From Acidimicrobiia bacterium (GTDB taxonomy: Bacteria; Actinomycetota; Acidimicrobiia; Spongiisociales; ZC4RG35): a stretch of 64,000 bases of DNA. This document shows, piece by piece, positions 1 to 64,000 of this stretch. A program made the translations under genes and the position numbers. The first letter of the stretch is position 1. Every line of letters begins with the position of its first letter. The stretch spans positions 1-64,000 of the forward strand of contig CBDBCY010000001.1 of NCBI GenBank assembly GCA_965203555.1, written 5' to 3'. Below the pieces are notes generated by a model. The model saw only the letters and a program-made list of their open reading frames with translations, was not told where the DNA came from and made no database searches.

Positions 1-2120
1 CTGAGCTTGCCCCGGTCCATCCCTTCCACGACCACTTTCACCTTCTGGCCTTGGGACAAGTAGTCCTCCACCCGGTTCACCCGTCGATCGGGATCGAGCT
101 TGGAGATGTGCAACAGGCCGTCGCGTCCGGGCAGGATATTGACGAAGGCACCGAAGGTGGTGATATTGACCACCTCTCCCTCGTACTCCTTGCCTTCCTC
201 GGGCTGGGGTGGGAAGGCGATGAGGTTGATCTTCTCCTTGGCCGCCGCCAGGGCGACACCGTCGGCCGAAGCCACCCGCACGATTCCCTTGCCTTCGGTC
301 TCCTCGATTTCGATGGAAACGCCGGTCTCCTCTTCGAGTTCCCGCACCATCTTTCCTTTGGGACCGATCACTTCACCGATCTTGTCCTTGGGTATTTCGA
401 TGGCTTCGATGCGCGGTGTCCACTCCTTGAGTTCGGAGCGCGGCTCGGAAATCACCTTGTTCATCTCCTCCAGAATGAAGAGACGGGCGTCCCGTGCCTG
501 GGAGAGGGCTTGGCTCAACACCTCAGTGGGCAGACCTGCGATCTTGGTGTCCAATTGGAGGGCGGTGATCATCTCCGCAGTTCCCGCCACTTTGAAGTCC
601 ATGTCTCCCATGAAATCCTCGTCACCGATGATGTCGGTGAGGGTCACGTACTCTCCATCCTGGTAGATCAGGCCCATGGCGATTCCGGCCACCGACCCGA
701 TGATGGGCACGCCGGCGTCCATCAGGGAAAGCGTGGAGGAACAGACCGCAGCCATCGAGGTGGAACCGTTGGAGGAAAGAACTTCCGAGACCAGCCGCAG
801 AGCGTAGGGAAAGTCCTCCGGTCCGGGAACCACCGGCAGCAGCGCCTTCTCCGCCAGGGCGCCGTGCCCGATCTCCCGCCGCTTCGGGCCCCGCATGAAT
901 CCCGCCTCACCGGTGGAGAACGGCGGGAAGTTGTAGTGGTGCATATACCGCTTACCCTCTTCTATCCCCAGGTCGTCGAGCATCTGCTCCATTCTCAACA
1001 TGCCTAGCGTGGAGATGTTGAGCACCTGCGTCTCGCCCCTTTGGAACAGGCCCGATCCGTGGGTGCGCTCCACGGTACCCACTTCGATGGTGAGCGGACG
1101 GATGTCGGTCGGCGCACGCCCATCAAGGCGGACACCCTCGTGAACCACTCTCTTTCGCATGGTGGACTTGAGGGCTTTCTTGAAGGCCTTCTTGGCCTGG
1201 GAAGCAAGTTCGGGATCGTCGGAACTCACCGCGGCCACGGTCTCGTCGCGAAGCGTCCGCTCCAATGCGGATCGCTGTCGCCGATCCGCAGTCCTGACCA
1301 ATTTCTCCAACCCGGCCCGAGCGGCTTCGGACACCTTCTCCATCACCTCGGGCGAGAAGTCGGAGACCGAGGGCCACTCCAAGGCAGGAGGACTCACCAT
1401 GGCCGCCAATTCCAACTGCAGATCGATGCTCTCGGAGATAATGACTTTGGCTCGGGCAAGTCCCTCCACCACCGCCGCTTCGTCACTTGGCGCATCACCT
1501 TCGGCCACCAGGCGAACGCCGGCGGGCGAGGCGCCTGCCTCCACCATCATCACGTCGATATCCCCCGACTCGTTGCGTCGACCCGCAACGGTTATCTCAA
1601 ACACGCCCTCGGCGATTTGCTGATGCGTGGGGAAGGGAATCCACTCGCCCTTCACGAGTGACAGACGGGCAGCGCCGATCGGACCCCGGAAGGGAATGGG
1701 GCTCACCGAGAGTGCGGCCGAGGCGCCGATCAGGGCAAGGATGTCGAAGGGGTTCTCCCCGTCGATGGAAAGGGGCATGGCCACTACCTGGGTCTCACAC
1801 CGAAACCCCTCTGCGAAGGATGGGCGAAGCGCCCTGTCGATCAAACGACAACTGAGAATCGCGCCCTCGCTGGGACGGCCTTCCCGTCGGAAGAAGGACC
1901 CCGGTATGCGTCCTGCCGCATACATGCGCTCTTCCACGTCCACGGTAAGCGGAAAAAAGTCGATTCCCTCCCGTACATCCTGGTTTGCGGTGGCTGTTAC
2001 CAGTAATTCCACCCCTCCAAGTCGGAGCACTACGGCTCCATGGGCCGAAATGGCCAGTTTGCCGGTGCTGAGGGTGAATTGCTTTCCACCCACCATCCCG
2101 GTAACGATATGTTCAGACAA
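1..2120 (-). CDS. pnp: polyribonucleotide nucleotidyltransferase (PNPase); 3' end runs off the window
   Basis: Manual minus-strand translation gives DFFPLTVDVEERMYAAGRIPGSFFRREGRP and HYNFPPFSTGEAGFMRGPKRREIGHGALAE; TTG start at 2120 after GAGGAG; lies downstream of rpsO. Absent from the ORF track because the stop is outside the window. Confidence 0.97.
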   Translation of the reverse strand, partial: MSEHIVTGMVGGKQFTLSTGKLAISAHGAVVLRLGGVELLVTATANQDVREGIDFFPLTVDVEERMYAAGRIPGSFFRREGRPSEGAILSCRLIDRALRPSFAEGFRCETQVVAMPLSIDGENPFDILALIGASAALSVSPIPFRGPIGAARLSLVKGEWIPFPTHQQIAEGVFEITVAGRRNESGDIDVMMVEAGASPAGVRLVAEGDAPSDEAAVVEGLARAKVIISESIDLQLELAAMVSPPALEWPSVSDFSPEVMEKVSEAARAGLEKLVRTADRRQRSALERTLRDETVAAVSSDDPELASQAKKAFKKALKSTMRKRVVHEGVRLDGRAPTDIRPLTIEVGTVERTHGSGLFQRGETQVLNISTLGMLRMEQMLDDLGIEEGKRYMHHYNFPPFSTGEAGFMRGPKRREIGHGALAEKALLPVVPGPEDFPYALRLVSEVLSSNGSTSMAAVCSSTLSLMDAGVPIIGSVAGIAMGLIYQDGEYVTLTDIIGDEDFMGDMDFKVAGTAEMITALQLDTKIAGLPTEVLSQALSQARDARLFILEEMNKVISEPRSELKEWTPRIEAIEIPKDKIGEVIGPKGKMVRELEEETGVSIEIEETEGKGIVRVASADGVALAAAKEKINLIAFPPQPEEGKEYEGEVVNITTFGAFVNILPGRDGLLHISKLDPDRRVNRVEDYLSQGQKVKVVVEGMDRGKL

Positions 2121-2175
2121 GATTGCTCCTCAATACGTCAAACGGTCTACCGTGCGCAGCTGAGTACGCAGGGCG

Positions 2176-2433
2176 TTATCTACGGAGTCCCAGGGAGGCG
2201 ATAAGCCGACGATACCGGTCCACATCCTGATTGCGCAGGTATTTGAGCAGACGGCGACGCTTGCCCACCATCTTCAGCAGACCCCGACGACTGTGATGGT
2301 CGTGTTTGTGGGTCTTGAGATGCCCGGTCAAGTGTTGGATCCGCTCGGTCAATACGGCCACCTGCACCTCTGGTGAACCGGTGTCCGTGTCGTGCGCACC
2401 AAATTCAGAAACCAATTCAGATGTAGTTCTCAA
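2176..2433 (-). CDS. rpsO: 30S ribosomal protein S15
   Basis: [16 protein letters not shown]...[22 protein letters not shown]; TTG start at 2433 chosen by expected length. Confidence 0.97.
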
Positions 2434-2535
2434 AGGGTACCCCTTGGCATGAAACAGGGTCCGGGCGCACCAAAACACCCGACCCGATTTGCTTAAAGCA
2501 CATTCTAACACCGACCGGGCGTTTCTCCTATTCCA

Positions 2536-3498
2536 TTATCCCGCACCGACGCCCAGCAGTCGGCGCACGTCTACGATGTCCTGATCCACCTGAGCAAGCA
2601 ACTCGTCCACCGAGGCGTAGGCGACCTCCGGCCGGATGCGGTCACCGATGAAGCGCAGCCTCATCTCCTTGTAATACAGATCGCCGGAGAAGTCCAGAAG
2701 ATGGGCCTCCACCAGCAATCGTCCTTCTCCGAACGTGGGCCTGATCCCGACGTTGAGAGCCGCAGGATAGACCTGCCCGTCGACCTGCGCCCAGGCCGCG
2801 TAAATGCCGTTCAGAGGTATCAGCATGCGGGAGGGGATGTCCAGATTGGCGGTGGGTATGCCGAGTTTCCTTCCTCGGCGATCCCCTTCGATCACCCGGC
2901 CCCGCAGTTCGAACGGCCTGCCCAACAGGCGGGCAGCCTCGGCGGTGCGCCCTTCCGTAATGCAGCGGCGGATCCGCGAGGAGGTGATGGGGACCTCATC
3001 CGAATCGCGTGAGGACCCGTCTCCGAGCAGGTCCATCACTTTCACCGAGAAACCGTGGACCAATCCTGCCCGGCGAAGGGTTTCGGGCGATCCCGTCCCG
3101 CCTCTGCCGAATTGGAAGTTTTCCCCCACCACGACCAACTTCGCCTTCAGTCTCCCCAACAGCACCTCGGTTGTGAATTCATGTGCTTCGATCTCCCGGA
3201 TCCGGGGAAACGGCATCACTCCCGTCACCCCCATTCCCATTTCCTCGAGTATCTGTAGGCGGTGTTCGATGGAAGTCAGCATCTTGGGCGCTTTGTCAGG
3301 CGCCAAGACTTCCAGCGGATGCGGATCGAAAGTGGCCACCCCCGGAGTGAGTCCCGACTTCTCCGCGTCGACCATCAGTCGGAACAGAAGACTCTGATGG
3401 CCTCGGTGGACACCATCGAACACCCCTATCGAGAGCGCCAACCCGGTCACCCACGACGGCATGCGCCATCGCAACGGCGAGCCGTGCAAGACAATCAA
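2536..3498 (-). CDS. ribF: bifunctional riboflavin kinase/FAD synthetase
   Basis: IGVFDGVHRGHQ, GRKLGIPTANL, NVGIRPTF, VEAHLLDF; conserved ribF-rpsO-pnp order. Confidence 0.96.
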   Translation of the reverse strand: MIVLHGSPLRWRMPSWVTGLALSIGVFDGVHRGHQSLLFRLMVDAEKSGLTPGVATFDPHPLEVLAPDKAPKMLTSIEHRLQILEEMGMGVTGVMPFPRIREIEAHEFTTEVLLGRLKAKLVVVGENFQFGRGGTGSPETLRRAGLVHGFSVKVMDLLGDGSSRDSDEVPITSSRIRRCITEGRTAEAARLLGRPFELRGRVIEGDRRGRKLGIPTANLDIPSRMLIPLNGIYAAWAQVDGQVYPAALNVGIRPTFGEGRLLVEAHLLDFSGDLYYKEMRLRFIGDRIRPEVAYASVDELLAQVDQDIVDVRRLLGVGAG

Positions 3499-3610
3499 CT
3501 GTTAGTCCCGTGCACCGGTTGCCATACCTCTAAAGATTACGGGATTGGAAGGGACCCGGTTCCAACTCGACTACACAAGGATGGCCGCATGGATATCATC
3601 AGAGTCTGAA

Positions 3611-4174
3611 ATGGCGGAGCAAATCAGGATCGTCGGCATGTCGGGAAGCCTTCGCCGAGGCTCGTTCAACAGCGCCCTGCTGAGACTGGCGCCCCAGGTG
3701 GTTCCCCGCAACGCCGAATTGGAACTCGTCTCCCTGGCCGACATTCCCCTGTACAACGGGGATGTGGAGGATGCGGGAATGCCGGCGCCGGTGGCCGAGT
3801 TCCGAGCCAGGCTCGCCGCGGCGGACGCCCTGCTCCTGTCCACCCCCGAATACAATTCCTCGATCCCGGCGGTGCTCAAGAATGCCATCGACTGGGCTTC
3901 GCGAGGCCCTAACTCGCCGCTTCGGGGAAAGACCGCCGCCCTCATGGGAGGAGGAGGGGGTTTCGGCAGTCACCGCGCCCAGTCCCACCTGCGAGATGTA
4001 CTGCGCAACACCGGGGTCTTCGAGTTGCCCGCCCCTCCGGTGAAGGTGCGCAACATCTGGGACAAATTCGACGAGAACCTCGATCTGCGGGAGCCTCGGG
4101 TTCTCCTACAGGTGGAAAGACTGCTTCGGGCGCTGGTGTCCTGGACCCTTGCCCTGCGCGGTCACCGGCGATAA
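3611..4174 (+). CDS. NAD(P)H-dependent FMN reductase
   Basis: GSLRRGSFNSALL and TPEYNSSIPAVLKNAIDWASR motifs. Confidence 0.92.
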   Translation: MAEQIRIVGMSGSLRRGSFNSALLRLAPQVVPRNAELELVSLADIPLYNGDVEDAGMPAPVAEFRARLAAADALLLSTPEYNSSIPAVLKNAIDWASRGPNSPLRGKTAALMGGGGGFGSHRAQSHLRDVLRNTGVFELPAPPVKVRNIWDKFDENLDLREPRVLLQVERLLRALVSWTLALRGHRR

Positions 4175-4208
4175 TCAGCGCCGACGGCGGGGCCCCGACC
4201 GGCGGGAG

Positions 4209-6188
4209 CTACTGGTAGCTGACGAAATAGACAGTCGGTTTCAGATCCAGAACCTGCTGGGGCTTGGGAGTGGGAAAGTCCTCATCGAAGAAATTCTTCC
4301 ATCCCCACCACCACTCGCGATCCTCCGTGTTCCTGGTGATGACGTTCCAGGTGCTGTATTTGGCGCCCAAACCTCCCTGACCGTCCATGTGGATCATCAC
4401 CGCCAACTCGGGCGGGGTCCTGATCAGATCTCGATTGGGGATCATGTCGGTGCGGAATTGGTGGACTATCAATAGCTTCTGGGGCAGCCTCTCTCTTCTG
4501 ACCAAGTCGGCCAGCCAATCGACCACCGTGTTGACCTCGGAACCGTCCACCGAGCCTATCTGGATCAGGTGCACCTCGTTGGGGCCCAGACGCCACTCGG
4601 GATCGAGCGCCAAACCCACATGGGGAAGCTTGAGCAGTTCCTCGTACTGCTTGGCCTGGCTGAGGAAGTCGCTTCGCCCCGGCTGCAGGTCCAACACCAC
4701 GTAGGCGCCGTTCTGGGCGGCGTACTCCACCCATGGCATCACGGTGTCGATCTTGTACTCTCCCGAATAGTCGCCGTCCGCTCCGGCCGCGCTGGTGGCC
4801 AGGGTGGTGATAATCTCGAAGGTCGGGATTGTCATGATCCCGTCGGCGGCGTAGTCCTCCAGATACGGCGCCAGGCGCTTCACGGTCTCCGCCGGTCTTT
4901 GTTCCCCCAGCACTCCCAACTTACTGCTGTTGACGGCGCCGTAGAAGGCCACCAGGCGCCGGTGGGGAAACAGGATGTGTCCTCCGCCGGGCAATTCTTC
5001 TCCCCACAGCGTCGTCTCCAGCAGCCACCTTTCGGATTCGGGCATCTCCCCCACGATCCACATCTCCTCCATCTCCTCGACCTGCCCGACAAGGGGACGG
5101 ACGGCTTCCTCCAAGACCGCTTCCTCTTCGGGATCCCAGTAGACAGCCCCCTCTCCCAAATCGTATGCGGCGGCGGCGACCACCAATCCGGAGAAGGGCA
5201 GGTCGGGATCCACCGCCCACAGACGGGGAGAACGCAGGGGCCGGGTGGAGGTTCCCATGACGAGGCCGTCGGAAGGCGGCGCCGAAGGCGGTGAGAACGG
5301 GGAGAGAACCATGCCCAGTCCCCCGCCCATCATGACCAGGGAGTGCAGGGACCGGTGATCGGAGACCGGGAAGTAACCGGTGCCCACCGTCGGGTGAAAG
5401 AACTCGATCCATCCCATCAGATCTTCCAGTCGCGAAGGCAATCGAACCACTTCAGTCCCGGCGGGGGCCAAGGACCGGGGCACCCCCGCCATCATCCAAA
5501 TCTGTCTGGGCGCCAGTCGCTCCAGTTCCGCCGCCAGTTCTTCCTGCCAGGGTGATTCCGACAGGTAGTAGAGGAAAGGAGCGCTCTGGAGAACGGCCAG
5601 TTGAGCGGCGACCGCCGCCGTATGGAGATCCGCCGGATGGGCCACTATCACATGGTCGGCGCAGGGGTACAGCCTCTGGGAGACGGCAATGGCGAGAGAG
5701 GCCGGATTGCCCCCGTCCAGTTCCACCACCTGCGGAGAAGACGACTCTCCGCTATTGGCGCCGGGAGACGCCGCTTCGCAGGTCCTGGTCGGGTCGAAGG
5801 CGGCAATCGGCGGAGGGACATAGACCATTTCTGTCGGCGGTTGAGCAGTCGAAGTTGCGGTGGAGGCAGGGGACGGGGGAACCGCGATGACTCGGGAGGC
5901 TGCGGACGCGGTGGTGACGGGAGGTAACGAGACGGAAGCCCCCGGAGATGGGGAGGGGTTTTCCGGCGACGGACCTTCCGTCTGAAAGGCGGATCCCGAG
6001 TTGACCGCGTCGGCGGCCTTGGACAGAGAGGCGCCCATTGGGCCGGGATGGTCGTTGGCGGCGCCGAGAATCATGAAGGCGACCGCCACCATCGCAATCG
6101 CCGCCGGAGTACCGAGGCCGCTCGCTAACCGACGCCTGGGAACTGTGGCTCTATGCATCAGACTCCCTGCCGACGAGTGACTCATCAA
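4209..6188 (-). CDS. exported protein with Pro/Ser-rich linker, cell-wall-binding-like region and conserved actinobacterial C-terminal domain
   Basis: 659-aa ORF; N-terminal TM segment; RRLVAFYG...LDLQPGRSDF...VGLALDPEW...LIVHQF motifs. Confidence 0.7.
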   Translation of the reverse strand: MMSHSSAGSLMHRATVPRRRLASGLGTPAAIAMVAVAFMILGAANDHPGPMGASLSKAADAVNSGSAFQTEGPSPENPSPSPGASVSLPPVTTASAASRVIAVPPSPASTATSTAQPPTEMVYVPPPIAAFDPTRTCEAASPGANSGESSSPQVVELDGGNPASLAIAVSQRLYPCADHVIVAHPADLHTAAVAAQLAVLQSAPFLYYLSESPWQEELAAELERLAPRQIWMMAGVPRSLAPAGTEVVRLPSRLEDLMGWIEFFHPTVGTGYFPVSDHRSLHSLVMMGGGLGMVLSPFSPPSAPPSDGLVMGTSTRPLRSPRLWAVDPDLPFSGLVVAAAAYDLGEGAVYWDPEEEAVLEEAVRPLVGQVEEMEEMWIVGEMPESERWLLETTLWGEELPGGGHILFPHRRLVAFYGAVNSSKLGVLGEQRPAETVKRLAPYLEDYAADGIMTIPTFEIITTLATSAAGADGDYSGEYKIDTVMPWVEYAAQNGAYVVLDLQPGRSDFLSQAKQYEELLKLPHVGLALDPEWRLGPNEVHLIQIGSVDGSEVNTVVDWLADLVRRERLPQKLLIVHQFRTDMIPNRDLIRTPPELAVMIHMDGQGGLGAKYSTWNVITRNTEDREWWWGWKNFFDEDFPTPKPQQVLDLKPTVYFVSYQ

Positions 6189-6581
6189 GCATGCTCAGGG
6201 CGCAACTGTCCGATCAGGGGCATAGGAAGTGGAACCAAGGCTAGGAGAACATCATGCCGAATCGCGGTAACCACCAAGCGCCGCGCCCACCTTCATGGGA
6301 ATGTGACGGTTTGGTCCACGCGATTCCAACAACGTTTACGGCGGGGCGCCCCCAAGGCGCCCCGGATCCGTGGGCCCCGACCGGCGAAGTGCGGGGCCGC
6401 CCGGCCAATCCGAGATGTATGAAAAGGCGAGAGCCCTATGGGGTGTTGACCACCATCCCTTGCCTGCACCGTGCAGGCACTTCGGGATAGAGACCACCTT
6501 GGCAACAGAGGTCCGTCGCTTTTCCATCACCCACTATCCTCGGTCACCAGCAGGTATGTCCAACTCACGGAGGGGATGTAG

Positions 6582-7316
6582 ATGACAGCGACACCCCAGA
6601 ACAAAATAGGCGGTCTGTTGCTGGTCATCGGCACGTCCTTGGTGCTCGTTACAGGCTTGCTGACTCCTGGCCTGGCGGTAATCGACTTTGTGGATGCGGA
6701 CGACTTCATCGGTATGGGCCGGGTCATACAGGAGAACGTGGCACTCAGTTTCTCCACCACCATGCTGGGAGTGCTCGGGTTTATCCTGCAGCTTTACGGA
6801 GTCCTGGTCTTACGCCGAATGGCAATGGGAGAAGGCGCCATCGATACCATCGCCAGATTCGGATCCATGGCTCTCGGATTGGGAGTTGTCATCTCCGTAA
6901 TTGACCGGGCAGCGCTGTACACGGCCACCCACACCCTGGTATACGGCATCGGCGCAGGCACCGGACCCGATCAGTCACAGCTGTTGGACCTTGTTGCCAT
7001 AATCCTGCTGAAAACGCAAGCCGGACTAAACCTGATGGCGTTTTATGCCTTCCTTCTGGGAACCATCGCACTAGGTGTGGGTTTTTTGACCAGAACCCGT
7101 TCCGCCTCTCAAAAGGCTGTCGCGGTCCTCACAGTCCTGGCCTGTCTGGTATCACTGGTATTCGTCGCCGTGATCAGCCCCTTCTACGGCGTGGCCAGCT
7201 CTTTTTTCCTGCTATTCGCCGCAGGAGCTCTGCTGGGAAACATTTGGCTCATCATGCTGGGGACCGGCCTTTACAGAGGAACCCTGGAACATTTGAATAC
7301 CAGCGACTCGGATTAG
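6582..7316 (+). CDS. integral membrane protein, function unknown
   Basis: 244 aa with about 6 hydrophobic helices; GGAGG RBS. Confidence 0.7.
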   Translation: MTATPQNKIGGLLLVIGTSLVLVTGLLTPGLAVIDFVDADDFIGMGRVIQENVALSFSTTMLGVLGFILQLYGVLVLRRMAMGEGAIDTIARFGSMALGLGVVISVIDRAALYTATHTLVYGIGAGTGPDQSQLLDLVAIILLKTQAGLNLMAFYAFLLGTIALGVGFLTRTRSASQKAVAVLTVLACLVSLVFVAVISPFYGVASSFFLLFAAGALLGNIWLIMLGTGLYRGTLEHLNTSDSD

Positions 7317-7861
7317 CGAAGATTCAATTCGGGACACATGCGTCCAAATGTGCCGTGGTGTGCCCCAGTATTCATGTTTCATAGGTATTGCACAGCGGTC
7401 AGACCCGCCCCGGAACTGGGGAGCACCTATCAGTTATGAGTCGAATGAGGCTTAGTTATGGGACTGTCCCTCCGGCTATCGCCTTCCCTCCCGTGCTGAT
7501 CCAGTACTCAACTGAAGGCCGGCATGAACAGAGAAAACCCCATGGCAACTCTGCGAGGTCGGGGTTTTGCAAAACAGAAAACCTTTCCATTCGAATCTTG
7601 ATTCATCGGGATGGATAGTGTCCGGATCAAGCAAGGTCAAGACCGGCGCCAGCGAGCAGTGGAGATCCTTCGACTGGCGACTCGAAGGTTGGGACGCTGA
7701 ACGCATGACGTCAAATGGCAGAAAACCTGGTACTTTACCTTTTTTCGATGTCATTTCTTATAATCAACCTCCGCATAACATCGACAGTTTCCAATACAGC
7801 TAACAGATCGACAAGGTGGCAAACCCCGCTCCGCAAGCCAGCGGCTATCTCTGAAAGCAGT

Positions 7862-7894
7862 ACGATTCACTTTGTAACACGATTCACTTTGTAA
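7862..7894. promoter_or_regulatory. perfect 16-bp direct repeat ACGATTCACTTTGTAA x2, possible operator
   Basis: Copies at 7862-7877 and 7879-7894, upstream of the PAS-LuxR gene. Confidence 0.5.
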
Positions 7895-7981
7895 GATGTT
7901 ATTCTTTCCCGCCCCATGTCGAGCACATCAGAAAGATCCCATTCTCCTCTGTCCGGCCGATGATTCGCGTCAGGTGGACCA

Positions 7982-8653
7982 ATGACGCAGAGTGAGATTC
8001 TTCGAATACTGACAAAAGCGGAGTGCGGCGCCTATGTGATGTCACTGGATCAAACCATCCTTTTCTGGAACGAAGGCGCCGAGCGAATCCTTGGCTATCG
8101 ATCCGATGAAGTCCTCGGTCGAAGGTGCTACGAGATGATGACAGGACTGCTTCCCGGAGGTTTCAATCCCGCATGTCTGCACGGTTGTCCTTCAATCCGC
8201 GCAATCAGGGCCGGGCTGGTTCCCACGCAACTCACCATGCGGATACTCTGCGCGTCGGGGGAAGAAAAGACAGCTTCTCTGACTCCCTTGGTGGTTGCAG
8301 GCTCCGAAAACGACGAACCGCTGCTCGTGCACCTGTTGGACGACCGTCCCAAACCAAGAGAGAGCGACCGCATCCCTGCAGAACTCAAGAGCGAATTACG
8401 AAAACGGGGCGCCGACATCGTCTCGGACCACCCCGTCACCCTATCAGACGAGGAGAGAGTCCAGAAGCTGACCCACAGGGAATTGGAGGTACTTCGCCTG
8501 GTGTCACAGGGTTGGAAAGTTCTTCGCATCGCAGAAGAACTGGGCATTAGTCCGCACACGGTTAGGAACCACATTCGCAATCTCCGCCAGAGGCTCAATG
8601 CCAAAACCAAGCTGGATGCCGTCATGACAGCCATCCGAGTGGGCATCCTGTAA
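7982..8653 (+). CDS. PAS-domain LuxR-family transcriptional regulator
   Basis: PAS motif ILFWNEGAERILGY; C-terminal LTHRELEVLRL...IAEELGISPHTVRNHI HTH. Confidence 0.92.
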   Translation: MTQSEILRILTKAECGAYVMSLDQTILFWNEGAERILGYRSDEVLGRRCYEMMTGLLPGGFNPACLHGCPSIRAIRAGLVPTQLTMRILCASGEEKTASLTPLVVAGSENDEPLLVHLLDDRPKPRESDRIPAELKSELRKRGADIVSDHPVTLSDEERVQKLTHRELEVLRLVSQGWKVLRIAEELGISPHTVRNHIRNLRQRLNAKTKLDAVMTAIRVGIL

Positions 8654-9011
8654 CGAATCCGACCTTTAGGGAACCGGACTTCCCAAACGAACTGGACCGG
8701 ACTGCCGGCAATCGTAGGTACCCGGAAAGCGCCACTTCCAGCACCCGGTCGGACCCTGCACTTGCAGATCGGGCATCATCTCAACCTATGGCGGTATGGA
8801 TAAGACGAACAGACTCGTTTGCGAACCGGAGGGGCCATCAAGCAGAACCGCAGCCCGCAAGAAGGAGCGGAACCATGAGATTGTTGACAACCGCGCGTTC
8901 TTCCGCCGCAAAGATCTGAAGTAGTATCAGCGTTGATCCGGCTTGGGTTTTCGGAGACCGTCGGGGAGCCAGCGTCGAGATCACCGGATACGCGGTCTGA
9001 GAGGAACGGAC

Positions 9012-10187
9012 ATGTTGGATATAGATCCAGTGGTAGTGGTTGGGGCGGCTCGAACCGCCATAGGAACATACGGAGGATCCCTGAGCGGAATCGACGCCTA
9101 CAAACTCGGCGCAGTCACGATAAAAGAGTCGCTGAGTCGGGCCGGGGTCGAGCCCGAGGAGGTCGACGAGGTGGTCATGGGCCAGATCGGCCAGGTGGGT
9201 CCCGACGCCTACAACGCGCGGCGTTGCGCACTGGAGGCCGGCCTTCCTACCTCCACCACCGCCATGAACGTGAACCGACTCTGCTCATCCGGCCTGCAGG
9301 CGATCATCACCGGCGCCCAACAGGTCATGCTGGGATCGGCGGACATAGTGGTCGCCGGGGGGGACGAGAACATGAGCAGTCAGCCGTTCCTGGACTACCA
9401 GGCCCGTGACGGTTGGAAGCTGGGTCCCAGGAAGATCATCGACGGAACCCTGTCGTTGGTGAGCGACCCCTTCGGCGGCTATCCGATGGGCGCCACGGCC
9501 GAGAAGGTAGCCGACCGTTACGACATAACCCGCGAGATGCAGGACGAGTTCGCCGCCGAAAGCCAGCGCCGCGCCGCAATCGCCATCAAGGACGGCCTGT
9601 TCGAGGATGACATCGTCGGTGTGGATCGCCCCCGGGACAACCCGTTCCTCGTCGACGAACACCCCCGGCCGAACACCACCGTGGAAACCCTGGCCCGCCT
9701 GCGTCCCGTCTTTGCAAAAGGCGGTTCGGTAACGGCAGGTAACTCTTCTGGAATTAACGACGGCGCCGCCTCGATGGTCCTGATGAGCGAGAAGACAGCC
9801 GAGGCCCGCGGCGCCCAACCCCTGCTGCGCCTGGTGGCCTGGGCGGTCAGCGGCATCGATCCGGAGGTGATGGGCTACGCACCCGCGCTCGCCGTTCCAA
9901 AGGTGCTCGAAAAGGCCGGTCTCACCCTCGACGACATCGACCTGATCGAATTAAACGAGGCGTTCGCAGCCCAAGCGGTGGCGGTAATCCGCGACGCCGG
10001 CCTCGACCCCGAGAAGACCAACATTGACGGAGGCGCCATCGCGCTCGGTCACCCGGTCGGCGCCACAGGAGCGATCCTTACGATCAAACTGATGAGAGCA
10101 CTGGAGCGCATAGACGGCCGCCGCGGCATCGTCACCATGTGCATCGGCGGAGGCCAGGGCATGGCAGCCATCTTCGAACGCCCCTGA
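9012..10187 (+). CDS. acetyl-CoA C-acyltransferase (thiolase)
   Basis: [51 protein letters not shown]. Confidence 0.96.
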
Positions 10188-10265
10188 CTGCTGCTAGAAG
10201 CCCAATTGATGACGTAGGTGTGTGGAAGGGCCTGTGCCCGAGTTTGGACAATGCGACAGGTCACC

Positions 10266-10296
10266 TTGACAATCTGCCTTTAACTGTGTACAGTTA
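10266..10296 (+). promoter_or_regulatory. TA promoter with palindromic operator
   Basis: TTGACA (10266)-17 nt-TACAGT (10289), overlapped by palindrome TAACTGT-GT-ACAGTTA. Confidence 0.7.
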
Positions 10297-10326
10297 TTGC
10301 AATCGCAAACTCAGGAGATCTCTTCG

Positions 10327-10566
10327 ATGACTCCAACGCCACTCACCCAGGCTCGCAATCGTCTCAGCGAGATCGTGGACGAGGTGACAGCCACTGGATC
10401 CGAATTCGTAATCACCCTACACGGAAAGCCAGCCGCAGTGGTCATGGGTTACGAGGACTACGAGTCCCTAATCGAGACACTCAACATCCTCTCTGACACC
10501 GAAGCCATGAAGGCGTTGACCGAAGCCGAGGATGATCTCGCTGCGGAGCGCCTGGTCAACCTGTGA
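10327..10566 (+). CDS. Phd/YefM-family antitoxin
   Basis: LTQARNRLSEIVDEV...ITLHGKPAAVVMGYEDYESLIETL. Confidence 0.92.
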   Translation: MTPTPLTQARNRLSEIVDEVTATGSEFVITLHGKPAAVVMGYEDYESLIETLNILSDTEAMKALTEAEDDLAAERLVNL

Positions 10567-10579
10567 TCAGCCCGGTCCC

Positions 10580-10822
10580 ATGCCCAGGCTGACCAACCGG
10601 GCCAGAAAGGACTTCGACAAGCTACTTCCCACACTTTCCGGTAAGGCTCGGGAAATCATGAAACGCTTGGACAACCAACCACATATGGGAAAGAAGCTCA
10701 TGGGACCCCTGCGAGGCAAGCGTTCTACTCGCCTGGGCCGTTCCCACCGCATCATTTACACACTTGTCGACGGTGAGGTGATCGTGCTCACGATTACGCC
10801 AAGAAGGGATGCCTATCGGTGA
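10580..10822 (+). CDS. RelE/ParE-family toxin
   Basis: GKKLMGPLRGKRSTRLGRSHRIIY...RRDAYR, directly after the Phd gene. Confidence 0.88.
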   Translation: MPRLTNRARKDFDKLLPTLSGKAREIMKRLDNQPHMGKKLMGPLRGKRSTRLGRSHRIIYTLVDGEVIVLTITPRRDAYR

Positions 10823-11127
10823 CGGGAAACAGGATCAAACGGCAGCAGAGAGATGATCTTCTTGGCCAGGTCAGGGGGCAGGTGGGAAAGAGTCTCTTCC
10901 GGCTGGTGATCCGATAGCAGAGCGAGCCGCGGGGCCGACACATGAAGTGGTCAGCCCCAAGTTACTTTGATCTGGGTTTCGAGAGAACTCTGACAGAAAA
11001 TGGCGTCCGCAACCCTCGCCACCCGCTCGAAGTCCTCGGGAGCAGGGGCCTCACCGTGAACATTCCCCAACGTCACGTCGGGATCCTCCGAGAGTCCGAC
11101 TATCTCTTCGTAATCTAGCTTCGTCAC
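10813..11127 (-). pseudogene. orphan MgtE-N-like putative antitoxin, copy A, with in-frame TGA at 10951-10953
   Basis: VTKLDYEEIVGLSEDPDVT...SSLETQIKVTWG*PLHVSAPRLALLSD...LPPDLAKKIISLLP aligns end to end with 14339-14641; no partner gene downstream. Confidence 0.8.
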
Positions 11128-11215
11128 ACCGCGTAGCCTTTCGCGTTCCGGGAGCTAATACTTGTAGGGACCCCGGGGTGGTTCAAGGGCCTGCTGGTCT
11201 GGCCTGGCCAACTGA

Positions 11216-11971
11216 TCAGAAGAGAAACAGCAGGGCCACAGTCAGGCCGGCGACAGCAGCCCCCACGGTAGCGGCCAATAAGAAGCAACCGGCCTTACGC
11301 TTTGCCGGGGGCGGTTCGGCTCTTCGGGTCCGTTGAAAGGGGGGCGGTTCGGCTCTTCGGGTCCGTTGAAAGGGGGGCGGTTCGGCTCTTCGGGTCCGTT
11401 GAGAGGCGGGCGGTTTGACCCATTGATCAGGCTGCCCACCTGCTTCTATGGTTTCGGTGAGCTTCTCAACTACATCCCACGGCCGTCTGTTGACGGTTCT
11501 GCCTTTCAGGAATCCATCCACTTGGGACCACAACCGGGGAAGCTCGTGGTCGGCGACCAGCGCCATCATCTCCCAATTGTTCTGCAAACCCTCTCTGGTT
11601 AGATTGGCCGACCCGATCATGGCCGCCGTGGCTGAGGTGCGCCAGGAGTCCGCGACTATCCAGCTCTTTGTATGCATAACGGACGCCCCTTGAGAACTCT
11701 TGGATGTCTGATACCAGTTGAGAACCCTCACATCCTTTCGACGCAGGAACTCGAGAGCCCGGCGACGGTCGGTATCAGTGGCGATCTGGAACCGGTGCTT
11801 TTTGGTGTCTCCGATGACGACCGTCACCGTCCTACCGCGTGTGTTTTCCTGCAGCCAGGCCAAACCCCACACACTGGCGAATCCGACCATCACATACAGA
11901 TGACCGTCAGGATGATCCCTGAGAAACCGCTTGATGTGTTCCTGACTGTTACTGCCGATCATTGATCCCAT
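11216..11971 (-). CDS. phospholipase D-family (HxK) nuclease-like protein with repeat linker and C-terminal TM helix
   Basis: MHTKSWIV...IGSANLTREGLQNNWE motif; GCFLLAATVGAAVAGLTVALLFLF tail. Confidence 0.75.
   Translation of the reverse strand: MGSMIGSNSQEHIKRFLRDHPDGHLYVMVGFASVWGLAWLQENTRGRTVTVVIGDTKKHRFQIATDTDRRRALEFLRRKDVRVLNWYQTSKSSQGASVMHTKSWIVADSWRTSATAAMIGSANLTREGLQNNWEMMALVADHELPRLWSQVDGFLKGRTVNRRPWDVVEKLTETIEAGGQPDQWVKPPASQRTRRAEPPPFQRTRRAEPPPFQRTRRAEPPPAKRKAGCFLLAATVGAAVAGLTVALLFLF
11306..11415. repeat. 33-bp tandem repeat x3 within the PLD gene
   Basis: GCGGTTCGGCTCTTCGGGTCCGTTGA starts at 11311, 11344 and 11377; encodes QRTRRAEPPPF. Confidence 0.95.
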
Positions 11972-12094
11972 GTCTGATAGCTCGACTTTACGCTACCGGG
12001 AAAGGGGGCTGTTCCGGTGCGTTGCCTCGAGTGGGACCCAGTATTCGGCAGCACCGCAAGGATACTCGGTTCTGCCTGTTCCCAACCCACCTGT

Positions 12095-12718
12095 TCAGGT
12101 TCCCCCTCGGGACAACAAAGCGGCTTCTATTCTCGCTCCCACGGTGGTGTCCCGGTATCCCCGACCGCTGAGCAGTTTCCGGAGGGCCTCCATGGGCAGA
12201 TGCTCCAACGCCCACGTCTCCGCGTATAGGCACCTCATTGATCCCCTCGGAGCGAGCACGCGGGAGGCGATGTACCACGAGTGCTTGGACACCCGCAGGT
12301 ACCACGGGTCGGGTCCCGACCAGAACAGCCACCAGAACTGGGGTGGCACGCCATCATCACCGGCGCCGGGGGGCTGGTAGCGGGGCACCGCCTCCCCCAG
12401 GAGGTCCCCCCGGGGGATTTCCCTCCACAATTTGGCCTGCCTACTCCGGTAATACCAACGGACTTTTGTCTCCACTCCCGTGACGTACCCTCGGAACGCC
12501 AACCGCTCGAAAGCCTCTCGGGCGTGCTCCGGGTCCAGGTTGGCCGCCCTGGCGAGATATCCCGTCTCGACACCCCAGGGGAACTCTCGCGAAACCGCCA
12601 ACGCCGCCCCTTCGCAGCGGGGCAGGCCTGTGCACGGCCCGTCCGACGGGAACACAAACCCCGCAGGAGAACCGCCCTCGCCCACCGCGGGGCAACCGCA
12701 ACCAGGTAAGCCGACCAT
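12095..12718 (-). CDS. hypothetical protein; wHTH-like region plus LFW...YIASRVL region resembling DUF6922
   Basis: YLARAANLDPEHAREAFERL; PPQFWWLFWSGPDPWYLRVSKHSWYIASRVL; start uncertain. Confidence 0.5.
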   Translation of the reverse strand: MVGLPGCGCPAVGEGGSPAGFVFPSDGPCTGLPRCEGAALAVSREFPWGVETGYLARAANLDPEHAREAFERLAFRGYVTGVETKVRWYYRSRQAKLWREIPRGDLLGEAVPRYQPPGAGDDGVPPQFWWLFWSGPDPWYLRVSKHSWYIASRVLAPRGSMRCLYAETWALEHLPMEALRKLLSGRGYRDTTVGARIEAALLSRGGT

Positions 12719-12767
12719 AGGTACCCAAACGGAGAATACCGGAGGCTAAAGCTTGACCGGCCTCCCA

Positions 12768-12841
12768 GTTTCACCGCGGATGGCGAGCAATCACCTCCTC
12801 AGTCGACACGCATTGACAGCCACCTCTTTAGACCGCGCCGT
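12768..12841 (-). pseudogene. 5' remnant of gene X (MARTKEVAFNAL...EELIARHPRW), decayed copy
   Basis: Reads TARSKEVAVNA/EEVIARHPR*; nucleotide match to about 13960-14030. Confidence 0.75.
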
Positions 12842-12932
12842 GTTCCTCGCCTCAATCTGGGGTCTCGAAAGGACAAACGCATGAGCAAAGCGACCGACCC
12901 CCCTTAATCCCCACGATGTGTCTGATCTCGGC

Positions 12933-13193
12933 TCATATCTCAAACATGTAAAGGAATTCGGAACAGGGCTTGTTGGCGTGGAAGACAAGAGCTTGGCTGG
13001 TATTGATGAGAACAATGGTGGGAAGTCCCTGCATGTCCCATCCAGCTACCGCTACGATGTTCTGCCGCCCGTGCATCTGATCGGTGTCCACCCTCACATT
13101 CCTGCGAAGAACGCGCTCGATGTCCTTCACCGTGCGGTGCTTCAAAGCAGCAGGATGAACCCTCAGACGCTGGCCGTGAAACCAGATCGGCAC
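12933..13193 (-). CDS. BrnT/RelE-like putative toxin, module copy B
   Basis: AALKHRTVKDIERVL...AGWDMQGLPTIVLIN...VFHA; paralogous to 14094-14342 and 49867-50133. Confidence 0.65.
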   Translation of the reverse strand: MPIWFHGQRLRVHPAALKHRTVKDIERVLRRNVRVDTDQMHGRQNIVAVAGWDMQGLPTIVLINTSQALVFHANKPCSEFLYMFEI

Positions 13194-13205
13194 AGCCGTT
13201 TGGCT

Positions 13206-13505
13206 TCAGAGACCTGGAACAGGCAGGCGGGTCTCTACTCTAACTCGGAAGTCGGGGGGTAGAAGGGACAGCAGAGTGGCCTTGTCCGACTTGGTCGCCA
13301 TGCTGAGAATGTCCGCCGCTTCCTCGGCGCCCACCTCCAGCAAATGGCTCACCTGATGCTCGGTCTCCCAACCGGCAAAAAGCCCAAACGCCCACTCTCG
13401 TACCTGCTCTTTCGTTTCAGGCCCGGCCGGGGCACCTTTCCATCCCAGTTTTCGACCGGGATCGTTCAAGACCTCGATCATCTCGTCGACAGACATGTCC
13501 CTCAC
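13206..13505 (-). CDS. MgtE-N-like putative antitoxin, module copy B
   Basis: DEMIEVLNDP...EEAADILSMATKSDKATLLSLLPP; -10 TACTCT 7 nt before GTG. Confidence 0.7.
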   Translation of the reverse strand: MRDMSVDEMIEVLNDPGRKLGWKGAPAGPETKEQVREWAFGLFAGWETEHQVSHLLEVGAEEAADILSMATKSDKATLLSLLPPDFRVRVETRLPVPGL

Positions 13506-13583
13506 AGATAGAAGAGTACAACCAACTAGGAACTAAACCTACACGTCACAAGATCCCGACCATGCCGCAAGTGGACTTCCACC

Positions 13584-13925
13584 CTAGTTCACGCCCAGCA
13601 ATTCCCGGTAGCGGGCGGCGGACATGGGGTGGCGGCCGAGGTTCGGCTATGGCTATCACTGCTTCGAGTCGCTGCAGGTTGGAGGCGATCAGCTCGTCGC
13701 GGTGGGGGTAGCGCCAGACGGTGTCCTCCATTCCCAGGCGGACGTGAAGGCCCATGAGCATGGCCGGGGTGACCAGGGTAGACCGAGGGGCGCCCGGCGG
13801 CGGCACATGCCGAGATGATCGAGTCGGGGTTGACATAGAAGATGGAGTCGAACATGCGGGGCACGCCCTTGATCACTTGCCGGGGGTTTGCAGGGGCTGC
13901 CGCCGGGGAACGGGGTACCACCACA
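13584..13925 (-). pseudogene. diverged, frameshifted duplicate of the BKACE 3' end
   Basis: Aligns to 16777-17122 (GLHVRLGMEDTVWRYPHRDELIASNLQ) with substitutions and indels. Confidence 0.9.
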
Positions 13926-14030
13926 CAGCACAGCCTCGGCAGTCACCAGGCTCTTGTTCCAACGCGGATGCCGAGCGATCAACTCCTCGGCCAGCAACGC
14001 ATTGAAGGCCACCTCTTTGGTCCGCGCCAT
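13925..14030 (-). pseudogene. 5' remnant of gene X fused to the BKACE fragment
   Basis: MARTKEVAFNALLAEELIARHPRWNKSLVTAEAVL then switches to BKACE-derived sequence. Confidence 0.75.
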
Positions 14031-14093
14031 GTCATTCTTAGATTACGATCGGAGTTACCGGTTCCGGCGATCCTTCACTTCGGGTGTTCCCCG

Positions 14094-14342
14094 TCATCCC
14101 GACCCATGACCGAAAAGGCCGTGATACTTTCTTTCTGACTTCTGGGCGTGAAACACAGCATCTGTCTCCATGTCGAACATCACCACTATGGGAAGGCCCT
14201 GCTTGGTGAACCCTCCGATCGAGATGATCTCATCGCGCGGAAAGTCGGCCTCTGCTCCAGCCGGATGGGCAAGCACCCAAAGAATATCTTCTTCTGAGAA
14301 TCTCTTCAACGCTGAAGCGAGAATCCTGGGCGGTGAGGTCAA
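14094..14342 (-). CDS. BrnT/RelE-like putative toxin, module copy C
   Basis: SALKRFSEEDILWVL...GGFTKQGLPIVVMFD...VFHAQK; TTG start overlaps upstream TGA. Confidence 0.7.
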   Translation of the reverse strand: MTSPPRILASALKRFSEEDILWVLAHPAGAEADFPRDEIISIGGFTKQGLPIVVMFDMETDAVFHAQKSERKYHGLFGHGSG

Positions 14343-14641
14343 GTAACGCCGACAGGCAGCAGAGATACGATTACGTCCGCTAAGTCAACCGGCAGGCGGG
14401 AAAGCACCCTGTCCCGGTCGCTGTCGGACAGCAGAGCCAGGTGGCTCGCCGCAACGTGCGACGGCATGCCCGAGACAAACTCGATCTGGGTTTCGAGGGA
14501 GGACCGGCAGAAAAGCACACCCGCAACCTCGGCTACCCTCTCCAACTCCTCGGGGCTGGGGGACCGACCACGGACATCGTCGAACGTCACATTGGGATCT
14601 TCGGAAAGCGCAATGATCTCCTCGTAATCCAGTTCCGCCAC
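14339..14641 (-). CDS. MgtE-N-like putative antitoxin, module copy C
   Basis: VAELDYEEIIALSEDP...DRVLSRLPVDLA; -10 TAGACT 7 nt before GTG at 14641. Confidence 0.72.
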   Translation of the reverse strand: MAELDYEEIIALSEDPNVTFDDVRGRSPSPEELERVAEVAGVLFCRSSLETQIEFVSGMPSHVAASHLALLSDSDRDRVLSRLPVDLADVIVSLLPVGVT

Positions 14642-14701
14642 AGAGCGCAGTCTATCGCCTCCACCGGGCAAAGAGCAGAATGGTTGGCGATCCTTCAAGA
14701 G

Positions 14702-14763
14702 GAGGTTTTCGGCTATGGCTCGGCCACCAACGCATTGAAAGCTACCTCTTTGATCCGCGCCAT
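14702..14763 (-). pseudogene. short gene X head joined to a 19-bp BKACE piece
   Basis: MARIKEVAFNALVAE joined to GAGGTTTTCGGCTATGGCT, identical to 16831-16849. Confidence 0.75.
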
Positions 14764-14769
14764 GGTCTT

Positions 14770-15314
14770 TTATGCACTCCGTATTCGGTCGACGAGTTTC
14801 CAGATTTCGCTGCTCGGGTTGGATCGTGGTTGTCGACCATCCCCGTCATGCTTCTTGTCGAGCTTCTGCGCCCGCCTCTTTGCATTGCCATACCGATCGG
14901 CGAGCACGTCCAGCAACTCGCCAGGCAAGGCCTTCTTATCCCATGCCAACACCCGCTTGGAATGCCTCTGAGCATCGTGGCGTTCGATATGAGCGTCCTG
15001 ATCTCCGAAGTGGAGGATGAACCACAACTCTATGCAGGGGTTGGAGACAGCAAGATGGATGTCATTCGCCCTGGCCATTTCAATGGAGTCAGGGATCCTG
15101 GAGTGCCTGTCCACATCAAAGACACACCAATACTCAGCACTACTTGGGCTGCGTCCGGTGTAGCGACGCTCCTCGCGGCTCTGTTTAGTCTGGCCCAGTA
15201 TTTAAGGTAACTGACTTCCGTCTTCTTCCCCTCTGTGAATACCACGATTCGCTTCCGGTTGTCGGGTGAGGGCGTTCCTATCTTTTTTTGGCTTCCGGGC
15301 AACCCCCGTCTCAT
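14770..15314 (-). pseudogene. rloB: RloB-family protein, split by a frameshift near 15180
   Basis: IVVFTEGKKTEVSYL in one frame; YWCVFDVD...SNPCIELWFILHF in another. Confidence 0.82.
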
Positions 15315-16654
15315 CCGACACCAGCAGTTACAAGTTCCGCGGCTGCGTCGGTGTCACCGATGGAGAGAATCGGCCTGGCGCCGTAATAGCCCTGCCGGTA
15401 ACGCTTTTCTATGGCCTCCTGTTTGCGAGGTCCAAAGTCTGTGAGTGGATAGAGGCGCGTGGCCCCGTCGTTGAGCTTCTCAGTGAACCAAATCTGGTCG
15501 CGACCCAAAGGTCGGCTACCTGATGCATCGCCTAGCAACTGCATGTCGTGGGAGTTGAAGATGAGTTGGGCGCACCGTGTGTTGGTCTCGGGATCTTGGA
15601 ACACCCTCAGCAATTCCTGCACCAGTCTCGGATGGAGACTCGTATCCAATTCATCGGCCAAGAGAACGGAGCCGGATGCGAGGGCTCTGAGGACCGGGCC
15701 GATCAAACCGAACCAGACCAGCGTGCCGCTGGACTCGTCGGCTTCGTCGAGTTCAATCTCCCCGGTGACTCCACCATGAACGAGTTGCACTCCCATAATC
15801 GGATCGGAGGCCAAGATGGGCTCCTCCTCGATCCCCTCATCATGCAAAAAACGAAGAAAGCGTTGAACACGCTCCTGCTCAACAGGATCCATCTTGACCT
15901 TGCGAGCGCCGGTGATACCCAGATCAGCCGCCCTCAGCAAATGCAGGACCGCCTTCCGGTCGCGGGCGTCGTCAAGCATCTCGGTAGTAAAAGCCATGCG
16001 AACAGGACGGTCATCGGCATCGGCCAGCATCAGGTTGTCCTCGAACCACTGGTAAATTGGCAACAGAAGAGGGTGATTTGCTGAAGCGGCGGTCGACAGG
16101 AACAACGCGTTGGGTCGTAGGAGCTCTTGGACTGCCCGCCCCTTGCCCCGCAAGGACGCGCCCAGATGCACGCCTGCCGTATCACGATGGAATAGCAATG
16201 CCGCTCGCCCTTTCGGATAGCGGTAGGCCCACTCCTCGACCACTCGGTCATCGTCGATTGCGAATCCGTACCGGTGCAACACACCCCTCAGCACGATCTC
16301 AATCTGGTAACGCGACGGCTGCGCCTTGGACTGCTCGTCAAGCAGAAAAGGCTGACGAGGCATCCCGCCACCCGGACGGAAATGTCGAAATGAAAACAGC
16401 ACATAGTTCTGCATATCGTCCATTACCTTCAGCAGATTGCTCTTGCCGGAGGCGTTGGCGCCGAAGACGCCGGCGGCGGGCAACACGGAGAGCGGCTTAC
16501 CACCCTCGCGCCAAGGCAGCTCACGCACGAAGTCCGGCTCGGACAAGGAGGTGGCGGCCATCGAGAGCACGGCTTCGTCTCGGAAGGACCGGGCGTTCCG
16601 GGCTCGGAACTCAATCAGAGCGGACGGGTAACAACTTGGATTGTGATCGCTCAT
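15311..16654 (-). CDS. RloA-like ABC-type (AAA_21) ATPase
   Basis: Walker A GANASGKSN, ESSGT, DELDTSLHP, QLIFNSHD, RDQIWFTEK, YRQGYYGARP; paired with rloB. Confidence 0.9.
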   Translation of the reverse strand: MSDHNPSCYPSALIEFRARNARSFRDEAVLSMAATSLSEPDFVRELPWREGGKPLSVLPAAGVFGANASGKSNLLKVMDDMQNYVLFSFRHFRPGGGMPRQPFLLDEQSKAQPSRYQIEIVLRGVLHRYGFAIDDDRVVEEWAYRYPKGRAALLFHRDTAGVHLGASLRGKGRAVQELLRPNALFLSTAASANHPLLLPIYQWFEDNLMLADADDRPVRMAFTTEMLDDARDRKAVLHLLRAADLGITGARKVKMDPVEQERVQRFLRFLHDEGIEEEPILASDPIMGVQLVHGGVTGEIELDEADESSGTLVWFGLIGPVLRALASGSVLLADELDTSLHPRLVQELLRVFQDPETNTRCAQLIFNSHDMQLLGDASGSRPLGRDQIWFTEKLNDGATRLYPLTDFGPRKQEAIEKRYRQGYYGARPILSIGDTDAAAELVTAGVG

Positions 16655-16776
16655 AACCTCAATATAGACAAAAACCTGCGCTATATCTCAGAAAACAACC
16701 AAATTCATCCATTGTGAACATCCGCCGTAGCGTCGAGGTCCTAGGTCGAACCCGGATGTTCCCTCCACCTTGAGCC

Positions 16777-17781
16777 TCAGTCCAACCCCAGCAACTCCCG
16801 GTAGCGGGCGGCTGACATGGGTTGGCGGCCGAGGTTTTCGGCTATGGCTATTACGGCTTCCAGTTGCTGCAGGTTGGAGGCGATCAGCTCGTCGCGGTGG
16901 GGGTAGCGCCAGACGGTGTCCTCCATTCCCAGGCGGACGTGGAGGCCCATGAGCATGGCCAGGGTGACCAGGTATACCGAGGGGCGGCCGGCGGCGCACA
17001 CCGAGATGATCGAGTCGGGATTGATGTCGTGGATGGAATCGACTATCCGGGTCAGGCCCGAGATCATCTGGCTGGGGTTGTGCATGGGGCTGCCACCGGG
17101 GAGCGCCGGCAGCACCACCCAGTAGAGGGGTTCTTCCAGCAGGCCCGATTCGATCAGATAGCGGCGGGCGTTATCCACGTCGGCGTCGGTGTAGACGGCG
17201 ATTTCGGGCTTCACCCCGGCCTCCATCAGGATGCGGGTCTTCTCGATAACCACTGCCGGAGGCTTGGCGAACAGGGTGTCGCCGCAGAAGGTGGCGGTGG
17301 TGTTGACCGGCGACCCGGTGATCAGGCCCGAATTGCTGATCTTGATCATCTCGTTCCAGTCGTCGGGACCGATCGCCACCTCTCCCGCCGACACGTACAG
17401 TTCTTCGAACTCATCACGGAGCGGCTCGATGATGGTGACGAAACGGGCCAAGTCCAGGATGGACCACTCCGCCTCGTTGCGAACATGGATGTGCAGAGCG
17501 GTGGCACCGGCCCGCATGCAAGCCCTGCCTGCTTCCATGATCTCCTGTTCGCTGATGGGCTGGGCCGGATTGTGGCGGGTCATGAAAAACCCGCCGGTGA
17601 GCGCAACCGAGATGGCCACCTCTTCGGAAATGGGCCAGCGGGGCGCCACGTCAACGTCGGCGTAGGCGGAGGTGAAGGGATTGGTTATGTCGGGCATCCC
17701 GTAGGGCTTTAGCACCGCCCGGGTCTTGCTCCGCTGCATGTATGCGTTGACTCGGTCCCATTTGATTCTGTCGTTTGCCAT
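16777..17781 (-). CDS. beta-keto acid cleavage enzyme (BKACE / 3-keto-5-aminohexanoate cleavage family)
   Basis: ISVALTGG...AGATALHIHVR...GVKPE...GLHVRLGMED. Confidence 0.9.
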   Translation of the reverse strand: MANDRIKWDRVNAYMQRSKTRAVLKPYGMPDITNPFTSAYADVDVAPRWPISEEVAISVALTGGFFMTRHNPAQPISEQEIMEAGRACMRAGATALHIHVRNEAEWSILDLARFVTIIEPLRDEFEELYVSAGEVAIGPDDWNEMIKISNSGLITGSPVNTTATFCGDTLFAKPPAVVIEKTRILMEAGVKPEIAVYTDADVDNARRYLIESGLLEEPLYWVVLPALPGGSPMHNPSQMISGLTRIVDSIHDINPDSIISVCAAGRPSVYLVTLAMLMGLHVRLGMEDTVWRYPHRDELIASNLQQLEAVIAIAENLGRQPMSAARYRELLGLD

Positions 17782-17798
17782 TATTTGTATGCGCTCCT

Positions 17799-18563
17799 TT
17801 ACTCAAGACGCTGAGCCCGAAAGCCCCCGTCCACATGCACCAGTTCCCCGGTGATAAAACTCGATCGGTCTGACAGCAGGAACACGATTGCCTCTGCCAA
17901 TTCTTCGGTGGTCCCCAAACGCCCCACGGCATGCTCCAACGCCGCCGCCTCGGCATCCACTATTCCCTGGGCGGCCGCCCGTTTGAAAAGCGGTGTCTCC
18001 ACCATTCCCGGGATCACCTGGTTGACTCTGATTCCCGCCGGCGCCCATTCCACGGCCAGCACCCGGGTGAGACCTGCGATACCCGTCTTGGAGGTTGTAT
18101 AAGCGGCCCGACCGGGGAATCCGAAGTCCTGGGCGATGGAACCAACGGTGACTATCGAACCTCCACCGGCGTCCCGCATGGCGCGCCCGGCGGCCTGGCA
18201 CCAGTAGAAGGTTCCGTTGAGATGGACTCCCAGCACTTTCCGCCAGTTCTCGGCGGGCAACTCGAAACTGTCCCCCACGATCTGGATGCCTGCGCAGGTA
18301 ACCAGCATGCGGATCGGCCGGTTCCACGCCTCGATCTCTGCTGCCGCGGCTTGGACCGCCGACTGATCAGTCACGTCGCACTGCACGAAACGAACCCGGT
18401 CCTCACCGAACCGTTCCACCAACTCGGCCGACTGGGCCTCGTTCAAGTCGACCAGGGCGCATGCCGCGTCCGGGCGACGTTCCAGCAGCAATTCGGCGGT
18501 CTTCCAGCCGATCCCGCTGGCGCCGCCGGTGATCACCGCCACCGCAGAAACCGGGGTGTTCAT
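17799..18563 (-). CDS. short-chain dehydrogenase/reductase
   Basis: TGGASGIG, YTTSK, GIRVN, VDGG; ATGA overlap with the upstream gene. Confidence 0.93.
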   Translation of the reverse strand: MNTPVSAVAVITGGASGIGWKTAELLLERRPDAACALVDLNEAQSAELVERFGEDRVRFVQCDVTDQSAVQAAAAEIEAWNRPIRMLVTCAGIQIVGDSFELPAENWRKVLGVHLNGTFYWCQAAGRAMRDAGGGSIVTVGSIAQDFGFPGRAAYTTSKTGIAGLTRVLAVEWAPAGIRVNQVIPGMVETPLFKRAAAQGIVDAEAAALEHAVGRLGTTEELAEAIVFLLSDRSSFITGELVHVDGGFRAQRLE

Positions 18564-19666
18564 TCCTTCCTCTCTTTCTCTTCTCGTTTGGACAAACCCT
18601 TCGCGATCAGGGTCCGGTGGATTTCGTTGGCTCCGTCCACGATCTGGTTGAGCTTTGCTTCCCGCATCAACCGCTCCACTTTGCCCGCGGCCAGATACCC
18701 CCATCCGCCCATGAGTTGGGTAGCAGAGGTGGTTACCGACATGGCCATATCCGTGACATACACCTTGGCCATCGAAATCTCCAAAGATGCCGGCTGCCCC
18801 GCGTCCACCAGCGAGGCGGCGTGAGCGAGATAAACCCCTCCGGTCTCCACCGCTATGCCCATGTCGGCCAGGCTCTGCTGCACTGCGCCCTGCCGGTTGA
18901 GAGGTTTGCCGAACCGCTCGGTGCGCGCGGTGTAGTCAAGAGCCAACTCCAGGGCTTCGGTGGCTATGCCCAGCGCCAGTCCGGCGGTGAGCAGGCGGCT
19001 TCGGCCGAGATGAGGCCACAAGCCGGTCATCTCCCCCACCCGGTCATCGGCGGATACGACACATCCCTCCAGTTCGATCTCACACAGATGCACCCCTCGC
19101 AAAGCCATGGTGGCGCCCAATCGGCGCACCCGGCATCCTGACGAGCCGGGATCCACCGCAAAGACGGAAGGCGCCGCTCCGGGCTTCTCCCGGGCGGCAA
19201 CCAGCAGGAAGTCGACCTGGTCGGCATTGGGAATGTAAGTCTTGACTCCCGTGATCCGGTATTCCCCCTCGCTCTTTTCGGCCATGCTCGACAGCGCCGA
19301 CAGATCATTGCCGCTGCCCGGCTCGTTGAGTCCCAGCACCGAAGAAGCCCTACCCTCAACGATTGGAAGGCCCAGCCTCTTCCACTGCAGGTCGTCGGTG
19401 ACTGCGGCGAGATATCCGGCGATCAGCGCGTTGGTCAGTAGGAAACCGAAGGGCCGATAGATACGGCCCAAGTCGGTGGCGATCTCCACGATCTCCGTCC
19501 AGGGCCGGGGATCACCGCCCCGGTCGGAGGGAGTCATCATACCGAACAACCCAAAGCGCCGCCCCACCTTCCACAGCGCTTCGGGCGGAACATGGCCGGA
19601 TTCCTCCCAGCCGTCCACCTGTGGCTCGATCTCAGAGCGCAGATGGTCCAGCAAATCGCTCATCAC
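18560..19666 (-). CDS. acyl-CoA dehydrogenase family protein
   Basis: LNEPGSGND, ITGVKTYI, QLMGGWGY, IVDGANEIHR. Confidence 0.93.
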   Translation of the reverse strand: MMSDLLDHLRSEIEPQVDGWEESGHVPPEALWKVGRRFGLFGMMTPSDRGGDPRPWTEIVEIATDLGRIYRPFGFLLTNALIAGYLAAVTDDLQWKRLGLPIVEGRASSVLGLNEPGSGNDLSALSSMAEKSEGEYRITGVKTYIPNADQVDFLLVAAREKPGAAPSVFAVDPGSSGCRVRRLGATMALRGVHLCEIELEGCVVSADDRVGEMTGLWPHLGRSRLLTAGLALGIATEALELALDYTARTERFGKPLNRQGAVQQSLADMGIAVETGGVYLAHAASLVDAGQPASLEISMAKVYVTDMAMSVTTSATQLMGGWGYLAAGKVERLMREAKLNQIVDGANEIHRTLIAKGLSKREEKERKE

Positions 19667-20694
19667 ACCACCTTCCGGGTGACGCCCTTGGAGAGGCAGA
19701 ATCCCGAGAAGAACACCGAGTGAGAGGCATTTCCCTCGGTACCCCCGCCCACCACGATCCTCAGGTCGTCAGGCGTCTCGCAGATCAAGACTTTGTCGTT
19801 GTCCACCGTCCAGTCTCCCTGGGGAATATTGCCCTCCGGCGGGTAGTCGGACAGGGGGACCTTTCCCATCTCCCACAGATGCTCGCGCAAGCGTTTCTTG
19901 CTCCATCCGTCTCTGGCGAACACCCCGGCGTGGGCGGGGCTCATCAACAAGGTGAGAGTCCCCCGGGAGAAGAACTGGCTGGTGGCGGTGGAACGAAGCG
20001 TCTTGGCCAGCATCTTGGCCAGGGAATCGGGCGTCCACCACACGGCGGTGGAGTTGATCACCGACTCTATTCCCGCCACCGAAACAGTTGAATCGTCCGG
20101 CCGGTATCCCAACTGCACGTGCAGCGGCTCCCAGGGGCTTGACTCCTCGTCCTCGGGCACCACCAGGGTGTACTTGGCCGGGCTGCCATGAGTGGCCTGG
20201 TCCACTCCGATATACGCTCCCCCCAGATTGCGCATCGCCAACCGCAGAGCGCGTCCGATGGTGGCGTTGGCCCGGTTTCCCGGACCCAACAGGTTCCGGT
20301 CGGTGTTCATGCGCAGTTCCCGGCGGATCGGCCCATTGACCACCACCAGCGGGGTGGCCGGGTTGGTGGTTGACTGGATGGCGTGCAGGTTGAAGATGGG
20401 CTCGCACATGGCCGACATGGCGGCGATGATCACCGGCATGTAGGAGGGAAGACACCCGGCCATCACCGCGTTGACGGACAGTTTCTCCACGGTGGCCACT
20501 CCCCGCTTGGGATCGATTATCCCGATTTCCTCTCCCGGGTGGCGCCCGCTTCCGGCCACCATGGCGGCCACCCGCTCGGGCGTGGGAGGTATTACCGGCA
20601 GACCGTCGGAGAGGTCCTGCTCACAGAACCAATCTTGGATGGCGTCCAGACCTCGATCGGTCGGGCAATCAAGCTCCCGGGACAAAAGCTCCAT
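19663..20694 (-). CDS. conserved protein typically paired with UGSC-type selenoproteins
   Basis: SDGLPVIPPTPERV...ATVEKLSVNAVMAGC...GNRANATIGRALRL motifs; adjacent to the UGSC-type gene. Confidence 0.8.
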   Translation of the reverse strand: MELLSRELDCPTDRGLDAIQDWFCEQDLSDGLPVIPPTPERVAAMVAGSGRHPGEEIGIIDPKRGVATVEKLSVNAVMAGCLPSYMPVIIAAMSAMCEPIFNLHAIQSTTNPATPLVVVNGPIRRELRMNTDRNLLGPGNRANATIGRALRLAMRNLGGAYIGVDQATHGSPAKYTLVVPEDEESSPWEPLHVQLGYRPDDSTVSVAGIESVINSTAVWWTPDSLAKMLAKTLRSTATSQFFSRGTLTLLMSPAHAGVFARDGWSKKRLREHLWEMGKVPLSDYPPEGNIPQGDWTVDNDKVLICETPDDLRIVVGGGTEGNASHSVFFSGFCLSKGVTRKVV

Positions 20695-20716
20695 CTATCC
20701 ACCATCCTCCGGCCAC

Positions 20717-21259
20717 TCAGGCCAGCGGGTCCCGCACCGCCTCGATGAGAGGAACGATCTCATTGTCGACCGCCCACTCCACCACCGGGCGCAATTCTTC
20801 GGTGGTCATTACTTCGGTCTGGTGGGGGAAGATCACCATTGGCAGGTCCGGCACTCCCCTGCTGGCCAGAGTGGCGCGGGCCAACTCCTCGAAGGCCTCG
20901 GTGATCAGCACCACCGTTCCGATCCCCTGCTTCCTCAACTCGGTTCCGTCGTGGCAACTCCACGCTGTGCAAGCCCCTCAGTTGCCGAGACCCAGCACCG
21001 CGAAGTGGCTGTACCCCACCACCTGGTCTATCACCTCTTGCGGGGTTGGTTCGGAGTGCTTGATCTTCCAGTGTCGCACATCGCCGATGAAAGAGAGTCG
21101 CCGGAGGCGTTCATCCACCAGTGCGGCGATACGGGTCATCGACTCCCAGCGGGAGTTGAGGATGCCCACGTTCAACTCCACCGCCTCCACCGGCTTGAGC
21201 GGATCGGCGGCGTCCAGGAGACGGTACTCCTCGGCGCGGGGGTCCAACAGTGCAGTCAT
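20717..21259 (-). CDS. UGSC-family selenoprotein, 180 aa, Sec encoded by in-frame TGA at 20978-20980
   Basis: ORFs 20978-21259 and 20717-20938 share a frame; read-through gives LGLGN-U-GACTAWSCHDG (UxxC); hairpin CGTGG-AGTTG-CCACG begins 13 nt after the UGA. Confidence 0.88.
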
Positions 21260-21261
21260 TC

Positions 21262-21579
21262 CTATTCCTCCGGTATCTCGAGGTCGGCCAGCATCAGATG
21301 CTGGTGGGCGCCGAACACGTCCTTGCAGGCCGGGTCGGAGGAGGCGATGTCCTTGACCATGGTCACCTTGAATGCCAGGGCGTTGTCCAGAAAGTAGATA
21401 CCCAGTACCTGGTCGGTGGTAAGGCCGTAGAGCGGCGCCAGCACCTCGGCGCTGATCCGACCCGACTCTTTCACCTGCCGGTAGGCGCCTTCGTCGTCGA
21501 AGAACACATCGAAGGTGGTGTTGAAGGGGTCGCAGTTCTTGGACCGCAGGGTCTTGGCGAAGTCACGAAGTCTGGGCAT
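21262..21579 (-). CDS. DUF4387 family protein
   Basis: LRDFAKTLRSKNCDPFNTTFDVFF...DVFGAHQH; usual partner of AtuA-like genes. Confidence 0.85.
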   Translation of the reverse strand: MPRLRDFAKTLRSKNCDPFNTTFDVFFDDEGAYRQVKESGRISAEVLAPLYGLTTDQVLGIYFLDNALAFKVTMVKDIASSDPACKDVFGAHQHLMLADLEIPEE

Positions 21580-22988
21580 CAGCGTCCCCTCGGAAAGTCG
21601 ACAATCTGATACGGGAAGAGTTCCAGCGGATCCTTGATTTCAAGCAGGTGCCAGACGTTGAAGGAGAACGCCGGGCCCACGTTGATGGTGGGCGGCGCGA
21701 AGCGGGTGGCCAGGTTGCCGGCCGAGGTCTGCCGGTTGGGATAGGGCTTGATCCAAAGCTCCATGCAGATGAAGTAGGCGAGGTTTTCGGCCAGTTCCTG
21801 GGTCTCGGCGATGACGTCCACCAGCAGGCCGATCTCATGGGGGCTGCGGCCCCGGAGAGGCTCGTTGGGACCGAGCACGCCGTTGCGCCCGTACTGGTCG
21901 AAGGTGATCGAATAGTGTTTGCCCTCGTCGAGGTGCCCGAATCTCGGTGACCCCGCGATGGTGGAGCGGATGTTGTCCAGGAACCAGTCCAGGCAGTCGA
22001 TAAAGGCCGGTTCCCGCACGCCGAACACGGCAATGGTGCGGTACCCCTCCCGCCGGGCGCCTTCCAGTTTGATCGTGTAGGGCGTATCCACCCAGATCGC
22101 TCCTTGGCTGCGCACTCCCGAGCCGGGGATCTCCCGGTAGGTGGCGTCGGTCAGGTCAAGGTAGCCGCCGGGGTTCTTCTCCATGAAGGGGTTGTCACGT
22201 TCGTACATGGAGTGGCTGGCGATGGACCGGGCGGTGGCCGCCTGGGTGTCCGACACCGGGTAGACGGAGATGGCGTCGGACTCCAGCACTCCGTAGATCG
22301 GCTCCGAGGGGTCGCCGGGGTGAAGCGCCAGGCCGGCGCATTCCAGCACCTTGGCCATGTGGGTGGTGGACCCGCGGGGGAACCCGGCCGCCAGCGGAGG
22401 GGCCATGTAGATCCCCACGTCCAGGGCCCGGCCGGTAATCACACCGTCCACTCCCGCCTCCAACGCCGCCATGATCGGCTCGGGTCCCATCTGCGCCACG
22501 ATGTGCTCGGAGGACTCGACGTCCTCGGGGGTCAGCATCTCGGACAAGTGCGGCGATTCCACCGCCCGGGGCGCCTTCGCGCCTGCCCTGATCCGCTCGG
22601 CCAGCACTTCCCGGTCCAGTTCACCGTCGATCACCGCGATCCGAAGCGGCATGTCATCCTCGGAAGTGATCTCGTCCACCCGTTCAAGGCACTCGTCCAA
22701 CTGGGTGCGCCCGCCGGCGATCCCCACCGAGAACACGAAGGGGACCCCCTGTTCCTTGGCGAACCGCATGTAGGGGCGGATGTTTTCCCGGAAGTTCTCG
22801 CTGGTGAACTGGGTGCCGCTCCCCAGCATGTAGGGTCCGAAATCCATGCCGGTGCCCTGCGAGCACACCGCATCCACACCCCGCCGGGCGGTCTCGGCCA
22901 GGAACTCATCCACCCGGGGATGGACGGGGATGTGGTTCACGAAGGAGAGGATGCGAAAGTCGTCTCTGGGCATGGAAGGACCTTTCAT
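21579..22988 (-). CDS. acyclic terpene utilization AtuA (DUF1446) family protein
   Basis: DFGPYMLGSG, IVAQMGPEPIMAAL...GRALD, AKVLECAG, ASHSMYE. Confidence 0.85.
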   Translation of the reverse strand: MKGPSMPRDDFRILSFVNHIPVHPRVDEFLAETARRGVDAVCSQGTGMDFGPYMLGSGTQFTSENFRENIRPYMRFAKEQGVPFVFSVGIAGGRTQLDECLERVDEITSEDDMPLRIAVIDGELDREVLAERIRAGAKAPRAVESPHLSEMLTPEDVESSEHIVAQMGPEPIMAALEAGVDGVITGRALDVGIYMAPPLAAGFPRGSTTHMAKVLECAGLALHPGDPSEPIYGVLESDAISVYPVSDTQAATARSIASHSMYERDNPFMEKNPGGYLDLTDATYREIPGSGVRSQGAIWVDTPYTIKLEGARREGYRTIAVFGVREPAFIDCLDWFLDNIRSTIAGSPRFGHLDEGKHYSITFDQYGRNGVLGPNEPLRGRSPHEIGLLVDVIAETQELAENLAYFICMELWIKPYPNRQTSAGNLATRFAPPTINVGPAFSFNVWHLLEIKDPLELFPYQIVDFPRGR

Positions 22989-22994
22989 GGAAAG

Positions 22995-24284
22995 CTAGCC
23001 GAAGAAGAAATTCACCGGCCCCAGAGTGAGGGGTGGGAAGAAGGCGATGATCAGCACATCAACGATGAGCACCGCGATGAAGGGCAGCACGGCCCTGATC
23101 AGGTCGGCAGAGGGGATCCCGGCGATCTTGGAGTTGACGAACAGGAGAACTCCATAGGGAGGAGTGAGGAGGCCGACCGCGATGGCGCCCATGAAGGTGA
23201 CCCCGTAGTGGATTGGGTCCATCCCCACCTCGGGTGAGGTGGCGATCGGCTCGAGGATGGGATAGAGCACCAGCACGATGGGGACTGTCTCCATGAAGGT
23301 GCCGATGATCAGGAGAAGAAGGATCATCATCAGGATCACCACGGCCGGGGTGCTCGAGAATCCCAGCATGAACTCGGTAAGCTGCTGGGGCACCTTGGCC
23401 AGGGTCAGGAACCGCCCAAAAGCCTGGGCCGTGGCGACGATGATGAACAACACCGCGGCGAACTCGGCCGATTCTTTGAGAATTTTGAAGAAGGTCTGCC
23501 ATCCCATCTCCCGGTATATGAAGATGGCTACCAGAAGCGAATAGACCACCGCCACCGCCGCCGCTTCGGTGGCGGTGAAGACTCCGGTCAGGATTCCTCC
23601 CATGATCACAACCGGGAACACCAGGGCCGGCAGCGCCTTGTAGGTGGCGACTCCCATGCGCTTGAGGCTGAGTCTCTCGGGATCGGCCTTCACTCCGGAG
23701 CGGGGTCGTCTGAGCCAGGCCACCGCCGCCAAAGAACAGGCGATCAGGATCCCCGGGCCGTACCCTCCCACGAACAGCTTGGTGATCGAGACACTGGTGG
23801 CTGCCCCCGCCAGGATCATCGGCACGCTGGGAGGGACGATGATCCCTATCGAACTTGAGGCGGCGGTGACCCCCGCCGCGTAGGGGGTGGGGTAACCACC
23901 CTTTTTCATCTCCGGCACCAGCACCGACCCGATGGCCGCGGAGTCGGCGGTGGCCGAACCGGAAATCCCCCCGAAGAACATGGACCCGAAGACGTTCACG
24001 TAGGCCAGGCGGAGGCGACTGAACCCGAATAGGAGATCCACCCAGCCGATCAGGCGCCGGGAAACCCCGCCCGCCAGAATGAGATTGCCGGCCAGAACGA
24101 ACAGGGGAGCGGCGAACAGCACCAACGAGTCGATCCCGTTGATGGAGTTTCGCACCACGTCGATCAGCGAGGCCGAGGGGTGCAGCAGCACTCCCACGAT
24201 GGTGGCGCCACCCAGGGACACGAAGATCGGCACCCGCAACGCCAGAAGCAAGAACAGCGTGCCGAATACCGCCACCAGCAACAT
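22995..24284 (-). CDS. dctM: TRAP transporter large permease
   Basis: GISGSATADSAAIG, IIVPPSVPMI, GVFTATEAA, GLLTPPYG. Confidence 0.95.
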   Translation of the reverse strand: MLLVAVFGTLFLLLALRVPIFVSLGGATIVGVLLHPSASLIDVVRNSINGIDSLVLFAAPLFVLAGNLILAGGVSRRLIGWVDLLFGFSRLRLAYVNVFGSMFFGGISGSATADSAAIGSVLVPEMKKGGYPTPYAAGVTAASSSIGIIVPPSVPMILAGAATSVSITKLFVGGYGPGILIACSLAAVAWLRRPRSGVKADPERLSLKRMGVATYKALPALVFPVVIMGGILTGVFTATEAAAVAVVYSLLVAIFIYREMGWQTFFKILKESAEFAAVLFIIVATAQAFGRFLTLAKVPQQLTEFMLGFSSTPAVVILMMILLLLIIGTFMETVPIVLVLYPILEPIATSPEVGMDPIHYGVTFMGAIAVGLLTPPYGVLLFVNSKIAGIPSADLIRAVLPFIAVLIVDVLIIAFFPPLTLGPVNFFFG

Positions 24285-24286
24285 GA

Positions 24287-24787
24287 TCAGGCCTCCACGG
24301 CCGTCGCCGCCGGTTCGGGGTCGTCGGAAGAGCGGAACAGATCGACGATTTCATCGATCCCCAAGATCAAAGCCAGGGCGGCGCCCACCGGAGCGGCGGC
24401 GTATTGCCAGGAGCGGGAGATCTTGGTGATGGGCATGGTCTGGCCGGAAACCTTGGTGGCGAGGACCGTCCCGTACCAGACGAAAAAGATCAGCAGCGCC
24501 CACTTGAAGGCGATCGAGACTATCGCTATCCAGCGGCGCTCTGTCACGATGTCGATAATCAGATGCTTGCCCTTCATGGTGGTGGCCAGCCCCACGAACA
24601 CCAGCCAGATGAGCATGATTCTGGGCACCTCCTCGGACCAGACGATCGAAGAGTTGAAAACGTATCGCATCACCACCTGGACGAACATCAGAAGAGAGAG
24701 TCCAGCCAGCAATACGGCGAGGAGCAGTCGGAGCACCGCGATGGTGCTCCGACTGCCTCTACTAATAAGGTCGGCTACCGAGCTCAC
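24287..24787 (-). CDS. dctQ: TRAP transporter small permease
   Basis: QVVMRYVFNSSIVWSEEVPR; GTG start overlaps the dctP stop. Confidence 0.92.
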   Translation of the reverse strand: MSSVADLISRGSRSTIAVLRLLLAVLLAGLSLLMFVQVVMRYVFNSSIVWSEEVPRIMLIWLVFVGLATTMKGKHLIIDIVTERRWIAIVSIAFKWALLIFFVWYGTVLATKVSGQTMPITKISRSWQYAAAPVGAALALILGIDEIVDLFRSSDDPEPAATAVEA

Positions 24788-26835
24788 GGAGCAGCCGCAC
24801 GAATGCGGTCCGCCCACTCGGCCAATTCGGGACGTTCGTCATAGATGGCCGCCACCGCGGAGCGGAAGGCGTCCTTGTTGACGTCGTTGACTTCCCAGCC
24901 CTGGTTCTTCAGTTCCTCGAGGTAACCGTCGTCCAGCTTGGCCGCCTCGGTGCGCTGGTGGGCCGCAGCTTCTATAGCCGCCTGCTGCACCAACTGCTGA
25001 GCCGCCGGGCCGAGACTGTCGAACAGGTCGCCACCCATGAACATGAGAAGCGCCGCGTAGATGTGCTCGGTGAGCGACAGGTACTTGACCGGCGTCTCGT
25101 AGTACTTCTGCGTAACCGCCGCGAAGATCGGCGCGCCGGTCCCGTCCACCACACCGTTCTGCAGCGACGTGAAGATCTCCGGACCGGGCAGAGGCACCGG
25201 ATTGGCGCCCACCAACTCGTAGGTACGGATGTAAATGTCAGACTCCGGCACCCGGAACTTCAGACCGGCCGCATCTTCGGGATTGACGATGGGCCGCTGG
25301 CTGTTCATCATCGAACGCAGACCGAACTGGCCGATCGCCAACGCCTTGATGTCGACATCCTCGGCCAATGCGAGTAGGTCTCGTCCTACCGGACCGTCGA
25401 ACACCGCATTCACATGGTCCTGGCCGTCGAACAGGAACGGCAAGTTCACCACACCCATCTCGGGCACGAAACTCTCCAGCAACCCGGCGAACACCACACC
25501 GGCATCGATCGAACCCAACTGGGCGCCCTCGACCAACTCACGCTCGCTTCCGATCTGAGAAGACGGGAACACTTCCACCGTCATCCGACCACCGGAACGC
25601 TCTTCGACCAACTCCTTGAACCTGACGGCCGCCACATCGGCATAACCACCCGGTGCGCCCGAATGCCCGATATTGATCGTAACCTCGGGCAGGAGGGAGA
25701 CGTCAACTGCGCCGCTGGGGCTCACGGCCCGGATGCGGTCGGCCCACTCGGCCAACTCGGGACGCTCGTCATAGACGCCCGCCACCGCGGAGCGGAACAG
25801 GCCCTTGTCGACGTCGTTGACTTCCCAGCCCTGGTTCCTCAGTTCCTCGAGGTAACCGTCGTCCAGCTTGGCCGCCTCGGCGCGCTGATGGGCAGCCGCG
25901 GCGGAAGCCGACTGCTCGATCAGGTCCTGGGCCTTGGGGGGCAGGCTGTCCCACAACTCACCCGACATGAACATGAGAAGCGCCGCGTAGATGTGCTCGG
26001 TGAGCGACAGGTACTTGACCGGCGTCTCGTAGTACTTCTGCGTAACCGCCGCGAAGATCGGCGCGCCGGTTCCGTCCACCACGCCGTTCTGCAGCGACGT
26101 GAAGATCTCCGGGCCGGGCAGAGGCACCGGATTGGCGCCCACCAACTCGTAGGTACGGATGTAAATGTCGGACTCCGGCACCCGGAACTTCAGACCGGCC
26201 GCGTCGGAGGGGGTATAGATGGCCCGCTGGCTGTTCATCATCGAACGCAGACCGAACTGGCCGATCGCCAGCGCCTTGATGCCCACGTCTTCAGCCAGAC
26301 CCAACAACTCGCGTCCCACCGGACCGTCGAACACCGCATTCACGTGGTCCTGGCCGTCGAACAGGAAGGGAAGGTTCACCACGCCCATCTCGGGCACGAA
26401 GCTCTCCAGAATCCCGGCGAACACCACACCGGCGTCGATCGAACCCAACTGGGCGCCCTCGACCAACTCACGCTCGCTTCCGATCTGAGAAGACGGGAAC
26501 ACTTCCACCGTCATCCGACCACCAGAGCCTTCTTCGACCAACTCCTTGAACCTGACGGCCGCCACATCGGCATAACCGTCAGGAGCGCCCGAGTGCCCGA
26601 TGTTGATGGTGACCTCGGGATAGTCGGGCTCGGCCGGCTCATCCGGAGTTTCGGCCGGCTCATCCGGAGTGTCAGCCGGTTCATCCGGAGTTTCGGCCGG
26701 TTCGTCCGGAGTGTCAGAAGGCGCTGCAGTGGTAGTTACCGCGGCCTCGGTGGTGGCAGTGGGCTCATCGTCTCCGTCTCCGCATGCCGCGGCCAAGAGA
26801 GCCAGAACTCCCAGAACTGCTATGAATTTTCTCAC
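24784..26835 (-). CDS. dctP: TRAP substrate-binding lipoprotein with two tandem DctP domains
   Basis: Lipobox LAAACG; FPSSQIGSERE...GLKFRVP...LQNGVVDG present twice. Confidence 0.93.
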   Translation of the reverse strand: MRKFIAVLGVLALLAAACGDGDDEPTATTEAAVTTTAAPSDTPDEPAETPDEPADTPDEPAETPDEPAEPDYPEVTINIGHSGAPDGYADVAAVRFKELVEEGSGGRMTVEVFPSSQIGSERELVEGAQLGSIDAGVVFAGILESFVPEMGVVNLPFLFDGQDHVNAVFDGPVGRELLGLAEDVGIKALAIGQFGLRSMMNSQRAIYTPSDAAGLKFRVPESDIYIRTYELVGANPVPLPGPEIFTSLQNGVVDGTGAPIFAAVTQKYYETPVKYLSLTEHIYAALLMFMSGELWDSLPPKAQDLIEQSASAAAAHQRAEAAKLDDGYLEELRNQGWEVNDVDKGLFRSAVAGVYDERPELAEWADRIRAVSPSGAVDVSLLPEVTINIGHSGAPGGYADVAAVRFKELVEERSGGRMTVEVFPSSQIGSERELVEGAQLGSIDAGVVFAGLLESFVPEMGVVNLPFLFDGQDHVNAVFDGPVGRDLLALAEDVDIKALAIGQFGLRSMMNSQRPIVNPEDAAGLKFRVPESDIYIRTYELVGANPVPLPGPEIFTSLQNGVVDGTGAPIFAAVTQKYYETPVKYLSLTEHIYAALLMFMGGDLFDSLGPAAQQLVQQAAIEAAAHQRTEAAKLDDGYLEELKNQGWEVNDVNKDAFRSAVAAIYDERPELAEWADRIRAAAP
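24795..26620. repeat. near-identical intragenic duplication, 930-bp period
   Basis: TCTTCGACCAACTCCTTGAACCTGACGGCC at 25601 and 26531; long identical tracts throughout. Confidence 0.95.
26635..26718. repeat. 21-bp repeat x4 encoding a TPDEPA(E/D) linker
   Basis: CGG(C/T)TC(A/G)TCCGGAGT units. Confidence 0.9.
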
Positions 26836-26980
26836 TGGTTACCTCCGTTGGCGAAATAGTTTCGTTTGGGACGTAGTTTCCCCGCAGTGTCCTGGCGGGG
26901 GAAACGCTTTGTATACCATATTACAGTACCGAAGATCCGGTGCTCTATGCTGGCAAAACCTGATATTTCAGTACGCAAAA

Positions 26981-28204
26981 ATGAAAAATACCACCCCTGA
27001 TCTGCTGTCCGAATTCGCAATGGTGCTGGTGGGCGAGGCCGACCCGTTCCCCTTCTATTCACGGGCTCGCCACCAGGCGCCCCTGTTCTGGAGTCCCCGC
27101 ATCGAGGGGTGGGTGGCTTCCCGTCGCTCGGAAGTGGCCGAGGTATTGCAGGATGAGAGCCGCTTCGCTCCCTTGATGGGCGGACCGGGGTCTTCGGCCA
27201 TCCACGGACGGGTGATCCTTCACATGGAGGGGCGGGAGCATCAGCGCCATTCCGCTCTCCTGAGCCGATGGATCCGGCACCGCGCAAGACTCGCCGGAGA
27301 GTTGCGCGACTTGACCGAGCAGATCACCGCCCGACTGTTGGACGCGTTGCCCTGGGACCGCCCGGCTGAACTCCATCAGGGTCTCAACACCTCGTTGCCA
27401 ATGGAAGTGACCGCCACCATGATGGGCATCCCCGACGTGGCTCGCTTCCGACCCTGGTACGACGCCATCGGCAAGGCCAGCGTCACCAACATCAGAAACG
27501 ATCCCGAGATCACCCGCAACGGCATCGAAGCTCGAGAAGCCCTGGGCGAATACCTCAACCCGATCATCGCCGAAAAACGCCGCCATCCCACCCACGACCT
27601 GCTTTCGGAACTGTGCCAGGCCCAGATCGAAGGAGAGCGGCTTTCCACCGAGTTGATTGCCTCCACCTGTTCGCTGCTCCTGGCCGCCGGGGTGGAAACC
27701 ACCTCGCGGGGTTTGTCCAACTTGATGTGGGTGCTGTTCTCCGACCGGGATCTATGGGAGGAGATCAGAGAGGACCGGGGCCTGGTGCAGAGGGCCTGCG
27801 CCGAGATCCTCCGCTATCTCCCTCCCGCCCATGCACTGGTCCGCAAGGCCAAGGTCGACACCGAACTGGCCGGGGTGCAGGTGCAGGCCGACCACAAGAT
27901 CATGGTGCTGCTGGGGTCGGCCAACTGGGACGAGACCCATTTCGAAAACCCCGAGGAATTCCAGTTGCATCGGTTCGCCGACAGCGCCTTCCGCCAGTTC
28001 ACTCCCCGCTCGGACATCCTCCCCTTCGGCGCCGGCAAGCACCACTGCACCGGGTCGCTTTTGGCATTGATGGAGATGGAGGTGGTGATCAACCGCTTCA
28101 TGGACCGGGTGCGCTGGGCGGAATGGGTGAACGGGCCACCTCCCATGACCGGGTACTCCCTCCGCTCCCCCGCTGACGTCACTGTCAGGCTGACCCCCGC
28201 CTGA
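26981..28204 (+). CDS. cytochrome P450
   Basis: AAGVETTS I-helix, EILR (ExxR), FGAGKHHCTG heme motif. Confidence 0.95.
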   Translation: MKNTTPDLLSEFAMVLVGEADPFPFYSRARHQAPLFWSPRIEGWVASRRSEVAEVLQDESRFAPLMGGPGSSAIHGRVILHMEGREHQRHSALLSRWIRHRARLAGELRDLTEQITARLLDALPWDRPAELHQGLNTSLPMEVTATMMGIPDVARFRPWYDAIGKASVTNIRNDPEITRNGIEAREALGEYLNPIIAEKRRHPTHDLLSELCQAQIEGERLSTELIASTCSLLLAAGVETTSRGLSNLMWVLFSDRDLWEEIREDRGLVQRACAEILRYLPPAHALVRKAKVDTELAGVQVQADHKIMVLLGSANWDETHFENPEEFQLHRFADSAFRQFTPRSDILPFGAGKHHCTGSLLALMEMEVVINRFMDRVRWAEWVNGPPPMTGYSLRSPADVTVRLTPA

Positions 28205-28392
28205 GAACCTCGGATCTCAGCGATCCAGAGGACTCCCCGTGTATCGGACCCATGGCATGGCCGGGTTTGGGAGCAGCCACGGCGGACCACGACGACTCCT
28301 TCAACGATCTGTGCGCCGACCTGCAAACACACTGATCGACCTCCCACCTGCCGCGTTTAGACACCTCGGTCTCGCGCCGGCGCTTTTGCCTC

Positions 28393-28463
28393 GCCGCTGC
28401 CGGCGAACCCCTCTCAGATTCTCAGATCACCACCGCAGCCAATGCGTGCCGGCGAGCGATCTC
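28393..28463. repeat. ~70-bp direct repeat, left of vapBC
   Basis: GCCGCTGCCGGCGA...CTCAGATTCTCAGAT...GCCAATGC...GCCGGCGAG.GATCTC matches 29280-29348. Confidence 0.85.
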
Positions 28464-28502
28464 AAACCGGTGAGGACTCCGGGCCGAGGATGAAGCCGCT
28501 GG

Positions 28503-28530
28503 GACTTAGTCATCGGACTTAGTCTATAAT
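28503..28530 (+). promoter_or_regulatory. vapBC promoter with tandem GACTTAGTC operators
   Basis: GACTnAGTC palindromes at 28503 and 28516, followed by TATAAT at 28525. Confidence 0.75.
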
Positions 28531-28558
28531 TCCGTTTGACAGGAACAGGAGGCCCGAC

Positions 28559-28795
28559 ATGACTGCCACCGTGAATGTGCACCAAGCCAAAACACACCTG
28601 TCCAGGTTGATGGAACGCGCCCATGCCGGAGAACAGATCGTCCTAGCAAAGGCCGGGAAACCCTACGCGCTGTTGGGACCTCTACCGCCGTCTCCGACGA
28701 CCCGCCGGCCCGGACGACTGGCCGGGGAGTACGTCGGCCCCGAGATTCTCCTGCCGTTGCCCGAGGCGGTGCTGGACGCCTGGGAGGGTCGTTGA
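28559..28795 (+). CDS. vapB: Phd/YefM-type VapB antitoxin
   Basis: VNVHQAKTHLSRLMERAHAGEQIVLAKAGKP. Confidence 0.92.
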   Translation: MTATVNVHQAKTHLSRLMERAHAGEQIVLAKAGKPYALLGPLPPSPTTRRPGRLAGEYVGPEILLPLPEAVLDAWEGR

Positions 28796-29181
28796 CGCGC
28801 CTGCTCTTGGACACCCACACCCTGCTTTGGTGGTGGACCGACGATGACAGCCTCTCCGACGAGGCCCGGCAGGCGATAGCCGACCCCGGCGCCGAGGTTC
28901 ACGTCAGCGCTGCCAGCGCCTGGGAGATCTCCACGCTGTGGAGACTGGGACGTATCGAGCACGCCCCCGGCGCCGTCAGTCGCTTCCACGAACTCGTGGC
29001 AGCCGATGGTTTTCACCATCTCGCCATCACCCACTTTCATAGTCTGCGAGCGGGCGGCTACGCAGTGGAACACCGGGATCCGTTCGATCGGATGCTGGCC
29101 GCTCAAAGCGAGTTGGAAGGACTGACCCTGGTCACCAGGGACATCGCCTTCACACAGTTTCCGGCCATCGTCTTCTGGTGA
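28792..29181 (+). CDS. vapC: VapC PIN-domain toxin
   Basis: LLLDTHTLLWW, SAASAWEI, HRDPFDRMLAAQ, LVTRD. Confidence 0.94.
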   Translation: MTRLLLDTHTLLWWWTDDDSLSDEARQAIADPGAEVHVSAASAWEISTLWRLGRIEHAPGAVSRFHELVAADGFHHLAITHFHSLRAGGYAVEHRDPFDRMLAAQSELEGLTLVTRDIAFTQFPAIVFW

Positions 29182-29279
29182 GCCCGCCGGCGCGCTCTGC
29201 ATCCCGAGGGATGGTTGCTGCGGCCCTTCGCCCCGGATGCAGAGACGATCTCGACAACGGCCACTCCCCGTCAAGTCCA

Positions 29280-29348
29280 GCCGCTGCCGGCGACCCCCTC
29301 AGATTCTCAGATTTCCACCTCGGCCAATGCAAGCCGGCGAGTGATCTC
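29280..29348. repeat. ~70-bp direct repeat, right of vapBC
   Basis: Matches 28393-28463. Confidence 0.85.
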
Positions 29349-29393
29349 CGACCCTGAGTTCGAAGGCTGCGAAGACCCGCCGCATTACCAAAG

Positions 29394-31202
29394 TCACCCG
29401 GGAGCGCTGGAGCGGACGCCCGCGAACACCGCGTCGGGGGTGGCGATGCGGCCGGCGCCGCCCTCGGGATAACGCTCGGGGGTGATTATCCCGTTCAAGG
29501 CATCTCGGAGGTAGATGGCCAACGATTGTTGCGTCACGACCCCGAGCCGGGCCTGTCTCCCGTTCCCGAACAGGTACTGGTCGCCACCGTCGGCCAGGAA
29601 GTCCACCGTCGCCACCGTCACGTTGGGAGCGCCCTCCACCACCTCTCCGCCGCGCACCAGGACCGTCCCGTCGTCCAACTCGACCAGGAGCACCCGCTCA
29701 CCGGCACCCACCACCGCATCATCCTCGATGACCTGCGCAACCCCTTCCGGATCGTAGACAAACCGCAGGCCCGCCACTTGAACAAACCGGCCTGCCGATT
29801 CTTCGACACGCGACACGGCGTTTTCCAACAGCACTTTCAACTGCGCCGCGGAGACATCCTCCACCACTGTCAGAACATTGCTGTAAGGAACGATGTCGAA
29901 GGTGTCCGACTCGGTGACCGGGCCGGGTGGAATAACGGAGTCGTTGCGGATCCCTCCCCCGTTCATGAGCGCCACATCCGGAAAGGGCGCGCCGAAGTCC
30001 GGTGCGAGCCGACGAGCATCCCACAGCAGCGCGTCGGCCACCAGGTCGCCCAGATTGGTCTCCATGGTCCTGACCCCGGGAGACCTCCGCCCGTCCAACG
30101 GGTCCGCAGTCATGCCGACCGCCGTGCCGGCCATCTCCTGCAATGCAGCCACCACCGGTTCGGTCACCTGCGACTGCACCTGCGGGTCCGGCGCCACGGC
30201 ATCGGGTTCGGCGCCACCCGCCACCCTTACCAGGCCGCTGCCATCCTCCACTGCGATGACATTGCCGCGGGCATCAATGTCGAGGACCAACCGGCCCAGG
30301 TACGTGTAGTCACCCGGCGTGGTCACCAATGCCACGGGGCGCCCGTCCGCCAAGGTGGCCGTTTGCGGGTAGGGACCGACAGGATCACCCTCGCCGGGCA
30401 GGAGCAAAGTGGTCTCATCAGCCAGCAGCGCGTTGCTGCCCCCGGCCACGATGGCGTCGACCCCGGTGAGACCGGCGGCCAGATCGATCTCACCCTGGAG
30501 AGACTGCAGATGGGTGGCCACAATGATGATGTCTATCCCCTCCCGGGTGAGGCGGTCGATCTCGCCCTGGACGACCTCGGTCACCATGGCGTCGACGGTC
30601 ACGTTGCGAAGGCTGGTGAGGAAAGGCAGATCCGGGGTGGTGGCGCCGATGATCCCGATCCTCCGTCCCTGCTTGGTGACGACCACCGAAGAAGCGATCC
30701 TTCCCTGCTCCACCAGGGCCTGCAGGGCCGGCTCCCCCGACATGTCCAGGTTGGCGCTGACAAAGGGAGCGTTACCGACCTCCTCCACCAGCCTGGCAAA
30801 CAGATCGGGACCCTGATCGAATTCGTGGTTGCCGATGGTAAGGGCGTCGTAGCCGATCAGTTTGAGGGCGATCGCGTCATAGAACGGGCCCTCCCCGGTG
30901 AGGCTGGCCGACAGTTCCGGACCGCTCAGAATGTTGTCGCCCGAGGAGAGAGTCACCACCGCTGCTCCCTCCTGTTCCGCTTCCGATCGCACATCGTGCA
31001 CCAGGGTGGCGAAACGAGCCACCCCGCCGAAGTCGGGAAGGTCGGCCCCTGCCTGCACCAGATGCGACTCTCCGTCGTTGTGGTGGAGGATCACCAGCCT
31101 GAGATCTTCCCCGCCCCCCTGCAAGGTCAGGAAGGCTGCGACCAGCACCGCCACGATGATGGGAATCACACTCCACCGGATCGGTCGGGCTTTCCTGCTC
31201 AT
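29394..31202 (-). CDS. secreted bifunctional metallophosphatase/5'-nucleotidase
   Basis: ILHHNDGES, SSGD, IGNHEFD, ETNLGDLVADA, NGGGIR, FLADGGDQY. Confidence 0.93.
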   Translation of the reverse strand: MSRKARPIRWSVIPIIVAVLVAAFLTLQGGGEDLRLVILHHNDGESHLVQAGADLPDFGGVARFATLVHDVRSEAEQEGAAVVTLSSGDNILSGPELSASLTGEGPFYDAIALKLIGYDALTIGNHEFDQGPDLFARLVEEVGNAPFVSANLDMSGEPALQALVEQGRIASSVVVTKQGRRIGIIGATTPDLPFLTSLRNVTVDAMVTEVVQGEIDRLTREGIDIIIVATHLQSLQGEIDLAAGLTGVDAIVAGGSNALLADETTLLLPGEGDPVGPYPQTATLADGRPVALVTTPGDYTYLGRLVLDIDARGNVIAVEDGSGLVRVAGGAEPDAVAPDPQVQSQVTEPVVAALQEMAGTAVGMTADPLDGRRSPGVRTMETNLGDLVADALLWDARRLAPDFGAPFPDVALMNGGGIRNDSVIPPGPVTESDTFDIVPYSNVLTVVEDVSAAQLKVLLENAVSRVEESAGRFVQVAGLRFVYDPEGVAQVIEDDAVVGAGERVLLVELDDGTVLVRGGEVVEGAPNVTVATVDFLADGGDQYLFGNGRQARLGVVTQQSLAIYLRDALNGIITPERYPEGGAGRIATPDAVFAGVRSSAPG

Positions 31203-31264
31203 CTGTGTTTCCGGATGCCTCCCGGTAATGCCATGCCCGCCTGACATCTCGGATGCAGGGAGAA

Positions 31265-31768
31265 CTAGCGGTAAGGGTCGGCGTATGGGCTTTCGACCTG
31301 GAAGGGTCTTCCCTCCTCTCCGAACTGGATCAACTCGATCGAGATGTCATCGGGGTCCCGGAGATAACAGGTTAGAGCCCCTTCATACCTGCCCCAGGCG
31401 CAACGGACCGGCTCGGATGAGCGAAACTCGGCCCGTCCTCGCATACGCTCGTAGTCGCGGTAGATGTCCCGTGTCTCCAGGCAAATGTGGGTGTTCCCCG
31501 CGTTGTACGTCGCCATGTCCACCTTCCCGGGCGGAGGATTGTGATACTGCAGCATCTCCAGCACGGTGCCCCCGGGAAGCGCCCAGAAGGCGCCCGACAT
31601 GTCGCAATCGGGATAACCCACGATGTCGCCCACGTAATCGTCGATCTCCGCCGCCACCCAGGTGCCCTGCATGAAGGGCTCCGACTCGAGGAAATGACTC
31701 CACCAGGGAACCGACACCCCCAGGTCCGTCACCGTTATCCCGATGTGATCAATCGACTTGAAAATCAT
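31265..31768 (-). CDS. VOC (glyoxalase-like) family protein
   Basis: IDHIGITVTDL...THIC...YLRDPDDISIELIQ. Confidence 0.88.
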   Translation of the reverse strand: MIFKSIDHIGITVTDLGVSVPWWSHFLESEPFMQGTWVAAEIDDYVGDIVGYPDCDMSGAFWALPGGTVLEMLQYHNPPPGKVDMATYNAGNTHICLETRDIYRDYERMRGRAEFRSSEPVRCAWGRYEGALTCYLRDPDDISIELIQFGEEGRPFQVESPYADPYR

Positions 31769-32042
31769 CACCCACCTCCGAGGCAAACCTCATACCATAT
31801 GGCAGTTACGGGTCTTCCGCTCTTCTTGGCTAATACTCGGGCATGGTAACGATGCTCCTTCTCACCCGCCGACCTGCCCTGAATATGCCTTCAGAAAGCC
31901 CAGGAGTCCCCGATCTCCCATCCCATAGGACCCCGTAAAGCTAGCCTCCGAAAATGGACAGAGCTGGGTTTGCCGTTGCGCATCGGGCAAAAGCGTCAAT
32001 ATCCTCCACAAAGCCCAGGCGGAGAACGGGATCGTTCAGCCG

Positions 32043-33062
32043 ATGAACCCCGCCATCAAGGGGACGCTTTGGGCAGTGAGCGCCGTGGCTTTCGGCTCCT
32101 GGTTGCCCCTGTTCTATCTATTCACCCACGTCAGCAACGATCCGTTCGTGTGGCGCTCCTGGCTGATCATCTTCCAGAATGTGGCGATGATCCCAGTGTT
32201 CATCCTGTTACCGGCCAGGAACAAGGAATGGAGAGAGAAGGCCCGCCGGCTGCTGTTCTACTGGGAACAGAGAGGAACGCCCGTGCGCATCCGACGTCCC
32301 GTGCAGGTTGTGCGAACGCCGGCGTTTTGGATGGTGGTCTCCTTCGCTCTCGATCTGGCCTTCTGGGTGTGGGCGGCAACCCTGATCGACCCGCTGGTGG
32401 TCACCATCATCTTCCAGTTGGCCCTGATCGGACTGGTGTGGTTGGCGGCCAGGCTAGGCCGGAAGATATCCCGCGGACAACAAATCTCTCCGCACGTCAT
32501 AGGCGGGAGGCACTGGGCACTGATGATCCTCTCTTTCCTGGGCGCCGCCCTGGTTATCTGGTCGGAAACCGGAACGATCAGAAACCTCAATTGGCTGGGA
32601 ATAGCTGTGGCTGTGGCCGGCGCAGCCACCGCGGCCGCCAGTATGTGGGGAACCGTCTCCACCGGACGCATAATGGGGTGGCCCGGCAGCAACCCGAACG
32701 ATCTGGTATGGAACGCTACCTTTTCGGCAGTGGCCGGACGGTTTCTCGCCCTGCCGTTGACCCTGGCCGCAAGCGCCCTGTTTTTCCCGCCGACGGACAA
32801 GAGTTTCGAACTCACCGGGACCACGCTGGGTTTTCTGAGTCTGGTTGGAGCCTTCAACGCGGCCGGAGCACTCAGCCACCGTTACTCCCTCTATGTCACC
32901 TCCAGTCTGAGCGTCCAGCGGATCATGTTCTTCTCCCCGGTCCTCCAGATGCTGTGGATCTGGCTCTTCGCCGACGTCTCCATCGCCAACCCCGTGGCGC
33001 TCCTGGTCGGCACCGGGATCGTCCTCCTCTCCAACCTGGGCTGGCAGAGCGAAACGACTTGA
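32043..33062 (+). CDS. DMT/EamA-like membrane protein, paralog 1
   Basis: 339 aa, about 10 TM helices; FSPVLQMLWIWLF...LLVGTGIVLLSN tail. Confidence 0.75.
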   Translation: MNPAIKGTLWAVSAVAFGSWLPLFYLFTHVSNDPFVWRSWLIIFQNVAMIPVFILLPARNKEWREKARRLLFYWEQRGTPVRIRRPVQVVRTPAFWMVVSFALDLAFWVWAATLIDPLVVTIIFQLALIGLVWLAARLGRKISRGQQISPHVIGGRHWALMILSFLGAALVIWSETGTIRNLNWLGIAVAVAGAATAAASMWGTVSTGRIMGWPGSNPNDLVWNATFSAVAGRFLALPLTLAASALFFPPTDKSFELTGTTLGFLSLVGAFNAAGALSHRYSLYVTSSLSVQRIMFFSPVLQMLWIWLFADVSIANPVALLVGTGIVLLSNLGWQSETT

Positions 33063-33257
33063 CCTGGACGCGGACATCTCAGCTTCCTGTTGCGGGTCCC
33101 CGCTGCACACACCGCTTCTCATGACGGCCCGCTCCCCAACCCGCCGACAACACAGTTAACCTCTGAGAATGGACAAAGGCTCGCCATGGTTTGCCCTCCG
33201 CGGTCACCTGTCGCCAGCCCCTAGCGAGTCGGAGCGGAAAGTGGGATCGTTCGATCG

Positions 33258-34277
33258 GTGAACCCAACCACCAAGGGAACTCTGTGGGCCGTGGGCTCGG
33301 TGGTTACCGGTTCCTGGTTGCCACTGCTGTATTTCGTCACCCATGTCAGCGACGACCCCTTCGTGTGGCGCTGCTGGGCGTTCGTCTTCCAAGCGTTGAC
33401 CCTGGCGCCGCTGTTCCTTCTGATTCCCGCCACCAATAGGAACTGGCGGGAGAAGATCCGAAAACTCCTGTTCTACTGGGGAGACACCGGAGAACCGGTC
33501 CCAGTTCGAAGTCCCATGGAGGTATTGCGAACTCCGGCGTTGTGGATGGTGATCTCCTACCCTCTCGACTTGGCTTTGTGGGTCTGGGCGGCCACTCTGA
33601 TCGACCCGCTGGTGGTGACCGTCATCTTCCAGTTACTGGTGATTGGCATGGTGTGGATGGCAGCCAGGCTGGGAAGGAAGATTTCCACCGGAAAACGGGC
33701 GTCCCCCCATGTCATAAGCAGAAAGTACTGGCTGCTGATGGTGCTCTCCTTCCTTGGGGCAGCCCTGGTCATCTGGTCGGAGACCGCCACAGTCGGAGCC
33801 ATCAACTGGTTGGGAATAGCCTTGGCGTTCGGTGGCGCCGCCACCGCGGTCGGCAGTCTTTGGGGAACCGTCTCCGCCGGACGCCTCATGGCATGGCCCG
33901 GCGGGTCCGCCCATGACATGGTGTGGAACGCCACCTTAGCTGCGGTGGGCGGACGGATTCTCGCCTTTCCCCTCGCCCTGGCCGGAAGCATCCTGTTCTT
34001 CCCGCCGACCGACAACAACTTCGATATCAACTGGTCCACCCTGGGATTGCTGACCCTCATGGGACTCTCCAACGCGGTGGGCGCGCTCGGCTACCGGTAT
34101 TCGATGTATGTGACCTCCAGCTTGAGCGTCCAGCGCATCATGTTCTTCAACCCGGTCCTCCAGATGTTTTGGATCTGGCTCTTCGCCGACGTCTCCATCG
34201 CCAACCCCGTGGCGCTCCTGATCGGCGCCGGAATCGTGCTCCTCTCCAACCTGGGCTGGCAGACCAAATCCGGTTGA
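33258..34277 (+). CDS. DMT/EamA-like membrane protein, paralog 2
   Basis: 339 aa, colinear with paralog 1. Confidence 0.75.
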   Translation: MNPTTKGTLWAVGSVVTGSWLPLLYFVTHVSDDPFVWRCWAFVFQALTLAPLFLLIPATNRNWREKIRKLLFYWGDTGEPVPVRSPMEVLRTPALWMVISYPLDLALWVWAATLIDPLVVTVIFQLLVIGMVWMAARLGRKISTGKRASPHVISRKYWLLMVLSFLGAALVIWSETATVGAINWLGIALAFGGAATAVGSLWGTVSAGRLMAWPGGSAHDMVWNATLAAVGGRILAFPLALAGSILFFPPTDNNFDINWSTLGLLTLMGLSNAVGALGYRYSMYVTSSLSVQRIMFFNPVLQMFWIWLFADVSIANPVALLIGAGIVLLSNLGWQTKSG

Positions 34278-34434
34278 AATCGCCCCCCGGTATCAGCTGC
34301 CACAGAGAGGCCCGCTTCCCCGCACAGGGGCCTCACCGGAAAGCTAACCTCCAAGGGCACGAAGCGCGCCAGCGGCAGCCCGACAGAGTGGTGTCGCCAG
34401 CTCCACCAGACCAGAGAACAGGATCGTTCGAGCG

Positions 34435-35454
34435 GTGAACCCAACCATCAAGGGGACGTTGTGGGCGGTGAGCGCGGTTGTCGGGCTCTCCTGGCTGCCT
34501 CTGTTCTATCTCTACACCCATGTCAGCGACGACCCCTTCGTGTGGCGCTCCTGGTCGTTCGTATTCCAGGCGGCCGGGTTGGCGCCGGTGCTTTTCGTGC
34601 TACAGACCAAGAACAAGAACTGGAAGGAGAAGGCTGGCAAGCTGCTGTACTACTGGGGAGACACCGGAGAACCGATACGCATTCACAATCCCCTGGAAGT
34701 GGTGCGAACGCCGGCGTTCTGGATGGCGATCGGATTCGCGGTCGATCTGGCTTTCTGGGTGTGGGCGGCCACTCTGATCGACCCGCTGGTGGTGACCATC
34801 ATCTTCCAGTTGGCTTTTATAGGAAATGTGTGGATGGCGGCCCGACTGGGCAGGAAGATATCCACAGGCGACCGCACCTCGCCGCACGTCATTGGCGGTA
34901 AGCACTGGGGCCTGATGGCCCTTGCTTTCCTGGGCGCCGCCCTGGTCATCTGGTCGGAGACCGGCGAGATCGGAACCCTCCACTGGCTCGGTGTAGCGGT
35001 TGCGTTTGTCGGCACCGCCACCGGCGTCGCAAGTCTGTGGGGGACCATCTCGCTGGGACGCATAATGGGGTGGCCCGGAGACGACCCCATGGACCTGGCA
35101 TGGAACTCCACCTTTGCGGCCGTGGCCGCACGGGTGCTCGCCCTCCCCCTGACCTTGGCAGGAAGCGCCCTGTTCTTCCCGCCGACCGAAAACGCCTTCG
35201 ACATCAACTGGACCATCGTCGGTTTCTTCAGCCTGATAGGAATCTTCAACATGGTGGGGTCACTCAGCTACCGGTTCTCCATGTACGTGACCTCCAGTTT
35301 GAGCGTCCAGCGCATCATGTTCTTCACCCCTGTCCTCCAGATGCTTTGGATATGGCTCTTCGTAGACGTCACTATCGCCAACCCCCCGGCGCTTCTGATC
35401 GGCAGCGGGATCGTACTCCTCTCCAACCTGGGATGGCAGACCGAAGAGGGATGA
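34435..35454 (+). CDS. DMT/EamA-like membrane protein, paralog 3
   Basis: 339 aa, colinear with paralogs 1 and 2. Confidence 0.75.
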   Translation: MNPTIKGTLWAVSAVVGLSWLPLFYLYTHVSDDPFVWRSWSFVFQAAGLAPVLFVLQTKNKNWKEKAGKLLYYWGDTGEPIRIHNPLEVVRTPAFWMAIGFAVDLAFWVWAATLIDPLVVTIIFQLAFIGNVWMAARLGRKISTGDRTSPHVIGGKHWGLMALAFLGAALVIWSETGEIGTLHWLGVAVAFVGTATGVASLWGTISLGRIMGWPGDDPMDLAWNSTFAAVAARVLALPLTLAGSALFFPPTENAFDINWTIVGFFSLIGIFNMVGSLSYRFSMYVTSSLSVQRIMFFTPVLQMLWIWLFVDVTIANPPALLIGSGIVLLSNLGWQTEEG

Positions 35455-35565
35455 CCTCGACTGCAGACATCTTGGCAATGGCTCATACCTGACGCACCTC
35501 CGGGACTTTCGGCAACGGGTTTTTGCGCACGGCATTCCCTGATTCGATACAATCCCAAAACCGAA

Positions 35566-37806
35566 ATGGTTTCCCCCTCCCCACCCCGTGGCAAATACGA
35601 TCCCCGGCATGTCCAGGGTCGCCGTCCTGTTGGTATTGCAGAGGCGAGGAAAACAGTTTCAGAAGCCCAGCAGATCGCGAGGGAAGCGGCAGGTCTTCTC
35701 GCTACTTTGGAATCCGCCGAACGAAAGGCATTTGATGCCTACAGCCAAGAACGGGAAAGCTCTGTGAGCCGACACCTGTCCGTGACGCCGATTGAAGAAA
35801 TCAAAAGGGTTGCGCCTCGTCCGATCCGACTGAAGGCGGTCAAGTCGGCAGGAATTCGTACAGTAGGGGCCGCTCAGAGAGCAGGATATGGACTCGACTC
35901 CATCAGAGGCGTCGGTTCCCGCACCTCAACGAGAATCCTTTCCGCCGCCGCCGAGTACGAAGAGGTTCTTCGTAGGGACTGGAGAGTCCGTTTCGATGTG
36001 GAGAACCGTCCGGGGACACAAACACACCTTCTCTCTCGGTTGAGTGCTCTGAACATCGCCCGCCGACACATCATGCCGGCGCGTCCCCGATTGGAGGAAT
36101 TGCATCACGCTATCCAGGAGTTCACCCAAATGGCAGGCCTCCTTTGCCGACGGATCCTGCGACTCTTCGCCGGACGAAAACGAACAGCCAGGGCAAGAGC
36201 AGCGTTTGAGAATCTGGTTGGACTCTTGAGCAGTTCGGGCACTATTGCCCTAACCGAAGAAATGAAGGCCATCAATCAACGGCTGTCCTTTTGGGAACAC
36301 GATCTCCGTGGGATCTGGGATGACTATATGGCCGAACCCATAACCTACAACGGACTCCTCGACGAGATCGGGGAACAGGAACCGCAGGAGGAGGCCTCCC
36401 AGGGTTTCCTGCCCCAAGAGATCGTTGATCGTGTAAACGCCTTCAGCCTGGACAAACGCCTACTCACAGCCTCATTGAGGGGCTACCAAGCCTTCGGCGC
36501 CAGATACGCACTGGTTCAGGAGCGAACCATCCTGGGGGATGAGATGGGTTTGGGCAAGACGATCGAGGCTCTGGCCGTTATGTGCCATCTGCATTCGGGA
36601 GGAGCCATGCATTCCTTCGTGGTCTGTCCGGCCAGCGTGCTGGCGAACTGGGAACGTGAGATAATCAGCCACACTCGCCTCCGTAGAACATGGCGACTCC
36701 ACGGCTTCAATCGGGAAGGCTCTCTCCGACAATGGGCTCTTGAAGGAGGCGTGGCCATCACTACTTTCGACACCCTCGGATCTCTTGACCTTCCCAATGT
36801 CGAGATCGCGGTGGCGGTGATCGATGAAGCCCACTACGTAAAGAATCCCGATACGAAGCGAACCAAGAACGTCCGGTCTCTGCTTGCCCAGTCGAAACGT
36901 CACCTGCTGATGAGCGGAACCCCGATGGAAAACCGTGTCGACGAGTTCCGCGTGCTGATAGACCATATTCGTCCCGCTATGGCCGCGACGATAAGCACTG
37001 CCGACACCATTACCGGAGCAAACACTTTTCGTAAGGCGGTGGCACCCGTCTATCTGAGGCGCAACCAGGAGGATGTCCTGAGCGAACTTCCGGACAAGAT
37101 CGAAGTGGAGGATTGGTTGGAACTGAGCGGACACTCCGCTGAGAGGTATCGACAAGCCGTATCCACCGGGAACTTCATGGCTATGCGACGCGCGGTTTTC
37201 CTTACAGACCGTCCCTCGGATTCTCCAAAACTGAGTAGATTACTTGAGATTGTCGAAGAAGCCATGGCCAACAACCAAAAGACCGTGGTCTTCTCGTTTT
37301 TTCGCGATGTCATTGACCGAACATTCAAAGTCCTCGGATCTGACGCGTTCGGACCTCTAACCGGCGGTGTGTCGGCACCTAATCGCCAAAAACTGTTGGA
37401 CGAATTTTCCCGCGCCCCAAATCCAGGGGTTCTGGTCAGTCAAATCGAAGCGGGCGGCGTAGGGCTCAATATTCAGGCGGCCTCGGTTGTCATCCTGACC
37501 GAACCTCAATGGAAACCGAGCGTCGAAGAGCAAGCTATCGCAAGGTGTCACCGTATGGGACAAGTCCGACCCGTACAGGTTCATCGCTTGCTTACCGAGA
37601 ACAGTGTCGACGAACACATGCGGGAAATATTGTCCCGCAAATCCGTACTCTTCGCCGAGTACGCCCGAAAGAGCGCCATGAAGGAGGCGACACCACAGGC
37701 CGTGGACACAACCGACGGAGACAACATTCGGACAGCTGGCACCCAGGCCGAACAGGAACGTCGCATTATCGAATTCGAAAGACGCCGACTCGGTGTGCAT
37801 ACCTGA
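35566..37806 (+). CDS. SNF2-family helicase
   Basis: LGDEMGLGKT, DEAH, SGTPMEN, GGVGLN, QAIARCHRMGQ. Confidence 0.93.
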   Translation: MVSPSPPRGKYDPRHVQGRRPVGIAEARKTVSEAQQIAREAAGLLATLESAERKAFDAYSQERESSVSRHLSVTPIEEIKRVAPRPIRLKAVKSAGIRTVGAAQRAGYGLDSIRGVGSRTSTRILSAAAEYEEVLRRDWRVRFDVENRPGTQTHLLSRLSALNIARRHIMPARPRLEELHHAIQEFTQMAGLLCRRILRLFAGRKRTARARAAFENLVGLLSSSGTIALTEEMKAINQRLSFWEHDLRGIWDDYMAEPITYNGLLDEIGEQEPQEEASQGFLPQEIVDRVNAFSLDKRLLTASLRGYQAFGARYALVQERTILGDEMGLGKTIEALAVMCHLHSGGAMHSFVVCPASVLANWEREIISHTRLRRTWRLHGFNREGSLRQWALEGGVAITTFDTLGSLDLPNVEIAVAVIDEAHYVKNPDTKRTKNVRSLLAQSKRHLLMSGTPMENRVDEFRVLIDHIRPAMAATISTADTITGANTFRKAVAPVYLRRNQEDVLSELPDKIEVEDWLELSGHSAERYRQAVSTGNFMAMRRAVFLTDRPSDSPKLSRLLEIVEEAMANNQKTVVFSFFRDVIDRTFKVLGSDAFGPLTGGVSAPNRQKLLDEFSRAPNPGVLVSQIEAGGVGLNIQAASVVILTEPQWKPSVEEQAIARCHRMGQVRPVQVHRLLTENSVDEHMREILSRKSVLFAEYARKSAMKEATPQAVDTTDGDNIRTAGTQAEQERRIIEFERRRLGVHT

Positions 37807-37833
37807 AATGGCAGGAAGGCAATTCGGAGGGTC

Positions 37834-39357
37834 ATGGTCTCTCTGGTAACCGATCTCCTCGACCGGTCGGCTCGTCTGTATCCGCAACGGTGTGCCGTGC
37901 GGATAGTGGGGGGGCCGTCGCTCACCTACGCCCGACTGTCCCACAGGGTGGAGCAGGTGGCGGGCGCCCTGAGACGGCTCGGCGTGCGAAGGGGCGACCG
38001 AGTGGCGGTGATGGCTCCCGCGGGACTGGCGTTCTTCGACGCCTATCTGGGCGCCGCCCGGCTGGGCGCCGCCGCCGTTCCCTTCTCGACAAGGCTGGCC
38101 CCGGCCGAGGTCGCCCGACAGTTGGCCGACGCCGATCCCCGGGCCGCCATCGTCGCAGCGGCATACGCAGAGTTGGTGGCGCGGGCCGGGGACCCTGGGA
38201 TGGCCGTGCTTGAACATGAAAGCTCCGAATACCGCCAAATGCTGTCCTCGTCTCATCCGGTTCCCCACAAAGCCCGACCCGAGGACACGGCATTGATCAT
38301 CTACACCAGCGGCACCACCGGAGATCCCAAGGGGGTGTGCCTGTCCCAGCGGGCTCTGACCTTCAATGCCTTCGTGACGGCCGTCGCCCAGGGGCTTGTC
38401 CCGACTGACGTGTACCTGTCTGCTACCCCTCTTTATCACGCCTCGGCGGGACTGCGGGTGATCACCATGCTGGTGGATGGACAGTCCCATGTGGTGCTCC
38501 CTTCGTTCAACGCCGACGATGCGATGCGAACCATCTCCGCTACAGGAGTGACCACCACCATCATGGTTGCCACCCAGTTGCAGAGAATCCTTGACTCTCC
38601 CGGTTTCGATCCCGACCTGTTTCGTTCCATGCGACTGTTGCTGTACGGCGCGGCTTCCACCCGCTCCAATCTGGTCGAGAGGATGATGGAATCTCTGCCC
38701 TGCGGTCTCTATCACGGGTACGGACTAACCGAGGCCACCGCGGCGTGCGCGGCTTTGGGCGCCGAGGACCATGAACGCAGGATCGGCATCACTTCAAGCG
38801 GGCTCTCCATCGGCCGTCCCATGGTGGGAGTGGATATAAGGATCGCCACCCGTGAAGGCCGGGACACCGAACCTGAACAGGTGGGCGAATTGCTGATCCG
38901 CACTCCAAAGCTGATGTCGGGTTACTGGAAACAACCTCAGGCCACCGAAGCAGCCATCCGGGATGGCTGGCTCCACACCGGAGACCTGGGTTATCACACC
39001 GAGCAGGGTTACCTGTACCTGTCGGGACGGCTCAAGGAACTGGTTATCAGCGGGGGCGTCAACATCTACCCCCCGCAGATTGAACATGTTCTCTCCCATC
39101 ATCCCCAGGTGGCGGAGATCGCAGTGATCGGCCTGCCCGACCGCCATTGGGGCGAGGCCGTGACGGCGGTGGTGGTTCCCCGCCCCGGCCCCAGCCCGAC
39201 GCTGGAGGACATAGGCCGGTGGGTGAGTGACCGACTGGCTTCCCACATGAAACCCAAACGACTGATCCTTGCCGACCGGCTCCCTCGCGGCGCAACCGGA
39301 AAAGTGCAAAAGCACCGGCTGGTCGCGTTGCACAGCGAATTGGAAGCCGACCAATGA
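37834..39357 (+). CDS. AMP-binding acyl-CoA synthetase
   Basis: YTSGTTGDPKG, GYGLTE, TGDLG, SGGVNIYP, GKVQK. Confidence 0.93.
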   Translation: MVSLVTDLLDRSARLYPQRCAVRIVGGPSLTYARLSHRVEQVAGALRRLGVRRGDRVAVMAPAGLAFFDAYLGAARLGAAAVPFSTRLAPAEVARQLADADPRAAIVAAAYAELVARAGDPGMAVLEHESSEYRQMLSSSHPVPHKARPEDTALIIYTSGTTGDPKGVCLSQRALTFNAFVTAVAQGLVPTDVYLSATPLYHASAGLRVITMLVDGQSHVVLPSFNADDAMRTISATGVTTTIMVATQLQRILDSPGFDPDLFRSMRLLLYGAASTRSNLVERMMESLPCGLYHGYGLTEATAACAALGAEDHERRIGITSSGLSIGRPMVGVDIRIATREGRDTEPEQVGELLIRTPKLMSGYWKQPQATEAAIRDGWLHTGDLGYHTEQGYLYLSGRLKELVISGGVNIYPPQIEHVLSHHPQVAEIAVIGLPDRHWGEAVTAVVVPRPGPSPTLEDIGRWVSDRLASHMKPKRLILADRLPRGATGKVQKHRLVALHSELEADQ

Positions 39358-40457
39358 TCGACGACACCCTTCGTCACCAGCCGACTCCCGCCCTGGTCAT
39401 CGACAGGGTGGTCATGCAACGCAATGTCACGGAGATGGCGCAACGGATGAAGAATCTGGGTGTGGCACTACGCCCCCACTGGAAGACTTCCAAAATGGTT
39501 GAAGCGGCTCACATGCAGAGCCGGGCGGGCTGCGTCGGTTTCACCTGCGCCACCCCGGCCGAGGTTGAATGTTTGCTTGACAACGGGTATACAGACATCA
39601 CTTGGGCCCATCAACCAGTGGGATATCCCAAAGTCGCCTTTGCAGTGGAAGCCAACCGGCGGGGACGGGTGCGGGTGGCGCTCGACTCCCTGGGAGCAGC
39701 AGCCCCGCTGGCCCGAGCCGCCCAGGCTGCGGAGGTGGAGATTCCCTACTTGATCGAGGTTGACACCGGACTGGGCCGGGCGGGGGTTGCTCCCGGCAAC
39801 GCGGTCGACTTGGCAAGACAACTGGAGGGGCTGGATGGCCTGAGACTGGAGGGCATCATCACCCACGAAGGGCATCTGAGCGGCTACTGGACCGACCGGA
39901 CGGGGCTGGAGAACGCGGGCCGATCGGCGGGGCAGACCATTGTGGGAACGGCGAAGGCTCTTCGGATGGCCGGATTCGAAGTGAAAGTGGTGTCAGTCGG
40001 ATCCACACCGGGGTCGACCTCCACCCCTACCATCCCGGGAATCACCGAAGCCCGTTGCGGAACCTATGTGTTCAACGACGCCAATCAGGTGACCATAGGA
40101 AGTACCGACCTCTCGGGCTGCGCTCTAACCGTGGCCGCTCGGGTGGTCAGCACCCCCAGACCCGGTGAGGCCATCATCGACGCGGGAAGCAAATCGATGA
40201 GTTCCGACGGCCCGACCTCCGGGGCCGGCTTCGGAAGGGTTCTGGCCGCCGACGGCGCCTATGCCGACATCGCATTTTTCAAGGCCAACGAGGAGCACGG
40301 TTTTCTGAGTGGACCGGGCGTGGAGATTCTCCGAGTGGGTGACATGGTGCGTACCGTCCCCAATCACGCCTGCGCCACGGTGAACATGTGGAGCCGGGCG
40401 TTGGTGGTTGATGAGAGTGGCGCCTTCGAGGAGTGGAGGATCAGAGCCCGCCGCTGA
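39354..40457 (+). CDS. D-threonine aldolase / D-serine dehydratase-like PLP enzyme (alanine racemase fold)
   Basis: LRPHWKTSK, EVDTGLGRAG, GTYVFND, NEEHG, PNHAC. Confidence 0.88.
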   Translation: MIDDTLRHQPTPALVIDRVVMQRNVTEMAQRMKNLGVALRPHWKTSKMVEAAHMQSRAGCVGFTCATPAEVECLLDNGYTDITWAHQPVGYPKVAFAVEANRRGRVRVALDSLGAAAPLARAAQAAEVEIPYLIEVDTGLGRAGVAPGNAVDLARQLEGLDGLRLEGIITHEGHLSGYWTDRTGLENAGRSAGQTIVGTAKALRMAGFEVKVVSVGSTPGSTSTPTIPGITEARCGTYVFNDANQVTIGSTDLSGCALTVAARVVSTPRPGEAIIDAGSKSMSSDGPTSGAGFGRVLAADGAYADIAFFKANEEHGFLSGPGVEILRVGDMVRTVPNHACATVNMWSRALVVDESGAFEEWRIRARR

Positions 40458-40494
40458 TCGGGGCGATCGACGACCGACCTTTCCCGGGCGCGGT

Positions 40495-40692
40495 TCAGTT
40501 CAAGCGGTCGATGATCCGATCCAGATTCTCGTCGATGTAGTCGAGCCGAGCGTCCATGTGAGTTCCCATCCGGTCGATCCGATTCTCCACCCGGTCGAGC
40601 CGAGCGTCCACTCGATCAAGCCGTTCGGACATCCGCCCGTCCATGAGTTCTATGGCATCCACTGTCATAGAGGCAACATCGCGGGCATCCAT
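40495..40692 (-). CDS. small heptad-repeat coiled-coil protein, 65 aa
   Basis: RLDRVDA-RLDRVEN-RIDRMGT heptads; upstream TATGAT and GAGG. Confidence 0.65.
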   Translation of the reverse strand: MDARDVASMTVDAIELMDGRMSERLDRVDARLDRVENRIDRMGTHMDARLDYIDENLDRIIDRLN

Positions 40693-40935
40693 CAGGCCTC
40701 AATCATAGTGCGCACCCTGCGCGTTTGTCCGCCCGGCAAGGAGATTGGGGCCTCGTCAGGTAGACGGCGAAATCTATCTCTTGATCCAGAGACCCCTCGA
40801 ATAGGTCATGTCACACCGATCAGACCGCATCATGTGCGGTATTCACATCAGTCGCAGAGAGGGAGAAACATGAAGGACATCCCCAAAACCCTCTTCCTCG
40901 CAGACGATGGACGACCGACCTTTCCCGGACGCGGT

Positions 40936-41154
40936 TCAGTTCAAGCGGTCGATGATCCGATCCAGATTCTCGTCGATGTAGTCGAGCCGAGCGTCAATGT
41001 GAGTTCCCATCCGGTCGAGCCGATTCTCCATCCGGTCGAGCCGATTCTCCATCCGGTCGAGCCGAGCGTCCACTCGATCAAGCCGTTCGGACATCCGCCC
41101 GTCCATGAGTTCTATGGCATCCACTGTCATAGAGGCAACATCGCGGGCATCCAT
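40936..41154 (-). CDS. small heptad-repeat coiled-coil protein, 72 aa
   Basis: Paralog of 40495-40692 with one extra RLDRMEN heptad. Confidence 0.65.
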   Translation of the reverse strand: MDARDVASMTVDAIELMDGRMSERLDRVDARLDRMENRLDRMENRLDRMGTHIDARLDYIDENLDRIIDRLN

Positions 41155-41185
41155 CAGGCCTCAATCATAGTGCGCACCCTGCGCG

Positions 41186-41825
41186 TTAGTCTGCCCAGAA
41201 AGCGGACACCTCCACGGTGGATCTCGGGGTATTCTGACCGGTTCGCATGGAGCGAGTGAAACCGTTCAAGAGCTTCGGAGACGCCTTGTGGAAGTCGGCC
41301 AAGCCGCATACGGTTCCTGAGAGAAACGCACCGAGGCCGGGGCGGTTCACCCTGGAAATCGGGGCTGTCCCGGGAGGAAACCGGCTCCGTTTCGCCTGAC
41401 TATCGGGATTGTCCGCGGGGGACGACATCGGTGTGATGGGAGCGCCAGACTCGACGGGATCGCCCGGGCTACTCGGAATCTCTCCAAGATGACATTTCCG
41501 AATCCAAGGCCGGAGACCATCCCGGAGCGCCCTGCTCAGGGACACTGACTTCTGCTCATCCATGTATACGACCCCCGCCGATCTCGAACTGGCTCAGATG
41601 CCCACAGCACTCGAACCATATCCGACGAAGAAAGAGCAAGCGCTGCAAGGTCGTCACTGCGGGCGTTTCGATATGCAACCAGTAGTGGGTGTTGTACTCA
41701 TCCACTTTTTCAAGTGAAAAGCAGGTACCCTCTTTGCCGCTCCCCCGGTGATTCTCCGGCGACAATCTGTGATGTGCCGAGACATGCCGGCACGGGTGTA
41801 GGTGCGGTCACATAGTCGACACATC
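41186..41825 (-). pseudogene. frameshifted remnant resembling pRiA4b ORF-3-like Cys-rich proteins
   Basis: CRLCDRTYTRAGMSRHITDC and YWLHIE...FLRRIWFECCGHLSQFEIGG lie in different frames. Confidence 0.6.
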
Positions 41826-42245
41826 CCTACCGATTCGTTTCTCGGGGTCTTGATGCTGTCCGCGCTTTTGGAAGAAACTCACTGTCACCATCCCTTTTGG
41901 ACGCCACGGCGAACTTCTTCACAGGCCGACAGCGCGGTGGCAGAGGTGGAGACCAAAGCACCAGTTCCGGATCACACCGCATTCGTAACGAGCAGTTCAA
42001 TGTTCGCTCTGTATGGCCCGGACTGCCTGCCCTCCGAGGAGCCGACCCATGTCCGCCTGAGTTTTCCAGATGTGAGTTGACACTCTCACCGAGTTGCCCC
42101 GTACCGAGACATACACGGATCAAGAAGCCAGCTCCGTCATCAGCGATTGATGCCTTCCGGTATCCGAGTGTTCTTTTAGTGTTTGTTTTGACAACTTGGT
42201 GTTATGTGGTGTTGTTTGTCACACCTCTGGTGCATACTGGTATGC

Positions 42246-43490
42246 ATGAACAGAAAAGACATGAACGGTTCGGTGGCCAATCGGGTGCGTTTGTTGGTGC
42301 CTTCTTTGCCGGTTTCTGAGGCTTCGTTGGAGCAGTTGCGCAAGCGGTTGAAGTCCACTGTCCGTGTTCAGAACCAGGCAGCGGCGATCCGCGCCGAGAT
42401 TGTGTCGGAGTTGCGCCGCCGGGAAGGCACCGAGGTGGTGGAAACGGTGTTACAAACCGACGGCCTGCTAGGCCGTAGACGGGCCCGGTCGGAAGTGGAG
42501 ACCGCCCGAGCATTGGAGGAACTACCAAAAACGCGGGAAGGGCTTCGCGCGGGGGAGATCTCCCACGACAACGCGCGGATCCTCGCTGGTGCCAACCAGC
42601 GGGGAACCATAGCAGAAGACGAGTTGTTGGATGATGCTCGTTCCCAGTCTCCGGACAAGTTCGCGGCGACGGTCCGCAAACACGAACAGAAGCGTGCCCG
42701 GGATGATGGTGTGTCGAAGTTGGAGCATCAGCGGTCCCATCGGTTCGCCAGGATCACCACCGACCAAGACGACGGGATGACCGTCCTGTACGGACGTTTC
42801 GACCCGGTCACCGGTGCCCGGGTGGAAACGGCCGTGTCACACATGATGAAACAACTATGGCACAAAGAAGACCCCCGGGACCGGGCCACATCAGGTCAGA
42901 GAATGGCCGACGCTTTGGCCGAACTTCTTACTCGGGAAGGAAAAGACGGTCGGTCGCAGGATGTGCGCCTGTTGCTGATCGCCGACTACGACACCATCAA
43001 TCAACAACTGAAAGATGCCCGCCTGGGGGACGGGACTCCCATTCCCGCCAAGACGCTGCGGGAACTGGCCTGTGACGCCCAGATCCTGCCCGCCATCTTC
43101 TCAGGGTCGTCGATACCCCTGGATCTGGGACGAGCCAGACGCAAAGCCAGCCCGGCCCAACGCGCTGCGCTCATCGCCCGCGATCAACACTGTGTCGGGT
43201 GCGGAGCGAAAGCCGCCTGGTGCCAGGCCCACCACATCGTCCACTGGGCCGACGGAGGCCCCACCAACATCGACAACCTCGTCCTGCTATGCAGCAGATG
43301 CCACCACAAAATACACGACCAAAACTGGACAATCCACCAGTCACCAGCAGGAAGATACACCCTCCGCCGACCACCCACCCAATGGGGACACCCACCCCGC
43401 CAACCCACCTCCCACCGCTACCCCCGCAAACGCCGACCCAACAGCCGCTACCCTCGCAAACGCCGACCCACCATAAAACAACGAAAATAA
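42246..43490 (+). CDS. DUF222 / HNH endonuclease (REP13E12-like)
   Basis: LACDAQILP, LGRARR, RDQHCVGC...CQAHHIVHWADGGPTNIDNLVLLCSRCHHKIH. Confidence 0.92.
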   Translation: MNRKDMNGSVANRVRLLVPSLPVSEASLEQLRKRLKSTVRVQNQAAAIRAEIVSELRRREGTEVVETVLQTDGLLGRRRARSEVETARALEELPKTREGLRAGEISHDNARILAGANQRGTIAEDELLDDARSQSPDKFAATVRKHEQKRARDDGVSKLEHQRSHRFARITTDQDDGMTVLYGRFDPVTGARVETAVSHMMKQLWHKEDPRDRATSGQRMADALAELLTREGKDGRSQDVRLLLIADYDTINQQLKDARLGDGTPIPAKTLRELACDAQILPAIFSGSSIPLDLGRARRKASPAQRAALIARDQHCVGCGAKAAWCQAHHIVHWADGGPTNIDNLVLLCSRCHHKIHDQNWTIHQSPAGRYTLRRPPTQWGHPPRQPTSHRYPRKRRPNSRYPRKRRPTIKQRK

Positions 43491-43853
43491 ACAGACCACT
43501 TCCCCCGACTCTTCCCACCCGGGACACCATCCCCCACCCGCCACCGGACCCCTACCATCCGGTTTCCCACTCTTGCCCCGCGGCATCCCCCTCCTAATTT
43601 GGGTTTCCCCTCCCGACCCGCCGCCCCCTGACCGTCACAAAAGGTGCGAACAGGCGCAGGCCTGCCCGAACCCGAAACAAACCAGTATTCGGCTAGATAG
43701 TCCACTCTCGGGGACACTGTCAAACCAGCGTCTCGACCGAGAACAAGACCGATCTGATGACGGCGATCCGGACCGCGCATTCATGTTTGTCTATTCAATA
43801 TGCAACGGACCTGAGACAAAACACAAGCGTTTCGTCATGAATCTTTGGGGAAA

Positions 43854-45020
43854 TCATCGCGACTCTTTCAGCCAGGCGGCCAACCCTTCGAGTAGGCGAT
43901 CCATGTCGGCTCGGGTGTTCCACATGTGCGCCGAGACCCTCACCGAATTGCCTCGCACCGATACGTAAACCGACCGGGAGGCAAGATCCGTCACCAGCGA
44001 ACGCGGATCGGCGCCCTCCGGCAACCGCAGACCCACCAGGTGGGAGCTTCGGAACTCGGACCGGGGAGCATTGAGTCCCAGGGCGGCGGCCTCTTCGGCC
44101 AGGTAATCGGTGAGCCCTTGACTGTACGCCGACAAGCGGTCGGTCCCCACCGACGATACGATCTCCAGAGCGCGACCGGCCGCCTCGGTCAGCCACAGAT
44201 TCCAGGTCTGCCCGGCGTCGTAGCGTCTTGCTCCCGAAGCCAACTCCCAGCGGTACTCGTTTACCCGAGAAAAGTCTTCGCTTCCCGCCCTGGCCATCCA
44301 GTTGGCGTCGATCGGTCTCCCCTCCCGGTTCTCCGGCGACGCCCACAAATAGCACAGGCCCGGCGGACCCAACAGCCACTTGTATCCCACAGAAACCACA
44401 AAGTCGGGGCGGATGCTCTCCACATCGAAGGGCGCCATTCCCAGGCTCTGCGAAATATCCAGGACCACGCGAGCGCCCACCGCGCGGGCTGCTTTTCCCA
44501 CCGTTTCCAGATCCACTCGGGTCCCGTCCGTCCAGTGACAGGCCGGCGCCGACACCGCCGAGATCGTCTCATCCAGGCGGTCCAGCACCGCGGCAGTCCA
44601 ATCGTCGTCCGAAGGTCGCTTCACAAAGACCGCCTCAGCGCCTCGCTCGGTCCAGGGATACACCATGGCGGGGAATTGCTCCTCGAGCATCAACACCCGG
44701 TCGCCCTCCCCTACCCCCAGGGCGGAGGCTGCGGTGGCCACCCCGTAGCTGGCCGAGGGTATCAACGCAACACCTTCGGCATCTCCCCCAACCAGCCGGG
44801 CAACCCATTCCCTGATCCGGTTTCCGGGCTTGAAGAAGTCCGAGACCGTCACCTCCGACAGCGGCCGGTTCACCGCCGCTGCCACCGCCTCGGTTACCGG
44901 CCTGGCCCGGGCGCCCAGATAGGCGCTGTTCAGCCAGGCAACGTCCCCCGGAAGATCAAACAGCCCCCGGGCAGGCAATTCCAAACGCGAAAATGAGGCT
45001 CTCATCGATTCCGAAATCAA
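43854..45020 (-). CDS. aminotransferase class V / cysteine desulfurase-like PLP enzyme
   Basis: WLNSAYLG, HWTDG, DISQSLG, GYKWLLGPPG, VRVSAH. Confidence 0.9.
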   Translation of the reverse strand: MISESMRASFSRLELPARGLFDLPGDVAWLNSAYLGARARPVTEAVAAAVNRPLSEVTVSDFFKPGNRIREWVARLVGGDAEGVALIPSASYGVATAASALGVGEGDRVLMLEEQFPAMVYPWTERGAEAVFVKRPSDDDWTAAVLDRLDETISAVSAPACHWTDGTRVDLETVGKAARAVGARVVLDISQSLGMAPFDVESIRPDFVVSVGYKWLLGPPGLCYLWASPENREGRPIDANWMARAGSEDFSRVNEYRWELASGARRYDAGQTWNLWLTEAAGRALEIVSSVGTDRLSAYSQGLTDYLAEEAAALGLNAPRSEFRSSHLVGLRLPEGADPRSLVTDLASRSVYVSVRGNSVRVSAHMWNTRADMDRLLEGLAAWLKESR

Positions 45021-45277
45021 TCAGTGGGATAGACGAGAGTCAAATCCGAAAAGGTCACCCCTTCCGAGCCGAGCCGAGAGGAGAGCATCCCTTCGAACAT
45101 CTCCTTGGGAATCAGACACTCCTCACAGGCGTCGGGTCCCGCCACTATCTCCACCCGCAGGCCTCCCACGCCCGCCACACTCACCTCCAATGTGTAACCA
45201 TCGGCGGCCAGTCCCGACGAGAAAGGCATCAAAGCCGAGATTGCCGACTCCACACCCGGGTGCGGCTTTCCAGTCAC
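45017..45277 (-). CDS. small NifU-like CxxC protein
   Basis: LAADGYTL...ACEECLIPK; coupled to the downstream PLP enzyme by TTGA overlap. Confidence 0.6.
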   Translation of the reverse strand: MTGKPHPGVESAISALMPFSSGLAADGYTLEVSVAGVGGLRVEIVAGPDACEECLIPKEMFEGMLSSRLGSEGVTFSDLTLVYPTD

Positions 45278-45364
45278 AGTCCCCTTAGGGTAGCCTTCAA
45301 GATCATCCGTCCGAAGGTCGCATTCTTGCTTGACAATAAGCCTCTCCCCCTACCTCTGGGAACC

Positions 45365-46006
45365 GTGCTCCTCCAGGGCATCCGAGCCTTTCTCAACTCT
45401 CCCGCCGCGTTGACGGCTCGCTCTCTCTATGTCTCGGCCGTCCCCGCGGTGGTCCTGGTGATATGGCAGGCCAGCGAGAACACGCGGGAAGGCAACCCTC
45501 TCTTCTTCTGGGTTTACTTGTTCATCTGGTGCGGGAGTTTCTTCGTGACCGGCTATGTTGGATGGCCTCTCGCCCGCACCGCACTGGCGGCGGCGTCCGC
45601 CGACCTTTCCTCCGACCGGGATGACGACTGGTGGGTGCGGGACGGGTTCGTAAGGGCAACGGCCGCCTTCTCGTTCACCGTCGCAGTGGGAATGGTATTC
45701 CTGGTGATCCCGGGTTTGATGGTCCTGATGATCTACACCTTCTATCCCTTCCTGATCATTGAGAAGAAGACCAAGGGTTTCATGTCATTGGCGATGAGTG
45801 CGGAACTGACCAGGGGAAACCGCATGCGCCTTTTGGTCGTGGTGCTGGTCATGGCGGTTTTGTTTGTACCGGCCGGCGCTTTGTTCTACCTCTGGGAACC
45901 GGGCTTGGCAAGGGTCCTCGCCTTCTGGGTGCTGAGCGCTCCGGCTCTGGCTGTGGCGGCGGCTACCGTGGCAGCGGCGTACCGCATTCTCGGCTCTTCC
46001 CGATAG
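45365..46006 (+). CDS. integral membrane protein
   Basis: Hydrophobic; FLVIPGL...SLAMSAELTRGNRMRLL; start estimated. Confidence 0.65.
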   Translation: MLLQGIRAFLNSPAALTARSLYVSAVPAVVLVIWQASENTREGNPLFFWVYLFIWCGSFFVTGYVGWPLARTALAAASADLSSDRDDDWWVRDGFVRATAAFSFTVAVGMVFLVIPGLMVLMIYTFYPFLIIEKKTKGFMSLAMSAELTRGNRMRLLVVVLVMAVLFVPAGALFYLWEPGLARVLAFWVLSAPALAVAAATVAAAYRILGSSR

Positions 46007-46113
46007 GAGTCGTTGACACGACTGGCTAAAAACCCGCGAATTTCCCACATTGGGGCATCTCCGCCCTCTAGGGTTATAGGTGTATACCGTAATACCCCTC
46101 TAAAGGAGGAAGA

Positions 46114-47208
46114 ATGCTCGCACGTCTACAGAAGTTTGGCGGGTTTATGGCGGGTATGGTCATTCCCAACATTGGGGCGTTTATCGCCTGGGGATTGATC
46201 ACCGCCTTTTTCATTCCCACCGGATGGACACCTAACGACGATCTGCTAGAGCTGGTAGGCCCAATCATTGTCTACCTGTTGCCCGTACTAATCGGTTACA
46301 CGGGCGGCAAGATGGTGTATGGCCATAGGGGAGGCGTGATGGGCTCCCTTGCCACTATGGGAATCATTGTCGGTGCTGACTTTGCTCTGGAAAGCGGCGC
46401 CACCGGTGACCCACCCCAGTTCTTGGGCGCGATGGTGGTCGGTCCCCTGGCTGCCTGGATAATGATGAAAGTCGACCAGGCTTTCCAGGACAGGGTGGCT
46501 GTCGGATTCGAGATGCTCTACAACAACTTCTCGGCCGGCATTCTGGGCGCCATTCTGGCGATCATCGGACGCTACATCATGGGTCCGATCATGGGCGGTA
46601 TCGCCAGCTTCTTCGGAAATGTCGTTGACGCCGTCAACGATGCCGGACTACTACCCCTGGCGGATATACCCATCGAAGTCGGAAAGGTGTTGTTCCTGAA
46701 CAACGCCATCAACCATGGAATCCTCGCGCCGCTGGGCGCAGCGGAGGCCGCTGAAACAGGGAAGGCGATCCACTTCCTGCTGGAAACCAACCCTGGCCCG
46801 GGGCTGGGATTGCTCCTGGCCTATTGGTTCGCCGGCAAGGGTATGGCCAAGCTGTCCGCTCCCGGCGCTATCGTCATTCACTTCTTCGGTGGCATCCATG
46901 AGATCTACTTCCCGTACATTCTCATGCATCCCATCATGATTCTCTCGGTTTGGGCCGGAGGCATCCTCGCTGACATCATCTTCGTGATTTTCGACTCGGG
47001 GTTATCGGCCACGCCCTCGCCGGGCTCTATCTTCGCCTATCTGGCGGTAACGCCGAGGGGCGAACACATAGGGGTCTATCTAGGTGTGGCGGCCGCAGCG
47101 GCGGCAGCATTCGTAGTGGGTACGCTGCTGTTGCGGATCTCACCGGTCAAGGAAACGGAAGGCACCGAGGATATGATCGGCACCATGCCAAGCGTTCCAG
47201 CCGGTTAA
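46114..47208 (+). CDS. mtlA: PTS mannitol-type EIIC component
   Basis: QKFGGFMAGMVIPNIGAFIAWGLIT, FLNNAINHG, ETNPGPG, HFFGGIHEIYFP. Confidence 0.95.
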   Translation: MLARLQKFGGFMAGMVIPNIGAFIAWGLITAFFIPTGWTPNDDLLELVGPIIVYLLPVLIGYTGGKMVYGHRGGVMGSLATMGIIVGADFALESGATGDPPQFLGAMVVGPLAAWIMMKVDQAFQDRVAVGFEMLYNNFSAGILGAILAIIGRYIMGPIMGGIASFFGNVVDAVNDAGLLPLADIPIEVGKVLFLNNAINHGILAPLGAAEAAETGKAIHFLLETNPGPGLGLLLAYWFAGKGMAKLSAPGAIVIHFFGGIHEIYFPYILMHPIMILSVWAGGILADIIFVIFDSGLSATPSPGSIFAYLAVTPRGEHIGVYLGVAAAAAAAFVVGTLLLRISPVKETEGTEDMIGTMPSVPAG

Positions 47209-47230
47209 ACCAAACCAACTCCCGTATTAA

Positions 47231-47269
47231 AGTGGGGAGCGTCTCCTACCCCGGGAGACTCTCCCCACT
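47231..47269. promoter_or_regulatory. strong intergenic hairpin between the EIIC and EIIB genes
   Basis: AGTGGGGAG-C-GTCTCC...GGAGAC-T-CTCCCCACT. Confidence 0.55.
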
Positions 47270-47292
47270 CTCTTATCCGGAAGGATTACAAC

Positions 47293-47616
47293 ATGAGTTC
47301 AGTAGTAAAGGCGGCGTCGGATGTCAAGTGGATCGTTCTCGCCTGTGAAGCCGGGATGGGTTCAAGCCTGATGGTGACCAACGCCCTCAAAAAGATGGTC
47401 AAGAAGGCCAAACTCAAGGTAAAGGTCAGCCACTCGCCGGTGCACGACATACCCGCCGAGGCCGATGTGGTGGTAACCCATCAGGGACTGGCCGCCCGGG
47501 TAAAGCAGGTTGCGCCTCACGCCGCCGTCGTTCCGTTCAGGACCTTTCTGAAAGACCCGGCCCTGACCCAGTTGGTGAAGAACCTCGCCACCGGGCAGGA
47601 CGTGGAGGGGATGTAG
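47293..47616 (+). CDS. PTS mannitol-type EIIB component
   Basis: LACEAGMGSSL phosphorylation loop. Confidence 0.9.
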   Translation: MSSVVKAASDVKWIVLACEAGMGSSLMVTNALKKMVKKAKLKVKVSHSPVHDIPAEADVVVTHQGLAARVKQVAPHAAVVPFRTFLKDPALTQLVKNLATGQDVEGM

Positions 47617-47619
47617 CCG

Positions 47620-48066
47620 ATGGCGGAAGAGTCCGTAGCTTCGGTGGAGGCCATCTCCCTGGGCGAAAAAGGCCTAACCATGGAAGAAGCCATAGGTCGG
47701 GTGTCAGGAATGCTGTTCGACCTGGGGGCTGTGGAAGAGGGATACGGAGCATCAATGCTGGCCCGAGAAGAGGTGATCTCCACCTACCTGGGAAACGGGA
47801 TCGCCCTTCCCCACTGCACCTACGAGGACAAGGGCCTTATCAAACGCACCTCCCTGGTGCTGGCTCAATACCCCGCGGGTATCCCCTGGGGTGATGAGGA
47901 CGACACAGCTTACCTGGTGTTCGGATTGGCGGCGGTGGGCGAAGAACATCTGGCGGTGATGTCGCATCTGGCGGAAGTGTTGGACGACGAGGACCTGTGC
48001 GACCGGCTGGCAGTGGCCACCGACGAAAACTATGTCAAGGAGACCTTGGCCGCTTCTCCGGAATGA
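47620..48066 (+). CDS. mtlF: PTS mannitol-type EIIA component
   Basis: REEVISTYLGNGIALPH. Confidence 0.92.
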   Translation: MAEESVASVEAISLGEKGLTMEEAIGRVSGMLFDLGAVEEGYGASMLAREEVISTYLGNGIALPHCTYEDKGLIKRTSLVLAQYPAGIPWGDEDDTAYLVFGLAAVGEEHLAVMSHLAEVLDDEDLCDRLAVATDENYVKETLAASPE

Positions 48067-49184
48067 CCCGACGACGGGTGGCCGTATTCGGCGCCGGGAA
48101 CATAGGAAGAGGGTTGCTGGGATGGCTGTTCGGGCGCGCCGGATGGGAAGTGATCTTCGTTGATGTCTTTCCTCGATTGGTGGACGGAATCAACACGGCG
48201 GGGCAATACCGGGTGATCGAGGTGGGACCCGAAGGCAGATCCACCCGGTTGATCGAAGGAGTCAGGGCAGTAAACGGTACGGCGGACGAAGCCATTTCCG
48301 CCACGGCATCGGCGGAGGTGGTGTGCACCGCGGTGGGCGCAGGCATACTCGACCGCGTGGCGCCCACTGTCGCAGCGGCTCTTTCCCGCCGCGACAGTCG
48401 CATCCGCAATGTGCTGGCCTGCGAGAACGCCGACCCCAACAGCGCCCTGCTCCTAAAACATGTTCAAGGTGTCATGGGCGTCCGCCCGACGGGAGTGGGG
48501 TTCCCCGAGACGCTGGTCGACCGGATGGTGCCCGGTTCCACCGGGGAAAGTCTGGATGTGGAGGTGGAAGCGCGCTTTGACTTCAAAGTGGCCGAGGAGG
48601 CGTGGATCGGTAGGGACCCGGGCGTGCCGGGAGTGGAGTTGGTGGGCAATCTGGGTCTGTACCGCAAGAGAAAACTGTGGCTGGTCAACGGACTGCACGC
48701 CGCCGGAGCCTTCCTCGGATGGCATGCCGGCCACGAAACGGTGGCGCAGGCGGTTTCCGATCCGTCCATCAGACGGCGACTGGAGGAGATAGCCATCACC
48801 ATGGCAGCCGTCCTCTCCGAGCAATTGGAGGATTGGACCGAAGAAGAGTTGGCCGACTACGGACGGTACAACCTCCAACGGTTCCAGAGCACCGCCCTGG
48901 TGGATCCCGTCGGTCGGGTGGCTCGCAATCCCCTGAGGAAGCTGGGACCCACCGAGCGCCTGGTCAGCCCTGCCCGAGAAGCGGTCCGGCGGGGCCTCCC
49001 GTCGGGCGCCCTCTGCGACGCGATCGTGGCGGGGCTTTCGATAGACGACGACCGTGTGGAGGGAATGGGAGAACTGCGAGACATCCTGGCGTCGGGAGGG
49101 TGGAAGTCGGTGCTGGACCTGGGCGAGGCAGACCGGGCATTGGTTGAAATACTGGAAAACCGCATGGCTGAGCGGGTAATTTGA
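48063..49184 (+). CDS. mtlD: mannitol-1-phosphate 5-dehydrogenase
   Basis: FGAGNIGRG, ACEN, VDRMVP, RKLWLVNG, RVARNPLRKL. Confidence 0.92.
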   Translation: MTRRRVAVFGAGNIGRGLLGWLFGRAGWEVIFVDVFPRLVDGINTAGQYRVIEVGPEGRSTRLIEGVRAVNGTADEAISATASAEVVCTAVGAGILDRVAPTVAAALSRRDSRIRNVLACENADPNSALLLKHVQGVMGVRPTGVGFPETLVDRMVPGSTGESLDVEVEARFDFKVAEEAWIGRDPGVPGVELVGNLGLYRKRKLWLVNGLHAAGAFLGWHAGHETVAQAVSDPSIRRRLEEIAITMAAVLSEQLEDWTEEELADYGRYNLQRFQSTALVDPVGRVARNPLRKLGPTERLVSPAREAVRRGLPSGALCDAIVAGLSIDDDRVEGMGELRDILASGGWKSVLDLGEADRALVEILENRMAERVI

Positions 49185-49236
49185 GCCCTTGCCCTATATG
49201 ATCGGGGAAACAGTAACCGACCCTCCCAGGTGAGAA

Positions 49237-49536
49237 ATGTCCCGAATGACCGAAGACCAACTCCGGCAGGCAATGATCAACAAATTGTCCGCCGAACCGG
49301 ATCCCACCGGAAAAGCCGACCTGGTCTGCTCCAAAGGCGCGTTGGGTATCGCCGCCAACCACAAGCAGATCAAAAAGACCGTCAAGCGCCTGAGACCGCT
49401 GATGAGCTACCGTTTCCTGGTCATCAACCGAGCCGACCTGTTCGCAGCCAGTCCCGCCACCATCGGCACCAAGATCGGCATCCTCGACGCCAACGGATCC
49501 CTACTGAAAGCCGCCGACCTCCCCCGCAAACGCTAG
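49237..49536 (+). CDS. hypothetical basic protein
   Basis: 99-aa ORF with native codon pattern; its 3' end is duplicated at 50621-50660. Confidence 0.6.
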   Translation: MSRMTEDQLRQAMINKLSAEPDPTGKADLVCSKGALGIAANHKQIKKTVKRLRPLMSYRFLVINRADLFAASPATIGTKIGILDANGSLLKAADLPRKR

Positions 49537-49932
49537 GCGGCGCCCGCGAAGAAGATGACCAGCTCCAGCTCCGAAGGGAAGCCTGTTTGGCCTGAGTAAC
49601 GTCGACTCGCCAAACCGAGGCTTCGGTAGGAGCACGAAGTGACGCTACATCCCCGCTAGACCCTGGGGATCTGCCATCGTAGCCTTGGGAGTCGGCTTCA
49701 AGCAGCGATTCGAAGTTCTGGAAATGAAGGCGCTCATGCTGAGGTCGCGGGTTTCGGATGCCCAGCGCACCTGCTTCGCAAGCTGGTCGTCACGCGAAAT
49801 TGTCTCTTCATGATGCATCAACTGACAGTGATCGCCAACATCAACACTTGAACCCGGGGAATCAAGTCAGAACAGCCAACCGAAACGACGCAGGCCAGGT
49901 TCGGAGTGGAACGCCATGTTCTCAAACCTGTC
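49497..49932. repeat. segment R1, diverged duplicate of 50621-51062
   Basis: Contains the tail of the 49237 ORF, a decayed RHH antitoxin-like frame and the tail of toxin D. Confidence 0.9.
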
Positions 49933-50133
49933 CACAAACACCACCAGCGGATTTCCCGTGACATCATATCCGGCATAAACGATCACATTCAGCCTGTCCG
50001 ACTCGCCCGTACCGCTCCCGCCTATATCAGACAATCTCACAACTTGGTCGGGATACTGCAGCACCAACCTGACATCGTCAGGTGTAACCCCATACTTACA
50101 AGCCGACCGAGCTACGTATATTCGTTCCTTCAA
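49867..50133 (-). CDS. BrnT/RelE-like putative toxin, module copy D
   Basis: RSACKYGVTPDDVRLVLQYP...AGYDVTGNPLVVFVD...AFHS; GAGG RBS. Confidence 0.7.
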   Translation of the reverse strand: MKERIYVARSACKYGVTPDDVRLVLQYPDQVVRLSDIGGSGTGESDRLNVIVYAGYDVTGNPLVVFVDRFENMAFHSEPGLRRFGWLF

Positions 50134-50142
50134 CTACCTCGG

Positions 50143-50433
50143 CTAGGCGGCAAGGTCAGCCAACAGCCGCTCCACTTCCCCTCTGCGGTGGCGGTCAATG
50201 AGCATCAAGAGCTGCTGGCGCTCCTCCGGCGGGCGACAAGCAATATCCCTCGCCGCCTTGGACGGGCTCAGACTGTTCAATACCCTGCGCCAGTCCTCAT
50301 CGGTGTATCCGTCCGCTATAGCATCCGCCATCCGCCTTCCCAACTCCCACGCCCCAGAATCGGCAGGCTGCCAATTGCTGGGGTCTCGTCCCAATTCGGC
50401 GATACGCTCAATCTCTTCTTCAGGATAACCCAC
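50143..50433 (-). CDS. MgtE-N-like putative antitoxin, module copy D
   Basis: EEIERIAELGRDP...KAARDIACRPPEERQQLLMLID; -10 TATCAT 7 nt before CTG-GTG. Confidence 0.65.
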   Translation of the reverse strand: MGYPEEEIERIAELGRDPSNWQPADSGAWELGRRMADAIADGYTDEDWRRVLNSLSPSKAARDIACRPPEERQQLLMLIDRHRRGEVERLLADLAA

Positions 50434-50461
50434 CAGACGGAAAATGATACCAAACCCAGAC

Positions 50462-50574
50462 TTCCAGTGGTCTGAAAATCTCCTCGTCAACTGCACCATG
50501 GCGCCAGTTTCGAGATCCTCCTTCGAACCGAGCCGATAGTCCCTCGTGTTCCTCCTCCCACAGGAATTGAGCTA
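50462..50574. repeat. segment R2, diverged duplicate of 51297-51404
   Basis: TTCCAGTGGTCTG.AAATCTCCTCGTCA.CTGCA.CATGGCGCCAGTTTCGAGA present in both. Confidence 0.88.
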
Positions 50575-50620
50575 AGCCACCGATGGGAAGCCAACCGTGT
50601 TGGGCCTGAACGCGTAACAG

Positions 50621-51062
50621 ATCCCTACTGAAAGCCGCCGACCTCCCCCGCAAACGTTAGGCGGCTCCCCGCGAAGAAGATGAGCAGCTCAAGCTCCCAA
50701 ACGCAGCCTGTTTGGCCTGAGTAACGTCGACTCGCCAAACCGAAGGCTTCGGTAGGAGCACGAAGTGACGCCACATCCCCGAGTCCTGGGAGGATGTAGC
50801 CATCCGTAATCCTGGAAATCGGCTTCATAGCATCGTTTCAAAATCCTGGAAATGAAGGCGCTCATGCTGAGGCCGCGGGTTTCGGCTGCCCGGCTCACCT
50901 GCTTCGCAGGCTGGTCGTCAAGCGAAATTGTGGTCCTGATGATGCATCAATTAACAAGTTGTCATCACTGCAAACACTTGAACCCGTGGAACAGATCAGA
51001 ACAGCCTACCGAAACGACGCAGGCCAGTTTTTCGGAATGGAAGCCATGTTCTCGAATCTGTC
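50621..51062. repeat. segment R1', includes a CopG/RHH antitoxin-like pseudogene and the 3' tip of toxin D
   Basis: Matches 49497-49932; minus strand RTTISLDDQPAKQVSRAAETRGLSMSAFISRIL. Confidence 0.88.
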
Positions 51063-51573
51063 GGGAGCGGTTCGGTCTGGTTTTAGGACAGGAGTCGGGC
51101 GATGCGGGCGAGAAACCTCGCAGTGTCTTGGCCGCCCAACAGGTAACCCACCACAGCAACAATGCCGATAGCGATTATCCAGAAGAAGCGGCGGCGGCTC
51201 ATCTCGGTCTTACCTAGCACCGACTGCGCCGAGGACGATCTTCACAGTTCCTACGACCCTCATGCGCTACTAACCAAGACTAACACTCTCCGTTTTTCCA
51301 GTGGTCTGGAAATCTCCTCGTCACCTGCATCATGGCGCCAGTTTCGAGAAACTCCTTCGACCGAGCCATGACCCTCGTGTTCCTCCCCCACAGGAATCGA
51401 ACTACACCGCCGCTGCGAAGAATGCCACCGGATGATGTGACCTTGCAGGCCGAAGACCAAGTCGAGTTGAAGATTTCGGGCGAGAATCCCCAAACCGGTG
51501 TACACGTTGCGACAACTCAACGAAGACTTTTCCATGGTTCGACTGGTCCCAGCAGAGAATACAGACGCCACCA

Positions 51574-52806
51574 TCAGGAGGCCACTGACAACGTCGGATC
51601 CATCACTGGAACCGCACGGTCGGCTCGGTTGGCTATCCAGTCCGCCAACTTCTCAACCTCCGCTTCAACCTCGGCGGGCGAACCGGACAGGTCCACACCC
51701 CAGGTGTGCAGAACCTTGTCGGCATTGCGGACGGCGATCGAGCTCTGCCGGTCGGCGCCCGATTCGCGGCAATAGATCAGCACGCCCTCCGGCAGATCTA
51801 GAGCCGTGAGATAGGCGAGCAGCTGGTAGTAATCGGCGCTGATCGCATCTGCTTTGTCCCCCATGATTTTGTACTTGAGATCGCCCACGAAAGCGTTTTC
51901 GCCCCGCCGACGGAACACCAGGTCGGGACGAATGGGCACCTGCCCTCCCCGACCGAGGTGATCCCAATGCTGGGGCCTCACATCCAGGCGACCCCGGAGG
52001 GACCGCTGGAGCCGGTCGGTGACGAACCGCTCGAAGAGAAAGTTCATGTCAACCATGAACGAGACAGCCTGAGTTTCACCCGGGTCGTCCGTCAGAGTGA
52101 GATTCTCCAACAGCAACCTGGCCAGGCGCAGGGTGGGTTCGTAGTGGGCGTTGAGCCGATTGAAGTCGATTCGATCCAGCAGTTCGGGCACTACGGCCGA
52201 CGCGCTTACCTCTTCGAGGGTGATCCGCAGGCGGTGGAGCCGACGACGATCTTCGGGCAACACACCGGGGACCCGTAGAGACTTCAGGATGGCCGCTTTC
52301 AGATACCGGTTTTCCGCAATGTCGGCGGTGTATTCATCAAACCGGCAGGCGATCGGGTACACGATCCCGGCTCGGGTCATCTCGGCCGGGGTGTCGATCC
52401 GCCCTCGAATAGTTGACAGGCGATCGCGTTCCTCTCGGTAGTGCCGGTAGACGCCCCTGCGCAGGGATAGGTCGGCTGAGCGGGTGAAGAAGGAAACAAC
52501 TGCCGGGAGCAGATTCTGGTTCAGGTCATACTGGGTGGCAGCCTTCATCCAGTCCTGCTCCCTCAGGCCCACCCCCAAGAGCAGGAACAGGTTTTCGAGC
52601 CGGATCTTCGGCTTGATGTAGATCCGCAGGTCCTCCACCACCAGCGTGCCGACGTAGTGGCCGGCGGTGACCTCCCACCATCCCGGTTCGGGATCAGGAG
52701 CTACTTTCGTATGGCGGCCGGCAACGAGCCGCATTGCCACCGACCGGGACAACCGGAAACGACGAGTCTGAAACTCAGTCAGCCTCAGGGTCTCGGTCTT
52801 CATCAA
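51574..52806 (-). CDS. mcrC: McrC-family restriction endonuclease subunit
   Basis: FDEYTADIAENRYLKAA, DMNFLFERFV, RPDLVF...GDLKYK, YQLLAY. Confidence 0.9.
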   Translation of the reverse strand: MMKTETLRLTEFQTRRFRLSRSVAMRLVAGRHTKVAPDPEPGWWEVTAGHYVGTLVVEDLRIYIKPKIRLENLFLLLGVGLREQDWMKAATQYDLNQNLLPAVVSFFTRSADLSLRRGVYRHYREERDRLSTIRGRIDTPAEMTRAGIVYPIACRFDEYTADIAENRYLKAAILKSLRVPGVLPEDRRRLHRLRITLEEVSASAVVPELLDRIDFNRLNAHYEPTLRLARLLLENLTLTDDPGETQAVSFMVDMNFLFERFVTDRLQRSLRGRLDVRPQHWDHLGRGGQVPIRPDLVFRRRGENAFVGDLKYKIMGDKADAISADYYQLLAYLTALDLPEGVLIYCRESGADRQSSIAVRNADKVLHTWGVDLSGSPAEVEAEVEKLADWIANRADRAVPVMDPTLSVAS

Positions 52807-54631
52807 ACTGGGAATCTGCGGGCGAGGCGTCCGGCGGCGAGGTGGTGGTCACATAAGGTTTGCTCACTTCTTCCCAACGGAACTCCCTGACCCGATCCGG
52901 ATCGTCGAAAAACTGCTCCTCGATGAACGGCTCCACCGTGTATCGCCACACCATCTCCAGCCTGCCGGTCCTGTGGTCACTGATACCCGGCTTCATAAAG
53001 TGGCTGTGCCCCAGCTGCAGGTGCGGCCCGCCCAACAGCTCAGAGAGTTTTCCGTTCACCTTCGCCACCAACTCCCCCACCCACTGCTTCTCGCCGTTGG
53101 CTCTGAGCCAGCGTTCCAACAGCCCCTCCATGGGACCCTGGTGGGGAAAGAACGGCACAAAGTGGAAACGCCGACGCAGAGCGGCGTCAATCAGGGCAAT
53201 TGATCGGTCTGCGGTATTCATGGTCCCGATAAACCACAGATTGGGACACAACCCGAAAGGCTCGGCAGGCCGATAGAGCGGCAGCACCGTGTCATCCCGG
53301 TATTCCAGCAGGAACAACAACTCGCCCAGCACTTTCGGAAGATTGGCCCGGTTGATCTCGTCAATGATCATGACATGCCGATCATCGGGGTTCCGCGCCG
53401 CCCGCCGGGCGATCCTGCGCAGGGGGCCGGAAGTCAGCTTGTAGGTCATAGCGCCACCGTCACCGGTTTGCGGCCGATATCCCTCGAAGAAGTCCTCGTA
53501 GGACATTGAGGGATGAAACTGTACCAACGCCCGCCGAGAGTCATCCGCCGCCAAACACTCAGCGAGCCTCTTGGCCAGAAACGTCTTCCCGGTCCCCGGC
53601 GGGCCGTAGAAGATCACCTGGCTCTTGTCCTCCAACAATCCGACGATTTCCTTCAAGAATCCCCTGTCAACAAACAGATCCTCAGCCAACTGATCTATTG
53701 TGTCGTCCAGTGGGGGATCCGTCGGGCCATTCCCATTCGGCGGACTGGTTACACCGCTATAGAGATCCATCCACTTGTCCAAAGCCGGACGAAGTTGGGG
53801 GACAACGGTCTGCAACTCCGATCGCAGATCCAAATCGGTCAATTCTTCTTTGTCATACCATTTCCCATAGACAAAGCTCCCCATCCGGCCATAAAGATTG
53901 TGATCCTGACCGAATTTGCCACCACTGACATTGATCACCTCGAAGTCGTCAGGCTTCTCCCACTCCGACATGGATTCGATTATCTCGCGGTACCACCTTT
54001 TTTCCGTGCCTTTGCCTCCGTATCGATCGGGTGGGCCAATGCCTGGACGCAGACATATGGTCGCCCCGAGGTTATTGATCAATAGCTGCAGTGCCCCCCC
54101 ATACTGTTCCGGCACGGGCCATTGAACCTGCAAGTGCCAAGGGCGCTGCCCACGCTTGGGGATCTCAAGTGTCACTTTCCGCTCCAGAAGCACCGCTACC
54201 ACTCCCCAGAGCGTATGGCCTATATGCTGCGCGACGCTGTTCAAAGCCCGAGCATTGGCCCTCCGTGCCGCCTCTGATTCGGGATCCCACTTTCTGCTTG
54301 ATTCGTCCCAAAAGCCCAACCTGAACTCAAAACGCTCAACGAGCACGGGATCAAGCAGGATCGGGTTGTGCTTCTCCCACCAACTGGCTACCTGTTCAAA
54401 CCGCTCATGGTTTTCGTCTATGTCTCGAATTTGATTCAAATAGGCCTCGGAACGTTCGGAGGGATCACCTGGCAAGTCTCGTCCAGTTATGAATTCGAAA
54501 AACTTGGCAACGCTGCGCCATTGAGTTTGAGCTTCAACCGCTTCCCGATCGAGCTCGAAACGACGCAGATGCGCTTTGTACCACGGGCGACGGAAATCCT
54601 GCTCCTGTCGTTCGTAGGTTCTATCAGCCAT
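52775..54631 (-). CDS. mcrB: McrB-family AAA+ GTPase with unrecognised N-terminal domain
   Basis: GPPGTGKT, QFHPSMSYEDF, IIDEINRAN, GTMNTADRS, ALRRRF. Confidence 0.93.
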   Translation of the reverse strand: MADRTYERQEQDFRRPWYKAHLRRFELDREAVEAQTQWRSVAKFFEFITGRDLPGDPSERSEAYLNQIRDIDENHERFEQVASWWEKHNPILLDPVLVERFEFRLGFWDESSRKWDPESEAARRANARALNSVAQHIGHTLWGVVAVLLERKVTLEIPKRGQRPWHLQVQWPVPEQYGGALQLLINNLGATICLRPGIGPPDRYGGKGTEKRWYREIIESMSEWEKPDDFEVINVSGGKFGQDHNLYGRMGSFVYGKWYDKEELTDLDLRSELQTVVPQLRPALDKWMDLYSGVTSPPNGNGPTDPPLDDTIDQLAEDLFVDRGFLKEIVGLLEDKSQVIFYGPPGTGKTFLAKRLAECLAADDSRRALVQFHPSMSYEDFFEGYRPQTGDGGAMTYKLTSGPLRRIARRAARNPDDRHVMIIDEINRANLPKVLGELLFLLEYRDDTVLPLYRPAEPFGLCPNLWFIGTMNTADRSIALIDAALRRRFHFVPFFPHQGPMEGLLERWLRANGEKQWVGELVAKVNGKLSELLGGPHLQLGHSHFMKPGISDHRTGRLEMVWRYTVEPFIEEQFFDDPDRVREFRWEEVSKPYVTTTSPPDASPADSQFDEDRDPEAD

Positions 54632-54657
54632 GAATGACCAAAGATAGCGAAAGGAGG

Positions 54658-54942
54658 ATGACACAGGCCCCACCCTGGGGCGCAGGCTCTTCCGATCTTG
54701 CTGTTGCTTTGGAAGCGGCCCAGGCGGAGGCTGAGGTGGTGGCGGTTGGGCTGGGCCGGGCTACCGATGTCTTTTTCAAAGGTGATTCCAACCCGGGTAC
54801 GGAAGTGGACCACCGGTCTGAGCGAGCGGTTCTTGAGGTGATTTCCCGGCACACCCAGACGACCCCATGGTGAGAGAAGAGGGGAGGCAAACCTCGGCAA
54901 GCTCTAATGGAGGGCGCGTGTGGTTGGTCGAATCCCATAGAC
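54658..54942 (+). pseudogene. diverged 5' fragment of the inositol monophosphatase gene
   Basis: SDLAVALEAAQA...TDVFFKGDSNPGTEVDHRSE...GRVWLV aligns with 58710 onward; frameshifted. Confidence 0.88.
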
Positions 54943-55002
54943 CGCGACGCTGTGGTATACGTTTTGGTAGTCGATGAAGACCACTACCTGTTTTACTACC
55001 AA
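54943..55002 (-). pseudogene. 5' remnant of a NYN-domain ribonuclease gene
   Basis: KQVVVFIDYQNVYHS, the NYN N-terminal F-I-D-x-x-N motif; truncated at the IMPase fragment. Confidence 0.55.
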
Positions 55003-55017
55003 GTCTTCCAAAAAAAG

Positions 55018-55589
55018 GGGATTTATATACCTAAGTGGCGAAAACCGCCGTGAGCCAAAAGATAAGTCAGTGCTCGCCGCGGTTTTCCAGGTATCGCCAG
55101 TCCCTCTTGGGAGGCGCGGAGAGAACGGCACGAGCGATGTTCTCCGGCGTATCAGGGACCGGCGGAGGAAGCGGCTTCTCCACCGGATGGCCGCGGGGGC
55201 GCTTGGGTCAGGGTTTACTCGCAGCCGTCATGCGCCCTTCTTGGTGTTCGCCGAGAAGGCATCAGGACAATATGCTCACGATAGCAACGATGCTAGCCAG
55301 GTGATACCCCGCCATCCACATAAGCATCCGATTGAGTTCACGTCTGAACTCTGCCGTCACGCCCTTAGCGCTGGCGTCGATCTTGGCGTCCACCATCACT
55401 ATCCTGCTTTACTGACGCGGCGATCCTGTCGGGTTGCTCGCTGAATACAAGAGCCTGTGAACGGCGGAGGGTAGCAACCTCGAACTTCCCTGGGCCCTTG
55501 CCCATTCTCTCCATATATTGAAGAATAGTGGCGGCCTGTGACACTTTTGGTCAGAGGCCGGCTTCCCGCCACTTAGGTATATAAATCCC
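55018..55589. mobile_element. 572-bp non-autonomous element (MITE), IS1595-like ends
   Basis: Perfect 23-bp TIR GGGATTTATATACCTAAGTGGCG at 55018-55040 and 55567-55589; 8-bp TSD AAAAAAAG at 55010-55017 and 55590-55597; no transposase. Confidence 0.9.
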
Positions 55590-55636
55590 AAAAAAAGGCC
55601 CCGCCAGTGCGAACCCGGAGGTCCGGACGGCGGGGA
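55590..55636 (-). terminator. GC hairpin plus U7 tract upstream of the NYN remnant
   Basis: Minus strand CCCCGCC...GGCGGGG-CC-TTTTTTT; -10 TATACT at 55655-55650. Confidence 0.6.
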
Positions 55637-55686
55637 GATTTCGTAAAAGAGTATAAACCCTGCCGTCGGAAGATTACAGGTCTCAA

Positions 55687-55962
55687 CCATACCTGTCTCT
55701 TGCTCGGTGGCCTACCAAGTGTCCACAGGGTTGGAGGGTCCCCTCAATGGTTGGGGTTAGCATCACCATAGGCGATGAACTTTAGCGAAGGGGGTGTGAC
55801 AAGAGCCCCGCCACGGCTTTCCGATTTGGAGGTGGGTTTGGCGGCGGCTCAGGCGGGGGCCGAAGTGGTGGTAGCGGCATTGATCAGCCGACGGACGCCT
55901 TTTTCAAAGGGGACTCCGACCCGGTTACGGAAGTGGATCACCAATCCGAGCGAGCGATTCTC
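55687..55962 (+). pseudogene. duplicate of the IMPase upstream region and 5' end
   Basis: Near-identical to 58601-58790, then diverges; ends exactly at the IS terminus. Confidence 0.93.
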
Positions 55963-55971
55963 GGTAGTGGT

Positions 55972-56733
55972 TCAGTTTGAATCTACCACCCGAGTGACGA
56001 TGTCGGCGTGAGTCCATCGATGATCCGCTACCCCCGCGACCATTGCGGGGGTTTTGCCCTTTAGCGTTTGGTGGGGGCGGGCGAAGTTGTAGTTCATGAA
56101 ATACAGACTCATGCTGTAGGCGTGGTTGACGAGCTTCTTGGAGAAGGGGCTGGTGGCTCGGGCGTAGCGGCGGTTGCTCATCCGCAGGGTGAGATTCTTC
56201 CGTTCCACATATGAGGTGCGGGCGGTGGTGGCTTTGGGGTATTTGCGTTTGAGGATGCGATGTTCGACCATGCCGTCATCGAACGCGTTGTCGATGACGT
56301 CTAGGTAGGCGTCCAGTCCGTCGCTGGTTATTTCGATGGGGTGTGCGACGCGGGATGCGAGGTCTTTCATGAACGGCAAGCCGCTGTCGTTGGTGCGGTC
56401 TCCGATCCACCAGGCGGGGACTAGTTTGCTGTCGTTGCAGATCGCTACCCAGGTCCACACATCGCCGGCTTCGGGGGTGTCGGTCTGGGTTTTCTTTTTG
56501 GCGTAGACGAAGCTCCAGATTTCGTCTACTTGGAAGCGGCGGCATTCCAGATTGCGGATGGTCTGGTCTTGGTAGGCGGCACAAGCGATACCGGCGTCGC
56601 GCAAGAGCTTGAAGACGGTGTTCTTGGCGCATCCCGCGATTCGGGTGGTGGCGTTGATGCCCATGCCCTCGGTGAGCAGTTGGAGAATAAGAGCCCGTTT
56701 CTCGGTTGACAGCCTGTTCACTATGTGAACCAT
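55972..56733 (-). CDS. IS1-family DDE transposase
   Basis: NRLSTEKRALIL...QVDEIWSFV...ITSDG...TSYVERKNLTLRM...YNFARPHQTL...TPAM. Confidence 0.9.
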   Translation of the reverse strand: MVHIVNRLSTEKRALILQLLTEGMGINATTRIAGCAKNTVFKLLRDAGIACAAYQDQTIRNLECRRFQVDEIWSFVYAKKKTQTDTPEAGDVWTWVAICNDSKLVPAWWIGDRTNDSGLPFMKDLASRVAHPIEITSDGLDAYLDVIDNAFDDGMVEHRILKRKYPKATTARTSYVERKNLTLRMSNRRYARATSPFSKKLVNHAYSMSLYFMNYNFARPHQTLKGKTPAMVAGVADHRWTHADIVTRVVDSN

Positions 56734-56902
56734 ACTACCAAAGGGGGTGTGACAACCGTTAGGATTGAGTCCGGGGCCTCTGTCTAACCCTCAAAGCCTT
56801 CGACCGCTAAGTGGCAGAGGCCCCTTTCTCGTGCGACGGATTCGGCGGCGGAGCCGATTCCTACTCCCCGGCCCGCCGACCGGGGAATTCTATGTTGTGA
56901 GT

Positions 56903-57121
56903 CTAATTGGCGGTTGCCCAACGTTTGCGGGCGCCTTTGCGTCCGTTGGCGATTCGCTGTTCCATCGGAACAGCCTCATTCCGAGCCAACCCAGACAACT
57001 CGCGGCCCATCGGCGGAAGCGCATCGATCTCCTCCTGAGTGATCTGCCCAGTTGCCAGATCACCTATGAACTTGGCCCGTTGGGTGACATCACTAGGGCG
57101 GCGAGGCAATTTACCAGCCAT
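56903..57121 (-). CDS. small basic IS-associated protein
   Basis: RPSDVTQRAKFIGDLATG...RIANGRKGARKRW; pattern seen in companions of IS1/IS1595-type transposases. Confidence 0.7.
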   Translation of the reverse strand: MAGKLPRRPSDVTQRAKFIGDLATGQITQEEIDALPPMGRELSGLARNEAVPMEQRIANGRKGARKRWATAN

Positions 57122-57371
57122 ACGCGCCGATCCTAGTGGAATGCGTGTCTGTGATGGTCATGGCTATGACTATAGCAACCTGCAAGGGACATGGGTTTAG
57201 GGTTGTGGGTGATTCGTGTGGATCAGCGAGCATCCTTTGTCGGGTTGCTCGCTGAATACCATAGCCCCCGCCACGAGGTTGGGAGTAGCTACCCAACCTT
57301 GGGACGAATAGGAGAGACCTCACGCGCTTCGCGTTGATCCACACGACGACCCGACGCGAAAAGACACTCCG

Positions 57372-57833
57372 ATGGCCACTCCTCCACAGTGCCGCGACTG
57401 CGGAACGCTTGTGTCACGATCCGCGAAAGCCTTCCCCACTTGCGACACCGACGATCCCAGCACCAGCAGGGGACTCCGAGGATGCATGCTCACCTTCCAA
57501 GCCATCGTAGGCATCGCCGTGGTCTGTGGGTGCTGTCCGTTTGCGGCGAGATTGACCTGCCCGACTTCGACACCTCGACCAACACCACCCGCGCCGCCAG
57601 AACAACCAGAGCGCCGACCACTACCGTCGCTGTCGAAACAGACGCAGAATACTTGGATGCAACATTTGAACTGGCGCTGGCAACATTCGAGGTTAACCCG
57701 CTCTACCCCGTCGAGGCTGCCAAAGAACTGGCGTTGGCAGTCTGCGCCGAAGTTGGCTTATGGATCGACCCGTAGTGAAATCGAAGAACAAGTAGCGTGG
57801 CTGGCCGTGGAACAGGGTGCCCCTGAGGAGTAG
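57372..57833 (+). pseudogene. zinc-ribbon plus TM exported protein, probably frameshifted
   Basis: CRDCGTLVSRSAKAFPTC and a TM segment in one frame; Thr-rich linker and helical tail in others. Confidence 0.45.
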
Positions 57834-57873
57834 GCTTGGCGGCGGGGGTGATCGGCGGATTTGGGAGGCCCGG

Positions 57874-58110
57874 TCACAGCTTGAACAGGCGCTCGTACTT
57901 CCTTTCGAACCCTTGGGCGTGGAAAACCGTTTCGGTCTCCATGTCCACCAGGATCACGATAGGGATGCCCCGTGAAGTGAAACCCCCCACTGCCATGACG
58001 CCTTCCCGAGGAAAGTCGGATGCTCTTGCCTACCAATGAAAAAGCGCCCACACGACTTCCTCCTCCGAGAATCTCTTGAGTGCAGAGTCGAGGACCGTAT
58101 AGAACAGATC
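57874..58110 (-). pseudogene. BrnT/RelE-like putative toxin, module copy E, in-frame TAG at 58030-58032
   Basis: DSALKRFSEEEVVWALFHW*ARASDFPREGVMAVGGFTSRGIPIVILVDMETETVFHAQGFERKYERLF aligns with copy C. Confidence 0.82.
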
Positions 58111-58408
58111 AGGAGGAGGAGACTGCCGGCTCTCCGAACTCCTCGGCCATAGCCGTGGGGAGTCGGGACAGAATATCGGAGCGCCGGTCCCCTGCCAGCA
58201 GGCCGAGAACCCGGACAGCGAAGTCCGGCGTCCCGTTTGAAACGAGTCTGGCCTGTGTCTCGGGGGCGCATTGGAGAAAGGCCCGCTCCGCCACTCTGTC
58301 CAGTCGGACATGCTCCTCAGGAGTGGGCGGCCGGCCGGGCACATCCTCAAAGGTCACATTGGGGTCCTCGGAGAGGGCGATTATCTCCTCATGATCAAGC
58401 CTGGGCAT
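58109..58408 (-). CDS. MgtE-N-like putative antitoxin, module copy E
   Basis: MPRLDHEEIIALSEDPNVTF...RRSDILSRLP; -10 TAGGCT 7 nt before ATG. Confidence 0.72.
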   Translation of the reverse strand: MPRLDHEEIIALSEDPNVTFEDVPGRPPTPEEHVRLDRVAERAFLQCAPETQARLVSNGTPDFAVRVLGLLAGDRRSDILSRLPTAMAEEFGEPAVSSS

Positions 58409-58688
58409 ACGGATAAGCCTACACGGCCTCGGTTCGTTCGGCTGGCCGCTGGCGGGGGAGGTCGGCCGTACCTCCCCCGCCGTCGTTAGATGGCCACCAT
58501 TCGCCCTCGGCGGAATCTGCGGCTCGGACCTCGCCGATGACCCGATCATTCCGGCGCAAAGCCTCGCAGTCATACAGCGCCTGCATGAAGTTCCCGAATT
58601 CCATACTTGTCTCTTGCTCGGTGGTCGGCCAAGTGTCCACAGGGTTAGAGGGTCCCCTCAATGGTTGGGGTTAGCATCACCATAGGCG

Positions 58689-59504
58689 ATGAACTTTAGC
58701 GAAGGGGGTGTGACAAGAGCCCCGCCACGGCTTTCCGATTTGGAGGTGGGTTTGGCGGCGGCTCAGGCGGGGGCCGAGGTGGTGGTTGCGGCTTTGAACA
58801 AGCCGACAGATGTCTTTTTCAAGGGTGACGCCGACCCGGTTACCGAGACCGATCATCGCTCCGAGCAGGCAATCCTGCGGGTTCTGGGACAGCACTGCCC
58901 CGAAGATCCGGTGGTGAGGGAAGAAAGCGGCGGAGGACTGCCGGACCGGGGACGGGTGTGGCTGGTGGATCCTATTGACGGCACCACTAATTTCATCCGC
59001 GGGTTCCCCTGGATGGGTGTGTCGGTGGCGCTGTGGGTCGATGACAGCCCGGCGGTGGGGGTGGTGGTGGACATCGCCAACGGCTACGAGTACACGGCGG
59101 TGGCCGGGGAGGGGGCGTGGTTGAACGGATCGCCGATCGGGGTGAGTCGGGTACAGGATCTGGGAGAAGCGCTGATCGTGACGGGCTTCCCCTACGACCG
59201 GAGTGAGCGTACCGAGATTTGCGACACTCGTTTCAGGCGGGTGCTGGCATCGGCACAGGGTATCCGGAGGCTGGGCGCGGCTTCGCTTGACCTGTGCATG
59301 GTGGCCTGCGGGAAACTGGACGGGTACTGGGAGGAGGATCTTTCGCCCTGGGATATGGGAGCGGGGGTGCTGATGGTCCTGGAAGCGGGCGGTAAGGTCA
59401 CTGACCGGTCCGGTCGTGCGGTAAAAGCCGGAACGCCGTTCGTGGTCGCCAGCAACGGCCTGATCCACAACCGGTTTCTCCAAACCCTTGGAGCAGCCTC
59501 CTGA
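58689..59504 (+). CDS. suhB: inositol monophosphatase family (SuhB-like) phosphatase
   Basis: WLVDPIDGTTNF, RRLGAASLDL, PWDMGAG; start may be GTG at 58710. Confidence 0.92.
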   Translation: MNFSEGGVTRAPPRLSDLEVGLAAAQAGAEVVVAALNKPTDVFFKGDADPVTETDHRSEQAILRVLGQHCPEDPVVREESGGGLPDRGRVWLVDPIDGTTNFIRGFPWMGVSVALWVDDSPAVGVVVDIANGYEYTAVAGEGAWLNGSPIGVSRVQDLGEALIVTGFPYDRSERTEICDTRFRRVLASAQGIRRLGAASLDLCMVACGKLDGYWEEDLSPWDMGAGVLMVLEAGGKVTDRSGRAVKAGTPFVVASNGLIHNRFLQTLGAAS

Positions 59505-60793
59505 TGCTTCATCGTCGTCTTCAGGAGCTGGAACGACGCGGCGCCAAGATCAGGGTGGGCCTGGTTGGCGCCGGACAGATGGGAGAGGGGCTGGCGGTGG
59601 TGTTGGAACAGATGTCGGGTATCGAGACCGCCGTGGTGGTGGACGCCAAGCCGGGCCGGGCGGTGCGGGCATTCGCATCGGCAGGAATACCTGCGTCCGA
59701 GGTGATGGAGACCGATGATCCCGACCATGCCCTGGCCGCCTTTTCCGATGGGCGGCGGGTGGCGACCTCCAACGTGGCGCTGGCCTGGTGTGAACCCATA
59801 GACATATCGGTGGAGGCGACCGGCGTTCCCGAGGTGGGCGCGGCGGTTGCCAAGGGCGCCATCGAAGCCCGAAAGCACGTTATGCAGATGAACGTGGAGA
59901 CCGACGCCACGGTGGGATACGCCCTGCGCCGCATGGCGGAGGAGGCAGGGGTGGTCTACACGCTGTCGGGAGGCGACGAGCCGGGGGCGATCATGGAGTT
60001 GTACGACTTCGCGACCACCCTGGGTCTGCAGGTGGTGAGCGCCGGGAAGGGCAAGAACAACCGGCTGGATCGGACCGCCACTGCGGACACGGTGGCCGAT
60101 CTCGCCCGAAAACGCCGAATGAACCCCAAGATGCTGGCCTCGTTCGTGGACGGCACCAAGACCATGGTGGAGATGACCTCGCTGGCCAACGGGATCGGCT
60201 TCGCGCCGGACATACGGGGCATGCACGGACCGCCGGTCACCGTCGAAACCATCGCCTCCACCTACATCCCCTCCGACCACGGCGGCGTGCTTTCCGGACC
60301 CGGCAGGGTGGACTACGGAAGGGGAATCGCTCCCGGAGTGTTCGTGGTGTTCACCACCGATCACCCCAAGCTCATCCGCGACCTGGGATACCTGTCCATG
60401 GGCCCGGGACCGTACTACGCCCTCTACCGTCCCTACCATCTGGCCAACATCGAGACTCCCATCTCCATGGTCCGGGCGGTGTTGGCCGAGGAGACGACGC
60501 TGGCCACCGACCGTCCTCCCACCGCCGAAACCGTGGCGTTCGCCAAGCGAAACCTGGCGGCTGGAGAGACAGTTGATGACCTGGGGGGGTACTGTGTATA
60601 CGGCATGATCGAAAAGGCCGAGCCAGCGGCCAGAGAACGCTTGCTACCTGTGGGTTTGGCACCGGGCGCAGTGGTGACTTCGCCGGTGAGAGCCGGGGAA
60701 CCCCTCACATACCATGACGTGGATCTGGACGAATCTTCGCACATAGTGTCGCTGCGGCGCCTTCAGGACTCACTTACCGGAGACTCACCATGA
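59504..60793 (+). CDS. NAD(P)H-dependent oxidoreductase with C-terminal SAF domain (homoserine dehydrogenase-like)
   Basis: GLVGAGQMG, NVETDATVG, GDEPG, SFVDGTK, YRPYHL, LLPVGLA. Confidence 0.88.
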   Translation: MLHRRLQELERRGAKIRVGLVGAGQMGEGLAVVLEQMSGIETAVVVDAKPGRAVRAFASAGIPASEVMETDDPDHALAAFSDGRRVATSNVALAWCEPIDISVEATGVPEVGAAVAKGAIEARKHVMQMNVETDATVGYALRRMAEEAGVVYTLSGGDEPGAIMELYDFATTLGLQVVSAGKGKNNRLDRTATADTVADLARKRRMNPKMLASFVDGTKTMVEMTSLANGIGFAPDIRGMHGPPVTVETIASTYIPSDHGGVLSGPGRVDYGRGIAPGVFVVFTTDHPKLIRDLGYLSMGPGPYYALYRPYHLANIETPISMVRAVLAEETTLATDRPPTAETVAFAKRNLAAGETVDDLGGYCVYGMIEKAEPAARERLLPVGLAPGAVVTSPVRAGEPLTYHDVDLDESSHIVSLRRLQDSLTGDSP

Positions 60794-62484
60794 TTGAACG
60801 AAACGGCATCGGCGCTTCCCCCGGAATCGCCATCGGGCCTGTCTATCTGCATTCGTCAACGCTTCCCGATGTCACCGTGCGTCGCGTGGAGGACACCGAC
60901 GCAGAGCTCGAGAAGTTGACCCTCGGCGAAGCGAGGGTACAGGAGAGGCTGGAGGGGCTCCAGGAACTTCACGGCGAGGACTCGGAGGAGGCGGAAGTCA
61001 TCGGGGCGCATCTGCTCCTGCTGGAAGACCCGGAGTTCACCGGTGAGATCCGCATGCTCATCGAAGATGATTCCCTGTGCGCCGAGGCGGCGACTTTGCA
61101 GGTTACCGAAGAGTCGGCGGCGATGCTGGAGTCCCTGGAGGACGAGTATCTGGCAGCCCGGGCCGCCGATGTTCGGGATGTGGGCACCCAGCTACTGAAG
61201 TCGGTCCTCGGGCTTCCCCTGGAGACCTGGGACCACCTGCAAGCCCCGTCTGTGCTGGTGGCGTCGGATTTCTTTCCTTCCGAGACCGCCACCATCCCGC
61301 CGGGGATGGCCCTGGGGTTGTGCACGGAGGAAGGCAGCGCCACCTCTCACATTGCGGTCTTTGCCCGAGGCATGGGGCTGCCTGCGGTGGTGGGAGTCGA
61401 CCTGCCGCCATTGGAGCCCGGAACCCGGGTGGCGTTCGACGGCGAGACCGGGCAGGTCTACATCGACCCTTCCCAGGAGGTGGTCGATCGGCTGCGAGGC
61501 CAACAGGAAGAGCAGCGGCGGACCAGAGAAGGCGCCGCCGAGCGAGCGCACGAACCGGCGGTAACCCGGGACGGGACACGGATAGAGGTCGCGGCCAACA
61601 TCGGGTCCGATGAGGACGCCGCCCGGGCCGTGGAGTTGGGCGCCGAGGGGGTGGGGTTGTTCCGGACCGAGTTCCTGTTCCTTGACAGGACCCGCCCCAT
61701 CTCCGAGGAGGAACAGTACGAGGCGTACCGGTCGGTGCTCTCCACTTTCGGACACCACTTGGTGGTGGTGCGCACCCTGGATGTGGGGGGAGACAAGCAG
61801 GTCCCCGGCATCGAGATAGGTGAGGAACTCAATCCTTTCCTGGGCCTGCGGGGCATCCGGCTCACCCTGGCCCGCCCCGAGATGATGCATGCCCAGTTGC
61901 GGGCGCTGCTGCGCGCCGGAAGCGCCGGCCGGTTGGGGATAATGGCGCCCATGGTGGCAACAAAAGCCGAACTGTCGGCGTTTCGGGCGGCGCTGGACGA
62001 AGCCGAACGTTCCCTGGTGGCTGACGGCTTGGATTATTCCACCGACTACCAGGTGGGGATCATGATCGAAGTTCCATCGGCCGCGCTGATCGCCGACCGC
62101 CTCGCACCCCACGTCGATTTCTTTTCGATCGGCACCAATGACCTCACCCAGTACACGCTGGCGGTGGATCGCACCAACCGTGAGGTCGCCGACCTGGCCG
62201 ACTCTTTCGATCCCGCCGTGCTGCGTCTCATCGCCGAGACCACCTCGGCGGCGAAGCCGCACCAACGCTGGGTGGGAGTGTGCGGAGCGATGGCCGGCGA
62301 TCCCCTGGCGGTTCCGGTGTTGATCGGGTTGGGAGTCACCGAGTTGTCGGTGGCCATTCCCTCGGTGCCCACCATCAAGGACAAGGTCCGGTCTCTGAGT
62401 ATGGAAGACTGTCGGGAGGTCGCCTCCCGCTGCCTGGAGGCCGTCGACGCGGCGCAGGCGCGGCAACTCCTGAGCGAGGTGTGA
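60790..62484 (+). CDS. ptsI: PEP-protein phosphotransferase (PTS enzyme I)
   Basis: GSATSHIAV, GVGLFRTEFLF, NPFLGLRGIR, FSIGTNDLTQY. Confidence 0.96.
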   Translation: MIERNGIGASPGIAIGPVYLHSSTLPDVTVRRVEDTDAELEKLTLGEARVQERLEGLQELHGEDSEEAEVIGAHLLLLEDPEFTGEIRMLIEDDSLCAEAATLQVTEESAAMLESLEDEYLAARAADVRDVGTQLLKSVLGLPLETWDHLQAPSVLVASDFFPSETATIPPGMALGLCTEEGSATSHIAVFARGMGLPAVVGVDLPPLEPGTRVAFDGETGQVYIDPSQEVVDRLRGQQEEQRRTREGAAERAHEPAVTRDGTRIEVAANIGSDEDAARAVELGAEGVGLFRTEFLFLDRTRPISEEEQYEAYRSVLSTFGHHLVVVRTLDVGGDKQVPGIEIGEELNPFLGLRGIRLTLARPEMMHAQLRALLRAGSAGRLGIMAPMVATKAELSAFRAALDEAERSLVADGLDYSTDYQVGIMIEVPSAALIADRLAPHVDFFSIGTNDLTQYTLAVDRTNREVADLADSFDPAVLRLIAETTSAAKPHQRWVGVCGAMAGDPLAVPVLIGLGVTELSVAIPSVPTIKDKVRSLSMEDCREVASRCLEAVDAAQARQLLSEV

Positions 62485-62774
62485 GCAACTCTTCCGGCCC
62501 GGCCCGCCTGCAGGCCGTGGTCCGGGGACGGGTACAGGGAGTGGGTTTCCGATGGTGGGTCCTCAACCAGGCGCGAGAACTGAAGTTGGTGGGACGGGTC
62601 TCCAACCGGTCGGACGGAACGGTGCTGGTGATGGCGGAGGGAGACGGAAACCGATTGGAGGAACTGGCTGACCGCCTGCATCAAGGTCCTCGCCATGCGA
62701 GGGTCATCGGGGTGGAAACGGAATGGTCACCACCTCGAAATCGGTGGAGGCGCTTTGCGATAGACCACCATTAG
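62481..62774 (+). CDS. acyP: acylphosphatase
   Basis: VRGRVQGVGFR...GRVSNRSDGTV...GP. Confidence 0.93.
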   Translation: MSNSSGPARLQAVVRGRVQGVGFRWWVLNQARELKLVGRVSNRSDGTVLVMAEGDGNRLEELADRLHQGPRHARVIGVETEWSPPRNRWRRFAIDHH

Positions 62775-62812
62775 GCGTGTGTCGACAGAGATAACCGCCG
62801 CCGAGCGGGACA

Positions 62813-62918
62813 CATGCGACCAAGGCCGGACTCGACCCGTTTCGACAGACGAGTAGAGTAGGAAATGGGAGCAGTTTCCCCATGTGACGAGGGCGGACTC
62901 GACCTGTTTCGAGACACG
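62813..62918. repeat. two imperfect ~38-bp direct repeats, 68-bp period
   Basis: CATGCGACCAAGGCCGGACTCGACCCGTTTCGACAGACG and CATGTGACGAGGGCGGACTCGACCTGTTTCGAGACACG. Confidence 0.7.
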
Positions 62919-62940
62919 CCGGCGGCGAAAGAGCAGACCT

Positions 62941-63321
62941 ATGTTGGACACGACCGACCCTTGGCCTTCTCTGAGGGACGCCAAGAAAACCGCAACGGTC
63001 ATAGCGGCGCACGCACGCGATTTCTATGGGGACAACTTGGAAAGCGTGTGGCTGTACGGATCCCGCGCCCGTGGAGACCATCGACCCGATTCGGATCTGG
63101 ATGTGCTGCTGGTGAGACACTCCGAAAATCTCACCGATCCCATCGAACAGCACCGAGACCGGGTGGACGAGCCTTTCAAAGACATGCTGGAGGAACGCAT
63201 GGCCGGATACTCCGCTCTGTTCACACCGATACAGATCAACTCGGTGAGGCCTCAGCAGCTTCGGACCTGGGACACCATGTTCTTCCGCAGCGTCCGAAAA
63301 CACGCCATCAGAGTCCTGTGA
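62941..63321 (+). CDS. minimal nucleotidyltransferase (MNT antitoxin)
   Basis: LYGSRARGDHRPDSDLDVLLV. Confidence 0.9.
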   Translation: MLDTTDPWPSLRDAKKTATVIAAHARDFYGDNLESVWLYGSRARGDHRPDSDLDVLLVRHSENLTDPIEQHRDRVDEPFKDMLEERMAGYSALFTPIQINSVRPQQLRTWDTMFFRSVRKHAIRVL

Positions 63322-63722
63322 CCCACCTGGAGGAGGCCTTCGGATGGCTGGCCTATGCCGAGGACACCCTCCGGCACGCCGAGGACAACTTCGAGAGGGG
63401 AATCCACAACGTGGCCTTGACGTTGGCCTATTACTCTGTCTTCCGCGCCGCCAAGAGCATTCTGGCCTTCCTGAGGCAGGACGACCCCAGGACCCACTCC
63501 GGTCTCATCGGAAGATTCGGGGAACTGGCGGTCAGAGAATCCGATTTCCCGGCCCCTACCGCCAAGACGTTGGCCCGGCTCTTCGATCACCGGCTGAAAG
63601 CAGATTACGATCAGGCTTACCGGCACACCCTGACCCGGGAAGCAACAGCCCACCAGTTGGAAAGAGCCCGGGAGTTCGTGACGGAAGCGGCCGACTGGTT
63701 AGAGAGACGCCATCGGCCCTAG
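63318..63722 (+). CDS. HEPN-domain protein
   Basis: AYYSVFRAAK...RTHSGL...RLKADY; GTGA overlap with the MNT gene. Confidence 0.9.
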   Translation: MTHLEEAFGWLAYAEDTLRHAEDNFERGIHNVALTLAYYSVFRAAKSILAFLRQDDPRTHSGLIGRFGELAVRESDFPAPTAKTLARLFDHRLKADYDQAYRHTLTREATAHQLERAREFVTEAADWLERRHRP

Positions 63723-63737
63723 CGAGGTGATAGGGCC

Positions 63738-63995
63738 TCAGCCCTCCTCGGACAGCAGTGCCCTGAAATCGGCGATAACCTGCTCGGCGTCTTCGCCGTC
63801 CACCTCCACCTTGATGGTGGTTCCCTGGGTGGCGCCCAGTTTGAGGATGCCCAGAATGCTCTTGCCATTAACAGGCTTCTTATCGCCTGAGGTGACCGTG
63901 ATCTTGGAGGAGGAAGCCTTGGCGCGATTTACGAAAAATTTTGCCGGCCGGGCGTGGAGGCCCGTCGGGTTGGTGATGGTGATCTCTACCTGCAT
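63738..63995 (-). CDS. ptsH: HPr phosphocarrier protein
   Basis: NPTGLHARPA, NGKSILG. Confidence 0.96.
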   Translation of the reverse strand: MQVEITITNPTGLHARPAKFFVNRAKASSSKITVTSGDKKPVNGKSILGILKLGATQGTTIKVEVDGEDAEQVIADFRALLSEEG

Positions 63996-64000
63996 CTTCA

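Follow-up and report, generated by a model that had tools for sequence, protein, structure and literature searches.

Results

Organization of the array

The DNA analysed here (hereafter the window, 64,000 nt in length) contains an intact gene for a beta-keto acid cleavage enzyme (BKACE; nt 16777–17781, minus strand; Pfam PF05853, E 9.7e-46), whose 90%-identity cluster has 94 members. It closes a metabolic operon and borders, on the upstream side, an array of three tandem units, which follow it on the minus strand as BKACE 3' piece, cargo and head of a gene here called X. The BKACE pieces opening units 2 and 3 measure 19 nt (exact) and 343 nt (86.5% identity), respectively, and each unit ends with the first 45 to ≈115 nt of X. 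The order and orientation of the parts (BKACE 3' end, stop codon, spacer, cargo, ≈12–40 nt of the X upstream region and X start) are shared by the three units, so that each resembles a contiguous piece of genome with cargo between BKACE and X. The X-to-BKACE joins differ by unit, X nt 45 being joined to BKACE position −72 and X nt ≈100–115 to BKACE position ≈−345/−370, with 2–8 nt of common sequence as microhomology at the joins. An earlier note on this DNA had described such a tandem array, with diverged border copies joined at different points; the array is indeed present, four corrections aside, and the identities and join positions agree with that description.

The larger BKACE remnant is a tail pseudogene (nt 13586–13928, minus strand) comprising the last ≈345 nt of the gene, stop codon included, which aligns to nt 16779–17122 with 86.5% identity over 348 columns (E 3.5e-110). 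Its identity is mosaic: the 5' 120 nt are 73–83% identical with at least four indels, and the remainder is 90–100% identical with a 2-nt deletion, for at least five indels in all, which corrects the first description. Exact runs of up to ≈77 nt are common to BKACE and its tail. The tail translation carries R, F and V residues common to most other BKACE alleles and absent from the intact copy of the window, thus indicating that the two copies have different allele histories. The smaller remnant (nt 14702–14720, minus strand) is an exact 19-nt copy of nt 16831–16849, located 54–72 nt before the BKACE stop codon, and is joined directly to the first X head. Two matches to this piece were observed in the window against 0.01 expected, a number reached in none of 100 shuffles, and the 19-nt stretch occurs in all three BKACE copies.

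Gene X is represented in the window by three heads, all on the minus strand. Head 1 (nt 14719–14763) corresponds to the first 45 nt (15 codons), with two amino acid changes (T4I and L13V) and 39–41 of 45 nt matching four intact X genes. Head 2 (from ≈13915/13948 to 14030) covers X nt 1 to ≈100–115 and brings with it ≈40 nt of the native sequence preceding X, up to nt 14070; it matches the intact genes at 66–71 of 76 nt and differs from them only at synonymous sites, with 33 of 33 codons as in the X consensus, which indicates derivation from a functional X gene. Head 3 (nt 12768–12843) is the most decayed copy, with its ATG changed to ACG, one indel and 58–60 of 75 nt matching, and may continue weakly to ≈12720. 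Head 2 shares 91.3% identity with head 1 over 46 nt (E 6e-12) and 80.5% with head 3 over 77 nt (E 2e-12). By tblastn, X residues 1–45 align to head 2 and residues 15–40 to head 3 (52% identity, E 0.4), and four full-length X proteins retrieved only the three heads from the window, in line with the previous statement that X is never intact here. The full-length gene sought by the earlier note was found outside the window, where it codes for a protein of ≈972 aa. The best Foldseek match of its model is the type IIG restriction enzyme BpuSI (E 2.5e-17) and the protein contains an NPPF motif; X is thus a type IIG-like restriction-modification (RM) enzyme, as the note had guessed from its start.

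Cargo genes

Cargo 1 is an AbiL pair on the minus strand, formed by an RloA/AbiLi AAA ATPase (nt 15311–16654; PADLOC AbiLi, E 2.8e-87; Pfam AAA_21, E 1.4e-37) and by RloB/AbiLii (nt 14770–15314). The rloA-rloB cargo had been noted before, and both genes are there, but the rloB frame is split into two ORFs (nt 15030–15314 and 14770–15114) overlapping by 85 nt. PADLOC AbiLii matches both pieces, whereas Pfam RloB (E 2.4e-19) covers profile positions 84–195 only, in the C-terminal piece.

Cargo 2 (module C; nt 14094–14698, minus strand) is a toxin-antitoxin (TA)-like pair in which an MgtE_N-like partner (nt ≈14650–14339) overlaps by 4 nt a gene for an 82-aa toxin-like protein (nt 14094–14342). 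The AF2 model (pLDDT 88) has as best PDB match a chain of a Salmonella TA complex (7vd7_A, E 0.043, with a near-certain match probability), followed at lower rank by BrnT, HigB and RelE, and the Atlas names a RelE/ParE-type cluster with high confidence. Cargo 3 (module B; nt 12933–13505, minus strand) is likewise a TA-like pair, with a 99-aa partner (nt 13206–13505) and an 86-aa toxin-like protein (nt 12933–13193). Modules B and C share 31% (E 4e-11) and 29% (E 2e-9) amino acid identity by BLASTP, with no identity detectable between them at the DNA level, and are homologous two-gene pairs. Of the three different cargos reported earlier, these two are thus not unrelated. The fold and Atlas leads are weak hints that the small pairs may be addictive TA systems. 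A 12-nt direct repeat, TGAAGGATCGCC (nt 14066–14077 and 14686–14697, minus strand), flanks module C, and its 11-mer core has only these two exact copies in the window.

The surrounding island

At the opposite border lies a thiolase gene (nt 8943–10187, plus strand), followed by Phd/YefM-ParE (nt 10297–10822, plus strand) and, on the minus strand, by a broken module-C-like partner gene (nt 10813–11127), a PLD/DrmC-like nuclease (nt 11216–11971) and orf207 (nt 12095–12718; 65% GC), to which no function was assigned. The island has a GC content of 55–60%, against 62–66% in the flanks. No integrase or recombinase family was found among the 80 ORF translations of the window, no tRNA was found, Rfam gave no match, and neither inverted repeats at the cassette ends nor a flank motif common to the module copies were found. 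The array had been called integron-like, lacking attC sites and a local integrase; the lack of an integrase was borne out and, since the defining integron features were looked for and are missing, integron-like stands as an analogy only.

Scars of the same kind are found at two further places in the window and at one in a relative. Three inositol-monophosphatase (IMPase) heads surround different cargos (nt 54685–54833, 55687–55951 and 58601–58866), with a repeat length of 266 nt and a mosaic identity of the middle head, and at nt 49492–51420 two tandem units have conserved ends and different middles. Seventeen repeat pairs were listed in the window, including those at nt 49492–51420 and 32022–35472. 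In the relative (locus L003) a DUF2283 gene separates an intact thiolase from a 112-nt thiolase piece further on, identical at 108 of 112 nt to L003's own gene.

A variable slot between BKACE and X shared by relatives, as the earlier note had supposed, was not recovered: BKACE was present at none of the four X-bearing loci within the available upstream DNA, which extended up to 10 kb (1.7 kb in L003 and 4.2 kb in L002). In L002 and L004, X lies on a tRNA-Leu/integrase island adjoining polA, indicating that X is mobile by other routes too, and the contig of L004 also carries a BKACE at ≥90% identity. L003 is the only one of the four with a whole X in the same thiolase-side island; its thiolase has 93.6% amino acid identity with that of the window, its Phd/ParE 79–82% and its homologue of the module B partner 89.8%, and an IS 0.4 kb upstream of X marks the end of its contig. 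The chimeric ORF at nt 13689–14030 was absent from the protein collection, with four partial matches, none covering more than 44%.

Discussion

A possible origin of the array

We lean, with modest confidence, towards an additive insertion of alternative alleles, each by one homologous crossover and one illegitimate join (homology-facilitated illegitimate recombination, HFIR), in which case the array would be a fossil record of these events, with no function as an array. BKACE would once have been followed by a small cargo and then by the type IIG-like RM gene X, and DNA of relatives, bearing other cargo between the same two genes, would have entered the cell more than once. Instead of replacing the resident allele by two homologous crossovers, the incoming DNA would have been added each time, one end recombining homologously, most likely inside BKACE, and the other, broken inside the X 5' end, being joined illegitimately to the resident BKACE 3' region at a microhomology of a few bases. 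Each event would thus add one whole cargo followed by a truncated X head and displace a fragment of the BKACE 3' region, the old cargo staying in place. The resident cargos and X would be addictive modules (TA-like and RM), and the expected lethality of their loss may have favoured retention of the old cargo. The homology-anchored illegitimate recombination proposed in the earlier note predicted X-to-BKACE joins at short microhomologies, as observed here; in the part of the literature considered, the reported junction signature of HFIR is a microhomology of 3–10 bp (PMC3240628), and HFIR has been proposed for T6SS effector-immunity arrays (PMC5361080).

However, part of the evidence runs against the order of events expected from HFIR. 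Head 1 adjoins the intact BKACE and should be the youngest if BKACE is the anchor, but decay is not monotonic, with two amino acid changes in 15 codons in head 1 and none in 33 in head 2, and AbiLii is interrupted in the supposedly newest cargo. A further deletion must also be assumed for unit 2, which retains just 19 nt of BKACE, and the 12-nt repeat around module C is not explained.

That repeat could instead mark a small circle. Circularization of a BKACE tail-cargo-X head segment by end-joining, followed by a single Campbell-type crossover in BKACE or X, would yield exactly the observed topology, including direct X-to-BKACE joins at microhomology, and nothing in the sequence separates it from HFIR. 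From what is available of the respective reports, linear DNA is documented to undergo circularization and then a single crossover (PMC3240628), and circular intermediates have been proposed for displacement of rhs C-termini in rhs tip arrays (PMC2935791). We regard this route as rather unlikely, the homology for the crossover being short (45–345 nt) and no free or circular form of the unit being known. An internal tandem duplication, by illegitimate exchange between X nt ≈100 and BKACE ≈−345 with later double-crossover replacement of the cargo in one copy, seems improbable. Tandem partial duplications are common in the window, modules B and C are members of a single family, and the BKACE tail and the middle IMPase head are mosaics, in keeping with gene conversion or homologous exchange at a later time, but the low amino acid identity of B and C and their lack of detectable DNA identity indicate that they are not recent duplicates; moreover, the different positions of the two X-to-BKACE joins call for two independent duplications besides the replacements, and a head of 45 nt offers very little flanking sequence for later replacement.

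We give very little credit to a site-specific accretion, comparable to the CIME type, in which a recombinase encoded elsewhere would insert integrase-less cassettes one by one at an att site located in the 3' end of BKACE. Target-gene 3' repeats downstream of each cassette are, in the portion of the source considered, a hallmark of additive islands (PMC4898812), all BKACE copies share the 19-nt stretch, and in L002 and L004 the island on which X resides carries an integrase. Nevertheless, the BKACE fragments differ in start and end, and the junction of head 2 lies 270 nt upstream of that stretch, so that a shared crossover core is missing; fragments of the downstream neighbour, such as the X heads, are not a product of site-specific insertion, and the window showed no integrase and no boundary inverted repeats. 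Equally hard to credit is an assembly artefact concatenating co-existing strains with different BKACE-X cargos. The source is a single contig of 92,426 bp, probably metagenomic, no second assembly among the matches shows the junctions, and BKACE shares exact runs of up to ≈77 nt with its tail. Yet a graph mis-join cannot create X-to-BKACE junctions, which occur in no parental arrangement, and the 19-nt piece lacks both BKACE flanks. Pieces of live strains would be intact, whereas the indels of the tail and the lost start codon and indel of head 3 indicate that the remnants are old and real, thus arguing against misassembly, and like scars occur at two other loci of the window and in an independent MAG.

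Comparison with known systems

Hotspots of horizontal gene transfer between conserved genes have reportedly been described by Oliveira and colleagues in 2017. Core defence hotspots, for which transfer by flanking homology has been suggested and whose building was stated to be open (Johnson et al. 2023, PMC10250203), resemble the island in that conserved chromosomal marker genes enclose a variable, lower-GC defence content and MGE scars are absent. Those studies deal with replacement-type diversity across genomes, whereas here scars of the flanking genes within one genome record additive events.

The closest parallels are the orphan immunity-gene arrays of the Vibrio cholerae T6SS, a displacement array for which HFIR was proposed (Kirchberger et al. 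2017, PMC5361080), and the rhs tip arrays, for which homologous recombination with circular intermediates was proposed (Jackson et al. 2009, PMC2935791). As far as the consulted parts of these papers go, both share with our array a conserved anchor gene, lateral modules added successively rather than swapped, no integrase, and old modules pushed downstream together with truncated 3' fragments. On the same basis, our array differs in its anchor, the metabolic gene BKACE and not a toxin gene, in the repetition of pieces from the two neighbouring genes (3' end of BKACE, 5' end of X), and in its defence and TA-like cargo (AbiL and RelE-like pairs), carried by an uncultured Acidimicrobiia host.

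Insertion of RM genes with long target duplication (Furuta, Abe and Kobayashi 2010, PMC2853133, where an earlier H. pylori study is cited) likewise places selfish or addictive defence genes between long direct repeats (>30 bp, variable in length) without a mobility gene; the counterparts flanking defence or TA-like cargo in the window are the repeats of BKACE (343 nt), X (46–77 nt) and IMPase (266 nt). In those cases the repeats are single-copy at the empty site (PMC2853133), whereas the window is known from the occupied site alone. The units inserted here are not R and M pairs, the RM gene X being border and not cargo, and the insertions are stacked, with diverged and decayed repeats. As in integron arrays, small, promoter-poor cassettes of the same orientation stand in tandem downstream of a fixed point; unlike them, the array has no intI, attI, attC or common recombination core, its borders being fragments of neighbour genes. 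Additive flexible genomic islands at tRNA genes (Lopez-Perez and Rodriguez-Valera 2016, PMC4898812) are, in the sections considered, integrase-driven with a constant crossover site. There too cassettes pile up at one site, each leaving a partial repeat of the target gene, but the repeats here vary in extent, and neither tRNA nor integrase was found.

Under HFIR, the stretch between thiolase and BKACE would be a hotspot where defence and toxin-antitoxin genes collect without an integrase in this uncultured lineage. On this reading, a single chromosome has retained, side by side, three versions that a variable slot for defence genes took in succession, together with broken pieces of the neighbour genes, and its sequence would record a way for gene islands to grow that needs no dedicated enzyme of insertion.

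Architecture of the BKACE/X array

Reading the minus strand, the earlier note had described a tandem array of BKACE (beta-keto acid cleavage enzyme) pieces, cargos and 5' heads of gene X, a restriction-modification (RM)-type gene, and this array was recovered with repeats at E values from 3.5e-110 to 6.4e-12. All of its elements lie on the minus strand. In array order, intact BKACE (16777-17781; Pfam PF05853, E 9.7e-46) comes first and is followed by rloA (15311-16654), an interrupted rloB (14770-15314), X head 1 (14719-14763), a 19-nt BKACE piece (14702-14720) exactly equal to 16831-16849, module C (14094-14698), X head 2 (about 13915-14030), a 343-nt copy of the BKACE 3' end, hereafter the tail (13586-13928), module B (12933-13505) and X head 3 (12768-12843). 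The tail aligned with intact BKACE at 86.5% identity over 348 columns (E 3.5e-110), and X head 2 with head 3 at 80.5% over 77 nt (E 1.8e-12) and with head 1 at 91.3% over 46 nt (E 6.4e-12). The BKACE 19-mer matched twice against 0.01 matches expected, and 0/100 shuffles reached two. The array repeats are therefore far above chance level, and the array structure is real and well supported. Two elements were found as described but with corrections: the tail carries at least five indels, and head 3 is without its start codon and contains one indel.

A 12-nt direct repeat, TGAAGGATCGCC, was also detected at 14066-14077 and 14686-14697, on either side of module C. Its 11-mer core has only two exact copies in the 64 kb, both beside module C, and no similar repeat was found around the other modules, the 12-nt repeat bracketing module C only.

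Cargos and the wider island

Three cargos do lie between the same two borders. Cargo 1, the rloA-rloB of the note, is an AbiL pair (AbiLi, encoded by rloA, E 2.8e-87 in PADLOC), but its RloB/AbiLii frame is not intact, being split into two ORFs with an 85-nt overlap, as a consequence of either pseudogenization or a sequencing error. Modules B and C, which the note counts as different cargos, are related to each other: they are two-gene operons with homologous members (31% and 29% aa identity), and in module C the genes share 4 nt. The downstream, toxin-like protein, of 82 aa or 86 aa in the two modules, comes from a very small family (10 representatives at E<=1e-3 among 1.84 billion). Its model (pLDDT 88) has a small alpha/beta fold with a chain of a Salmonella toxin-antitoxin (TA) complex as best PDB match (E 0.043, prob 0.99), BrnT, HigB and RelE ranking lower and zero matches reaching E<=0.001, and its Atlas neighbours are RelE/ParE clusters (0.91) and DUF4258 (0.90). 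The upstream partner protein has a weak likeness to the MgtE_N domain. The TA-like proteins of both modules matched no family in Pfam, NCBIfam or PADLOC; PHROGs, NCBIfam and PADLOC gave nothing for these proteins or for a 207-aa ORF of the same island (orf207), and neither orf207 nor the toxin-like gene had a match below E 0.1 when searched by sequence in the PDB. Modules B and C are considered putative TA-like pairs.

The array represents the BKACE-proximal part of a 6.6-kb island extending from the thiolase gene (8943-10187) to BKACE, the rest of which contains Phd/YefM-ParE, a broken module-C-like partner gene, a PLD/DrmC-like nuclease gene and orf207. The island has a GC content of 55-60% compared with 62-66% in the flanks, with the exception of orf207 (65%). 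Promoter and terminator counts in the region 10.1-17.9 kb were no higher than in shuffled sequences. The broken partner gene (10813-11127) consists of two ORFs with 70% nt identity to 14483-14658, lacks a toxin-like gene and overlaps with its 3' end the ParE stop codon. The PLD/DrmC-like nuclease gene (11216-11971) contains a 33-nt repeat in three tandem copies (11307-11415), encoding P-P-F-Q-R-T-R-R-A-E-P units, after which comes a hydrophobic C-terminal tail.

Junctions and decay of the remnants

In the X alignment, heads 1 and 2 have in common with the intact X genes a conserved stretch of about 12-40 nt ahead of the ATG; in the BKACE alignment homology stops at about the BKACE stop codon. 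Each unit thus resembles a natural contiguous segment made of BKACE 3' end, spacer, cargo and X 5' end. From one unit to the next, the DNA is joined illegitimately, each time in a different way. At head 1, X nt 45 is joined to BKACE position -72, with 2-3 nt shared with the 19-nt piece; at head 2, X nt about 100-115 is joined to BKACE about -345/-370, inside 13912-13948, where X and BKACE have short matches in common. Junctions produced by homology-facilitated illegitimate recombination (HFIR) typically show 3-10 bp of microhomology (PMC3240628), and microhomology of this order was recognized at both the head 1 and head 2 joins. As to the homologous end that HFIR involves, intact BKACE runs on into cargo 1, and the tail combines near-identical with diverged parts in mosaic fashion. 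The exact chimeric ORF sequence spanning head 2 and the tail was absent from the protein collection, and a homology search with this ORF gave four matches, all to X fragments and each covering at most 44% of the query.

The remnants have decayed to different degrees. The four intact X genes agree among themselves at 63-72 of the first 76 nt. Compared with them, head 2 agrees at 66-71/76 positions with all 33 codons conserved, head 1 at 39-41/45 with two amino acid changes, and head 3 at 58-60/75 with one gap and the ATG gone. Judging from decay, module B with head 3 ranks as the oldest layer, while the AbiL pair and module C cannot be ordered in this way, since head 1 shows more change than head 2. 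Within the tail, the 5' 120 nt have 73-83% identity to BKACE and contain several indels of 1 nt, identity rises to 93-100% in the middle, and a 2-nt deletion occurs close to the 19-nt stretch. Three residues in its translation (R, F and V) are those of most of the 15 BKACE cluster members listed, whereas the intact BKACE of the window differs at these positions, indicating that the tail and the intact 3' end have different histories.

Gene X

Using the 41-aa X head as query, with longer proteins allowed, 22 matches at E<=1 were obtained among 175 candidates, 20 of which share the start M-A-R-T-K-E-V-A-F-N. The full-length gene, whose search the earlier note had suggested, was thereby found elsewhere, as 14 proteins of 958-975 aa, the remaining eight matches being shorter fragments. 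The full-length family is large (5,883/8,000 scored candidates at E<=1e-5) and without a name in the sources consulted. In the window X is indeed never intact: tblastn with four full-length X proteins retrieved the three heads only and no remainder of the gene, the local alignment of head 3 ending at X nt 75.

Sequence profiles give weak support to the identity of X, with Pfam methyltransferase matches below cut-off, PADLOC MTase_II at E 1.1e-11 and BrxX at E 0.12 in a PDB profile search. The motifs D-L-A-C-G-T-G and N-P-P-F are invariant across 36 aligned X sequences. An AlphaFold2 model built from this alignment (pLDDT 75.7, pTM 0.79) gave 90 Foldseek matches at E<=0.001, the best being BpuSI, a type IIG restriction endonuclease (E 2.5e-17); PglX/BrxX, DrdV, CamA and LlaBIII, a type ISP enzyme, came next. 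Since the model matches BpuSI best, X is predicted to be a type IIG-like fusion of nuclease and methyltransferase, in agreement with the tentative proposal in the note that the heads are the start of an RM enzyme. As modelled on the full-length relatives, one polypeptide combines an N-terminal nuclease domain with an N6-adenine methyltransferase of the gamma type and a domain for specificity.

Several X ORFs on other metagenomic contigs (the P0035, P0003, P0004, P0005, P0150, P0007 set) are truncated or frameshifted after 52-235 residues, and a BKACE homologue on a 1.29-Mb contig in the same protein set stops early, at 254 aa, and diverges past R-I-V-D-S. Broken copies of both border genes thus seem common in the clade.

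X and its neighbours in relatives

A genome scan for relatives with a degenerate X-head pattern identified four loci (L001-L004), all in Acidimicrobiia metagenome-assembled genomes. X is full-length in all four, the L004 copy being split into two frames near aa 771, and no BKACE match was found in any of these X-bearing loci.

L003 belongs to a close relative, its thiolase being 93.6% identical in amino acid and 85% in nucleotide sequence to that of the window. The thiolase there is followed, in this order, by a DUF2283 gene, a thiolase fragment of 112 nt, a module B partner homologue (89.8% aa identity, with the toxin-like gene missing), Phd/ParE, orf94 and a whole X in the orientation of the window's heads; this order indicates that X is part of this island in a relative. 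An IS transposase lies 0.4 kb upstream of X, after which the contig ends, the BKACE side falling beyond it.

The other settings differ. In L002 (3715-9230) and L004 (3945-10521), an island adjoining polA consists of tRNA-Leu(CAA), a tyrosine integrase, orf163, X and orf160. The contig of L004 also has BKACE at >=90% identity, so that X, lying by polA, and BKACE are apart in that genome. In L001, X comes after a nucleotidyltransferase gene. These varied settings identify X as a mobile defence gene. A BKACE-cargo-X slot common to relatives may nevertheless be suggested by the internal structure of the three units in the window.

In L001, a perfect direct repeat of 113 nt (15131-15243 and 16165-16277) surrounds about 0.9 kb at a distance of 2 kb downstream from X and overlaps an NmrA-like gene at its 5' end; it may represent another insertion with long target duplication.

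Recurrence of scars

Self-comparison of the whole window yielded 17 repeat pairs and disclosed two further arrays like the BKACE/X one. In the first, 88 nt upstream and the first 178 nt of an inositol-monophosphatase (IMPase) gene (58689-59504) recur at 55687-55951 (91%), with a third, more diverged head at 54685-54833 (75%). The intervals between the heads differ, one being an unassigned stretch and the other containing an IS1-like gene, orf153 and a decayed TA-like module. Like the BKACE tail, the middle head has a mosaic make-up, and it ends beside the IS1-like gene (55972-56733). This scar array spans 54634-58866 and adjoins McrBC (51574-54673). The second (49492-51420) is formed by two tandem units with similar ends (49492-49932 vs 50616-51062, 85% over 451 nt; 50462-50590 vs 51296-51420, 87% over 129 nt) and different middles: the first, of 530 nt, encodes a member of the toxin-like family (49867-50133, hhalign prob 94%) and a partner (50143-50499), the second, of 233 nt, a 45-aa small membrane-like ORF (51083-51220). 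The toxin-like family or its remnants are found in or beside all three arrays of the window.

An independent genome has this scar too, at the border opposite BKACE: at L003 (5194-6032), the 112-nt internal thiolase fragment (5587-5698), identical at 108/112 positions to L003's own gene, comes after a new cargo gene (DUF2283) and directly adjoins the module B partner homologue at its 3' end.

Other repeats of the window include three paralogous genes of about 1 kb each, 77% identical to one another (32022-35472), a DctP ORF with an internal 893-nt duplication (89%; 24797-26619) and a 298-nt repeat pair, 90% identical (40464-41202). A DUF222-HNH endonuclease gene (42204-43490) and a HEPN-domain gene (62865-63722) were also noted which, with McrBC, make the window rich in defence-type genes.

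Origin of the array

The absence of a local integrase stated in the note was borne out, as no integrase or recombinase family was matched in 80 ORF translations (16 + 42 + 22) of the 64-kb window, the sole transposase-like match in the ORF searches being an IS1-like ORF 40 kb from the array. The window contains no tRNA and no Rfam family, the repeat search found no attC-like inverted repeats at the cassette boundaries, and no flank motif is common to the module copies. An integron is defined by IntI and attC, and the array has neither; the proposed integron analogy thus fails on its defining features, and the integron reading was dropped for want of an integrase, attC sites and a common crossover core. 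Site-specific insertion was likewise set aside, integrase and common crossover core both being missing. Accretion by an integrase acting in trans is a less likely explanation, as is duplication in situ followed by allelic replacement. A misassembly of mixed strains is unlikely too, given that the remnants have decayed and the junction sequences are novel, lacking any parental arrangement.

The most economical explanation is the additive insertion of alternative slot alleles through one homologous and one illegitimate join (HFIR). An incoming allele would be added beside the resident cargo, one end pairing by homology and the other being joined illegitimately, and addictive resident modules (TA-like pairs, RM) might bias survivors towards addition over replacement. 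The note's proposal of stacking by illegitimate recombination agrees with the junctions and their microhomology; in the relatives, BKACE accompanies X in 0/4 loci, over up to 10 kb upstream of X (1.7 kb in L003, 4.2 kb in L002). Campbell-type integration of a circularised fragment would yield a product identical to that of HFIR, and the two are inseparable in this sequence. Stacking by illegitimate recombination fits the junctions and has clear precedents.

A bolder version, to which we give a rather low probability, is that addiction-enforced stacking is a general integrase-free way of building up defence hotspots and that a clade-restricted RelE-like TA family may drive long-target-duplication insertions. 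With addictive resident cargo (TA, RM), ordinary allelic replacement would be lethal; survivors would be rare recombinants that added the incoming allele by an illegitimate join, leaving fragments of the flanking genes as scars. The small RelE-like family may itself drive insertions, as proposed for RM systems.

Comparison with known systems and significance

Three described systems come closest: the arrays of orphan immunity genes in V. cholerae T6SS clusters, with HFIR as the proposed mechanism (PMC5361080), the rhs tip arrays, which arise when C-terminal parts are displaced by way of circular intermediates (PMC2935791), and RM genes inserted with long target duplication (PMC2853133). In the latter (Furuta 2010), direct repeats >30 bp surround an insert <20 kb, and both features occur in the window, with repeats of 343 nt (BKACE), 46-77 nt (X) and 266 nt (IMPase). 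However, those inserts carry R and M genes, whereas the cargos here are AbiL and TA-like pairs and the RM gene X is a border. Additive islands at tRNA genes are integrase-driven and leave repeats of part of the tRNA (PMC4898812), unlike the present array, which has neither integrase nor tRNA. The build-up of integrase-free core defence hotspots is stated as open by Johnson et al. 2023 (PMC10250203). A full-text literature search, limited as evidence of absence, found no description of scar arrays in defence or TA islands.

The setting is a little-studied actinobacterial class, and the observation comes from a single genome; within one window, the pattern recurs at three loci. It extends the displacement array pattern past polymorphic-toxin loci (rhs, T6SS) to defence and TA genes beside a housekeeping operon. 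Between successive cargos the locus has kept its scars, microhomology-joined fragments of both flanking genes, and these can be read as a record that illegitimate recombination of the additive kind, anchored by homology, is able to build such an island.
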